A DNA stretch of 64,000 bases from Paramecium tetraurelia (Eukaryota). Both the position numbers and the translations under genes were made by a program. Positions 1 through 64,000 of this stretch are shown here, in pieces (within the stretch, counting starts at the first letter, position 1; each line of letters begins with the position of its first letter). The notes under the pieces are model-generated. The model was not told the DNA's origin, made no database searches, and saw nothing but the letters and a program-made list of their open reading frames with translations. The stretch is taken from positions 124,001-188,000 of the forward strand of contig CT868032.1 in the NCBI GenBank assembly GCA_000165425.1, written 5' to 3'.

Positions 1-2
1 CT

Positions 3-32
3 CCAGTTGTTTATGAGGAGAAAGATGATTGA
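3..32 (+). CDS. Probable 3' end of an upstream gene cut by the window edge (PVVYEEKDD*)
   Basis: Short open frame ending in TGA at 30-32 and followed by AT-rich spacer; too short to identify. Confidence 0.3.
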   Translation, partial: PVVYEEKDD

Positions 33-171
33 TAATATTTTATGTTATTATCAAATTGATTGATTGATAAATAAATGGATTATATTAATTTGGGAACGGA
101 GAGTAATAATTTTAAAATGATTTTTAAATGTAAAAGAAAAGTTCGAAAGATAGTTGAAATTTATAAGATTA

Positions 172-1422
172 ATGAAAAAATAGTAAAGTCCTGAGATGTA
201 CTTGATAAAGAATGACCAATTTTGGCATTGTTAATTTATATAGTTAAAACCAATAACAATTCAAATTCGGAATGGATTTTTGAATGGCAATATAGAAAAA
301 CAAGAGACTATAGAAATTTCATTAACTAAGTTCCCAACAATGGAAAGAGGTATTGAAGTGATGAGTGAATAAATCTAGTAAAAATTATAGAAGGGATTTC
401 GAGAAATCAATAGCAATGATATATTGAAAGCAAACGAGTAACAATTCTAAGAGAAAACTGTTGCATCTTCCAAAAAGGATTTAATGTAATAAAAGATTTT
501 GAAGAAGGTGAATTTACCAGAATAACGGAAACCGGTGGTGGCATTGACAGATGATGCTACATAGGGGAAGTTAGTGGGTGAATGGCCAAAATATAGAGCC
601 AGAACTCATTTAGGAGAAACATTGGAACTTGGTCCTCCTGGAGATACAAAACCTATTGCTTGTTTATTGGCTGGACAATGGAATGAGAATATTAATCCAA
701 CAAATTATTTATTATCTGAGAAATTAGATGGCATGCGTATAATTTGGAGTGGATGTGAAATGTTTACTAGAAATGGTAATTCATTAAACTTCCCTACATC
801 ATTTGTTGAAGGATGGCCAACTACCTATCTAGACGGAGAATTATGGCTTGACAGAGGATAATTTTAGAAATTGGTTAGCATAGCCAAAAAGAAACAACCT
901 GATTATAAGGCGTGGAAGGATATCAAATTTATGGTTTTTGATGCTCCTTTATTAGATGAACCTTTTGTGAATCGATATGCCAAATTTAAAAAGGCTATAG
1001 AAAAAATAAAGAATCCTCATCTGGTTTATGTTCCACATGTTGTATGCAGAGGTTATGAACATTTAAAAGAAGAACTAGCCCTTGCTTAACAAGCAGGAGG
1101 AGAAGGATTGATGTTGAGAGACCCATAATCAAAATATGAAGGAAAAAGATCAAACACATTATTAAAAGTCAAAACTACAATGGACTCAGAGGCTACTGTA
1201 ATAGATCACATTAGTGGTATGGGTAAGTTTAAGGATTAATTGGGAGCTTTGAAAGTGTAGACAGATGCAGGTATAACATTTTAGATTGGAGTTGGATTCA
1301 ATAGCAAATTAAGGAAAGATCCTCCAAAGATTGGTTCTAGAGTTTCTTATAGTTATTATGGATTGACTGACGACGGGAAACCAAGATTCCCTGTATTTGA
1401 AAGAATAAGGGAAGACATATGA
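172..1422 (+). CDS. ATP-dependent DNA ligase, minimal adenylation + OB type, with N-terminal WGR-like domain (416 aa, code 6)
   Basis: One frame from ATG172 to TGA1420-1422 with TAA/TAG as Gln. Ligase motifs SEKLDGMR (adenylated Lys), LDGEL, FMVFDAP, GEGLMLR, LLKVK, and C-terminal IGSG...PRFPVF. N-terminus FWHCQF...IRNGFLNG...QQKLQKGFRE resembles WGR. Start could alternatively be ATG196. Confidence 0.9.
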
Positions 1423-1440
1423 TTTATATAAAATTTATTT

Positions 1441-4400
1441 ATGTTTGAGAAAATAATCGAGAATCTCCTTTAATCAATTTTAGGAGAATACATTGAAGGT
1501 TTGGATCAACAATCCCTGAAGGTTGGACTTTGGAGTGGAGATGCAAAGATTGAGAATCTGAGGTTGAAACCAGAAGCCTTTATCAAATTAGACCTGCCTT
1601 TTATTGTTAAGTATAGCAGATTGGGAACACTTAATTTAAACATCCCTTGGAAAAATTTAGCCAGTGCTCCTATCAAAGCTAACCTAGATACATTATATTT
1701 AATATTAACACCTCAACAAGCCAGTGATTGGAAATTTGGAAGTGTTACAGGAGCAGATAAATTAATTTAAGTTGATTCATTCAAATAGAAATTACTAGAA
1801 AGAATTGCTAATAAAGAATAATAAGATGGGATGATGCAAAGAATTATTATTAGAGTGATTGAAAATCTATAGATACGCATTTAAAATATTCATATCAGAG
1901 TTGAAGATGGATAAATCAGTTATGGTTTTGTATTGTAGAATTTCACCTTGCTTACTGTGAACGAGTAGGGAGTTGAATAATTTATTGATAGGACATCCAA
2001 TAAAAATTAACTATTGATCAAGAGTTTACAAATCAGCAATATTGGATTCTATTGGCAATGGAAAGGAGGAATTCAATATGATGAGTCTAAATTTTAGGTA
2101 GAAATACCAAAAAATGATTATCTATTTAGACTCTCCTTATAAAGCAAGGTTGTACAACCACCAAAACAGAGCGATAATCTACCAGACTATAAATTTGATT
2201 TGGATTTACAATCATTTGATATTAATTTCTCAAAGCCTTAAGTCTAATAAATCCTCAATCTAACAGACTATTTGAATTCTTACAATAGAGCTAAGATCTC
2301 TTTCTAAAGATAATAGTAAATGATCTAGCCATTGAATGAGATGGATCAAAAGAGAGTTAAACAATTATTGCAATTAGTATAATTAGATAAAAAATATAAT
2401 GATGGACTTAATAAAGAGTAGAAATTAGAACTTTGTGCTATTTTAGAGAAAACTCAGATCAAAGAAATCAAACCGATCGTTTTGGAAGTCATTAAGGAGT
2501 AATAATATGAAGACATGAAATAAAAGGCTCTGAAAAAGAAATAACCATAAGGATTCTTATAGAATTGGTTTGGAAGGGGTAAATAACAGTAATAGAATGA
2601 AACACCTACACTTTTAGATGAAGAATCAGAAGAAATCTATAAATTTTTATAATAGAATTTCTCATAGGATGAATCTTAATAAAATTAAGGGAAGGTGACA
2701 CAAATAGTAGTGAGTGGGAAAATGAGATAAGGAACAATTACTTTAAGTAATCCTAGATAATAGAAGGTGGATGAAATTAAGATTCTGTTTTAAGACTTAA
2801 TATGCGAATTGAAATCAGATAAGGATCTAATATTGGATCTATCTTTAATCGATATGATTGTTCTATTTAATGATTAACAATTCCTTACAAATACAAGTAA
2901 TGATAAATCAAAACCTATATTCTTATTGAATTTCAAAATTATCGAATCCATTACTACTTATATTTAATTAGAAACTAGATCATCTAAATTACGGTTTCAT
3001 CCAGATTTAATAACAGTATTAAGTGACTTTAGTGATGTAGAATTGAAATCAAATTAGATTAAAAATATGGCTGATGACACAATTCAAGAACTTAAACAGA
3101 ATGCTCAAATAGCCTTAGCTAATTAAGTAATTGTAGAAAAGAATAGATGGGTTAATATAACGATGGATCAATTCTATTTTGAACTCCCCTTAAACAATTC
3201 ATAGGAATCCTGGCTATTTTGTCCAGGTTTAGTCAACATTAATAGTAGTATTGTGAATAGTTAAGAATTGTATAAAATTCAACTTTCAAATATTGGATTG
3301 AAACATTAGTCTTAAAATCAATATAGTGTAATTGACAACTTTACCATTGTCCTGGATATCCTATTACCAAATCAAAAGAACTAAAATCTTACTGTGAATG
3401 CCAGTATCCAAGATATTATCACCAATTTGAATCCATAAATATATTAAAAGCTTACTAAGATTGGAGATTGTTTTATTCCAACAGTAAGTGCTGAAGAATA
3501 CAAAAAATAAACTAAGTCGGAGGAAGTTGAGAAAACTAAAATAATAGAGAATGCTATAAAGATAGCCCCACTTTACATAAAGGAAGGTTAATTGAATCAA
3601 TGGGTTAAATACACTTGTGTCTTGAGTGGCTCTTACTTATATTTTTACTCAAGTCCCAAATCGCAATAGCCTAACTTCATTAAATATTTAAAAAATTCAA
3701 ATATTATTGAAAAAGGAATGGATGAATACAAAATGAATGTTCTAGTTGTATAAATTGAAAACAATTAATTTGAAATTGGAGTATAAAATTAAAGTCAAAT
3801 ATAAGATTGGATTCAAAAGATTTCATCATTGAGAGATGAAGAGTTAGAATTACTTAAACAATTAGAAGATAAATAGGAGAAATAACAGATCAAACCAATT
3901 GAGTTTGAATAAATTATCAATTTTACAATATCAGTTGTCTAAATTAACTTATAGGATTCCAATTCTAAGTAATTTTTAGTAATGAAAACGAAGGACTTGT
4001 CATTAAGAATGAAAATACACTCTTAATTCTTATAGGTTCAACTTACTCTTTCAGGATTACAACTTTAAGATAGTCTGAGATAATATCATAATAAACAATT
4101 GGAGAATCTTATTATATCCGAGAAAGAGAATGGAGAACTCATTGAAATACTATTTAATTAAACTAGTAGGAATTCCAAGAAGTATTAAGATATTGATTAA
4201 TAAATAGAATTGAAATTTGGTAAATTGCATATCAATTTTAAAAGTGAGACATTTGCTTATCTATTATAATTCATAAATAGCAATGATAATATTTAGAATC
4301 AATAGGAGAAAAAATTAGATAAAATTGAAAAGGAGTTTTTGGAAGCAGAGAAGCAATTTTTATTATTAAAATTGAATGTGTAAATTAATTAAATCAGTTT

Positions 4401-7400
4401 GTCTATTGTTCATGAAATTACCAAATTGCCATTTGTAGATATTCAGTTTTAAAACTCTTTTATTGAAATGCTTAAATATCAAGATGAATTATAAATGTAA
4501 GTTAATTTAGGAAACCTATAAATTAATGATTTAACTAATCATCCATATACATTAACATAAGAAGAAGATTATCACTTGATTAAATCAAATTAAATTGTGG
4601 GAATCAAATAGAAGGGAGAGTCTTTGCTATTTGTTAAGATCATCTTAATCGAACCATTATCAAAAAAAGCATAATTAAATAGAGATATCATTAGAGTTGA
4701 TGCAAAAATAAGTCAAATTGTGGCTGACTATTAATAACAACCAATTCTAAGGATTATTGATTATATTCAGAATTTATAAGAACCATTCACTAATCCAAAT
4801 TCATTTAAAGTTTAAGGCTATTAAATAGACAATGTTGCGAATCAAAAGAAACCACCAAGTAGAATCACTATTTAACCTTCAAAGGAGGAATCAATTAAGA
4901 TTACATCTAATCCTCCGAGAATGAAGTTAACTGTTCAGATTGACAATCCCTAAATCATCATTAGAAACAAATTCTCAAATGAATTCATGATCATCAATTT
5001 AGGATAAATAAGTGTTGCTAATGAATAATAATAAATCAATTAATTTTTTAAGGAGATATATACAATTTAGATAACATAACTTAATATCATAGGAGAATGT
5101 GATAACAAAAAGGGTGTTATTGCTAGTGATTTCAATTTACTATTGACTGTCACTCTACCTGATTTGGTGTAATATTATAAATAGATCCATAGTAAAGTTG
5201 AAGAAACTATTCATATAAGTTGTGAAATGAGCGAATTTATCTTAAATATTGATAGAAACACTATGAAATTGATTAATAGGTTGGTTGCTTATAATTTCAC
5301 ACTTAATGATTCTTTTAATGAATATGTATTACTCAATTCTGAAAAATCAAATTAAATAAGTTAAGAATAATAGAAGATAATATTAAAGTAGGATGCTGAA
5401 AAGAAAATTAGAAATTAAGATTACTTCTTGAAATTTAAATTGAAGATTGTTAATATTTCTATATTCCTATGTTTACATAGACCTTTAATAAGACTGTCAA
5501 TAGTGGATAGTAATATAGAATTTAATATGAAAAAGGATGATAAAAAGGAGTTGATTATTTAGATATCGTCTTTCAATTCTTGTGTGTATGAATAAATAAA
5601 TGGATATTTTGTGAGTAAGCCTCTAATAGGAATACAGGAGGAAAAACAATATGATAATTTGAATGATCTCACATATTTGATTAAGAATGCCTCGAGTTCT
5701 GAATAGGAGTCAGGTAAAATTGAGATGTACATCAATCCAACATAAAATAAAACTCACAATAAGTTGTATTTAACTTTTGGTTCATTTTTATTAACTATTT
5801 AAACAAAGATCATTTTATAGACTTTGACAATATTTGAGAGCGAGTAATTAAATCCATTTGTAAATGAAGCTTTAAAGGAGTATTAAAGCAGATATGATTA
5901 ATATTTGAGAAGCCAACAAAAGGAGGAAGAAGTGTAACCAACTGATTCATAAATCTTTATTACCTTAGGTGATGTAATAATTGCAATTCCATCGAATGAC
6001 GAATCCATTTTGACATTCACTGGTAAATTCAATATCATTGTGAATACACATGACACTATGAATGCTGATGAACTTCTTTGTATAATCAAAGAGAAAGGAT
6101 TGAATGAATACGATTTGATTGGAATGAACTTCAAAATAAAAACATCTGTATCGATAGAATAAGTTCAAGCATATGTGGCATCAAAGTAATAACTATATAG
6201 TAAATAATTTAATTTACTTGACAACAAGAGATAAATCATTTGGCCATTCACTATGCTCTTGAATCAGAGTTAATAATTAGTATTATCAGAAAATCTGGAT
6301 TCTCTTGTCGAAAAACAAAGCATTAAGTTGTCATTAAGTCAATTTCAATTCAGAATTGCATTCACTGATGTTTTGTTTATCTAAAATCAGATTAATAATT
6401 AATTGTAAATAGTTAATGATTTAACAAATAATGATATAAAATAATAACAGAAGTAAGAGAAAAATCAATAGCAATAAAATAGTTTATAGAATTTTGAATT
6501 AGTCATTGATGGTATTGATGTGATAATTTTGAATGACATAGAGAATTACTATTAGTATATTATGAATTTCAAATTATTTTAAACACAAACCAAATTAGAA
6601 TAGACATCTAGGAATTTTAAATTCTTAATAGAATTACCAATCTAATTGCATTATTTCAATTAAAATATTGGAATTTGGGAACCAATAATTGAAAAGTGTG
6701 TCATATCAATTGTCTATTAAAAAGATTTAACAGGTTTTGATATTGTAGCAGAGAATCAATTAGATGTTCAAATAAAAGAAGGTGTAAATATAAATGTATC
6801 TACTCAAATGATCTTAACTGTTTATTCAGCATTGACTATCTTAACTTAGAAATTACAGGCTAAGGACAAAAATCAAATCAATTGTTAAAATAACTCCTAT
6901 GCTAAATACTCAATTTATAATCTCTTAGGAAGTGATGTTCTATGTGAAACCTAAGATAATACGATTATAATAGCTCAGCATAATGAATAAAAAGATTTTG
7001 ATGTCAAAAATCCTAAATCTAACAATTCAGTTTCCCTATAGATTTAAGGCGATAAAAACCCATTTGAAATACTAAATTGGAATATAGATAAATTGTAATA
7101 GAAAATGAAGAAAATTGGAAATAATAGTCCAGTGCTGATTAAGAACTTTGTTGATCAATTAAAGAATTAGAGAGTGATTTATTTGAGTTCTGAATATATC
7201 TTTGAGAATAATACTTAAACTCATTTGGACATAGTATTCAAGGATTCTAAGGCCAATCTTCATATTTCTAAATTGCAAGCCTATATGTAGGACCAAAATG
7301 CAAGACAAGTAACATGCTAACCTAATTAATATGTGCTTCCATAATTTTTATTATACAGTGATTTTTATATAAGAAAAGCAAACAACAATTAAGAGAAGTC

Positions 7401-10400
7401 ATAAGCCTATAATATTAAGTATTTATAAAAGTGTTTTGAAAATAAGGAAGGTTTGAAACTGTGGTTGAATGAGAGCTTCATAATAACATTGAATGTGCGT
7501 AAGGATCCAGAATTCCTAGGTAGATACATTATATACATCTAACCAAATTTCAGATTTTAGAATTTGTTGCCATTCCCCGTGACCATCACTACATTGTATG
7601 AAACCAAATAGGGAGATGAAACCAAATTACAACCGCTGCAATATTTGGATGAACATCAACTCAAAAGCATTAAAGAAAATCATGCTATGTTAATAACCAT
7701 AGATGCATATAAGCCCTCTTAGCCTATCCCATTATTAAACAGCAGGAACTTCAAATCGTAGCAGAATGTCATCAACTTATTTGGTAGAGAATGGCAAGGA
7801 AGTAGTGGAGGCAAGAGTGAATTAGTTTTAGAATATAATAATACTTTGTTCAATCAAAGTGGTTTATGCAGTGCCGTATTGTATGCTCAAGAATATATTA
7901 GAAATGAAACTTAATATGAATATGTAGTATTTTAAGGTAAGAATAAGTAATACACTTCAATTGGTGGGTAAAAGCTAGGGTCAAAGCAAAGACCCTTGAT
8001 ATTGAACAACACTGCTCAATAATATGAATTAGTGTTTTCAGAGAGAGATACACCTCAAGTGCTTTCATTAACACCTGCCTAAATTATTTCTATAGGTACT
8101 TCAATTAGTGATATTGTTATAAAAAGAAATGAACATTTTTATGTAGCTCCATTAGCTGTTGTATCTGAGATTAAATTAATTTAATAGACTTGCTAAAAGG
8201 TTGTAACAGTTAGAAATAGAATCATTTTAGTCAATCATTCTGAACATTCAATATGCATCAAGTAATTGAAGGCATTTGAAATTAAACCACAAGAAAGAGT
8301 GCCTTTGGAGATCTGTTGTGGTGATAAAGTACCTGAATCAACTGAGGGCATTTATCAATTCCAATTTACTTTTATGGATGATTATAATTGGAGTTGGAGT
8401 GGGCAAATCGAATGTAATATGATTGGTGTTTATTATCAACAATTAAGAAGTCACAAATTCCCTGAGATCAGAAAATTTGCTTAAATTGATATCAATGAGA
8501 GCAATGGAATATTATTTGCAGTTATTAGTGAAACCAAACATGATCAAACACCTTATAGAATTACTAACTTAAGCAAAATGATTCAAGTCACTGTCTTAAA
8601 TATACCTGCTTCTTTAGATTATAACTAAGACTGCTATTTTGCTTGGGATGAACTAAATAAATAGAATGAAGTTCAGTTTGTAATTTGTCCTAAAGTAAGT
8701 TAATATGAGGTTGTTGAATACTAATTTAAAATTGATAAGATTGCAGAGGCTAAATTCTTTGTTATCCGATCTCGAATTCCAAATGATGCAGGCAAGATCT
8801 TTATAAAATTAAAATCAGAAATGAATGGTTTTACCAGACATGCATAATTCTTTGATTCAAGTGAGGAAGAACTTTAGAGATATAAAGAGAATTCAGGAAA
8901 GATAGCAAAAGAACCATAGTAATTGAAATTTGACATTATGATTCCTCAAATTAACATAAGTTTGATCGATAATCATGCTTCATACCCTTAAGAAATAATT
9001 AATATTGTGTTGTACTAATCTGAAGCCATCCTATTGATAAACAAGTCAAACAAAGCAATATTCCAATTTAAATTATCAGCAATGTAGATAGATAATACTT
9101 CTCAATTGCACCCTCTATTTCCTGTTTTATTAACACTACTTCCAAGTAGTAAAGTGAAATAATAATTACCTATTTTAAATGTCTTGATTTAGATGAATTT
9201 GCAGGCTAAACAATTGCAATTGATTGAGAAATTCTCTCTTGAAACTAATCGTTTAGCAATTAAAATCAATGATACAATCATCAAGACTCTACTCAGCACT
9301 GTTAATAAAATAACTTCAATTATTGAAAGTTAAAAATTAAAATTATAATTACAATTATAATAAAAGTTTGATTGGAGGAAATGTCCTTTACCAGATAAAT
9401 TGATCCCAACTTATTTTGGAACTATAACTATTTATCCTATCATAGTCTAACTCACTGTACAATGGGGACGTAAGGACAAGGATCAAGATGCAGATAATCC
9501 TATGTTTACATCACTTTTGTCAGGAGTTGGATTTCAATTAGTCTCTGTTGATGAAGCTGAAATTGTATTGAAAGGAATTCAAATGGAAGATGTTTTTGAC
9601 AGTATTGATGGTTTGAGAAATAATTTGACTAAAAGATATCTTCCTGATATCTACGGATAATTACCTGCCATTTTAGGTAGTTTAGCTGTTCTAGGCAATC
9701 CTACTAAATTATGGAAGAACTTTGTATCGGGCATGTAAGATTTCATTGAAAGACCCATTGAAGGGTTCACTAAAGGACCTCTTGAAGGAGGCATGGGTGT
9801 TATAACAGGAACTACTTCATTAGTAAGTCACACAGTCTCTGGAGTCTTTAATAGTGTTAAGAATGTTGTTGGCACAATTTCAAGTGGTTTATCTAAAGTT
9901 ACAATGGATGACAATTATCAATAGCAACGTTAAATCTAGAATCAACAATAGGCTAGGAATGTCAGTTCAGGTATATAGGAAGGATCTGTATCTTTGGTTA
10001 AGGGAGTGGCTGGCGGCATAGCTGGATTCTTTAGTAAACCTATTTAAGGGGCTCAATAGGATGGAGCATCTGGTCTATTGAAGGGATTGTGGCAAGGAAC
10101 ATCAGGATTAATCATCAAGCCTGTGGCAGGAGTTTTAGATGTCATCTCAAAGACATCTGAAGGTGTTAAGAATCAATTATCCTCTGATGAACAACCTAAT
10201 AATACTAGAATTAGATATATGAGACCTTTCTATGAAAGCGATGGATATTTTAAAGAATATAATTGGGTTGAAGCGGAATGCTATGAAGTAATTAAAGGAA
10301 TCAAAAAAGGCAAATATGAACAACACAGATTGCTTAGAGTTGTTAATATGGAGAGAGATAAGAAAAGTTTTGGATTAATTCTAACCGACACTAGTTTAAT

Positions 10401-10636
10401 CTTGTTTGATTTGGATTTACATTTAAAGCTTTGGTCCATTTTGTATGAGGATATAGAAAATATTGTTTTTAGTGGAAATGTGATATAATTGAAAAACAAA
10501 AAATCCAAAAGGGCATTTTAGGTATTTTTATATTCATATGATAAAGGGTAAATCGATTGCTAGTTTGACAATGGCTTCACAAAATTAAAGTTAATAAATA
10601 ACAGAACAAATTAAATTTATGATCCAATAATTGTGA
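1441..10636 (+). CDS. VPS13: VPS13/chorein-family lipid transfer protein (about 3,050 aa)
   Basis: Chorein-N (MFEKIIENLLQSILGEYIEGLDQQSLKVGLWSGD...LNIPWKNL), WEPIIE, VAB-like QNLLPFP, QIDN, LGNP and a Gly-rich ATG_C region (GLIIKPVAGVLD). Same frame at all points checked from 1441 to 10521; one 25-nt intron at 10522-10546; TGA at 10634-10636. Confidence 0.95.
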
Positions 10637-10667
10637 CATAATTATTATATATATATATTTTAAAAAA

Positions 10668-13600
10668 TCAAATTTAAGAATATAATTAGATTATTTTAGT
10701 ACCGGTTAATGCTAAAGTTATCACTTAACATAGTGAAACCTAGATATCAATATAACATTACCTTGTAAACAATGTACAATATTCCCAAGGGATAAATCTA
10801 ATGATTATAATCAAAATATTTATCAACTATCCATTATCTAGGTATTTTCTTATCTCCTATGTTTAAGCTATGTTCATTTATTGAGATCTCAATTAATACT
10901 GATGAGTTCATCATTATATCAATCTAAATAATATTATAGATATACTAGTTCTAATGCAAATGTATTTTGTTCTTCGGATTGTATTTTTAATGATTTAGTT
11001 GATTGTATCTTATCAGATATCAGAATGTTTTCACTTTCTAAAACTTAGATCAGAATTTATTAAAATTAAATTAGATTTCTCAAATTCACATTATCCTAGA
11101 TATGACATTTATTTTAAACAAACAATTGTTGAATTTCAGCATAGCATTCTTATTTCAATTTAAGCAACTCTTTTTTAGTAGATTTTTATTCCACTAAATT
11201 ATCCATCAACACTTCTATTTAATCAACTTCATAATATGTTTATGTGCCTTAACAAACAAACATATTCTCATATTTATTTTAATCTCTTTTCTATTGAATT
11301 TCAAGTTCAGTATATAATTTCTTATATAATGCTTCCTCAACTCCAATTAATACTTTCAATTACTAGTTCTTACTGTGTGTTAATGCATATTATATTTCTA
11401 ATTTTTCCTTTTCCTCATTTTATTCCTAAATTTCCTTCTTAATCTATAAGATCATATGTTATTTTTCTCCTTTTTCTAATTCCAAACTTTCCAATTCCTC
11501 TTAAATCGAACTTACAAGCTTTCTTATTTCATTTCTTTCTCATTCTCTAAATTCTCCACCTATTCTGTTAATTGTCTACCTTCTCGTGAATAAACAGCCA
11601 TCCTATTCCTCAATTATAACATCTTCTCATCCATTTCTACTAAATTCTTGAATAACACTTAAACATAGTCTTTCTTTTCCTTAATTCTATTCCTCGAAAC
11701 TATTTCTTATTCATTTAACTCCTAATTGTCCAAATCTAATTAGTATATCCTTTATAGAATATTAACTTTATCACTATCTAAATCTGATTGCTTCTAAAAT
11801 AATACCTCTAATTCTTTTTCTATTTTCTCGACTGATTACCTTCTTTAATCTAATTCTATTGCTAATTTATGCTCTTTTTCTGCCCAATCCTATAATTTAA
11901 TAGCTAATTCATGATGTCTTTCAGCAGTTCTCTTTAATTTCGATTATAGATCATCTAACATCTCACTTTCTTTTGTAAATTTATCTTACAATTCCAATAA
12001 CAATGGATCATCATCAAAATAAAAAGTTGGTTGAATAGTCACTCTGGATTGATGCATAGATAATTATTATAATTATTACTCCAATATATCTAATTTCTTA
12101 TCTTTTTCTTTAATTGTTGATTGTAATTCTTCTAATTGAGTCTTAGTTCCTTCAATCTATTACAAGGTTTAGAATATTGGTTGACTCTGTGATTACACCA
12201 ACTTCTGCAAATCATCCTTTAAATTCAGGTTTTTAGTATTTAAACTATTTATTTATTAAGATAATGCATCTTCAGTTACTTCTACCTCATTAGGATCTGT
12301 TACTAATGATTTTTATTGTTTTTTTTTATTCAACTATTTCTTCACTTCCACTACTTACAAATTTGTTACTTCCAAATCCTTCTTCAAAGTTTCTTTCTTC
12401 TCTTAGTACTATTTCAACTCTTTCTCTTTCAATTAAATCACAGCCTCCAACATTTTAGTATCATCATCCAATTTTCTAAACTGATCATTTAGTTAATTTA
12501 AAATTCTTCAATTTCTACTTTATTTAAAAATTCATCTCTTCCTCTCTTACTTCAATATGATACACCTCTTAACTGATTTCTGTCAATTGCTCCTATTCCT
12601 TCTTGATTTCCTCTGATAACTTAGATCTCTATTTCTCAAATTCTTAGATCTACTCTTACTTTTCTCTTATCTCTCCCTGAATATTATAATACTACTATTT
12701 AAGTTTCAACAATTCTTCTTTAGATTCATTCAAAGTTCTTAGTTCTTCATCCTTATTTCTTAGCATCTCCTCTAAATTAGCAATATCCATTTCAGCCTTT
12801 GCTAAGTCATCCTCAAATTTACTCCTCTATTCTGACTTTATTTAAAAGTCTCTTTCCAATTTACTTAGATTCTAATCTAATTCAGACATCCTCTTTTTAA
12901 TTTCTTCCTCTTCCTTCTCGTAAAATTTCAATTCATCCTCCAACTAATTGAACTTCTACTTTTAATCATTTACTTTTTATTATTTCTAATAAACTAATCC
13001 TGCATACTATTAAACCTACTCTTCCTTCTCAAATACTTCCTTCATCAATCTTTCCATATCCTTATCTAATTTTTCAATCTAATCTAACTGATGCAAATGT
13101 TTCATTTATTAATCTGTAAGTTTATTTAAATTATTCTTCTAATCTTCTATATCCAATTGAATTTTCTTAATCTACTCCTATCTTTATTCCTTTTCTTTAT
13201 TTTACTTTTCTAAAATTTAAATTTATGCCTGAGTTGCTTATTTGTTTCGATCCAACTCTTATTAAATCCTATCAGCTTTATCCTATATTGCATTTTTCAA
13301 TGTATTTTCTTATTTTATACTATCCTCTAATTTTGCCCTTAAAGCCTGCAATTCAACTAATTATTTCTCTTGATTTTCTGTATACAATTTCAGATAATTG
13401 ACTTCTTAAATCACTTGATTCTTTTAATCTAGTACCTTCTATTATGACTTCTATTATTCAGATAAATCCTCAACACTCTAGTCATATTATTATTTGGTCT
13501 ATAAATATGATCTTTGTATTTCTTCCTTCTAAGGTACAATCAACAAAACCTATTCCTTTTGAATTTGTAATTCTTCAATCAACTACTCTAATAACTACTT

Positions 13601-16600
13601 TTCCTCTGAAATTTGAACAGTTAGATCTTCAATTTTTCTATTAATATTCGCACTATCTAAATTCATTTCTGTGTAGATCTTAATTTCTTATTCTATCAAA
13701 GCATTGTTTTATTTATACTAATTTTATTGATCCAGCAATTATTATTCCAATATCTTTGCTTATTCAATATCATCCTTTAATTAGTTAATGTTTTAATCTA
13801 ATTGTTAACTCTCAATACTCAATGATGATATTTATTATTCCTTCGTTTACTTTACTTATTTTTTTGATTCAACCTCTTGGAATAACCTAGCTAATTCAGG
13901 CGTATATCTTGTGATTTCTGCCTACAAGTCATTCACTTACTATTCGAGTAGACCTACCTTCTCTCCCAAGGGCATTTATTCTCTTAATAAATGATCTCTC
14001 TTCTATTTCTATTTTCTTGTTAGAATTGATAATTAATAATTTTCTTGTGATATTCTCTACAATTCCTCTTTTTTTTCCTTAACAACAATTTGTAGATCTA
14101 AAATCAAGGATTCCAAATTTTTTATTTGCTCTTTAACCTTCTGCTGTCCCTTTTGAAGTTCATTTAACCTTTTAGACGATTCTATATTTTAACTCAACCA
14201 TTCTGGAACATTTTATTATGACTTACTAACATCCTCAACTAAAGTAACTTGTTAGGCTTATAAATCATTGACCATTGATTCTATGTCTTTATTTTGTAAT
14301 TTCATTTTTTCTACTTATTCTTATTTAATTTATTGTTCAGTCTACAAATCTTGTAACACAGTAGCAGAAGATTAGATAAATAATTTTAATTATTCAATCT
14401 ATGATTACTTTTCCTTCTTTTATTTCAATAAGAACTCCAGTTCAATATCATCTTGACTTAATTATCTGACTGATTCTGTTATTTAAGCAATTTAAATAGT
14501 TAAATCAGATAAATTAGAGTTTTAATCCTAGATTATCTGATTCTCATGGAACACTTATAAAGGCCAGGGCATAGATCTTTGATTTTAAGACAATCTTTAT
14601 TCTAATTCATTATATTATAGTTATTTTTGGGTCAATCTTGATTCCATTTATAAAATCTTCTCATCCAATTCTAAATTCTTTTTAACCATCTCATCTGATT
14701 TTTATTATCTTTATTGAACTTCTTCTTCCATCATATTCTATATTACCTTGTATATTTCTTCTTATTTATTCTTCTTCTCTTACAACTTGAATTCTAATTC
14801 ATGAATAACATCTTCTAAGGCTAGATTCTATTTTACTAAATTATCAGCTTATTCCTGCAACACATTGATTTGTCTATTAATAACAGACACATCCTAGGTT
14901 GCCAAAATCTATTGATTGAAATGACTTCTTTTCAGATCACTTAATTATTGTTTAAGTTATTCAATAATCTTATCCTTTTCTTACAACTCATATTTTTAAC
15001 ATTCCACTCTACTCTTTAACTAATCCATATTACTACTGAATCCAGCCAAAATTTATTGTTATTAAACAAATTGATAATCTTAATCTTAATCATACGAATT
15101 AATTCCACTATCTCTTACAATACTTTCTCTATCTTTGTAAAATGAATTATTATTTTGATTAGACTCTATTTCAAAATTCTTTGATGAATTCAAATATTCT
15201 AATTCCTTTAATTTTGATTCTTTCTCCACCAACCTTACCTCTAATTAATGAATCAACTCATCCATTGCTAAATTCTTTTTCACCAATTCATCTGCCTTCT
15301 CACATTAATCTTCATTTGTCTTCATTAATGCTTAATATCTTAATTCAACATCTCTTTATTATAACTCTTATTCCTTATCGTATAATTATTTTTACAACTT
15401 AGATATTTCTTCATGTAATTAAACAATATTCATGTTCTTCTCATGCAATTATTCTTACATATCCATCAACTCCGTATTTTGAATAAATGATTTCCTCTTA
15501 GGTTTCTAATCCTCAATCACAATCGATTCCAATTGATCTCTTCTTTTTATCTTATAACTTAATTGTTACTTCAACTCTTGTATCCTATTCTCAACATCTA
15601 AATTCTATTAATTCAAATCTTACAAATAAGTATGTTGTGACATACTCATTATTTCATCTTTCTACTGAATTTCAAATTTCAAGAACTCAATTTGTGATTC
15701 CTATTATTTTATTGTCTCCTACAATTAATCAATCTAAAATTAATAGTCATGAGGAATTGATTCATTTTATGGACCAAATATATTTATTGTTGGTAATTCC
15801 TGAATATAAGAAGTTACTGTTGGTTGAATTGCTATTTGTCTTTATTACACACTCTAGATTTGCTATTCAACTGAAACCTTGACTTCTATTTCCTCTTGCA
15901 ATTAGTTTTATAATCTAAAAACTTCCTATTCCTCTTTCTTCAATTTAACTTTTAACTCTTAAACTTCAATTTATTTTAATTTCAATTGTTATTGAATTAT
16001 ATCACATTCATGTTATTCTACTTCTAATTATGAAATTAATTCTTTTCTTGAGGATATATTTTTGGGTTTAAGCGAGGTTGAAGAGTGTTGCTCGTTTTCA
16101 AACATGCTTATTTAGTCTTAAATTAGATTGTGAGCTTATTATTTTTCAAGCAATTTAACTTACAGTTCATGCATCATATCATCCACTGCTTAATTTTATT
16201 TTACTAAGTCATCAATTGCTATTAATTTTTCGGTTTCACCCTTTGTAGGAGTACCAATTCCTAACATAATATTTTAAGATCTTAAATATTCTAATTAATT
16301 TTTTGTTTTGGCTAAGTGATCTTCAATTTCTTATTTTTCTGCTAATTACTTCTCCAATTAAGCATTCAAGCTCTAAGTGTCTTATTACAATTTCTTTAAT
16401 TGAACTCTTACTTCTTAATTGTATGCTTTCTCCACTGCTAATTGCTCATTCAACACAGACGCTTATGATTTCATTTATTTTAATATTTTATCATCTTCCC
16501 CATAGGATTCCATGATCTATTCTAATTCTTATTACTATTGCTTCTTATCATATAGCTTTTTCTCTAACTCAATTAAAATATCGTTCAACTCCTCATGCTA

Positions 16601-16983
16601 TTTTATAACTTCATCAACCTATGAAGTGTTTGGCTTGTAGGATATTCTTTGACTATCTGTCCCTGATTTAAGTTGCTGTAATTCTTATTCCTTTTCTTAT
16701 AATTATTTTTTTAGCTTCTCAAATTCTTCCTAAATCTATAATCCAAGAGCGTTTAGGGATTTGGGATATGCTAATAATTGATCGATTGGATTATCAAATA
16801 TTGGTTAACTCATTATATCCTTTTGATTGATTCTATTCTTTAATGATTTAATCTCACTCGCTTAATCATTAATTATTCTCTCCTATTTTTAGATATGTTA
16901 ATCAAGGTCTACTCTTAAATAATCTCTATACCTTAAATCTAAGTGTTCACTACTTTAAGAAGTGAAGAGGTGATTTGTGACAT
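10668..16983 (-). CDS. Giant Q/E/K-rich coiled-coil protein (about 2,050 aa) with apparent frameshifts; possibly a recent pseudogene
   Basis: ATG16983, a 23-nt intron near the start, two 22-nt introns near the end, TGA at 10668-10670. Heptad-like Q/E/K/L/I composition throughout. Frame changes near 12510 and 11530 have no convincing canonical intron. Confidence 0.75.
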
Positions 16984-17593
16984 ATTGTAAATTATTAAAT
17001 ATAAATATGGATAATTTATAGTTGTATATTTTATTTATATAAATCTCAAATATAAATGAAATCAATTATTTCATTCGATTATCGCTTAAATAAATACTAT
17101 AAAATGTGCTATTAATTAACTAATGATATCTATAGAGATGGTAGTGGATTTAAGAATTATTATTGTATTACACCCTTGATTTTTTTATGTATAATTTATG
17201 TATAATAATAGTATAAAATTTAATAATTTAACCGAAATTGTGATTAACTTTTATGGAAAAAAGACTAAATTATAATCAATTCATGTACATGATTTAATAG
17301 TTCTAATGATAATCATTCTAATGGATTTGATTTTATTTAAAAAATAATCTTATTGTAACATCTATTTATTAATAAGAAGTTTCATATTTTGAATTTTAAT
17401 ATAAATTAAAATGCATCGAATCTATTTTATTCAATTTGAATTATGAGCATCAAATTTCAGTTAATATGAAATAATCAATGTTAATTGGTTATGATATAAA
17501 TAATTTAAAAATAAAGGTGAATGATTTTCAATATAAACAAATATTTGATTTAAATTACAACATAAATCACAATTCCAAAAATAAGCAAAATTT

Positions 17594-18169
17594 TCAATAG
17601 GATTCATCGGTTGTTGATTATTCAGATAATTCACAATAAATTGATGGTTATTTGGCAGGTTTATTTGTATTATCATGAATTAATCTAACTGATTAATAAT
17701 GATTAATTATCTTTTTGCCTGAGTGAAAAGCGATGTGTATTTATTTTTAAGTGGGAACTTGCTTCTTATTAAAATAGAGATGAATTTTTTCTTTGAAGGA
17801 TGACCAACAGGTCTTTATAGGGATATGTTTTATGATGTAATAATTATCCAAGGTATGGACAACAATGTCTATTTGTAAAGTATTACTTAAGGCTTACAGT
17901 TCCAAATGCCCACCCCATATTCCATCTTCAGACATTCGTTTAGTATATTCATTGAATGTGGAACCTTCTGGAAGAAAATCAGAAAAAAATTTTCGATTTT
18001 TCTAGAGTGATCGGATTGCCATAGAACGATACTTGTTATAATTTTCTTCATTTCCAGTTAGTTAATCAGCAATAGCCCTAAAGAGACAATTTCCATCAGC
18101 GTCTACATCTCTAAGGGTCAATCCTAACTGTTACAACCTTTTATTGAATTAATTGAAATATTTCTTCAT
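17594..18169 (-). CDS. OTU-domain deubiquitinase (OTUD3-like), 191 aa
   Basis: DADGNCLFRAIADQL (catalytic Cys loop), WGGHLELQALS, IHIAFH...NHYQSVR (catalytic His); intronless. Confidence 0.9.
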
Positions 18170-18266
18170 TTAATTAATTTAAACAGAGTTTTTAATAAGA
18201 ATTTGAGTTTTTGATGAATAATTTTTGGTGTAAACTACATTAATAATAAAATGAATTATATTAAAA

Positions 18267-19568
18267 TCATCCAAGCAAAGTATTATAGTATTAGATGTCA
18301 CTTAGTTTTTTAACCATTTCTTTTTTCATCTAATCAACAAATTCATAAAACAAGTTATCATTTATTTCCTCCATCATAGGTTCTGCAATTTTAACATTAT
18401 TATTATTTCTGAGTATATTTATTTTGAATTTCTTATTTGCTTTGACCTATTTAAGTTCCTTATTGTTTTAGTACTTAATAGTAGGATTTATTATTTCAAC
18501 ATCAGGATCATTTATTTTAAATTACTCAACTATAGATTGATTAGTTTCGTTATTCTAATTTGATTGATCTTCCTTTGATTCATTTTGAATTTAATTCTAT
18601 TCATTCTCCACTACTGCTAATTGTGCATTCTCTTATTGTGCATTCTCTTATTGTACATTCCCTTATTGTTCAATTACATCAGGTTAATTATTAATTTAAT
18701 TTGCAATTTATATATCTTTTGGATTAGAGTCTGGAATTTAAGGTTATTCCTATTACTGATTAATGACTTCACTAACTTAGCTAATTTTTTACTCAACTTA
18801 TTGATTTGAATTATTTTAATTATTTGAGTCATCCTAAACAAATGTATTATTAATTTAATTTTCATCATTTTAGGACTTATTATTATTACTATCGATGTTA
18901 TCTGGATTCTTTTGCGAGAGCTCTATATTTAATTCTTCACTGTTATTTGGATTTTCTACTTGATCAGAAATTGGATCTTTATTTGCATTAGTTTCCTAAG
19001 GGGAATCCTATTGAATGGTAGTTAGATTCTGGTTTTATTAGAGTGGTTGTTGTGATTCTGGATTTTAGGATTAATCAATCTAAGCCAAAATTTATTACCC
19101 AATATTTTCGATGATTTATTATCTAGGTTCGTTTTCTTCTGTTAGACCAGCAAATGTAAATTCTTCTTCATCATCTCCAATTTCAATAGCATCCTGATGG
19201 ATTTCATTGTTAGTTGAGATATAAGTGCATTATGATTTTTTGTGTTATTTAAATTAAGCCAAGGTTCCCTCCCAAGATTAACATCTTAGACATTTGACTT
19301 CAATATCACCAACAATTTTGGTTGCTAGAATGTCTTTGTCGAATTGATAGTTGCGTTCAAGTTTATGTCGACATAAAGGACAACTTTTTTTCATCTGAAT
19401 CCAACGAACCAAGCAAGTCCCACAAAAAGTATGCCTAGATATGAAAGTAGAATGATACCCACAAGTGGCTCTTATTGGATTATAAAACACTTCTCTGCAA
19501 ATACTGCATAATAGGTGTTAATTTACTTATTATGTTTTAATTACTTCAAATTATCTCTCTCTAATCAT
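18267..19568 (-). CDS. RING-HC (C3HC4) finger protein with long Q/N/E-rich low-complexity tail
   Basis: CSIC...CGHTFCGTC...W...CPLC after removing a 24-nt intron (19435-19458); further Cys/His motif downstream; TGA at 18267-18269. Confidence 0.88.
18621..18670 (-). repeat. Coding minisatellite, about 3 x 15 bp (QQGNV-QQENA-QQENA)
   Basis: Plus strand ttgtgcattctctta-ttgtgcattctctta-ttgtacattccctta. Confidence 0.8.
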
Positions 19569-19608
19569 TTAATAAATATATTATAATTATTCTATTATTT
19601 AATAAATT

Positions 19609-21625
19609 TCATTGTACGCTAAGTCCGACACTGGTTTTAAATACTTCATTTTCCAGAGCATCAACCACAGAAGGATGATAGAAACTTCTATATTCTGCAA
19701 ACCATTCCCTAGCTACGTCTGGCTTGTCCTTGAACAAAGTACCATACATATTGACTAACCAAGATCTTGCTCCATGATTTCCCATGAAGTGCTTAATTAC
19801 TTCCATTCTGTCGTAGAACTTACCTCTTAGACAACCAATCAACCATCTGTATAGAAGTCTGGAATCCTTTAGATCTGACAATTGATATGTCTGATCCATC
19901 AATTTGTAATTTTTATCAGTCATTTCCACATACTACTATAATTAATTCAATGTACTTTTGTTGCAATTTCATTCAAGAACTATTGTTTTTGATAATAGAT
20001 ATAGTTCTTATAATCCTCAGCATTATCTGGTACCTTGTTACCCTTACTATCTAACCATGCTTTGGCTAAAGCCATTGCTTGGTCGTAGGCATCAGTGTGG
20101 AAATCCAATGTTCTTGGAGGTTTTCCTGGTACATACACCCACTCTTTGTAGACTGTTTTTATTTCTTTGATGGATGCATGATCCTTGCCCAAATTTGTGG
20201 ATATCCAGGACAATAAATATCTGTAGAAGACATCTTCATCAATTGATTGCCACTTGAATTGGATGATGTACTATTGTAACATTTTTTGGAAGTTTTGTTT
20301 TCCAAGTTGTTATTCTATATACAACAACAATTAATATCCCTTATTATATGGAACTTCCTACAATAGATAATATATCACTTACAGATTAACTGTCATCTGG
20401 ATTCTCTCCTGAAGTGTTTGGATGTAATGATGAATAGGAATGATCCATTCCATATCTGGCCATCTATTAAAACATTGTATCATTGGATAAGAATGAATAC
20501 ATCTTTGAGTAGTCTTCTCCGTTGTATTATTCAAGGATCTTTCTTTCTAAGAATGTACAGAATCCCTCGTTAATCCACATGTTAGCCCAATCTGAACAAG
20601 TGACTGTGTTTCCAACCCAAGAATGACCAATTTCATGAATGGCAACGCCAACTCCTGATTTGTCTCCTACAATAATTGTTGGACTGGCAAAAGTGAGAAG
20701 TGGATGTTCCATACCTCCTAGTGGGAATGATGGTGGCAATATGACTATCTTATAATCTCCCCATTCATATGGGCCAATGTAATTTGCTAGAGCATCAACA
20801 TAGTCTTATAAGAATTCCAATTCCTTGGCTACTTTATCTATGCTGGTTGGCTCAGTTATAACATATGAACGACTAGTTTGTTGATTACCCACTTTTCTTT
20901 ATTCCAAGTTACCAGCCACAATTGCCAAAAGGTAACTTGGGATTTTGATATCTAATGAGATATGATATTCTGTTAAGGATTCAGAGTATGAATTCATTCT
21001 TTTGAATGGTCTTCCGTCCAAGAGATTTCCTGTCATGTAAACCTTGATTCTAGGATCTTTCACCAATATCAATGCACTGAAGTACTGTTTGATACTGGGA
21101 GTGTCTTATAATGGAATCATGGATCTGCAATTGTTGTCTTGGCAATATGAATACAAATATGGTAGGACTAAATAATAAGGAATACTTACCTTTGGATTCA
21201 GTTTGTTCTTTAGTCATGAAACTTAGAGCTCTGGCTTTATCGGTTACTCCATATTTGATTCTCAATTTAACTTGATCACCATTATTGTAAGATTTTGGAA
21301 GGTAGATCTTCAATCGATCCCCTTGTTTCAGGGATTGTTCTCCCATGTTTTCCACTTCATGTTTAAGGACTGTTCCAGTGGCTTGATCATAAGCAATCAT
21401 AATATCTAATTAATAGATATCAAGATGGATTTCCTTGATGTTGTTTTTGATGACATTGAAATGATATTCTGCTGTGCCATTGATTATCTTCTAATTTAAA
21501 TCCAATAACCATTCAATATGGAGTTTGTGGATCTAAATCTCATGATAATTACTGAAAGTGTTCACATCTCGATTCAAAGCCTTTATGACATCAATTATGA
21601 TGACAAATAATATTATATTAAACAT
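19609..21625 (-). CDS. M1 zinc aminopeptidase, leukotriene-A4-hydrolase-like, with signal peptide
   Basis: DVNTFSN at the N-terminus, YLYSYCQDNNCRSMIPLQDTP, PSYLLAIVAG, GGMEHP exopeptidase motif, HEIGH-x18-E zinc motif, C-terminal YHP; two short introns (about 21168-21190 and about 20355-20381). Confidence 0.93.
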
Positions 21626-22096
21626 TAAATTAATTATTAAAATATATTTTATTCACTTTATTTTTCAATACTTATTTTTCATTCATGATTCAGTTACATA
21701 AGTCATAATTGACCTGATTGTAATAATAAAATTTATAATTACACAATTGAATATTCAAACATCCTGTTAAATTTAGAGCCATTCACAAGAGAAATGATTT
21801 GTCATGTGAATTCTATTTTCCACAGCATTCACCATACTTTCTGTATCAGAGTTATCAGATGAGAGAAAGAAAAGGAAGAGACACAATTTTCAGATGTCAG
21901 CCAATTGTAAATCTCGTATTTTTAAAATCAATTGAATTTGTTTGTGGAATTTGGAAATGCAGAAGAATTTACCAAGAAATTGGTTGAATTATTGAGATTT
22001 TAATAGGTATCTGCTCTTCAGGAGGACAATTCTTATATATAAGCATTTGCTGCAAAATAAATAAATTCATTAATTTGTTGTTTGTTAATTTAACGA

Positions 22097-23211
22097 ATGT
22101 CTAAGTGGTTAGATTTGAGCCTAACTTGTACCCAATTAAACTTCAACCAGAGTGTTGCCAACACGTACAGCAATCGTATGATTCTACAATATTAACTAAT
22201 AGGTAGTCCCATGAATCTGATTGTTGATCTTTACAAGAATTCTCGCTTTGGACAATTGTATTTAGGAAACATCAATGCAGCCAATGATATTAAATATTTA
22301 AGAGAACATTCTATCAATGCCATTGTGGCTGTAATTGATACAAGTGAAATCAAAGTTGATCCATCAATGACTAGATTGGTATCAAAATGTTATCATTTTT
22401 AGTGGATCATGGCTGAAGATGCAGAGAATTTCGATCTCTATCGTTACTTTGATGAATGTGCTAACTTTATCAGAGATCACATTAAGAATACCAATGTGTT
22501 TGTACATTGTTATGCAGGCATTTCTAGATCAGCTTCAATTGTTATAGCGTATATGATCAAGCATCTAGGCTACTCTCTCAAAGAGGCACTCAAGAAAGTC
22601 AAAGGGGCAAGATCAATTGTTGAACCCAATTCGGGTATTAATCACTATATTATAATATAGGTTTTATGAAACAATTATAAGACTATGAATACAAACACAA
22701 TCTCAATTCCCATCAAGGAACAAGAAATGGATCCTCGTTTCATTCTAACCCTAGAGGATCAGTTACATCTGCTAGCAAAGGATCCTTGCACAGTGCAAAA
22801 CCATCTTTTTTGGATAGAATGTCCTCTGGTTAGAAGGATCTAAGAAGAGAAGCTGAAAGTCCTTCAGTAAGCCAATTTTATGTGAATGGGAGTGCGAAAT
22901 AGATTAATAATAATAATAATAATAATAACAATAATAATAATTTGAAAAGTTTTTTTAAACAAGGAAGTGTAGGAAGTCTATTGAAATAGACTAACAATGA
23001 AGACTTCTTCAGGAGGTATTAGAAATAAAAGAATGTTGAAAATATTTGGAATCAAGGAATGAGTAGTCATCATAAATCAGCTATTGAAATTAAATCAGAT
23101 AAAATTGAATAAGTGAAATTGACTCTTTAAACCTTTGGTGTCAAGAATGTGTTTAGTGGGTCAAATAGTAATGGGCTACATTTTCATCATAAAGGATTAT
23201 CTTAGGGATGA
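22097..23211 (+). CDS. Dual-specificity protein phosphatase with low-complexity C-tail
   Basis: LYLGN, VHCYAGISRS active-site loop, AYMIK, EPNSGFMKQL; three short introns; TGA at 23209-23211. Confidence 0.93.
22906..22941 (+). repeat. (AAT)n coding microsatellite giving 12 Asn
   Basis: 12 consecutive AAT/AAC codons in the phosphatase tail. Confidence 0.9.
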
Positions 23212-23540
23212 TTTCAAATATATGATTTTTAATTACTATATAAGATTATCTATTTTTAATTAATATAATAATATTAAATAAATCTTAAAAGCATTTAATC
23301 GATAAAATTAATAACTTCTTTTGTTGTTTTATAAATTAGTATTGATGATTTGTGACACACATACTAAATGATGCGAGATAGACATTTCGTGTTTCTTTCA
23401 CAATTTTCTGATATTTTATAGACATTCATACATAAGTTTGATGACAATCATTTAGAATTATTCTTAATACATATTGATTAGGGAACAAAGGAACAAGTTA
23501 TATTATTATAAATATATTATGGTATATATAAATAAATAGA

Positions 23541-23963
23541 TCAATTATATTTAGTTAAGGATTGAGTGCATCCGAGTCGAGATGTATATCCTAACTCAGT
23601 GAATTTGTCATTGAGCAAGTCCAAGTTGCTGAAGATACTTTCAAATTGAATCCATAATTCTTAATTTTTAGTGATTTGCTCATTTAGTTTATATTGAAAT
23701 TTGTCATAAAAGGAAAAGAAGGTGTCAAGAAACTTTGAATTTCTTTGTGATTTCAGGAATTTATTGATTTTGTTTGCATCCTCTTTCAAATCATCAGGGA
23801 TTTTAGTTGTAGATTTCAATTATGAAATTACTCGATTGATTTTGTTCCATATTTGAATGGCTTCTTCGATCTCCTTTGATTTGTTGTTTGCATCCATTCT
23901 GATTTTGATTAGTCTGATTAGAGGTTTAGGTTTTTTTGGTTGCTGAGAAGTACATACGCCCAT
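23541..23963 (-). CDS. Small hypothetical protein (140 aa) with N-terminal myristoylation/palmitoylation motif
   Basis: Starts MGVCTSQQPKK (MGxCxS); uninterrupted frame to TGA at 23541-23543. Confidence 0.8.
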
Positions 23964-24025
23964 TGATGATATAATAATTTTAATTAAATGAAAACAAATG
24001 ATTTTATCTTAATAACATTTATATT

Positions 24026-25130
24026 ATGAAGTCTCCTTTATAGAATTCAAATTAATTATACGTACATATCAGACAAATATATTTATATATATAAAATATA
24101 TAAATTTAGTAACAAAATCAAAGCCAGAATGGATAATCGCAGAAAACCACAATCCTATCATCGTTAGAGAACTGGAATCCTGATAACGAACAAACAATAG
24201 ACAAGAAAGAGGTCACCAAAAAAGACATACTCAAAAGCTATTCACCCGTTGAATTTGCACACTAAGGCCATGTCTTAAAAAAACTTAGATTTTGTGTCAT
24301 CAGAAAGGTATTCCTCAGACATATGGGTAGTTCAGAGTATTCACAAGAGGCTTTGATTGAAGACAATAAAAGCTGTTGCTGCTTCGATTGCAGCAAGCCC
24401 AATAAGAAAATGAAATGTCTATAAAAGAAATTCGTTTTGTTTCGAACGCAGATGTCAATAGTTAAGTAGCAGAGGTTGCACATAAGATTTTAAAATGCAG
24501 TTTATTGCATTCTCTACTTGATTAATAAGCGAAGGAAACAAAGATTGTTAGAAAAACAGAAGAAGATGTTTAGATACAAAACCAAAGTATTCTTCGATGG
24601 CTCTCCTCTCTTGCCGCCACAATAACTATAACATTAAGTTAATGTGCATGATGAGAAACATCCAGTCAATATACATTCTCAATCTATTTAGGCTAAAATT
24701 ATTGATTAAAGACATAAATAAAGATAATCAGTAAGAGTATATTTGTAATAAAAATTACATGATAAGGGTAATCATAGCCATTAACTCCTTAGATTCGTAA
24801 ATTACATTACCCAAGATCCACAAGTATAGTCAGAGTTCCTATTGCAATATTCAGCCACTGAGATTCCAAAAGACAGAAGACCAGAAGTCTCCTAGGTGTT
24901 CCACACAATTAAAGATATCCCATCACACAGAACACAGTCCTTGTGCAGTCTAAAATTCTCCTTACTTGAATCACTTGACCTCTAGAAACCCTATTGAGAC
25001 CTTCATTTAATCATCCTTCAGTAAAACACCCAGACCAGTAACCAAGAGCATTTAATCTGAATTACTTACTTAAAAACACTAATTTCATTAAAGAAAGAAT
25101 ACAGCAACCACATTAAAAGGATTAGTTTGA
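24026..25130 (+). CDS. Hypothetical basic protein with small Cys cluster (CCCFDC)
   Basis: Open code-6 frame from ATG24026; 25-nt intron at about 24768-24792; possible 48-nt in-frame intron at 24062-24109; TGA at 25128-25130. Confidence 0.7.
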
Positions 25131-25163
25131 ATATAAGAAAATATTGTAATTTTATTTTGTTTA

Positions 25164-26015
25164 ATGATTATTTTTACTCTATTCACTATTATATAATCAT
25201 AAATAGCACATTTATCATTAAATGGAGATGGCATTAAATAGTAACTGCTTCTAATGATAGATGAAAATTAATTGGATTGCTAAACTATATAATTGCTAAT
25301 CTCTGAGGATTTGGATAGCAGATTCTCAATTTGGTAACAGAAGAATAAATCATACTGGAATCCCATTTGTAATGTGCAAAACAATCTATATAAAATGATT
25401 TATCGGAATTAGAATAACTAAAAAAGAGATTCAATAATCATGACAGTCATGTCCTCATTAAACATATAATCCTATGGGCATAATCAAGAGCTAACATTTT
25501 GATCAAAGTTAAATTTGCCCATAGGATTGATGCTCCTGCTTACATTAGCGTTAAGAATCATCAAATTAAATATCTCAATGAAAAATTATCAATATATGCT
25601 GAGTCTGATTAGAATAACATCTTAACTTAATTCTATTTAGAAATTCCTCTCCTTAATCAAACTCAGTAGGCTGTAGAATGGTAAGTTGAAAGAGTAGGTA
25701 CTATGGTGTTGAGTATAACTAAACTTGAATCCAAAATTGTGGTTGCATTTGAGTAAAAAAAAAATGACAAATTCTAAATTCTAAATTTGGTTGGACCTAA
25801 ACAAGCAGCTATTATTCTCATTTTCATATTAGATCGGTTAAGACATGGAGGACTTTTCTAATTTACTTGACAATTAAGAAGAGTTCTTTAAAAATAAGAA
25901 AAAGTAACAAAAAAAAATAGAATCTCAATAGCAGCAATAATAGCCATCCTTTAATAAGAAAAATTTATTTTTTTCATTCTTTTTAAGAATAAAATAGTGG
26001 CTTAGTAGATGGTTT
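25164..26015 (+). pseudogene. Frameshifted signal-peptide + CS/p23-like domain gene
   Basis: Hydrophobic start MIIFTLFTIIQS and CS-type motif WAQSRANILIKVKFAHRIDAP...VGTMVLSITK, but the leader, the CS core and the LWLHL...QIWLDL tail need two frame changes; 3' end approximate. Confidence 0.55.
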
Positions 26016-26581
26016 GAAACTATAAATGTATATTTATGTAATCGCTTTACTAAATAATGTATTACCCTTTTTCATACAAGTATTACAAGTATTTCTTGTT
26101 TCATTTAGAAATTATTTATGGACCTTCTCATAAGAATTTTCAAATAGTAAATTTTACAAACGAATTAAATTTTGAATATTTCAGAATTAAAAAGGAAAAA
26201 ACTGTTTTAAATAAGCTTAATTTATTTTGGTTTATTTCTTGGTTTATAATTAATTTTAGCAAATTATTAAGCTCTTGTCATCTAATCTATTATTTCTACA
26301 ATTTTTCATATTACATCGATCCAAGGTTAATACTCTATTAAAATTCTTGTTAAATTGCCTATTCATTGGGTATAATTCAAATTAGATATCATTTCCCTTC
26401 ATTTCTGCCTTCAGACCTCGATGCAATTCAAAAGGATAATTTAAGTATTCATCTGTCATATCAGTTTTATTATAAAATGTCAGGATATTTCAATATTAAT
26501 TAATAATCAAATATAACAATTCTATTAAAGAACAGGAATTTATATAAAATAATGTATATTCAACATATATCTTTTTAATAA

Positions 26582-28420
26582 TCAATTTTTACTCTATGTA
26601 ATTATCAATGATTAAGCTATTTCACTCTCACTATCAAAACGAGGACTTACAAATGCCAGTTATTCGTACTCTTTAGCCAATGCATCATTTTTTAATTGAC
26701 TTTAGTAAATCTGACTAATGCGATTGTAAGACTATTGTGATTTAGATTGCTTATAATAATCGATTGCATTAAGATATTTACCTTATTATTCATAATGCTA
26801 TCCTAATTGAAAAAGAGCTTAATTTTATCCCATTTCAACAATCTAAGAATAAATTTAAACGTCCTTGTTGATTTCTGATAATTTATCAAGACATTTTTGA
26901 TTATTTAACTTTGAACCCAATTGATAATAGGTTTGCTGAAGTAAAAGATTATTATTATTGCATAAACCCAAATAATAATAAGCTTCACTACTTTATTTTG
27001 TGACAGCGAGAAGTTGCAGATAGTCTTAAAACTTATTTAAAGAATTAGCATGCAAAGAGTCTTCATATAAATATTGATATAGTTCTTCCACACATCTTAA
27101 GTCTTGATTTAATGCTCCTTATAACAATAAAGACAATCCCTTTTCTTTTTCATGATCTTCCAAATAGTGCAATCCAAGGTAATAATAAGCAGGAGTGTAT
27201 TCCTTTTTGATAGCCTCATTTAAGTAATTGATGCTTTTCAGGCTGTCAGTTTCAATTATACCTAGATCACACATTCCTCTGCAAGTATGTTAGCCTTTAG
27301 TAGCATATTGTTTAGCCAATTATTAATTCTTTTGAAATAGGAATTCGTTATTTTACGAAACTCCTTAATAATATAAAATGGCCAAGTCAAGGCATGCTTC
27401 AATGTGACCTTGATCAGCTGCTTGTTTAATATACTAGATTCCTTTTTGGATTTTTTTTTTGTTTATTAATTCTATTTTACCATATTAAAAGACTGATTGT
27501 AAATTATTAGATTTGATGTTAGATTTATAAATTTATCTGGCTTATTTGATGTTTTAGGCTACCAACTTACCTTATTAATATAATTGAGCTAAAGCATTTT
27601 TGGAATCTGCAGTACCAATTTAGATATACATTTGAATTCCTTCTTATATGTCCTACATACAGTTGAGACCATAAGTCAATTCATGAGCTTGTAGCAATTA
27701 GTTTTAAGTCTTTAAATTGGAAATCTCCTCTTTTAATTTAGTAATCTATTTTTTCAATTCATCAATTTGTAACTGTTGTTATGGATTATCTTTATAAATT
27801 TCCTTAATAACTTCCTTCTCCTTATAAATAACTTCCTGTTAATTTGGATTAGTTTGAATTGAGGCAACTTTATGCAGTTTTTTGTTTTTCTCTTGTTCTT
27901 TCTTCATATTTGTATAATTCAATTGCAATTCATCCAACATAGATTGGATCAGATTGAAATCTATATCTATTAGATTATATTTGGATTCTAACTGTTGAGC
28001 ATATTCCCAAAAAGGAATATAGGTTATCAAATTATTGTACTTGGTAAGAAAGGTTTGCAGCTGAGTTTTGTGATTACAAAAAGTACTCAATAGTAGTTAT
28101 TAACCAGCATGTTATAATTCTAAAGCAGAGGTAAAAGTCTTCTTGCATTAAGTGTCAGCATATTTATTGATGTGAATATTGAATGCGCATTGTTTAGAGG
28201 AGATATCGTCCATTATCTTTTATAGTTTTTTTAGTTCTCTTTACATTTCAGTCTTCTATTATTAACTGAGATATGGCAGTGTATTTACACCAGCACTTAG
28301 TTTTTCGAACATTTTCTGACTTGATGCATCATTGATCTTTTTGTTAAAGTGATGGATGTCAGCCTCAACTTTTTTGATTTGTTTTTCTTTGCATTACTTG
28401 AGGTAATCAATTAAATTCAT
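26582..28420 (-). CDS. SEL1-like repeat protein (612 aa)
   Basis: Uninterrupted frame; repeats such as GIQYIKQAADQGHIEACLDLAILYY and SINYLNEAIKKEYTPAYYYLGLHY. Confidence 0.85.
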
Positions 28421-28437
28421 GTTAAATTAATTTAATT

Positions 28438-30471
28438 ATGTAGTTATTTTCATATGCAATTATTGTTCCATCCTCTATTTCAATTATCTATATGCTTATG
28501 ATGATTCGACGCTATTGTTACTTGAAATCGGACATAGTTGCTAATGAGATTAGATTAAATTGTTCTCTCAAGTTTCGCGTGTTTTTATTGATTTGTGATA
28601 TAGGTATACAATCACATATTAATAAACAGTCTAGGCATTTAAGGTACTCAATTTGGAATGATTTTTCTATGCAAATATTGTGAGGAATATCAAGATTACA
28701 TTTTGATGGTACTCCTAATTACTATGATTACTTAATTGCTCTAAATATTCCTGATGGTACAAAAACAATGAAATTTAGATCTTTGAGTATAAGAAACGAG
28801 TTCCATTATATTTTGCTCATAAAATTTATTGGATAGCGAGTTGGATTGTGCTTCTTATTATAACCAGCTTGATCTTATATTATTATGGCTATTTAACCAA
28901 CATGCCTTATCTAATTTTTGGTAGAATAATCTTTATATCAATTCTTTTGATTTACACTCTCTTTGTTAGAAAGTAAGACTTAGCAGAATTTGAAGATTTG
29001 GGATTTTTTAATAGCGAATTACCAGATGTCGACATTTCCTCATTGGAATAGAAACTGAGGATTTCAACTTTAAATAGTATGATTTTATGATAATTTTAAG
29101 ATTTTCAAACTCAATTTTTTTCAGTGGAACTCTAAAAGATTTGGAACATTGTGGACAATGATATTGAAATTAAAATGAACATGTAATTAAGAATTTATTA
29201 ATTTAGTCATTTGATTGATTAAGAAAAGAGTATAAAATTGAAGAAGAGAGTCTCTCAATTATTTGAAATGCACCATCAATTAATCATAGAATGTTAAGCC
29301 TATTTTGAAATGCACAATAATGATTTACTCTAATTAGAATATTTGATTCGGTAGATCTCAGATAATACAGACTCGCAATTAATTAACTACATACAAAAAT
29401 ACTTCAATGTTCTGATTAGCAAGGTTGATTTATTATCCAATACATTTTTGGACTTCATTGAATTTCCTTAGCAAGAAAGAGAATTGTTGAATGATATCAA
29501 ATTATAACACCGACAACTTCATAAGTCATCTCTGATTAAGAAGCAATAAACCAGTCTCCCTTATAAGAAATGGGAATTGCACAAACCCTATATTCCCTAC
29601 ATGAATGTGAAAATCAAGGAACATCAAACAATCAAGCAACATGGAGATTCCTACATCTAGTATTCAATAGTGATCACAATTAATTAAGAAACTCTAATGT
29701 CATAGAAGAGATTTAGAGAGTTTCATGATTTGAATGAATAATTAAAATAATAAGGAATCAAGTACTCATCCTTATTCCCACAAAAGAGTATTGGAAAGCT
29801 AACTGAAGTGGATTTAGAGGAACGTCAAAAAGATTTAGAAATCTATTTAAAAGTATTATTAAACGACAGAAAGAACCATAGTTGTTTGCCATTATTCAAA
29901 TTTGTAGGCTTATCTGCAAATTAAGATCCCTTTTTAAAGAAATAATATTCTCGTATGCAAAGAGATGTAGAGTAAGTATCTTAATCTACAGTCAAATTCT
30001 TATAATATGACGATGCTTAGGATCAAAATGGAGATAAATATTATAAATATCAATTTTAGATTATCAACCATAATATCTTTAATTAATATCACATCATTTC
30101 TAAAAGATACTCTTAATTTCATGAATTACACAGGATTTTAAAAAAGAGGTAAACTTATATATCTATTAAACTATAATAGGGTTCAATTCTTGCCTTTATT
30201 ACCATAAAAGTTAAGTGCATTGTAACAGAATATTAATCCAAATCAAAGAAGTGGACTGCTCCTCTAATATCTGAATGAATTGATAAAGAATCCATTAGTT
30301 TGTGAGAACCCTCACTTTAGATAATTTATTGATATCCCTTTTTTTGATTTTGAATCTGATGAAATAACCTTATCAGAAACAAAGAGCTAGTTTAATCAAA
30401 TCTTTAGGTCATAAGGAAATGATTCAATAATTAAAAAGATAGATGATATGAAGATAAGATTATGGGATTGA
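28438..30471 (+). CDS. Membrane protein with N-terminal TM segments, helical linker and two PX (phox) domains
   Basis: Several hydrophobic N-terminal segments; PX1 KRFREFHDLNEQL...FPQK...LEERQKDLEIYL; PX2 KRYSQFHELHRIL...LPLLPQK...FRQFI; at least three short introns; TGA at 30469-30471. Confidence 0.82.
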
Positions 30472-30770
30472 ATGCTTATAAATTTATATCTTTTAAAGAA
30501 TGAAGAATTTTAAAATACATTTATATTTTGCATAAAAGAATTACTATAACTTGTAAAATACAAATCTAGTTTGCTTTCTTTTTTCTATGGCCAATTTAAG
30601 TTGAAAATACCCATTTAGAAGGTAGAATTCTAGATTTAGATATACCAATCTTTTCAAGACTGATAGTATGATCATTATCCTCAAAATTTAGATAATTATT
30701 TCTTAATAAAATCAAAGTCTTTAAAATGATATTATTTATATTAATGATTAAAACTCTAGCAAATTCTAAA

Positions 30771-31515
30771 ATGCCTTAAATAATTTCATAGCTCTTTCAA
30801 GAATGGTATTTATAATAGTTTGAAAAAAAAAACATTTCAACGAGATAATAAAGCATTATATGTCAAATCTTCAACATTAGGTAAACAGCTGATGACATTT
30901 TTGAATTGTTGATTTCAGACTCGAAATGTATTTTCCCTGCCAAAATATACAAGTTTGTATTGCAATAATGCTGTGATAAAATTAATAAGAATGTGAAAAA
31001 TGAATTAAAGATGCTGAGAGTAATTTCAATCAAAATATAAGGGAGCTTTAGTAGTATTGAATTAGATCGATTTCTTGAGAGTAAAGAAGGAATTCAGATT
31101 TGAAATTTTGATATTGGACATGAATTATATTGATGGATTGGGAGGAGCAATTGTCAATGAAATATAATTGTAAACTAAGAGACCAGCCATTATTAAATTA
31201 GAAGAGAGATCCTTGCCCCTCTATGAAGAATTCTCTAAAATTTTCGAAAAGATAATGGAGATCGAATCGAATCAATTACATGAACTGTCAATTAAAAAGA
31301 AAAATGAATAGAAACAAGCCTTATCAGAAGACGAGTAGATGAAGATAACAATAATTTAATAAGAAATGCCAAAGAGCCAATATCTGGTGTATGATGCATC
31401 CCTCTACCCAGAGTAACATTTTTTGGAGAAACAATTCAAAGCTTAATTCAAGTTTGTGCCTTACATAAGTCTCAAACTCAGTTCAAGGGGAACGAAGAAA
31501 ATAGAATAACAATGA
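30771..31515 (+). CDS. Putative TPP1/Est3/TEBP-beta/p50-like OB-fold telomere protein (240 aa)
   Basis: ATG30771 (alternative ATG30726), 22-nt intron GTAATTTCAATCAAAATATAAG at 31020-31041, TGA at 31513-31515. Motif series ICQIFNI...LLISDSKCIFPAKI...LRGALVVLNQ...FEILILDMNYIDGLG. The gene model is solid; the family call is pattern recognition only. Confidence 0.6.
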
Positions 31516-31583
31516 TGACTATTAATATAATATGATATATATGATGTAATTCGTTTCAACCCTCTGCACCAAATATTCATTGT

Positions 31584-34505
31584 TCAAACATCTAATTGTA
31601 AATCATTTTGGAATGTTCCAATTTACATGATTGACGAAGGAGGTTATCCGATATTGATAACATTGGATTGGTCAATCTCTTGTAAATCTTAATTTCTCCT
31701 AATTTCATTCTAATCGGCAACCTTTATGAATGCCTGAGTATCAGGTATAAAATTGAATCCAAATTCACTGTTCCTAACTCCCTTTGTTAATGGGAACTCT
31801 CCCAAATCATGATCAAATTGATTAAGGTTATCTACAAGAGAATAAACAAAATATGGATACCCGTCTGAGCATAAGAATACACACTCTTTTCATCGTTGTT
31901 ACCATTCATAGTGTTATTACGTCTTTCTGGGATAAACTTTTAAGGTGGTCTAAATTTCATCTGACTGGATTTAAGATTAGGCAATGAACCCTCCATCAAC
32001 AAGTCCAGATCCTTAAAGTGATTTAACATGTTGTTCCAAAGATTATCCTATCAAATAGATCACATAAACATACTTTACTCAATACTCTAGCATTTCCAAT
32101 GACGATCAATCCATATCTGGCTCTGGTGATGGTGACATTCAATCTTCTTGGGTTGGTCAAGAAACCAATGCCTTGAGTGTCATTTGAACGGACACAAGAA
32201 ATGATAATGAAATCCTTCTCTCTACCTTAGAAGCCATCCACAGAAGCAACTTCGATGTCTCTATATTGATTGTAAGGTAATTGTCCATTCCTTTATAGAT
32301 ATGAAAGTATGTATGTGCGTTGTCCTTTATAGGGAGTGATGATTCCAATTTTGTTTAATTTAACGGTGTTCTGATAAAGGTAATAAACTGCCTATTCTAC
32401 AGCAACTGCTTCTTGGGTGTTAAGATATGAGGTGCCTGATGCAGATAGTTACTCTTGGCCAGTTACATTAATGAATATCATAGGCTTTTGCTTATTTGGC
32501 CAAGGGAAGTTGCCAGAATGAGTTCTATCACTTATAGTGACTCCATTCTGCAAGGTACCTTCATAAAATGTGTTGGATGGGAAGACAGTTAATTCAGGGT
32601 GCATACGATATTGAACTTACAATCTAACAGGTCTTATTCCTAATTGTACTAATCTTTCAAACAAACTTCTGTCCAAGCCAACCGAAGCTGCTTCTCTACT
32701 CTAAACAACAGGACCCAATTGTCTATGATCTCCTACCAAGATTACATGTTTGGCTCCCTTTAACATTGGTAATAAGCACTCTGGCTCTATAGCTTGAGTT
32801 GCTTCATCAATCAAAACAAATAAGAATCTCATTTCTTTAAGTCTTTTATCAGCTGATCCAATACACGTAGTACATATGATATCAGCTTACTCAATAATTT
32901 CCTTCTCTGCCTCATCTCTCATTCTAATGAATACTTATTCATCCTTTTAATCTAATTCTCCTTGTTAATCTAACAATTCATAAAATGCTTATAATTGATG
33001 ATATTATGGTATATCCAAACTTCGCACCTAACTGTGCAATGTCAGAAATTCAATATTTGTACTAACACTTTCTCTTGTTTTACTACAGAGTCTGACAACT
33101 TTGACACCTGTTTTGTTAATCTTTTCAGCCAATTAATCAACAACAATGTTACTTGGTGCACAAACCAAGATCTATCCTCTTTGTTTTTGTTTTTCCATAG
33201 CCTTCACTAATTGATAAACAATAGTGGCACTGGTAACAGTCTTACCAGTTCCAGGTGGACCTTATATCAATGACAATGGAGACTTCAAAGCTTTCTTAAC
33301 TGCATCTGCTTGATAAACATTTAAATCCGGTAGATTTGGAGCAGATAGCTTCTGTGGAATACTCTCCACTGCTGTTGGAGGAGCTAAAGTATCGATTCTT
33401 CCCAAGATCATCTTATACAGATAATTACTAGTGGAACTACTTTGTGTAAGAAATGTCTTTAATCCTATTTGCATTCTTTTAAAGGTTGTAGACACCCAGA
33501 TGCATTCAACTGTATACCCTTCCTCTATATTATTAGGAGGAGGATCATTCTGATGTAATTCCAAACAGATTTCCTCATTATTAATTACTTTGATCACAGT
33601 TCCTTTTGATTACCAATTGTAATTCCCATTTTTTAAACTCAACTACATCTCACTTCCCAACAGAGTATTTGTGTCAAACTCTTCTCTGCCTCCATATAAA
33701 AAGTAGGCCAATCTCTTCTTCTTCAAACTCAAATCCCATTTCACTTTCACACTTTATACTACTTGTCCTTCCTTCACTTACTTATCTTGCTCTTCTTCCA
33801 ATTTGACTAGTGGTGAAAATACTTGCTGATAGTGATTAGCGTCTTTGTATCGCAACTACACTTCCTTTAGTTATTGATTTGGACCTTTTCTATCCAAATC
33901 GTCAAATTTCAATCCCTCCTTTTTCTTCCTTTCCTCCTCATACTGATTTATACGTTCCAAAGTAACCATACGTGACTAAGATCATCTCTATAATGAATTA
34001 CATTTATTTTATCTCCCTAACCCAATAACCATTCCTAAATACTCTTGTCCTTGATTAGTGGCTAATAATCATTTGAGTCCCAAGTGATCTCTCCCAATTG
34101 TCTCAATGGGAGACAGCCTCGGCAAAGAATCAAAATGTTTTCTTCTTCTTCCACCCTCACTAAAAATACTCAAATACTATTTGTACCATTCACTTGTCCA
34201 AGAGTGAACAAATTTTTCTATTCACAACCATAGCACTCAATAGTTGTTATTTCCACCTTGTTTTTGCTATGCAAACTGATTTAACTGTGCTTATTCTTAA
34301 TCAAGTGAAGTATTATGTGTGATCCGCTCTTTGTTGCACTGTTGCAGTACCATCTCTTGCATGTTAAACATTGTGCAACAGCATTTACATCAGATTATAA
34401 ACAATAACTAAATAATAATCGCTCAACTACTTACTCGCAAGAATGTTCAGCTACTTGAATTTGCTACTCCGTCGTTCTTCTAAATTTTTCAATTGTTTCT
34501 TCCAT
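31584..34505 (-). CDS. UPF1: Regulator of nonsense transcripts 1, SF1B RNA helicase
   Basis: N-terminal CH zinc domain (HSCDYC...[10 protein letters not shown]...SHIILHL), [61 protein letters not shown]; several short introns; TGA at 31584-31586. Confidence 0.97.
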
Positions 34506-34788
34506 AAAACTCTTTAAACAAGATCAAATTTTTATTATTTAATTTAAATACTATTAAAGAATTTGAGACATTACAAATATTTTATATTAACCTTTTATAA
34601 TTTGATATATCTATTAAATCAGTTAAAATAAAACCTACTTGAAGCAATACAACATATTTCATAAGAATTTAAGATTAGTAGAAATATCCCCTAAAGTCTA
34701 TTTTCCGTTAATCAAAAAGCTTTCTATATTTTAATTTAAAACCCACCTTAACTTTGATAAATATCTAATATTTTCTAAAAATAATTAT

Positions 34789-37481
34789 ATGGATCTTTCT
34801 TTGGACTCAAATCAAACAGTCACTGTTGATTACTCTCATCTCCTTTAAGTCAAGGATCCTAACCCAAATTTTGTACATTCCTTCTTAGAGACAACCATTT
34901 TCTAAATACTAAAAAATCATTCCGATGTATTCACCTTTAATGATTTTGAAATTTATGACATCAAAAGTGGGAGTAGAGCAGTTATGCTAGAAAATGGAGT
35001 ATTGATAGGGTCAGGGGGACATGGCGATGTTTATTACACTTATAATCCTTAAACACAACAAAAGGCTGCTCTAAAGGTGTAAAAGGATTGCTCTTTTTAA
35101 GCTGTCCTTCAATATGCAGAGGAATTCAAAATCCAAAAAATAATTGAGGAAATTTACCCGGAGTGCATCATCAAGGTTTAAGGAAAGGTTTTTATTTCTC
35201 AAAATTATGTTGATAGTTACAAAATGCACACTTATTTGGAATTAGGAACGGGGAATTTGAGAAGTTATACAAATAGATTATCTGAGGTTGAAATTGATAA
35301 TGTTTTCAATTGCATTCTAGATAGTATTATCAAAATTCATTCAATCAAAATTGCTCATCGAGACATCAAATTAGATAACATTCTAAAGACAAAAGAAAAT
35401 GGGTGGGTCCTATCAGATTTCGGGTGCTCAACTCAATATTAAACACCTTATGGAGAATATCCAATTCTTGGCACTATTCAGTACTACAAAAAATCAATTA
35501 GATAGACTTATGCTTAAAATCAAAGAAAATGTAAAATGAATTTATTTAAAAATGATATTTACGCATTCTAATTAGTGATGCTCTAAATTATTTATCCTGA
35601 GAAATCTATGATAGAATTGAATACTATTCTAGATGAGAAGAAAATGGTGCATCCAAGAATTAATTAACTTTACGATAAAGATTATTTTATAATTAAGAGA
35701 GATTTCAGTAAAATTAAATACACTAGATAATCAACAATCTTAGATGATGATCTTAATATACACTTTGATAAAGCAGCCTAAGATACTAGATTAGATCCGC
35801 TGGCATAATTCGCTTTTAGTTTTTTTTCATTTGCCAAATAATTAAGTGTTTTTCAAAGCATATTCCTAAAACTCTATTTTGAAGAATATCAACAGGAGAA
35901 GCAGGATACTATTCGCACGGCTTATCTAATGAAGAGTTTTGTTTTAAATTATTATTAATTCAAAACAGTTTAAGAAATCTTTGATCAAATCTAATTTGAA
36001 AAGTTATCTAAATTAGAATATGATTTATATTACGATGTTTTTGGAAGAAGAGGCTCAAAAATCCTTCAGTTAATGCTTTGTCAACGATATTAATAGATTT
36101 TGGGTAACAATAACAGCAACTTGCTTCTCTAAGAGGCAGAAATTCTTTATATCATGTGTCTTTGGGATGATGCAAAATCCATAATTAACAGCATTAAAGA
36201 TCCATCATTGTTAGAGAGTGACGAAGCAATCCTAAAATATTGTTGTCTTAAGGCTCGTTTAAACAATTTATGGGTTGAAAATCATGATGATATTATTAAG
36301 TACTTAAGAAATTATAAAGAAACCTTTTAAATCCTATTTGAATGGAAATTCCTATTGATAGATTCTATTTGGATGGACAGATATAAGGGTAAGGTTAATA
36401 AAATTTACAAAAAATATTATCGAATAAAGAAAGATATTTTAGAATAAAACACTGATAGCGATTCAATCAAGGAAACATTTCAGGTCATAAATCTAGTTAA
36501 ATTTGGTGAAAAGCCACTTGTCGATAATGAAGATCAAAAGTATAAGAATTTTATAAGTTAATTGAAGAAACCCCTTACATAAGTGTCGTTAATGAAAGAC
36601 TATATGAATTATGATAATTATTCAATCTTCTATTATAATTGGACATATCTGGAGGGGGTTGATGTTTATGGTGAGGGGTTTAGAAATAATATTGAGGATT
36701 TCATACAGTTTATAGAAGAGAACCTCTAAGGTTATTATTTCAATTGGGTTATTTTCGATTTATATTCTCAACATCTCACATATAGAAATGAGTTTAAAAA
36801 GGCAGAGCTATATAATTAAAAAGCCTTGGACATCGTGAAAAATGATTGTGTCTTTCACTAATTAATAGTGCATCATCATCTATTTAGATTAAAATTTAAA
36901 TAACGAAGTAGAGATATTTATTAGCAGCTTAAGATCGTTTTCCAGATTGCATTAACTTGTTGCCATCTTCGAATTTGAGATTCTATTATGCAAGATACAT
37001 TCAAGAGGAAGAAGGTATATAATGGCCAGAAGGCATAGATATGTAAACTCTATTTAAATGGGAAATAAGTCATTTAAACGCAGATGATAGGAAATATCTT
37101 GATTTAAATTCTGAATATCTTTCAAATAAGCTAATGATTCTGTAGGATTAAAACTTCCACAAATTCAAATAACATATGAATCAATTTTTACCTAACTTGG
37201 TTGAATATATAAAATGTATGGTACTTCCAGAATTTTACGAATTGATTAAAGTGGCTTAATAAACAGGCTAACCATATAAATTGGTAAGAATACTAATCTA
37301 GAGATATCTAACGTTAAAAATAATATACAATCAAATAGGGGGTGCATTAAATTAAGTATCATGTAATTACGATGATGAGTATTTTGCTTATGTAAGACAC
37401 TGTATAGAGGATAATGATGAACCTGAATAAGAAGTGATCCCTATTTCTAAGTACTTTTTTTATTGTGAAAGTTAGTTATGA
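34789..37481 (+). CDS. Divergent Ser/Thr protein kinase with long helical C-terminal extension
   Basis: GSGGHGDV, AALK, HRDIKLDNIL, LSDFG, GTIQY (no APE). The frame stops at 36976-36978 unless a 17-20-nt intron starting at 36908 is removed, which extends it to TGA at 37479-37481. Confidence 0.8.
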
Positions 37482-37831
37482 GAGACTATGTGAAATTAAT
37501 AATATTTGTAAAACATAAAATTATTCATTAAATCTTATACAACTGCATTACATCACTTAATATTTTAAGGGATTCATCCGATTCTTAAATTTTCTGTACT
37601 CTAATAATTAAATTTTTATTCTATTTTAAGAATCACAGCATAAATAGGGAAAAGAATTCTCTCCATTTTGAATTCTATACAAGGCAGAACTCAATTCTTA
37701 AAGTTATATCAGTTATGGATCTCTTATTTTAGGAATTAAAATTATTTTAATAGTGAACTAAGGGGGTGTGGGTTAAAAATAGGAGTTGATATTGATTAAA
37801 AAAACAATAAAATTTATATTAGCTAAACTAT

Positions 37832-38526
37832 ATGAGTCTAAATCCAAAGCCTTAAGTTTTATGTGAGGGGTATCAATAGGTTTTTATCGAAAGGTTATAA
37901 TGCAGGTCTCGATTTCTTTAAAAGCGATGCAATTACTATAAAAAAAGTATAGAACTACTGAGGATCTAATTATATCAAGCAGAGACTCCTAAGAAATTAT
38001 CAGAATCTAAGGTTTCTGTAGCTTCTACTGATTCTAATTTCTCAACTTTGGCTGATGAAAACGATTCGACCCCTAATTTACAAGAAAAATTGTAATAGAA
38101 ATAATGTAAAATCTACGAACTTAAAGAGGCCATGTTAACTCTTTAAAGTAAGGTTAATAGTTTGCAAGCATAAAACGATGAAATGTAAATTCAATTATCA
38201 AAGCAACACAAAGAATTTCTTAGAAATGACAAAGTGACTCATTCTGGTATTTCATTCTACTATCATTAGTGAATCTCCCAAAATCTACCAGTCAGACAGA
38301 AAAGGCAATGGCGGTGATTGACAAATTTATTTAACCATTCACTGTAAACTCATTCAAATCTTAAGATGGCAAACCTCCATCGACTGAAGAGAAGAGGAAG
38401 ATGATAAAGAGAATGAGCATGAATGCAGGGGCATCTGCATTTATGATGGCCATGAAAGGGGATTATACTACATTGTAGAGTGCTTTCGAGGAGATCTAAA
38501 GTAACAACAATCTTGAACAATCCTGA
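37832..38526 (+). CDS. Hypothetical coiled-coil protein
   Basis: ATG37832, 23-nt intron at about 38247-38269, TGA at 38524-38526. Confidence 0.7.
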
Positions 38527-38610
38527 ATTAATTAATTTAATATATAAATTTTTGTTGCCGCATACAAAGCATATTGGTTGGTTAAAACAAAATAAGTTTT
38601 ATATATATTT

Positions 38611-39240
38611 ATGTAAGAATCAGATATTGAATCTCAATTTTTATATCAATCCATTGCCTAATAATAGGAGAGTGTGGAAGAGAAGCAAATATTGGTTAGT
38701 AGATTGACTGAAACCAATCAGATTTAGGATGAATCAGTTCAAATCAATTTAGATTCTGAGATTATCACTTAGTTAAGGGAAGAAATTGTAGAGTTGCAGA
38801 AAAAAAATCAATATTTAACAGACCAAATTAATGAGAGAGACAATCAGATTGCTTCATTAAAAGAGGAGGTGTAAAGATAAACACTCTTGTATGAGACATA
38901 TCTAATTGCTGAAGTGTAACTCAAACAATAAATTGAGGAGTTGAAAAAGAAAGTAATAGAACGCTAAGAGTAAACACCTCCTCAACTGTAAAATGTATCC
39001 AAGCTCAATTTGGATTTCAGTTGGGTCAATCATATGGAAAGAGATCTCTCACAGGATGGTTTATTGGAACGATATGATCGTTACAAATCCAACAAGCGTC
39101 TAGTACCAATTTCAATTAAGCCATATTCAGAAAAATTCAGATACAACAATCAATAAAACAGCCCATACTTTGAGCAATAGCAATAGACAGCAAGAAACTA
39201 AAATATATAGAAGAAGAGAATCAATTAAAATAAATAATGA
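38611..39240 (+). CDS. Hypothetical coiled-coil protein (209 aa)
   Basis: Uninterrupted code-6 frame, Q/E-rich heptads, TGA at 39238-39240. Confidence 0.72.
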
Positions 39241-40002
39241 TTTTGTTTCATCCCTTTTTAATATTGGTGATACTTCACAATTGAGATAATCTATATTACT
39301 CCAATTACTTAGTTGTTCAATAATAATTATTAATAATTTAATACTCTCCTTCTTATAATTTTTTAATGATATTTAAAATAATTAGTCCATCTTCTCAGCA
39401 ATTTAATTATATAAATAATAACTTATTATAATTATTCAAATTAAACATATATTTTTATATATCAAAATATTGAGCTGTTTCCTTAAATCAACAATTGAAA
39501 TTAAAGAATTAAAATCATTAAATCGAAAATATAACTTAGAGGATCATTTAATCATTTAAATAAAATAACTGATACATAAAAATTATAACAATAAAATACC
39601 AAATAATAGGATTGAATTTTCATAATAATATTGTATCTTAGCTTTACATTCCCATTAATTGAATGTTAAATGATCATTTAATCAAGATATTAAATAGATT
39701 TAGTGAAATAAAGTTTGATACTATTCAAATATTGAATTAATAAGAAAACAGCGCTCATCATTCAAATTGGCAAGGACAAGAATATCTTTATATTTTAGAT
39801 TCCTTAAATTAATCAAAGTACAGAATTCAATTAATGAGAAAAATATAACTATTGATTTAGTCATTGAATATACACGATATAGAACTAGAATTTTTGATAA
39901 ATTAGTAGATATCATTTAATATGGATAAAAGATTAATAGAAACAAGATAACAATAATAATGTAGTTTATATATAAATACAGAATAATTTTACATCAGCCT
40001 GA

Positions 40003-43000
40003 TCATCCATATTCATAAAAGTAAAATAAGCATCTAATAGGAGTAGATATGCAATAAAGGAATTAAATAATCGCGTTCAGTAAAATTGCATTAAATACAA
40101 CAGTAATGGCAATAAAAGGAACAGCAATCATCAAAATGATATTTTAGTTGATTGGTGAATCAATTTCTGATTTGCAAATCATGCCATCTTTACTTAAAAA
40201 TAAAGAATCTTAGCATTTTGTGCAATTTTCTAGAGATGAGCACTCCAAACATCCTATCGAACAATCAGAGCAAGTTTGTTCATCTAAATATTTCCCTTTA
40301 GGACAATCTGTTACACATTTCGAATCATAAAGAGTTAAGCCATTTTTGCAGACATTGCATAGATCTTAACTTTAACACTTTTTGCAATTCTCTGGACATG
40401 GCTTACAAGTAGAATCTTTAGTTAAGAAGTACTCCATTTCTTCACATTAGAGGCATTTGTCCTTCTAACATATTAAACAATGCTTTTATTGACACTTGAA
40501 ACACTCTCCATTATCTAAATAATATCCATACTAATCGCATTAGGTGCATGAGTCCTTTGTGCATGTTTGACATCCCTATTTACACTATTTGCATTCGAAG
40601 TTGTCAAGGTAAAAGCGAGTAGGTTAGCATTTAGTGCATTGATCTTTACTCCTGCAGGTTAAGCATGGGGATTAACACTTCGAGCATTGGTTTTAATTTA
40701 GATAAAAGGTGTCATCAATACAGGATTCACATTAATCAGAAGTGCAAAGAGAGCAATTGGGTTGACATTACTTACATTCTTATTTATCAATGTAATATTT
40801 ATCTGGACACTAATAACAAAATTCTTTATCGCAAGTTTAGCAATTAGGTTTGCATTATAAACAGTTAATGCCCTCTTGATAATACCCTGATTTACATTAC
40901 AAACATTCCTAATAATTGCATCTCAAACAATTTTAGTTACATGCTATGCATTTCCCTTAATTGAGATAGTAATTAGCTAAACATTGGACACAGGCTTATT
41001 CAAGATTACATCTAATACAACCTTCGCCACAAGTCTAACAAGTCTCAAAATTGCAATTGAATTAACAATATTAGTTTTAACATAGCTAACAATTACCATT
41101 TTGATCCAAATAATATTTGTCTTAACATATATTGCATTAAGAGTCTGTGCACTACTAACAATTTTCCCATTTGGTAGAACAAGAATTACAAGTTATGCCA
41201 TCAAAGTAATAAGAAACGTTGCAGGATTGACAATCACTTGATGAGGAGCACATATTGCAATTGTCTTAACAACGCTTGCAATCATGATTTTCAATATAGG
41301 TACCTAAAGGACATGATTAGCACCCAGATTGATTACATGCTTAACAGGGTTGATTGCATGATTTACAAATGCCTGAGGATAAATACACTTATGTAGTTGA
41401 TACGCATTTTTGACAAGAGTCTTTTGAATTGCATTCTAGACAATTGGTGGAACAAGGTTCACACAATTGATTTTAATTGATGAAGTATCCTGCTTAACAT
41501 TGAGAACATTAATTATTCAAACACTTTATGCAATTATCGAGTTGACAAGTTTGACAAATACCATTTGGAGAGGCTTAACCTTCAATACAAGTCAGACATT
41601 TATCAAAGTCTGAACATTATTTGCACGGTGATACACAATTAAAACATCTGTGTCTGTGTTTGTCCAAGTATTGATTGGCCGCACATTCAGTACAAATATC
41701 TGACTATTCATCACAACTTTTACAATTAGGATTGCACCATAAGCATTTAAGTTACTCCCAATCATAGTATTGACCTTTGGGACAAGTGCAATCCTTACAA
41801 AGTATGCATATCTATGTTGCCTGAATTAATTAAAAGATGTATTCATTTACACACGTTTTACATGAATGATCTGGATTTTCACAACTTTTACAATTTTCTG
41901 TTGTTGTGCATTTATAACAATTCACGATGTCAACATTACCAAAACTAATTTCGTAATAATGGCCATCTTTACAACTGAGACATTGTGTTTCGGAGTCTCT
42001 GCAGGTTCTACAGGGAGATTTACATTCGAGACATTGCCCATCTTTATAAAAGTAACCATCTGCACATCCATCAGGACATGTAATTTTCTAATTAATGAAT
42101 TTACAAGTGCCTTTACAATATTTAGGACATTATTCGCATTTGTTTGGAGAAGGACTGTATGCATTGTTCTTACATTCAGTACAATATTCATGTGAAATAC
42201 ATTGACTGCATCCAAAAGGACAAACTAAACATGAATTGTTTTATAAGTAGTATTCACTTTAACATTTTAGACAAGTAGTGCTATTACTGCATTAAGTACA
42301 ATATTCAATATTCAGTGAACAGTTAACACATTAACTATTGGACAAATAAGAACTATCTTAACAACTAATGCAGATTTCAGGAGAGTTCTAACATGTCTTA
42401 CAATTATTACTGCACTTTAAACAATCTCCATCCTTCCTAAAGTAACCTAATGCACATTCAATGCAATTTGAAGATGTAGTTGTGCAAGTAGCACACTTTA
42501 AATCGCATTACTAGCATTATTTCTGAGTTAAATAGAAGCCTAAGAAGCAGTCTGTGCATTCATCACGACCATTTTCACAAGATTTGCATGTTTTTGAACA
42601 TGGATGGCATTTATTGTTGTTTAAATACTTACTAATACCACATTTGTCGCATGTGTCCTATTCGTAACAAGTGACACATTATTCAACTTTGCAACTTTAT
42701 GATTGGCATTTCGATTCGTAATTTAAAACGTAAGTGGATTTACATTTCGTGCATTTATCTTAGCTTTCACATTCTGCACAATTTGAACGACATTGTGCAC
42801 ATTATCCACTAGACAAATAGTATCCTGAATAACAACTCATGCAAGTAAACTAATTATCTTTACATGTTTAGCAATTACTGGAACATAATGAACAGTTTGA
42901 TCCATTCATGAAGTATCCATCTAAACATGATTAACAAGTATGTGTGTTTGTACATTAATTACATGAACCTTAACAATATTAACAGGTGACATTCTATACT

Positions 43001-44955
43001 AGTTTTTGTTAACATTGAGTACAACATGATGGACAAGATGTTTCACATATCTTACATAATCCTGTTAGATTATCTAATACATAGCCTACTTGACATTCCA
43101 GACAAAGCTTCTTTGAAGTGCATTTCTTACATGGAGCTTCACATAAAACACATGTGTTTGAATCCAAATAATAGGAATCATTGATACATGATGAACATGT
43201 ACTAGTTGTATTCACACAAGTATAACAAGGTGTTTAGCATGATACGCATTTATTTTGAATTAAGGAGAACCCAGGTTTACAACTATAACATTCAGACGCT
43301 GATCCAGAGCAAGATGTGCATTGAGAATTACATGCTATACAATTCATTTTATCAACAAAATAACCTGTGTTGCAAACATGACATTGAGATGAATTTGGAC
43401 AAGTCTAACAATTTCCGATGCATTTATTGCATTATCCAATTGATTCATAAAATTCATCAATACATCCAGTGCAAAAAGACTCTGAAGTACAACTACTGCA
43501 TTAGTTTTTACATTATGTACATCCGTAACTCGAATTTACATAATATCCTTTCTGGCTTTCCAAACATTTGCTTGCATTTTCACATAATTTACAGCCCGGT
43601 ATGGAAGTGCATGATCGACATTCAGAATTGGTCAGAAAGTAACCATCCAAACAACTAGAACATTGAGTTTCACTTTAGCATGTTTTGCATGGAGAAATAC
43701 ATTCCTTACATGTGAAGTTATCTTTGTAGTAATTTCCAATGCAACTCTGGCATTAAGTATCACTCGTACAGGTTGCACAGGACAGAGGACATTTGAAACA
43801 CTTTTTATTAGATTCATAATATCCATCATCGCAAACTTCAACAATACTGGTGCATGTAGAATTATCAGGCTGACACAATAGACAAACTTCCTCAGTACAA
43901 CCAATAGCGTTTTGATTCTTGCCTTTATAGTAGCATTGATTTTCAGTACTGAGGTCACCCTTGCAAACACAAGTTTTGGTTGTTGAATCCCATTCTGTGT
44001 GTGGTTTACACACTTTACATGTTTCAATATTGTTGTAGAAACTACAAATTGAGCAAAGTGGGTCCTTGCAAAACCCAATTAATCGAATTGCATAGTCTAC
44101 CAATGTTTCTATAATATTAATGGCAACGAAGTTATTGCTTTCAAAAGTCAAAATGAAGGATATTGCTAAATCCTTCTGATTTTACACGTTTAATAGGGTT
44201 CTTTTGATCCCCATTAATATAACTAAGGTATTTTATCTTATATATTAATAAACATCAACCGTATATTTATTATTACCAAATGTCTTAATACTCATATATT
44301 TATCGTATGTTTTATCATTGTATTTGGCAAAATCAAATACAACTATCACACTCTCCTCAATCCGAGTGCCAATTACCAGCACGTTGTCTACTTTAATTTA
44401 AATGATGTGTCGACCCTCAGAGTCAAAAAACTACTAATTGTGTTATTCAACCTTAAGGGGAGTTTTTATATTATCCTAAAATTGTATGGTTACTGTGTTC
44501 ATGATATTGGTATCAAAATTTGTTATTTGAGTATTTTAGAAAGGTAGAATATTACTCATATATTTAATAGGCCCATCCTATTACCGAGATTTTACAAACA
44601 CTGTAGCTAAGTCTACATCATATACGCTAAGCATACACTCTTAGGACTGTTTTATTTCTTAATAGGACACATCGCAAACGCATTTTCCATCTTTGAGAAC
44701 TCTATGATTCTCGCTATAACAGCTTAAGCAATAATTTCTTTCATTAAACTTACAATCCTTGCAATTTCTATTACATTCATAGCATTGGCTTGATTCAATT
44801 CTAGTTAGCTCTTTGTTTGAACTTGAACATTAACACAGTCCATCTACTAAATATCTGGTCGGTTGGCATTAATTACAATTGCTTGCCACACATATCTTAC
44901 AAGTGTTGTCGCAAATACCCATTGCATAATCTAAGAATACAATGAACAAAATCAT
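40003..44955 (-). CDS. Cysteine-rich (furin-like / CXXC repeat) type-I membrane surface protein, about 1,650 aa
   Basis: Signal peptide MILFIVFLDYAMG; dozens of CxxC-x4-8-CxxC-GYY/F repeats; a Cys-poor insert at about 44100-44620; C-terminal TM IILMIAVPFIAITVVFNAILL; frame consistent with ORF-track fragments. Confidence 0.9.
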
Positions 44956-45099
44956 AATTTTATTAATAATATATTCTACAGAAGAAATATGAGAATGTAC
45001 CCCTCAAATTTTTATTGCGAGTAATACATCAACTAGCTAGATATGAAACTATATCTTAATTATATCATACATTCACTTATATGTATAAAGTTAAGAATA

Positions 45100-46243
45100 T
45101 TAATTATAATTATAAATTTGTATCATCCCATTCTGCTCTAATTCTACTATAAATAAATATTTTCCGGTTCATTTAGTATCATACTTTACAACTCCAAAAT
45201 ATTTTTCAACTTTCCCATCAACTATCAGTCAAGTTGAAATCACTATATCATATTCCTGTATTCATCAGTAATTTGCAAAGTCATTTCAAATTTTATTCTA
45301 TTTGTCCAAACCAACTTCCCAAACGTTCAACTTAATTCCTATTCTTATTAATCCTTTTGGAATTTCTGGCTTGTATGTAGATATATCCTATGTCATTTCT
45401 TTGCTTTCATTTCAAATACATCAATATTTCAGTCAGGTAATGCACTTTCTCCACCCAAATTCACAATTTCCATACGTTAATACAATTATACGAATTCATA
45501 GTTGATCATTTTGTATTTGATTAATGGTAGTTGTCTCAAGTTGAATAAAATTTTATCTCAGGACTATAATTACTCAATTTAATTATAATATTATTTAGCT
45601 ATTTACTAATATATTTCATACTCTAAATTAGAGTAATTCCTCCCTTACTATGAAATGTCCCTTTATATGTTAAACCTATTGTTGCTATGATTCCTTCAAT
45701 TCAAGTGGATAAAACAAAAGATGAAATAATTTGAATTCGTTTGTTCACTATCAATTCAATTATAATTATTTGTGTATATTAAACCACACATAACCATATC
45801 TGAATTCCTATATTTCATTTTATCATTTGTCAATTTAAATGAAGAATATAAGCTCGCCACCTTGGAATTCATTTGTTATAACTTTAAATTTGGATGACTT
45901 TAGCAGTCATCTAAAAACAGGGCCGAGTTGTGCAATACTCTAAGTGTTCTCCAAGAAATCTTAGAAATACAAATGAAGAAAGCTCAAATGAAACATATGA
46001 GACTGAAAAACTTTATAAAGCATAGTATCAAAATCAGTATTTGAGTATTCCTTTGACAGGAGCCTTCTGTGATGAAGGTATATTGCCAGTGTAAAACGTT
46101 GAGATGAAATCCACCCTCTGTGTCATCTTAAATTTACAAACTAAGTTTTGGGGTTTAAACTAAACTGAAAAATCTCGAATTTGCACATCTTCAATATCTC
46201 CTTGGGGTTTGAATGGTTTGTTTAATTGCCATTATGAGTTCAT
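45100..46243 (-). pseudogene. Heavily degraded gene relic; contains EFQGGELIF, reminiscent of 2OG-Fe(II) oxygenases
   Basis: Coding-like composition from ATG46243 with several TGA stops and frame changes; boundaries approximate. Confidence 0.35.
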
Positions 46244-47514
46244 TTGTAATAATATTATTGTTATTTAATTGAAATGATATTTTACCCATTTTTTAATTAA
46301 ATTACTCCGATTCATCATACCAAAATAAATGGTTAATTTAATATTATATATTCGATATTCCAAAAGATTAGGATTTATTTTTTGATATTATCTACTACTG
46401 AATTAGGAGAACATCAATTGCACTTTTGCAATTCCATGTAAATTTCATTGCTGAAAGGTGGAATTCTCTAAGAACTAAAAGTGAGGGATTTATAATTTTA
46501 GAAGCAAAATCAGAAAAGTAATTTGTGTTTTTGGCTTGATATCATTTGTAGAGATATATCTAAAGTTGTAACAAAATTTGATAAATTACATTCTATTTTA
46601 ATCAAATTCATAAGATATAAAATACATACATCAATAAAATTATTATTATAACTAAGAAACTAATAATAGAATTAGAATTATTTTCTAATAATACACACTT
46701 AATACATATATTTACAATATAATATTGCATCATATAATTAATCAATTAAGTGCATCCTTCTGGTTTTACATATAAAGGCCTTGTGAATTGAAAGCAGATT
46801 TAATTAGTATTCTTCTTTACCTATTTTTTATGCTATTGATATACCTAAATCATTTCAATCGTATATGAAACTTTAAGAATTTTGGCAAACTTATTTAAAT
46901 GTTGTATAAATAATCTTATTGCTTCATTCTTCAATTTTAGCCAGTATAGCAATATAGCAATATAGCAGTATTAATACAATAGATAAAATTGTTGTTTCCT
47001 TCATCAATTTGTGAATGTCATATTAAAAAACAAGGTTATTAAATTAACCTTCTCATATAGGCATAGTGTTCTAAATTATTTAATAAAATTATTCTATTTT
47101 TAAGGAAATAATTTGGAATTCAATTAAATTTTTTAAAATAATTATGAATTATATTATAGTTTTGATTATATATAATTCTTTTTCAACATTGAAATAATTT
47201 CTACTTGGGGTGGTGTAGTTTTTGAGATAGTATACCATTAAATTAAAGAATAAATGGAATTCAGTTTATATTAATTTCCATTCCTTAAACTTATTTCAAA
47301 TACAGAATTAAAACTCTCGCATTTAATAATATTTCAATCTAAAAGAACCTCGCTGACTCAAGATTCTTATTAATGTCAAATTTCTAGTTAATCACTTACT
47401 TATCTATCATAATGTCACTCAGAATAATCTATTACTTCTGTTAATTCATATTAAGCAATAACATATATTATTATTAAATGAGCACAAACATTAAATAAAA
47501 TATTTAATTAATAA

Positions 47515-47944
47515 ATGAATAGATTGCTTCTGTTTGCTTCAGATTGTGGAAAGGTCGAGTGTCTGTTAAGCAGTTTCGAAAAGTACTTCAATGTATAGGT
47601 CATTGAGGCAAATTACAAACAGATAGTGAATGAAGTATTGAGCAAAGACACTCAATGTGTATTTGTCACAGAGAATAGTTTGAAATCTTAAATAATATTT
47701 AATAAGTTTGATAAAATAAGAGCAGCTATTTGTTACAATTAATACTTTGTGTAAATGTGCAGAGAGGTAGAGTCAATACAATATATTATAGCATAATGAT
47801 GCCAATGTGATTATTATACCATTGGACAATATCGCCTAGAATGTGGCTGTACATTTTGCATAGGGTTTATCACAGGTAGAATTTGACACCAAAACAACTC
47901 CAAATCATTAAAGAAGAGTTAATAAATTAAATTTAATATAATGA
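47515..47944 (+). CDS. RpiB/LacA/LacB-family sugar-phosphate isomerase-like protein with degenerate active site
   Basis: FASDCG, NKFDKIRAAIC, REHNDANVI, F...NHQRRVNKL; 25-nt intron at 47767-47791; TGA at 47942-47944. Confidence 0.85.
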
Positions 47945-47953
47945 TATCATTGA

Positions 47954-49932
47954 TCATAATTTGCGTATTGTTAAACATCTATATACAATATCAGATATTC
48001 TCTTAATATCATCTTGAGTTTTAGCATAGACCTTGGTCTCATTTTATAAGATCTCCACCTTGGCACAGATTTAGTTGTCCACATTGATGAATTCAATATG
48101 TTGCAAGGACTAGTATTGTGGGAAGAGACCGAATTGTTTTTGTATTTCTTCTGAAATTCTCCTGATGGTTTCCTCCTGGATGTATCCTACTATGTACTAG
48201 ACATCAGGAGGAGAAGACTTCTGTAGTTCAGCCTCGTTATTGTCAGCGATATTCACTTTGACGTTGCTGAGTTCAATGTTGCCAAGGATGTTCTTTCCAG
48301 ATCCTGATAATTTTGGTTAGATTGGGACGGTGATTTAATTGATTCTCAAGGCAATTTTTTAGAGCATCTTGTAATTGAGTACTAAGGATTTGGTTTGGAT
48401 AGTGGAGGATTCTGGAATAAGGAATGTTTTAATAGAGGAATCAGGCCAAGGGATGAAATCAGGTTGATTGTTGATTGGTGTTTTAGCAATGCAAAATTTG
48501 TATGAGGACTTGATTTGATGCAATAGTTTTTCGTCGTAGAATTCTGGATCAATCAATTGTAAGCCAAAGGAAAGGTCTGCATTGCTGACTTTTTGAGTGT
48601 AGATAGTCACCATTTAACCGATTTGTTCAAGTAGATCAAATAGAAATACAGCCTGAGCCAATCGAAGACTACTGTCAAAGATGAAGAAAACACTTGGAGT
48701 GATGCCTTTGAGAGTTTCGTTGAGAGAGAATCCTTCGAATTTGATTTTTTCAATGGAAGGAACCACAATAATCTTTTGGGTTTTAATTAGATAGAGGATT
48801 TTGTTGAAAGGGTTCTGTGGGTTTTCTTTCATGATGCTTGCTTACAACTTATTGTTGAGGTATTCCACTAAGGAATTAGCAATTAGAGTGTAATTGTGGA
48901 ATTCTGAACTTATGATGAATATCTTAAAGCATTAATGTTATAAATGGTCATCTCTAATTTAGATAATCGTGACATTTACATCTCATCTTGCAAGTCTAGT
49001 ATTGTCTAGTATGAGTTGAAGGGGATGACAACATTTTGGCTCTACTTTAAGAATTCGTAGGTCTTAGACAGGAAGGAATGGTTGATTCTGCTTTACGGCA
49101 TACCATAGATGAGATAATCAGCCGCCTTGAGTTTCATGGATATTTCCTTGTGAGCGTAGGTCATATTGGTGTTGTTGAGATTGGTGGCAACAACAAGTTT
49201 GAAGTAATCACCCAGGGATATTATATATGCTGAATCTCCAATGCCGGTTCCACTGGATTGGGCTTCGATGGATATGGCTTCTTAGATCTTGGTATCATTG
49301 CAATAATACTTAGAGCAAGGGAATCTTGACGATCTATCCGTAATTGACGAGGGTGCAATCCAGCTCTTTGAATGGGAATGCCTCTGTGAATTCCTAGAAA
49401 TTGGTGTGATAGAGTTCTTCGAAACATCTGAAAGATTCCTCTTCCTTGCTGTAGTTTTCCTGGAAGGAATAGAAGTGACGATTCCTTATCTCAGACCACT
49501 GATAAAGTTCTTTGATGAAATGCTAACCCAAAAGGTACGTGGCATTGGTGCATATGATTTAAGGCTTGAATTGCTTCAATCTAACCAAGTAATTCAGCAA
49601 ACACAGATCCATCTAAGTGCATACCAGAAAAACATCAATTTCATTGAAGATGATGTGATTGATGAATTGCAAATCGAACCTCACTGTATTGTTCATGAAC
49701 AAGTATTCCCCTTCCTTGGATGAGTAGTCTTTAGATTCATTCAACTTCACCTTCTTTAGTTTCTATTGAATCGTCAAATACATCAGATCATGAAGAGGGA
49801 ATCCCTGGCTCCACATCACCTTGATCTAAGAAGGTATTAGCATAACCTTACTCCTGCAATCTCAAGCACGTAGAGATATGGAAATTTACGCTCTAGAGAA
49901 CATAGTGGGTAAAAGAATAATTAATCAGCCAT
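47954..49932 (-). CDS. INTS9: Integrator subunit 9-like (inactive MBL/beta-CASP, CPSF100-related)
   Basis: IDVFLVCTQMDLCLLNYL, ICTNATYLLG, SSGTGIGDSAYII and PSVFFIFDSSLRLAQAVFLFDL parallel IntS9 DVILISN..MALPY, SSGY.LGS.NW and PCVVF.GHPSLRFG..VHF; no HxHxDH metal motif; several short introns. Confidence 0.72.
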
Positions 49933-49944
49933 TTTATTTATTAA

Positions 49945-50596
49945 TCAAATAGCAATTACAACATTCTGTTTGCAAACAGGACAATTATTATGCTACAATA
50001 ACCACGTCTTGATGCATTTTGCATGGTAATGATGATTGCAACCCAAGCGTCGATACTTCTCCCCTATTTCCATGTTGCATTGACAGACTGGACAGACTCC
50101 TTGGATGTTGTCACTCGCCTAAATCACTTGCTTACGAATTCTCCTGATGTCTTCCCTAGCTATCCCATTGGACACATTGCTAAGAATTATTAATTAGAGC
50201 TTACCCTATCTATTCTCCCAGGGATAGCAATTCTTCATAATTCATATTGTCCACATCGATAATTTGATTTTGATATTGTCTCAATCTCCACTATTGTTAT
50301 AGAAGTGGCAACACTTGGGCTGTCAATCTGAATTGCAGCAGAAGTTCCCTCATTTCTACTAAGGATTGAAAGGGATCTTGCTGCTGTTGCGGGTTCTATT
50401 ATTATAGAGCTAAGAATTTCATCTTGTAATCCTTCTTCTTGTTTCTCAATTTGGCAATGACTTCCTTCTATTATTTGATTTCCTTAATATTATATTCGAT
50501 CTTATGAATATAATAATGAATATCACTTTCTCTTCTCTTTATTTATTCTTCAAATTTGTAAACTAACTTGGATAAGAATATCAATACCTCGTTCAT
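49945..50596 (-). CDS. RING-H2 E3 ubiquitin ligase (BIG BROTHER/MBR-like)
   Basis: DVDNMNYEELLSLGEQIGNVSNG followed by CPVC...CNHHYHAKCIKTWL...CPVC; 25-nt intron; TGA at 49945-49947. Confidence 0.9.
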
Positions 50597-50974
50597 GATT
50601 TAAATTTTCTTATCATAATCCTAAAACTTATTATTAAGCTAGTGTCTTAATTGTTCATTTTCTTACTATAATTTTTTAAATTCTTCTTGACTAAAAATAC
50701 TTAAATCCCAATCAATACGTAAATAGAATTGAATTATTCTCTGGTACTTACGAGTGTAATAGAGGAATTTGTTGAAGAACCTTCCCAACAGGTTTCAATG
50801 GGACTTGAATGAAATATTCTATTTTACTTGTTTCAGCCTTGGGCTTCTGCACTACATTTGGTCTTCGAATGGCAAACTATTTGACTTATTACATCGATAT
50901 ATTTATTTATATTCAATTTTTTTGTGCAAAATACATGGATTTATATTCATACATTAAATTACAAATTTACCAAA

Positions 50975-52525
<1,551 letters not shown>

Positions 52526-52550
52526 TAATTATTTAAATTATATATGGAAA

Positions 52551-53565
52551 TCATTATTAATTAGGTAGGATGGTCAGAATCACATCTGCAATCTTATTGA
52601 ACTTTTCCAATTGGTACTTTCTCCTGATTGCTGTCATGTTGAAACTCTTCAAAAGTGAAATCACTGGCAGGAATTCGGATAGACACTCCCTCAATTCCTC
52701 TTGGTCTTCAATGTAATGCAAGGACGAGGGCAATACCTAAGGAGATCTGAGCAAGTTGATAGCTAGTAATATGGAAGTGGTGGCTAATAATGAGGAGGAG
52801 AACCTAATGAGTTTTAGATCATTATGGTTACTTCAAGCATTTGATATCCAATAGGGACAATTCCAGAATCATGCGGGAGGCATGGTTGATTTTGTCACAA
52901 AGGTTGGCTCCTTGGATCTATCGTTCTAGGAACTTGAGTGGGGAGGTGTAGGTGAGGTTGAATTGGACGGTCAAGAGGATTTTGCTCTCCATTTCTAAAT
53001 TGTTGATAGGGGCTGTACAAATACCTAAGATTTCTTCTTTGGTGTAGGCATTGTCACAAACATGCACGAAATCCTTCAATTCAGGTGCATAGATCTCTTC
53101 GAATTTGGATGCTATGAATAAAGATGCAATCCCAACCAATTGTAGTTTGTTTCGCATGATTGTATTCTTTGACAAGTAGCGATCGATTAGGTTGATTGTC
53201 AAATAAAGGGTTTCTGGTTGCAACTTAAATTTAAGATGTACATCCACCAGCCAATCTATTAATATTGAACGCATCTGATTAGTGATATCCAATTATAAAT
53301 TCATATAAAATGGAGTCTAACACATGAACTTATGTTGATTGACACATAAGTAATCAAATATATCACCCACATAAGGATTGACCAATTCTGGAGGCATAGT
53401 CTCCTCCTCCATTTTAAGAAGAGGCTTCGAACATATGAATTGAGAAGCAGAACGAGTAGGTATTCTTTAAATGTTTGTGAGTTCATTTCCAAACTATCTA
53501 TTACGTGTAGTCATAAAGTTATTATATGACACTCTCACATAATTGTTCTCGTTGTTCTGCTTCAT
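52551..53565 (-). CDS. Mitotic (A/B-type) cyclin
   Basis: Cyclin box MRSILIDWLVDVHLKFKLQPETLYLTINLIDRYL...LQLVGIASLFIASKFEEIYAP; several short introns; TGA at 52551-52553. Confidence 0.95.
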
Positions 53566-53670
53566 TAATATTTAAATTAACTGTTATAATTAAAAATTTT
53601 CATATTTTCATGTAGATTCATAATCAGATCTCTATTCTCAGAATAGCGCTCTGATTATGAATTACCATCT

Positions 53671-53682
53671 CCCCCCCCCCCC
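53671..53682. repeat. Poly-C (C12)/poly-G tract
   Basis: 12 consecutive C in strongly AT-rich intergenic DNA. Confidence 0.9.
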
Positions 53683-54787
53683 TTCTTGAAGTTAAAGTTA
53701 TGCACATCTTACTCTTCGTTTATTTAATCAATGTTCAACCTCCATTATTTAGTATAACCATTAAGGTGATTGGCTGATACCTTAACAGCAAAATAATTTT
53801 TAGTCCCTGAAACTTTTCATTTAGAGATATCTCTGCATAAAGTGATAATGACCATCAACTAATGGTTGTTACTTTAGTTACACAGTTTAATATTCATTAA
53901 AATGCTTTTCATTCTTATATTCTGAAAAATCTCATGTTATATCATTTTTATATGATTCCCAACTCACTCTTTTAATGGAAATATTTATAAATCTATCGAT
54001 ATATCTTATGATATTGCAAGAACTCTATACCATTTTCTAATAAAAGTTTAATTTCGCTCTATCTGAGTATTTATAGTATTTATACACATATCTCATTAAA
54101 ATCTATCAAGAAATGATGTTTCATGATTACTTCTAATGATAATGTAATGAAATGTGTTGAATCACATCAAGTTCTAAAAATATTTATCCTACCTCCATAT
54201 CTTTTGTAACTCTTTTGAGCATACATTCAAAAATCTTAGCAAATTTGGATTGTTCTTAAGGAGTCTAAAGTTCCTTTACACTTTCTGGAATAACGAAAGT
54301 AGTGTTCTATAAAATAGCTAACCAAATTAAATACAAAAAATAATGAAATATTTACTCTAGGTTGTTTCAGAGATGCTATGTTAATAATTCTTCTGAAATA
54401 TAAATTAACTTCGTAATCGAAACTTGTGAATAAACCCTTATAAAATAAGAAACAACTATATAGTGGACAGTTAATTCTGTAGGTTTAGTAAGCATTAGAA
54501 TAACGACATAGTTGTAGATTTGGATTGGATTGGATTTTCAAAGTCTTTTATCATACATAAATGTGTTTAATAAAAGCAATTGGTTGCTATTGGATTTAAT
54601 ATTTATAAAACAAAAAAGATAAAATTAAATAAATTTAATAATTGGTTATTTGCTAAATACAAGATTGGGAATGAAAAGTGAAGATACAACATAACTCAGA
54701 TCAATTATAGGGGAGGTTATTGTTTAATTGGAATTATTAAGAATTTGCATGATACCTTAATATAAAAATTATAATTAATTAAGTAAG

Positions 54788-55149
54788 TCATTTATAAGCG
54801 TCTGCATCTGGCTGAATTTGCTTTAGTTAGACACCTGACTGTTGGAGTTTGAGGAGGTGGTTCCCTCTTTGGGATGTAAATCTTTAAGAGAGTTCATATA
54901 ATTCAATTTTCTTTTGTTCCAGTTGATATTTCAATTATCTTTGGTCGTATTCCAACCTTTCTATCAAGGCATCTCTCTCTCTTATGATTAATTCGAAAGT
55001 GGCATCTGTTATGATGTATTATTGACTGCTCTGTTGAGTATCCTGCATTATTTTGGACTATATTAGAATGGTTGTCTTACTTGAGGTTTCTCTTGGTAGT
55101 CAGTGTCTCTTTGTTTCGAAGATCTCTTGATAGGTTATGACTTATCCAT
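54788..55149 (-). CDS. Small hypothetical coiled-coil protein (about 112 aa)
   Basis: ATG55149, 23-nt intron GTAAGACAACCATTCTAATATAG, TGA at 54788-54790. Confidence 0.72.
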
Positions 55150-55178
55150 TTAATATATTAATAATTTTTATATATTTA

Positions 55179-55635
55179 ATGTTCAATAACCCATACCCAA
55201 ACCCCATGTTCAATAATCAGTATTTCGAATTGATCAGAGACAACCAGCAATTCCAGCCCCAAAAGGAGTCTACGCACTCTCTCTACGTCGACGGTAAGAT
55301 CTTCGATAATAAATGCAATAGGAATTCCAAACGATGCACAAGAACGAGAAGTGGCACGTATTAAAGACTTCATATACTGTAGATATATTTCGTCCTTATC
55401 CCGGGTTTCAAAGAGTCCGTCTGATTAAAAAGCAAACTCAAAAGGGAAGAGAATATTTGCTCTGTTTCGTGGATTTCGATGATGCCTTGCAAGCTACTAT
55501 TGTGATGCAAACTCTTCAAGTGAACTTAAACCTTCTTACATTTCTTAGGGATATCGTTTCGATAAAAATGACAAGACAGGCCTCAAGATTTATTTTGCGA
55601 ATAACCCGAAACAGGAGAAGCAAAACAAAAAATGA
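55179..55635 (+). CDS. Single-RRM RNA-binding protein of the RBPMS/MEC-8/plant NSR type
   Basis: SLYVDGIPNDAQEREVAHIFRPYPGF...LCFVDF...TLQGYRFD...LKIYFA after removing three 25-29-nt introns; TGA at 55633-55635. Confidence 0.9.
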
Positions 55636-55660
55636 CATACTAAAGTATATAAAGAGTAAT

Positions 55661-57360
<1,700 letters not shown>

Positions 57361-57858
57361 TTATTATATTATTATAAATCACAAATGTATCGATTTATTA
57401 TATACTTAGTCTGAATTTAGAAATTAGGTTCTTTTTTTAATCAAATTTCACATTACTTAATGATTTCACCGAAATTCCCATCCAAGTTCATCATACATTG
57501 TTCAAATATAAACATGTGTGAAAGTAGAACAAACAGACATTATCCCAATAGTTCTCTTTATCATCTATCAATGCATAAACTAACTGGATTTCAAAAAAAT
57601 TAATTAATTGATCACTTTTTCATTTATTTTCTAAATATTTGATACTGATATTAAATTTGTTATAGAAATTACAAGGAGAAAAATACTGTTAAAAGATAAT
57701 TATTTTCCATCAAATTAACCACATTAAAAGTGTGGACTTCTAAAGTTGTAACATTCAGTTGAACTAACCAGTGTTTTGGAATGAAAGTGCTAAGTAGAAT
57801 TTATTTCTAAATTGAGACTCATAAAATGGAAAAAAGAAAATAAATTTAATTTACATAA

Positions 57859-59331
57859 ATGGGAATAATCATAGTATTAATCTAATTCATCGTAACTGCC
57901 TTAAGCTAAACTAATAATTCAATCGATTGCAATAAATATTTCTATAAATTTGGAACTACTGAGTCACCTCTTGTTTTTAGTGGAGATGTAGTTTATATTT
58001 AGGAATCTCAGCAGGTCTAAATTAATGCGAAATATACTGATGTTCTATTTGAAGATCCAATTTATTTTGGTTTTATTGAAGAAGATGGAAAGCCTCCAGA
58101 AACAACATGTCTAAAACTCGCAGTTCATCGCTTAGATAATACTCCTTAAATAATATAAAGTTTATCTATTATAACTTCAAATAATATCATTAATTAATGG
58201 AGACATTATTCGTTTAAATTACCATTACCAAAATTAAATAATCAAGATGTTTCCACCAAAAATTAAAAAATTCGTGCATATAATGGATCCTATTCAATTA
58301 ATTTTGAATCAACTCAGCAAAGAGATTTTAAATATGTATTTATCTTTAATTTCATTATCACTGTCGATAGTCAAACTGAGCTCCTTATCGATACCAAGTT
58401 TTAAACTTAAATTGAAATTAATTAATCACTTATCATACTTCCTGTATCTAAACTATTATGGTGTGCTGACCTTGCTTGTGAAACTCATTTGAATGAATCT
58501 CCATTTCTCAAATTGAATGATTTATTTGCTATAAAATAAGTAATCGTAGATAGTCAAATTAGTAATTAAATAATAGAAAATATTAAAGTTGAAATTATAG
58601 GTAAATCACTTTATCGGAAAGAAAAACCAATGAATTTGAATAATAAAACTCCAGGATAAGTTATAATTTAATTGAAAGTACCAATATATTGGAAAAATGT
58701 AAGTATCAAGGTTACTTCAGCAATATCAGGAAAACCTTTTATTTATGGTTTTGAAAATACTATTGATACTAGCTTTAATTCTCTTGATTAGTCCTGTGTT
58801 GATGGAACTCAAATTAAATCAGTTGACTCTGAATTAAGATGGTGCTCTGATATTACATGTTAAAAAATTTTGGAATAAACTCCGAGTTTGCACATTAATG
58901 ATTTTGTTTATATTTAATAATTAGTTAATTGCTCAGCCTGTCAAAACTACTTTTTGACTCATACTGAAGTATGGTTTGCCAATGGTGGATTAAATAAAAA
59001 AACAAATTTAGTTGAAATTATTAATAATACCAAAGGATAAGTTAATATGAAATTAAAAATTGATGTAGTTTGGAATAAAGTTTCAATTAAAGTTACTTCA
59101 TTTTTAAGTGAAACCTCAGATCAAGATGAAGACGAAGGGTCAAACTTACTTGACTCTTTATAAGCCACCCTTGAAATCGAATGTACAAAACCTGAAGGAA
59201 AGGAGGTTTGTGCAACTTGCGAAGAATAATGCAACATAAATGGGTATTCCGATGATACTTGCGGATTTTGCAATAGTTATGGATTCTTAACATTTTTAAA
59301 CATGATATTATTGTTTGCCTTAACTATTTGA
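57859..59331 (+). CDS. Secreted/GPI-type surface family member 1 (490 aa; domains A-B-B' + Cys cluster + hydrophobic tail)
   Basis: Intronless open frame; signal peptide; family motifs CNKYFYKFG, FSGDV, YFGFIEEDGK...CLKL, QWRHY, two WCxDxxC modules, C..C...C...G...D.C..C and a hydrophobic C-terminus. Confidence 0.85.
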
Positions 59332-60084
59332 TCTATCTATATATCACTATATTATTCATCTTCAAAAGTAAAGCCTAATGAATCAATTATATCATTTAAC
59401 TTTTAAGAAATTTTTAAATTATATTTTCTATTCACAGAATTATTATTTTAATTGATTAACAATCATTTTTATATTAATAATTTTACAGATGTCTATGATG
59501 TCTATTTAGAATTGCGACTTAGCTTTTCTTTTTGATAAAAGGGTGTATGAACCTAAATTAAGAATCAAATTCATAAAAACACTTTGATAAAATAATGTGA
59601 TGATCTTTAATTAATCATTCTGTAAAATAAAAAGAAAACAAACTTCAAATTGTTTTAAATCTGAAAATTATATTCACTCTATCACTTGGAATGTTGGATA
59701 AATTTAATTATTGAACAATAGCAAATCAAATTATTTGTTTAAGTAAAATAAATAAAAAAAGTTTAATTGAGCTTGAAAATAAAGAAATTAATAAATGGCA
59801 AACATTATAAGCATAATTAATGCTGGAATACCTATAAAAGTTACAAAGAATACCAACTAGTAAATCACGAATATATATATTTAAGTATATAAAAATAAAT
59901 TCTTTCATGCAAGTATTATAATCAATTTTTATTTGAATCTTCTATTTTTCGTTTGTTTTTTGTTTCATTAAGTTTACCTTTCAACGTATTGAAATAATTG
60001 TTATAGTAAACTAAATAGAATAATTACTAGAAATTTAGTATTTCTAAAGAGTGATAGTAATAAAGTTAAGATTAATTAATCTCA

Positions 60085-61233
60085 ATGAAAATGCTAGTAT
60101 TTCTATTTATCTTTTTTGTTATTGGATTAACAAGACTCCCTATAGAAGGTGCAGAATGTAACATATATTTGGAAAAATTTGGAACTGCTAATAATGAAGA
60201 TGGATCTGGTGCTACAAAGCTTGCTTTCTCAGGAGATGTTTCCTACGTCCCAGGTACTTCTAATTTGAGGGTAAACTTAAGATATTCTGATGTTGATCGC
60301 TTTAATGATCTATAATACTACGGTCTTGTTTAAGAAGATGGGAAGAAAGCGAATGAAACATGCCTTGACCTTAAACTATATAAATTCACATCAAACTAAT
60401 ATGCTGATGGCATAGAAGTTACTGATTTAACAATAACACCATCAAACAATTTCTAAAAATAATGGAGATATTATACATTCATAATTCCAGGTGAACAATT
60501 CGAGACAAGATTAGTGAAGACGTCTAATTCTAACTAATATATTTACAAAGGATATTACGCAATTGCTTATTATGCTGCTGGTACCGACGAACTCTAATAC
60601 ACATTCTATTTTGATTTCGCAGTCGTTGTTGATAGAACGACCAATTAAGCAGAAACAGCTTTTACTCCTCTGAGTCGAAAAGCAACTGCATCATGTAAGC
60701 CTAATGAACCTTGTGAGAATTAGGGAGATAGCATTTTAAAATGGTGCACAGATTTAACTTGTACTGCATTCGGATAACAAGACCTCCATCAAAATGATCT
60801 TTTTGTAATATTATAGATAATGAACACAGCTGATAAGAATGACTATTATTTAATTGATACTGAAGTTTGGTTCACTGGTGATGGAATCCTTTAAAAAGCT
60901 ACACCAATTGTTGTGAATAACTCAATTAAAGGATAGGCCATCATTTAATTATAAGCTGATATAGCTTGGAATAATCTTTCTATTTAAGTTTCTTCTATCT
61001 TATCGACTAGTTAAACTGGAGGAAGAAGATTGTTAGCCTAAGTGACCTATGACACATATACAGGACTTCTACAAGATATAAATTGTATCAAAGCTGAAGG
61101 AGCATAAACATGCCCCAATTGTGAATAAGAGTGCATGGTTAATGGATTTGCTCATGATGGATGTGAACCTTGCAACCAATCAAATTTAACTGTATTGCTA
61201 TTATTGGTTACATTTTTATTCATAATGATTTGA
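60085..61233 (+). CDS. Secreted/GPI-type surface family member 2 (382 aa)
   Basis: Intronless; MKMLVFLFIFFVIG signal; KLAFSGDVSYV, YYGLVQEDGK...CLDLKL, QWRYY, WCTDLTC, TEVWFTG, GGRRLL, Cys cluster, hydrophobic tail; TGA at 61231-61233. Confidence 0.88.
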
Positions 61234-61905
61234 TTGGTTTTATCTAAATTTTATATATTAAAAACAAATATTTGCAAATAATCATTTATCAGTTTATTGT
61301 TGAATAAATTATAAAAATAAAATTCTACTTTGAAAGGTACTATTGAAGTTTTTAAAATGCTTGCCAAAATGTGTTAAAAGATGCTTTTGAGATCATAAAA
61401 TGGACTAAGTACTTAAAAACGAGGATATAAAGATTAAATCTTTAGTAATTTTTAATTCATTTAAATAATAGAGAAATTTCATTGAAATATATAGATTTAT
61501 AACATAATATACATTCATTTATACATATGGTTGTAAATGCAATAAGAATTATGAATAATAAAAAATAATTATGTTTAAGATACAATACATTATAAGGTAG
61601 ATAAAATTATAACAATTCTTGCTTTCTTGAAATGGCTACTATCCTGTAACAATGTCATCTATATTTTGCAAATTTATAAAATTAACTCAATAGATTTTAC
61701 TATAGAGAATGACTTATTCAGCTTTATTTTGAATATTAAAACCAGAATATATTTACTAAATAGTTCACCCTTATTTTGATTTGAAATTGAATCTTCAGCT
61801 ACTTTAATTTAATGATATTGAATTTTTTGAAGTAAGAAAGGCTTCTATAAGTTAGGAAGAATAATGAAGATAATAGTATGATTTGATATGATATACATAA
61901 TTGAA

Positions 61906-63069
61906 TCAAATTGTGAAAATTAATAATAATATTGCAAAGAAAACAAATGCAATCTTATGGGAAAAACAACAGCTTGGACAACCATCATGAGCAAATCCAT
62001 TAGCTTCCCATTCTTATATGCATGTTGGACATGAATCTGATCCTTCTGCTTTAATACACTAAATTTATTAAGTTTCTCCAAAGACTGGATCAAACTAAGT
62101 TTAAAACAATATTCTTCTTCTTCCTGTTTAGAAGGCTGATAAAGTGGAAGTAACTTTAATTGTGACTTCAGTCCATGCAATTTCAGCTTTCAATTAAATA
62201 ATTACTTATCCTAGTATTGTATTATTTATAGAAATTGGTGATGCTTTCTTTAATAATCCATTTCCTGTGTACCAAACTTCAGTTTCTGTCAAATAAAAGC
62301 CCTCCATTCCAGCTGTTGTAACAAATTATTAAAGAACAAATTCATCATTTAAATGAAGATCTGGAATGGCAAATGTAGAGCATTTCAAATCAGTGCACCA
62401 GTTTACTTTTGTATCATAGATTGCATTGCAAGCGCTAGTAATTGTACAATTGAATGTTGATCTCTAACTCAAAGGTTTGAAAAAAGGGTCATATAAAGGA
62501 TCTGTTGCCTTATTAATAATAATTGAAAATTCAAAAAAGAATGTATATTGGAGTGAATCTGTACCAGTTGCATAATAAGCAAGTGCAAAATATCCTGTGT
62601 AAATGAATTATTCAGTATTAGATGTTTCAACCAATCTAGTTTTCAATTCAGTTCTTGGAATTGTGAATACATAATATCTCCAAAATTTTGAGAAGTTGGT
62701 TGATGATGTTATTGTTAAATCAGTGACTTAAACTGGATCAGAGTATTTATTGGATGTATATTACCATAATTTAAGATCGAGACAAACCTCGTCAGCTGAT
62801 TTACCATCCTCCTTAACAAGACCAAAATATGTTACATCAGTAAAGAGATCATCATCATTATATCTCAAATTAACCTATGCAATAGTATTTCCTTAGACAA
62901 AGGAAACATATCCTGTGAAAGCTAATTTTGAAGTAGCTGTTCTTTCAGCATTAGAAACAGTTCCAAATTTGTTCAAATATTTCATACAGTTTGGATCATC
63001 GAAAGACAGACCTGATACTTGCCCTAAATAGATTACAACCAGGATTGTATTTACGAATATTGTTTTCAT
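61906..63069 (-). CDS. Secreted/GPI-type surface family member 3 (387 aa), inverted orientation
   Basis: Intronless; signal peptide; KLAFTGYVSFV, YFGLVKEDGK...CLDLKL, FWRYY, WCTDLKC, TEVWYTG, GRRRIL, Cys cluster, hydrophobic tail; TGA at 61906-61908. Confidence 0.88.
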
Positions 63070-63518
63070 ATATTAAATTAATGCTTTCGCTGCTGAATTT
63101 TTCTTTTTTCAACCAAAAATTACAATAAATTCTATATGAAACAATATTGAACAAAATTCATATTTTTTTGATTGAAAATTTGTAGCATTCAAAAATATGA
63201 TGATACCATTATCCTCATACTAACAATCAAATAAATTTCTTCTTTAGCAAGGCATACTTCTTTTTACCTCATTAGAATTCATTCTATTACTTTTTTTTAA
63301 TAATGTCCAATTGGTTAATATTAAATATTTAATAATTTTATCCATCATTAACTACTCAATGCTCTTAGAATTTTTTATGAATTAAATATATTTGTCTTAG
63401 ATTTACATTTGAAAATGAGTTTATACCAAATCATTATCTTTTAATATTTTTCTGGTAGAATTTGTTCTAATTTTGGGTTGAAAAATGAAAAATTAGGCAG
63501 AATAGACATCCATTTAAA

Positions 63519-64000
63519 ATGAAAAATTCTCTATCTTCGCAATCCTGGTTTTACTTTAATTATAGTATTTATCAAGTCTGAATTTCGATGATCCAAACTG
63601 TATGAAATATTTGAACAAATTTAACAAATTAAATCCTAATGACGGATTAGGTACTTCAAAAATTAGCTTTCACAGGAGATATATACCTTGTCACCAACTC
63701 TAATAATGCAAAAATTAGCTTGAGATTTATTGATGCTGATCTTTTTAATGATCCAATCTATTTTGGTTTTATTAAGGAGGATGGTAAAACAGATGATTAG
63801 GTTTGTCTAAAACTTAAATTATGGTAATATACATCTAATAAATACTCTGATCCATTGAAAATCACTGATTTAACAATAATACCATCAAACAATTCGGAAA
63901 AATAATGGAGATATTATTCATTCATATAAGTTCAAAACTAGATTAGTTGAAACATCTAATTCTAATTAATTCATTTACACAGGATATTATTCAATCGCTT
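63519..64000 (+). pseudogene. Surface family member 4, frameshifted, truncated by the window end
   Basis: Clear homology (FDDPNCMKYLNKF, LAFTGD, YFGFIKEDGK...CLKLKL, QWRYY), but a -1 nt indel in the A-run after the ATG, a +1 nt indel in the A-run at about 63658-63662, and an out-of-frame deletion at about 63930. Confidence 0.75.

Follow-up and report, generated by a model that had tools for sequence, protein, structure and literature searches.

In each sexual cycle of Paramecium, thousands of programmed chromosome breaks are healed with new telomeres. Beyond TERT, a single POT1 homologue and the telomerase RNA, no telomere or telomerase accessory protein is known from this genus (PMC3558436, PMC4122937, PMC5855555, PMC11206666). 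Paramecium telomerase makes mixed TTGGGG/TTTGGG repeats, according to the accessible part of a 2018 review (PMC5855555), and a 2024 review, as far as its available sections go, regards the telomerase partners of Paramecium TERT as still to be found (PMC11206666). A literature search, with subscription-only papers outside its scope, returned no paper naming a Paramecium TPP1/TEBP-beta and none mentioning the gene, protein or UniProt identifiers of the locus described here.

The closest described systems belong to the TPP1/TEBP-beta/Est3 class. The accessible text of Aeschlimann et al. (2014) describes the TPP1 domain as usually N-terminal and followed by a long domain-free tail, and raises horizontal acquisition of the class in some ciliates as a possibility (PMC4122937). 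Est3 and TPP1 have an OB fold and a TEL patch in common (PMC7338525, in the part available). Swart et al. (2013), in the sections available, detected TEBP_beta in neither Paramecium nor Tetrahymena and only one TEBP-alpha/POT1 homologue in Paramecium (GSPATP00001065001), and described the TEBP-beta paralogues as extremely divergent (PMC3558436). In Tetrahymena, the closest organism, the functional TPP1 equivalents are Tpt1 and p50. Tpt1 was found biochemically, as a partner of POT1a, after threading had given no known fold (Linger et al., 2011; PMC3204076, accessible part).

The locus described here lies in the window, the whole 64,000-nucleotide stretch of P. tetraurelia DNA that we analysed, and was originally predicted to hold a hidden gene for an OB-fold protein of the TPP1/Est3/p50 telomerase-recruitment type. 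The putative architecture of its product, an N-terminal OB domain before a tail, resembles that of TPP1-domain proteins as given in the available part of PMC4122937. Spirotrich TEBP-beta (Oxytricha/Sterkiella/Stylonychia) also comes from ciliates and combines an N-terminal OB domain with an unannotated tail; it is the candidate's nearest language-model neighbour (0.94-0.97). Both are divergent, the rapid change of TEBP-beta being reported in the accessible text of PMC3558436, which also gives its paralogues 387-1399 aa against 249 aa for the candidate. Like Tetrahymena Tpt1, for which the available sections of PMC4122937 report the same, the candidate has no Pfam-detectable TPP1 or TEBP_beta domain. 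Yeast Est3 lacks a POT1-type partner (PMC7338525, in the part available), whereas the candidate has an extra tail of ~120 residues. The OB domain of human TPP1 (ACD) is 12-15% identical to the candidate in structural alignments; the representative of the chordate TPP1 cluster in the ESM Atlas has 589 aa, and the candidate gives no sign of a TEL patch or TIN2-binding end, its model confidence being too low for surface analysis.

Gene model, transcription and relatives

The gene, GSPATT00034061001, is real, expressed and conserved in the genus. It occupies a + strand frame from ATG 30744 to TGA 31515, minus a 22-nt intron at 31020-31041, and is read in the ciliate code (code 6):

30744..31019, + strand: coding exon 1, residues 1-92, from the probable start ATG 30744 (translation identity, N-terminal conservation, start of the X3 contig)
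31020..31041, + strand: intron, 22 nt, GTA...AAG (X3 contig, four orthologue models, TGA in the retained frame)
31042..31515, + strand: coding exon 2, residues 93-249 (stop TGA 31513-31515; spliced translation)

In a script comparison, the spliced product from ATG 30744 (249 aa) proved the same, residue for residue, as a protein already in the P. tetraurelia annotation (GSPATT00034061001 / XP_001431983.1 / A0C1B8_PARTE), which is named only 'uncharacterized'. The gene had been called invisible; this holds for the bacterial-code ORF track, but the identity to an annotated protein means that it is not hidden from public annotation. The same identity marks the window as P. tetraurelia macronuclear DNA. 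The window has ~28% G+C, and open frames appear only under the ciliate code. Translation table 6 yields two + strand ORFs in different frames, 30726..31103 and 31120..31515, which are united by excision of 31020-31041. The intron reads GTAATTTCAATCAAAATATAAG (22 nt, GT..AG), and its retention stops the frame at TGA 31101-31103; a premature stop on retention is the rule for short Paramecium introns. The exon junction reads ...KMLR/GALVVL..., so that the LRGALVVL element does arise on intron removal, as had been proposed, and the translations of the two exons reproduce the originally predicted peptide exactly.

That peptide began at ATG 30771, which is codon 10 of the frame opened at 30744. The true start is probably ATG 30744, 27 nt upstream. 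We prefer it because the nine additional residues, MIKTLANSK, are conserved (8-9 of nine positions kept in three aurelia orthologues, four of nine in P. bursaria), because every annotated orthologue begins at a matching start, and because the X3 contig begins at 30742. The gene, its code and its single 22-nt intron therefore stand as originally described, whereas the start moves to 30744 and the length from 240 to 249 aa.

Transcription was followed across 30300-32100 in a contig set (X3) and in three samples of raw oligo-dT stranded RNA-seq (X21-X23) with the same species label. An X3 contig of 1012 nt spans 30742-31775 and omits exactly 22 nt at 31020, which is the spliced form, and four orthologous gene models from other Paramecium species have the same exon junction. 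Together with the reading frame, these data establish that the intron is spliced. Few raw RNA-seq reads cover the site (58-nt reads) and none is gapped (0 of 3 in X22, 0 of 1 in X23, no covering reads in X21); the raw reads neither confirm nor refute splicing at 31020-31041. Over 30727-31519, X21-X23 reads have a mean depth of ~0.4-7 with the first mate always on the minus strand, as expected of a + strand mRNA. For the convergent neighbour at 31520-32068, reads reach a depth of ~4-42 and their first mate maps to the plus strand. The opposite first-mate strands show that the two genes are transcribed from opposite strands, the candidate gene being the weaker of the pair in these samples. A search for its expression timing in autogamy found its identifier absent from the searchable supplements of PMC3091696 (three files) and PMC5485702 (one file); fuller expression tables may exist.

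Relatives were found only in Paramecium, in four aurelia species and P. bursaria. With exon 2 as query, a word-index search yielded 28 candidates, two of which reached E ≤ 0.01. These two are unnamed orthologues with the same junction, one from P. pentaurelia (P0003; 250 aa, 92%) and one from P. sonneborni (P0004; 252 aa, 84%); the 90% cluster of P0003 includes the P. octaurelia protein (P0007) and GSPATT00034061001 itself (P0006). With P0003 as query, phmmer searched 1.84 billion cluster representatives and returned two proteins at E ≤ 0.001, the query and a hypothetical protein of 209 aa from P. bursaria (P0005). BLASTP aligned the P. tetraurelia and P. bursaria proteins at 33% identity over residues 2-140 (E 6e-23), with nothing significant beyond residue 140. 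A three-sequence profile reached E ≤ 1 with three of 2106 candidates, all from Paramecium; the P. bursaria protein as sole query found itself alone among 58 candidates; and none of 346 pattern matches in JGI metagenome contigs was confirmed. The representative phmmer search and the profile and P. bursaria-query searches showed no similarity to Tetrahymena proteins. The word searches, which left out the 'longer' and 'shorter' length classes, could have missed fused forms; the representative search covered proteins of any length. The protein searches found one protein per species, P. tetraurelia included.

Residues 31-125 are identical at 91-95 of 95 positions among aurelia species and at 33 of 95 in P. 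bursaria, and residues 151-200 at 34-46 of 50 among aurelia species. On these alignments, the conserved unit is the ~140 N-terminal residues, and the protein of 249 residues is, as judged from the searches, Paramecium-restricted and fast-evolving. A C-terminal motif common to the aurelia and P. bursaria tails was considered and rejected: its local alignment score of 28 was matched by 537 of 1000 shuffles, and with the other orthologues the tail alignment score was reached by 36, 414 and 360 of 500 shuffles.

Family searches and predicted fold of the N-terminal region

A comparison with Pfam TPP1, proposed alongside the original prediction, came out negative. None of the five Paramecium members matched TPP1 (PF10341) or TEBP_beta (PF07404) at E ≤ 10, and the exon pieces and the five proteins matched no OB family at that threshold, Rep-A_N, Stn1 and Ten1 included. 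Since Tpt1 also fails family HMMs, this test is weakly diagnostic for the TPP1/TEBP-beta/Est3 class. The best Pfam matches, none near its cut-off, were DUF5759 (E 0.034), DUF643 (0.051), eIF3_N (0.074) and H2TH (0.74). The family profile gave no match at E ≤ 10 against PDB sequences, and the PDB sequence searches matched no telomere protein.

We judged the resemblance of residues 106-170 (window 31081-31275) to the Fpg/Nei H2TH domain (PF06831) to be due to chance. Its Pfam score of 10.3 bits lies below the cut-off of 34.7, the phmmer matches to Arabidopsis-type Fpg in the PDB (E 0.05-0.1) were obtained with aurelia proteins only and are absent in P. bursaria, the signal is lost with the family profile, and the segment overlaps predicted strand beta5.

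Structure was predicted with AlphaFold in two jobs. Job 1 used an alignment of three sequences with the P. pentaurelia protein first, and of its five models only the top-scoring one was taken further (mean pLDDT 44.8, with residues 41-100 at 60-65; the other four, 32.6-35.1). Its elements, H10-29, E38-49, E52-58, E63-69, H70-76, H84-91, E95-105, E112-121, H153-182 and H215-226, describe an OB barrel preceded by an N-terminal helix. Job 2 used an alignment of five with the window's own protein first (mean pLDDT 40.9); here residues 33-90 are helical (pLDDT 53-67) and only the beta4-beta5 hairpin is retained. The disagreement indicates that prediction is unstable at such shallow alignment. The parts of the protein, as predicted, are as follows:

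30771..30830, + strand: predicted N-terminal amphipathic helix, residues 10-29 (H10-29 in job 1, H10-28 in job 2)
30834..31140, intron inside, + strand: core, residues 31-125, putative OB fold beta1-beta2-beta3-alpha-beta4-beta5 (job 1 model, OB-only matches, conservation)
31141..31512, + strand: C-terminal half, residues 126-249 (pLDDT <50 in both models, more variable, predicted long charged helix at ~153-182)

The order of elements in job 1, a helix, three strands, a helix and two strands, agrees with the one originally proposed; in job 2 the N-terminal half is helical. Compared with the PDB by Foldseek, the OB model gave 33 matches at E ≤ 1e-3, of which ~30 were listed, and all those listed are OB folds; the helical model gave none, its best match having an E of 0.39. 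In a hydrophobic-moment scan of aurelia and bursaria columns, a weak test, beta periodicity is favoured at ~34-45, 61-67, 91-102 and 106-115, whereas 10-24 and 67-80 favour alpha periodicity; the pattern loosely fits an OB topology. We favour the OB version because of its OB-only PDB matches, the hydrophobic periodicity and the OB-family language-model neighbours. Residues ~31-125 thus probably form an OB fold, a reading supported with low confidence.

The product could instead be a genus-specific protein that has no OB fold and is partly helical, in which case shallow alignment and ciliate composition would have produced the OB model and the language-model neighbours artefactually. The helices of job 2 have a pLDDT similar to that of the OB model, the alignments are only 3-5 sequences deep, and there are no sequence matches outside the family. 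Against such a protein stand the 33 PDB matches of the OB model and the periodicity of its strands and helix. So do the ESM Atlas queries with the P. pentaurelia and P. bursaria proteins, in both of which ten of the ten best family-bearing matches fall in one family or clan with the best match, as is also seen for a third of shuffled proteins. We consider a non-OB protein unlikely.

OB class and proposed function

The OB model was matched to TPP1 and Est3 by Foldseek, as the original prediction would have it, but other OB domains rank above them. The best rows are Teb1 OB-B (1.4e-4), Rfa1-N and RPA70N, with target TM of 0.55-0.64. TPP1 appears as 7qxa_O (human telomerase; 3.7e-4), 5i2x and 2i46, with target TM of 0.42-0.52; Est3 2m9v (1.1e-3) and TPP1 2i46 (1.2e-3) narrowly miss the cut of E ≤ 1e-3. 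Also listed are chain C of the yeast telomerase holoenzyme, Stn1-Ten1 and the anticodon domains of Lys/Asn-tRNA synthetases. The matches listed by Foldseek or VIA include no chain of TEBP-beta or p50, which is not evidence of absence. Applied to this model, structure comparison cannot separate OB classes.

The sole signal that discriminates among OB classes is the ESM Atlas. Both homologues score highest with a ciliate cluster of 56 members annotated TEBP_beta (34%) and TPP1 (21%): 0.95 with 203 of 256 features for the P. pentaurelia protein and 0.97 with 214 for that of P. bursaria. A second ciliate cluster, 92% TEBP_beta, follows at 0.94 for each (195 and 196 features). An Ascomycota Est3 cluster (TPP1 60%) matches the P. 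bursaria protein at 0.94 (199 features) and is not among the matches listed for the P. pentaurelia protein. For the P. pentaurelia and P. bursaria proteins, respectively, the chordate TPP1 cluster scores 0.89 and 0.83, Rep-A_N 0.88 (174 features) and 0.90 (176), and HROB 0.81 and 0.82. In calibration, a score of at least 0.95 is reached by ~1 in 100 shuffled proteins, and at least 170 shared features corresponds to nine in ten true family members; the recognition value of the P. bursaria protein, 1738, lies below the 2300 at which high scores count as strong. The best-scoring ciliate cluster may be the protein's own, and ciliate amino-acid composition could pull matches toward ciliate clusters. 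Because the two query proteins are homologues, their results are not independent.

These matches bear directly on whether the candidate is an RPA70N-like protein-interaction OB domain, a free-standing adaptor of replication, repair or checkpoint pathways that binds peptide motifs and has no specific telomere role. RPA70N is the first domain of the ~600-residue RPA1 and is followed there by three more OB domains, and we know of no stand-alone RPA70N family. The candidate is not part of a multi-OB RPA1, lacking the three further OB domains, and has no Pfam Rep-A_N (PF04057) match. In the Atlas, both homologues score lower with Rep-A_N than with the TEBP_beta/TPP1/Est3 clusters and share fewer features with it (174-176 against 195-214). 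We regard an RPA70N-like adaptor as improbable. A small subunit of an RPA- or CST-like ssDNA-binding complex (Stn1/p45, Ten1/p19, RPA32/Teb2, RPA14/Teb3), acting through heterotrimerisation and not through telomerase recruitment, is very unlikely.

In our judgement, the chances are evenly balanced that the candidate is a small protein of the TPP1/TEBP-beta/Est3 class, in which an N-terminal OB domain would contact telomerase and a variable tail would bind the POT1 homologue. The originally proposed TPP1/Est3/p50-type OB domain is consistent with one OB model and with the Atlas neighbours, but it has no sequence match and is at odds with the helices of job 2. By analogy with the TPP1/TEBP-beta/Est3/p50 class, the OB domain itself would not bind DNA and would instead offer a surface to the TEN/IFD region of the telomerase reverse transcriptase; this contact with TERT would recruit telomerase and raise its processivity. 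The G-strand overhang would carry the single Paramecium POT1/TEBP-alpha homologue, and the variable C-terminal half would tether the candidate to it. We infer the partner-binding role of the tail (residues 126-249), and likewise, by analogy, the TPP1 class, the partners and any function at telomeres or in adding them de novo. A more specific proposal, which we hold to be somewhat less probable, is that the protein is the long-missing Paramecium TPP1/TEBP-beta orthologue, bridging POT1 and telomerase at macronuclear ends and during de novo addition at fragmentation sites.

If true, the assignment would bring into the TPP1/TEBP-beta/Est3 class a lineage in which profile methods fail, and would fill a gap stated in print. 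It would also bear on whether the class is ancestral in ciliates: under the more specific proposal it would be, though undetectable by sequence in oligohymenophoreans, and would not have been horizontally acquired by spirotrichs, the possibility raised in the accessible text of PMC4122937. If the protein were instead another OB adaptor, it would be an ordinary orphan OB protein.

Neighbouring genes in the window

A gene for a UPF1-type RNA helicase (31577-33969, - strand; AAA_11, AAA_12 and UPF1_1B, E down to 6.5e-66) converges on the candidate gene. Strand-specific coverage flips between the bins 31459-31519 and 31520-31580, and the two 3' ends therefore lie almost side by side. At 32044, loose read ends point to an intron boundary in the UPF1 gene. 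In its last exon, 32024 T>C and 32030 G>A are carried by a third to three quarters of RNA reads (14 of 24 and 14 of 18, respectively, in X21) and by the X3 contig as well; they could reflect strain variation, or a duplicate gene whose reads map here. On the upstream side, two overlapping + strand ORFs at 29175-30471 lie in different frames and each contain a PX domain (E 1.2e-12 and 3.1e-5); they probably belong to one PX-domain gene, with a short intron between them. The neighbouring PX-domain, UPF1 and kinase genes give no functional hint for the candidate.

Farther away, the window holds an ATP-dependent DNA ligase gene (172-1422, + strand, 416 aa; DNA_ligase_A_M, DNA_ligase_OB_2) directly upstream of a VPS13-like gene (1441-10884, 3147 aa). 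Three paralogous ORFs at 57781-63069 (516, 382 and 387 aa, on mixed strands) match no Pfam family. Their N termini and tails are hydrophobic and they share a C-terminal motif rich in cysteine, which gives them the appearance of secreted or surface proteins clustered locally. A 1650-aa protein with cysteine repeats, encoded at 40003-44955 (- strand), has a match to the Giardia VSP family (E 2.8e-28), and its gene has the look of the Paramecium surface-antigen type.

What the first reader, a model, noticed from the sequence alone, without database searches (positions are those of the whole stretch)
57859..64000. Cluster of an uncharacterised secreted/GPI-anchored surface protein family in birth-and-death evolution
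Seen: four intronless paralogues in 6 kb (+, +, -, +). They share a signal peptide and domain A (C..Y..KF, LAF[ST]G, YFG...EDGK....CL.L.L, WRYY). The three complete copies also share domain B (WCxDxxC...TEVW...GQ....L.....W....I.V.S), a C..C...C...G..DxC..C cluster and a hydrophobic C-terminus with no cytoplasmic tail. Spacers are about 450-750 nt, against 10-100 nt between many housekeeping genes in this window. The proteins lack the periodic Cys repeats of classical Paramecium immobilisation antigens, and I recognise no named domain. Inference: a diversifying surface, ciliary or extrusome protein array with room for individual regulation, possibly a variant-expression or recognition system.
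Basis: partly seen in the sequence, partly recalled or inferred. Interest (0 to 1): 0.7.

Follow-up and report, generated by a model that had tools for sequence, protein, structure and literature searches.

The report
Paramecium surface proteins resembling egg-coat ZP modules
A tandem cluster of Paramecium genes encodes secreted, probably lipid-anchored surface proteins whose predicted fold and layout most resemble the zona pellucida (egg-coat/uromodulin) polymerisation module, which reviews treat as an animal invention.

Summary
Under the ciliate code the region carries three intact paralogues (57859-59331 +, 60085-61233 +, 61906-63069 -) and a fourth copy from 63519, cut by the window end.

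- Copy 4 is a pseudogene with three frame changes.
- Copy 1 has domain B duplicated.

The family is found only in Paramecium, in aurelia species and P. bursaria. It matches no Pfam family.

AlphaFold models (pLDDT 82.8 and 89.4) give two beta-sandwich domains.
- A protein-language-model search independently points to ZP-C and ZP-N families.

A conserved Arg motif lies in a flexible loop before the last strand of domain B. This is where ZP precursors carry their cleavage site and "external hydrophobic patch". A Cys knot and a GPI-signal-like tail follow.

The canonical ZP cysteine pattern and sequence signature are absent, so this is ZP-like, not a proven ZP member. Cleavage and polymerisation are inferred. 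RNA reads show copies 1-3 transcribed together, which argues against variant-antigen switching.

The parts
57859..59331 (+). Copy 1 (490 aa from the Met at 57859; the ORF is open from an upstream ATG at 57781). Layout: signal segment, domain A, domain B, a second domain B, Cys knot, hydrophobic C-terminal tail. It lacks the conserved Arg motif.
   Evidence: ORF and translation. The two B domains are 36% identical over 94 aa, E 9e-20. It falls in a clade of A-B-B' proteins with support 100/100. The Arg motif is absent in 5 of 5 proteins of this type. Low-level sense-strand RNA reads and RNA-like contigs cover it.
60085..61233 (+). Copy 2 (382 aa), the modelled member and the best conserved copy.
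   Evidence: It is 91% identical to a P. octaurelia protein. The AlphaFold model has pLDDT 82.8 and pTM 0.78. Sense-strand RNA reads cover it, and both flanking spacers have zero depth in all four runs.
60085..60150 (+). Signal-peptide-like N-terminus of copy 2 (residues 1-22).
   Evidence: Predicted helix at residues 2-14. The hydrophobic 10-mer score is 3.62. This is a heuristic only; no SignalP was available.
60151..60684 (+). Domain A of copy 2 (residues 23-200): a ZP-N-like beta-sandwich with one conserved Cys pair (C25, C93).
60685..61023 (+). Linker plus the core of domain B of copy 2 (residues 201-313): a ZP-C-like beta-sandwich, with Cys at 204, 210, 221 and 226.
61024..61029 (+). Conserved Arg-Arg motif (R314-R315, in the context G-R-R-L-L-x-Q) in a low-confidence loop. 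It is a candidate proteolytic site at the position of the ZP consensus cleavage site.
   Evidence: 33 of 39 aligned family rows carry an Arg here. The 6 without are the 5 A-B-B' proteins and P0028. Residues 314-318 have pLDDT below 50. Polymeric, cleaved uromodulin structures align only up to model residues 313-315. Uromodulin is cut at F587|R588 (PMC7737619, passages). Cleavage itself was not tested.
61045..61092 (+). Last beta-strand of domain B (residues 321-336), following the Arg motif. It corresponds in position to the ZP 'external hydrophobic patch' strand.
   Evidence: Predicted strand at 321-336. ZP precursor structures that keep the EHP (5bup, 4wrn, 3qw9, 5hzv) align out to model residues 337-342. 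Uromodulin filaments without the EHP stop at 313-315.
61084..61173 (+). C-terminal Cys cluster (C334, C343, C346, C350, C360, C363).
   Evidence: C334, C343 and C360 are invariant across the 12 divergent members.
61183..61233 (+). Hydrophobic C-terminal tail with no cytoplasmic residues, preceded by small residues (N-Q-S). This looks like a GPI-attachment signal. The stop codon is at 61231-61233.
   Evidence: All 41 members surveyed end in a hydrophobic stretch (my measure gave 9-29 residues). This is a heuristic; no GPI predictor was available.
61906..63069 (-). Copy 3 (387 aa), with the same layout as copy 2 but faster evolving.
   Evidence: It is 50% identical to copy 2. Its best outside match is 71% (P. 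octaurelia P0010). RNA reads fall on the opposite mate orientation to copies 1 and 2, as expected for a minus-strand gene.
63519..64000 (+). Copy 4: a pseudogene, head-to-head with copy 3 and cut by the window end.
   Evidence: Three frame changes and a TGA at 63948-63950. The blastx pieces lie in frames 3, 1 and 2; the best match is a P. tetraurelia protein, 80% over 94 aa. It forms an inverted repeat with copy 3 at 81-86% nt identity. Omega against copy 3 is about 0.98.

Best explanation
The cluster encodes members of a Paramecium-restricted multigene family of secreted, most probably GPI-anchored, surface glycoproteins. Their ectodomain is laid out like a zona pellucida (ZP) module precursor.

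The layout, in order:
1. signal peptide
2. a ZP-N-like beta-sandwich (domain A)
3. a linker
4. a ZP-C-like beta-sandwich (domain B)
5. a conserved basic (Arg-Arg) motif in a flexible loop
6. a final beta-strand that completes domain B, in the position of the ZP 'external hydrophobic patch'
7. a small Cys knot
8. a GPI-type hydrophobic tail

Shown here: the genes, their transcription from the coding strands, the family's range and conservation, the motif positions, and the predicted folds with their best structural matches.

Inferred:
- The proteins enter the ER and receive a GPI anchor.
- They are displayed on the cell or ciliary surface.
- As in uromodulin or egg-coat proteins, a protease cuts at the basic motif. 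This frees the ectodomain from its membrane-bound C-terminal propeptide, so that it is shed or assembles into extracellular filaments or a coat.

My odds:
- real secreted/GPI-type family: about 0.9
- genuinely ZP-module-like fold and layout: about 0.7
- cleavage-triggered release or polymerisation: about 0.3

The overall confidence given (0.6) is for the statement up to and including the ZP-like layout, not for the cleavage and polymerisation step.

The array itself is old. The three types (A-B-B', copy-2 type, copy-3 type) predate the aurelia species. It evolves by unequal rates, a local inverted duplication and pseudogene formation.
For: Genes and family:
- establish the ORFs and their similarity.
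- Every named relative is from Paramecium: 22 of 22, 29 of 29, and 6 of 6 including P. bursaria.
- A full HMMER scan of 1.84 billion representatives gave only 61 hits at E<=0.001.

Termini:
- 38 of 41 members have an N-terminal hydrophobic segment.
- All 41 end in a hydrophobic stretch.

Fold of domain B:
- The whole-protein model has pLDDT 82.8.
- Foldseek's top hits are uromodulin, from E 1.2e-6.

Fold of domain A:
- The domain model has pLDDT 89.4.
- ZP-N domains rank 1, 2, 4, 8, 9, 15, 19 and 22.

Independent method:
- For homologue P0009, after two unnamed clusters, every named family shown in the language-model search is a ZP family (PF00100, PF23344, VERL_C; 0.86-0.77).
- Its domain A alone goes to ZP-N/CUT_N clusters (0.88-0.80).
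- One UniRef record of the family carries the automatic name 'Egg coat matrix protein'.

Layout:
- An Arg is conserved in 33 of 39 rows, in a loop with pLDDT below 50.
- Precursor ZP structures align through the following strand, to residues 337-342. Cleaved uromodulin filaments align only to 313-315.
- Uromodulin is a GPI-anchored precursor cut at F587|R588, just before its EHP-containing propeptide (PMC7737619, passages).

Transcription:
- Stranded oligo-dT reads fall on the coding strands of copies 1-3.
- Two spacers (59388-60020 and 61287-61708) have zero depth in all four runs.
Against: - There is no sequence-level link to ZP families. Pfam gave nothing above cut-off for the 3 window proteins.
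- Among 40 members scanned at E<=10, no ZP family is among the 25 families shown of 37. The 12 not shown matched at most one member each.
- A family profile found 0 PDB sequences at E<=10.
- The canonical ZP cysteine pattern is not there. Domain A has one conserved Cys pair, not two, and one of those Cys lies in an N-terminal helix.
- Foldseek on domain A alone gave no hit at E<=0.001 and no ZP entry in its top 50.
- Whole-model TM-scores to uromodulin are low, 0.18-0.21.
- All Atlas scores to named ZP clusters are below 0.9, which the tool calls leads only.
- The basic motif is R-R-[LIM]-L, not a furin consensus. In distant members it is reduced to x-R-[LIFM]-L. It is missing from the A-B-B' type that includes copy 1, so it may be structural rather than a cleavage site.
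- GPI anchoring, surface location, cleavage and polymerisation are all untested.
Confidence: 0.6

Rival explanations
1. The proteins are generic GPI-anchored adhesins or receptors with two Ig-like domains. They sit on the membrane as monomers or dimers and bind a ligand such as food bacteria, a chemoattractant or a mating partner. The resemblance to ZP modules reflects only the common beta-sandwich fold. The Arg motif is structural, and there is no cleavage-triggered assembly.
For: - Many unrelated Ig-like chains score only 1-2 Z units below the ZP entries.
- Foldseek on domain A alone finds only nanobody-type V domains, all weaker than E 0.001.
- There is no ZP sequence signature and no canonical Cys pattern.
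- The motif is absent from the A-B-B' type.
- A review states that small GPI-anchored proteins of Paramecium include a folate chemoreceptor (PMC10143506, passages).
Against: - Two different methods assign the two domains specifically to ZP-N and ZP-C, in the right order.
- ZP entries are strongly over-represented at the top of lists drawn from 48,161 chains, a library that contains very many Ig domains.
- The position of the conserved Arg, in a disordered loop just before the last strand and followed by a membrane anchor, matches the ZP precursor layout.
Confidence: 0.3
2. This is the first reader's reading: a variant surface coat system in which one paralogue is expressed at a time, as with the immobilisation antigens. 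The wide spacers would serve individual regulation.
For: - The family is tandemly arrayed, fast evolving in part, and has secretory/GPI-type termini.
- Read numbers differ about tenfold between three RNA samples of one study: 41, 472 and 35 reads laid.
Against: - Copies 1, 2 and 3 are covered together in run X3 (word depths about 17, 175-312 and 63-156).
- In raw-read run X21 all three copies have reads; in X23 copies 2 and 3 do.
- The copies are old orthologous lineages kept in several species, and copy 2 is 91% identical to its P. octaurelia orthologue.
- They lack the Cys-periodic repeats of known Paramecium antigens. A gene of that kind does lie elsewhere in the window (40003-44955, PF03302, E 2.8e-28).
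- Much of the excess in run X22 comes from reads with fixed differences and loose ends. These probably derive from a near-identical paralogue or another strain.
Confidence: 0.05
3. The proteins are content or membrane proteins of a secretory organelle (trichocyst or other extrusome). They would be made as proproteins and cut at the Arg motif during granule maturation, rather than being cell-surface proteins.
For: - They have a signal peptide.
- A conserved basic motif could be a proprotein-processing site.
- Expression depends on condition.
Against: - A C-terminal hydrophobic tail with no cytoplasmic residues, present in all 41 members, is a membrane or GPI signal, which is not expected of soluble granule matrix proteins.
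- There is no similarity to any Pfam family, including granule protein families.
- I found no direct evidence either way on localisation.
Confidence: 0.05

Closest known systems
Uromodulin / GP2 (GPI-anchored ZP-module proteins of vertebrates)
   Different: There is no detectable sequence similarity. Domain A has one conserved disulfide-capable Cys pair instead of two. The window's subfamily has no EGF or D8C domains; distant Paramecium subfamilies do have an N-terminal Cys-rich module. A Cys knot lies between the last strand and the anchor. The motif is RR[LIM]L rather than a hepsin or furin site. Polymerisation has not been shown.
Egg-coat ZP proteins (ZP1, ZP2, ZP3, ZPD) and endoglin/betaglycan ZP modules
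   Different: Same differences as for uromodulin. A 2026 review defines the canonical module as a metazoan synapomorphy with eight invariant Cys and shown polymerisation, and accepts only incomplete 'ZP-like' domains in choanoflagellates (PMC13361971, passages). The Paramecium family fails the Cys criterion.
Paramecium immobilisation (surface) antigens
   Same: Same organism. Both are presumed GPI-anchored surface proteins encoded by multigene families.
   Different: Surface antigens are very large proteins (PMC10143506) built of periodic Cys repeats (recalled). A protein of that repeat type lies in this window at 40003-44955 and hits PF03302. The family studied here is 370-500 aa with 8-15 Cys, has no such repeats and no PF03302 hit, and shows co-detected transcripts.
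Apicomplexan SRS (SAG1-like) and 6-Cys (s48/45) surface proteins (recalled, not retrieved by any search)
   Same: Both are GPI-anchored alveolate surface proteins made of tandem beta-sandwich domains, encoded in arrays. This makes them a plausible functional analogue.
   Different: No SRS or 6-Cys structure appeared among the rows shown in any of the five fold-search lists. The Cys pattern differs. Absence from the lists is not proof.

Membership tests
Zona pellucida (ZP) module | Bipartite architecture: an N-terminal ZP-N and a C-terminal ZP-C immunoglobulin-like domain joined by a linker. | tested here: met
Zona pellucida (ZP) module | Sequence signature recognised by the family models (Pfam PF00100 Zona_pellucida/ZP-C, PF23344 ZP-N). 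| tested here: not met
   None of the 3 window proteins hit them at E<=1. They are not among the 25 families shown (of 37) for 40 members at E<=10. The family profile found 0 PDB sequences at E<=10. Profile-profile comparison (HHpred) could not be run.
Zona pellucida (ZP) module | Eight conserved cysteines: four in ZP-N (two disulfides) and four or more in ZP-C. | tested here: not met
   Domain A has only two conserved Cys (C25, C93). Domain B has C221 and C226 invariant, C210 nearly so, and C204 in part of the family. A further cluster (C334, C343, C360 invariant) follows the last strand. Pairings are unknown.
Zona pellucida (ZP) module | A protease site (CFCS/CCS) between the ZP-C core and its last strand (the EHP), which belongs to a C-terminal propeptide. 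| tested here: inconclusive
   The position is right. An Arg is conserved in 33 of 39 rows in a loop with pLDDT below 50, directly before strand 321-336. Precursor and filament ZP structures differ in how far they align across this point. However, the motif is not a furin consensus, it is absent from the A-B-B' type, and cleavage is untested.
Zona pellucida (ZP) module | Membrane anchoring of the precursor by a C-terminal transmembrane segment or GPI anchor. | tested here: met
   By sequence heuristic only. All 41 members end in a hydrophobic stretch, mostly preceded by small residues.
Zona pellucida (ZP) module | Polymerisation into filaments. | not testable with these tools
   This needs biochemistry or EM.
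Paramecium immobilisation antigens (Cys-periodic surface antigens) | Large size and periodic Cys repeats (detected by PF03302-type models). | tested here: not met
   The members are 365-503 aa with 8-15 Cys and no PF03302 hit. A control in the same window (40003-44955) hits PF03302 at E 2.8e-28.

The most novel reading that the evidence does not exclude
The Paramecium family is a true, very divergent homologue of the animal ZP module: ZP-N plus ZP-C, a cleavable propeptide carrying the last strand, and a membrane anchor. It would polymerise after cleavage into an extracellular coat. That would move the origin of this polymerisation module from the animal stem (or Holozoa) back to an ancestor shared with alveolates, or else reveal ancient transfer or a striking convergent re-invention. 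It would also give ciliates a previously unrecognised filamentous surface matrix.
Probability: 0.25. Interest if true: 0.85.

Novelty: new variant of a known kind. Interest (0 to 1): 0.65.

Why it matters
The ZP module builds egg coats, uromodulin filaments, the tectorial membrane and insect and nematode cuticles. A 2026 review treats it as a metazoan synapomorphy, with only incomplete look-alikes in choanoflagellates (PMC13361971, passages).

A ciliate family with the same two-domain fold, the same order of parts and a conserved basic site at the position of the activating cleavage would have one of two meanings. It would either push the module's origin far deeper in eukaryotes, or show that this solution for controlled extracellular polymerisation arose twice.

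For Paramecium biology it offers the first structural hypothesis for a family of about 40 kDa presumed GPI-anchored proteins. Small GPI proteins are known biochemically (PMC10143506), but I found no paper that describes this gene family.

Paramecium is easy to transform and to silence by feeding, so the cleavage and polymerisation hypothesis is directly testable.

Tried and rejected
- **Whole-genome search.** No genome is held for this window. Copy number and chromosomal position could not be measured.
- **The listing of cluster members.** Accessions and names for the unnamed representatives (P0026-P0083) could not be obtained. A third homologue search named P0038 as P. sonneborni and P0050 as P. 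bursaria. The origin of P0042, P0057, P0060, P0027, P0028, P0031 and P0033 stays unknown.
- **Earlier findings of the scan.** Nothing by place, by words or by sequence.
- **Sequence links to solved structures.** A family profile against PDB sequences gave 0 hits at E<=10.
- **Pfam.** Only sub-threshold noise: IBR, Arrestin_N, Laminin_G and others.
- **Foldseek on domain A alone.** No match at E<=0.001.
- **Domain A versus domain B.** No sequence similarity (E 2.0).
- **Telomere repeat search.** 0 matches. The window says nothing on subtelomeric position.
- **The look-up of sequencing runs.** No listed holder is on record as RNA. Runs marked 'RNA?' are guesses. I therefore laid three raw oligo-dT RNA runs and one contig run.
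- **Complex prediction.** I submitted three copies of the mature part (residues 18-316) of homologue P0009. The result was 'no answer': score 0.00, controls not run, my alignment not used. This is no evidence either way.
- **Tiny introns as the cause of copy 4's frame changes.** Rejected. Two shifts are single-base length changes in A-runs, and the third is a short deletion relative to the other copies. None is flanked by GT..AG at a plausible intron length (reading).
- **The 33-nt skip in copy 1 as an excised IES.** Rejected. The joint has no TA repeat or ambiguity ('both' = 0).
- **Apicomplexan SRS/6-Cys folds.** Considered, but absent from the rows shown in all five fold-search lists. Absence is not exclusion.
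- **Literature.** Six searches found no paper on this family or on ZP-like proteins in ciliates. The one ciliate paper containing 'zona pellucida' has it only in its reference list.

Full report
**1. What is in the sequence**

The window is AT-rich (25-37% GC) and reads as ciliate macronuclear DNA. With TAA/TAG as Gln (table 6), one search lists the family ORFs at the following places.
- Copy 1: 57781/57859-59331 (+).
- Copy 2: 60085-61233 (+).
- Copy 3: 61906-63069 (-).
- Copy 4: 63639-63950 (+), a fragment.

The three long translations (490, 382 and 387 aa) contain 23, 20 and 17 in-frame TAA/TAG codons and end at TGA. Copy 2 and copy 3 are 50% identical, and copy 1 is 35% identical to copy 2. 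The spacers are 753, 672 and 449 nt. A crude ORF map of the window shows gaps from 18-34 nt to more than 1 kb, so these spacers are not unusual.

Two things differ from the finding.

First, copy 4 is a pseudogene. Its ATG (63519) is out of frame with its own signal segment. The frame shifts again between ...GTSK and LAFTGD, and again after WRYYSFI. A TGA follows at 63948-63950. blastx places its three pieces in frames 3, 1 and 2. It lies head-to-head with copy 3 as an inverted repeat of 81-86% nt identity. Over its 92-codon in-frame middle, dS is 0.27, dN 0.27 and omega about 0.98 against copy 3. The copy 2 versus copy 3 comparison gives omega 0.39, with dS near saturation.

Second, copy 1 carries domain B twice. 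The two copies are 36% identical over 94 aa, E 9e-20.

**2. Family and range**

Every named relative is from Paramecium.
- 22 of 22 hits.
- 29 of 29 with a profile.
- 6 of 6 with a profile of the most distant members, including P. bursaria.

A full HMMER pass over 1.84 billion representatives gave 61 hits at E<=0.001, many of them fragments. The window's species is an aurelia-complex Paramecium. Copy 2 is 91% identical to a P. octaurelia protein. I did not pin the species down further.

A careful ML tree of 41 proteins (none dropped after selection; three long branches were flagged by the tool) gives these placements.
- Copy 2 falls in a clade with octaurelia, pentaurelia and sonneborni proteins (100/99).
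- Copy 1 falls in a clade of A-B-B' proteins (100/100).
- Copy 3 falls, weakly (83/92), next to a tetraurelia/octaurelia pair.

The octaurelia relatives of copies 2, 3 and 4 share one contig length (270,065). The pentaurelia relatives of copies 1, 2 and 3 share another (323,587). The array is therefore older than these species. End branches are very unequal: 0.038, 0.30 and 0.63 for copies 2, 3 and 1.

Two more distant subfamilies exist in aurelia species. They have the same layout plus an N-terminal Cys-rich module.

**3. Termini**

In a crude Kyte-Doolittle survey of 41 members, 38 have a hydrophobic N-terminal segment. The three exceptions look like truncated gene models. All 41 end in a hydrophobic stretch (my measure gave 9-29 residues), usually preceded by S/N/G/D. 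That is the pattern of a signal peptide plus a GPI-attachment signal. No dedicated predictor was available.

**4. Fold**

No Pfam family matches, and a family profile finds no PDB sequence at E<=10.

An AlphaFold model of copy 2, built with a 25-sequence alignment, has pLDDT 82.8 and pTM 0.78. It shows two beta-sandwich domains, a low-confidence loop at 314-318, a long strand at 321-336, a short helix and the terminal helix.

*Domain B.*
- Foldseek's best PDB hits are uromodulin ZP modules (from E 1.2e-6), followed by two-domain antibody fragments. TM-scores are low, 0.15-0.24.

*Domain A.* Folded alone, it has pLDDT 89.4.
- These Z-values lie within the range the tool warns can be a common arrangement.
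- Foldseek on domain A gave nothing at E<=0.001 and no ZP entry in its top 50.

*An independent method points the same way.* The window protein was not accepted by the Atlas, so I used the database homologue P0009.
- For the whole protein, after two unnamed clusters at 0.92, every named family shown in the language-model neighbour list is a ZP family (0.86-0.77).
- For residues 18-200 alone, the neighbours are ZP-N/CUT_N clusters (0.88-0.80).
- These scores are below the tool's 0.9 line and count as leads.
- One UniRef record of the family bears the automatic name 'Egg coat matrix protein'.

**5. Layout compared with ZP precursors**

According to the uromodulin cryo-EM paper (PMC7737619, passages read):
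- ZP precursors are membrane-anchored, and uromodulin is anchored by GPI;
- the last strand of ZP-C (the EHP) belongs to a C-terminal propeptide;
- a protease site just before that strand (uromodulin F587|R588) must be cut for polymerisation.

The Paramecium family shows a matching arrangement.
- An Arg is conserved in 33 of 39 aligned rows. The motif is G-R-R-[LIM]-L-x-Q in 20 close members and x-R-[LIFM]-L in the distant ones.
- That Arg lies in the loop with pLDDT below 50, directly before strand 321-336.
- ZP structures solved as precursors (5bup, 4wrn, 3qw9, 5hzv) align to the model through residues 337-342. The cleaved uromodulin filaments (6tqk, 6zya, 6tql) align only to 313-315, at uromodulin residues 581-584.

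So the strand after the motif takes the place of the EHP, and the motif takes the place of the cleavage site. After the strand come a Cys cluster (C334, C343 and C360 invariant) and the anchor signal.

Points against this reading:
- The motif is not a furin consensus.
- It is missing from all 5 A-B-B' proteins, including copy 1, and from P0028.
- Domain A has one conserved Cys pair, not the two disulfides of ZP-N.
- The canonical eight-Cys pattern that a 2026 review uses to define the module (PMC13361971, passages) is not met.

**6. Expression**

Three raw, stranded oligo-dT RNA runs of the same species label and one contig run were laid on 57700-64000.
- Reads lie on copies 1 and 2 with the first mate on the minus strand, and on copy 3 with the first mate on the plus strand. 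This fits sense transcription of each gene.
- The spacers 59388-60020 and 61287-61708 have zero depth in all four runs.
- Levels in the raw runs are low: 41, 472 and 35 reads laid.
- In run X22 most of the excess carries fixed differences (for example 102 of 114 reads at 60450) and loose ends. It probably comes from a near-identical paralogue or another strain.
- In run X3, whose RNA status is a guess, copies 1, 2 and 3 are all covered (word depths about 17, 175-312 and 63-156). So are the copy 3/copy 4 spacer (19) and the last 180 nt of the window (35).

Co-detection of the copies argues against one-at-a-time expression. Contig depths are poor measures, however, and cultures are populations.

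**7. Reading**

I read the cluster as part of a Paramecium-specific family of secreted, probably GPI-anchored surface glycoproteins with a ZP-module-like ectodomain.
- Shown: the genes, their transcription, the family's conservation, and the predicted fold with its nearest structural neighbours.
- Inferred: anchoring, surface location, and cleavage at the Arg motif with release or polymerisation.

The main rival is a generic two-Ig-domain GPI protein with no ZP-type mechanism (about 0.3).

I found no paper describing the family or any ZP-like protein in ciliates. The library is not complete, and supplements of proteomic papers could not be cross-checked, because I had no accession numbers for the P. 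tetraurelia members.

**8. Verdict**

The novelty is a new variant of a known kind: ZP-like architecture outside Holozoa, with membership unproven. Interest is 0.65.

Noticed in passing
window 58406-58438 (inside copy 1): One contig of run X3 (depth 17) skips exactly 33 nt here. The skipped ends read CT..AC on the plus strand, that is GT..AG on the minus strand. This fits an intron of an antisense transcript, or a length polymorphism, rather than a sense-strand intron. Raw reads were too few to check it.
   Followed up: partly
window 60232-60653 and 62131-62763: In RNA run X22 most reads carry fixed differences from the window (for example T>C at 60450 in 102 of 114 reads, and five sites in copy 3). 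Many have loose ends that diverge after 40-50 nt. This suggests a highly expressed near-identical paralogue, or a different strain, in that sample.
   Followed up: no
window 62975-63612: A 638-nt contig of run X3 (depth 19) covers the whole spacer between the head-to-head copies 3 and 4. By contrast, the other two spacers have zero depth.
   Followed up: no
window 40003-44955 (-): A 1650-aa ORF made of periodic Cys (CxxC-type) repeats with a hydrophobic C-terminal segment. It hits PF03302 (Giardia variant-specific surface protein type repeats), E 2.8e-28. It is a classical ciliate surface-antigen-like protein lying in the same window as the new family.
   Followed up: partly
window 1441-10884 (+), 12485-17074 (-), 55661-57360 (-): Neighbouring genes: a VPS13-like lipid-transfer protein of 3147 aa (PF12624, E 8e-48); a 1529-aa protein with no Pfam family that looks coiled-coil by eye; and, next to the cluster, kinase-domain and EF-hand ORF pieces that look like exons of a calcium-dependent protein kinase.
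   Followed up: partly
homologue P0009 (ESM Atlas): The two nearest Atlas clusters (score 0.92, 196-200 shared features, 350 and 386 aa, unnamed) are labelled Eukaryota with Bacillariophyta as the commonest known phylum. One may be the protein's own cluster. The label could reflect contamination, or real relatives outside ciliates.
   Followed up: no
distant family members P0038, P0042, P0050, P0053, P0057, P0060: The distant Paramecium subfamilies carry an extra N-terminal Cys-rich module before domain A. This is reminiscent of the EGF-type domains that precede the ZP module in uromodulin. It was not modelled.
   Followed up: no
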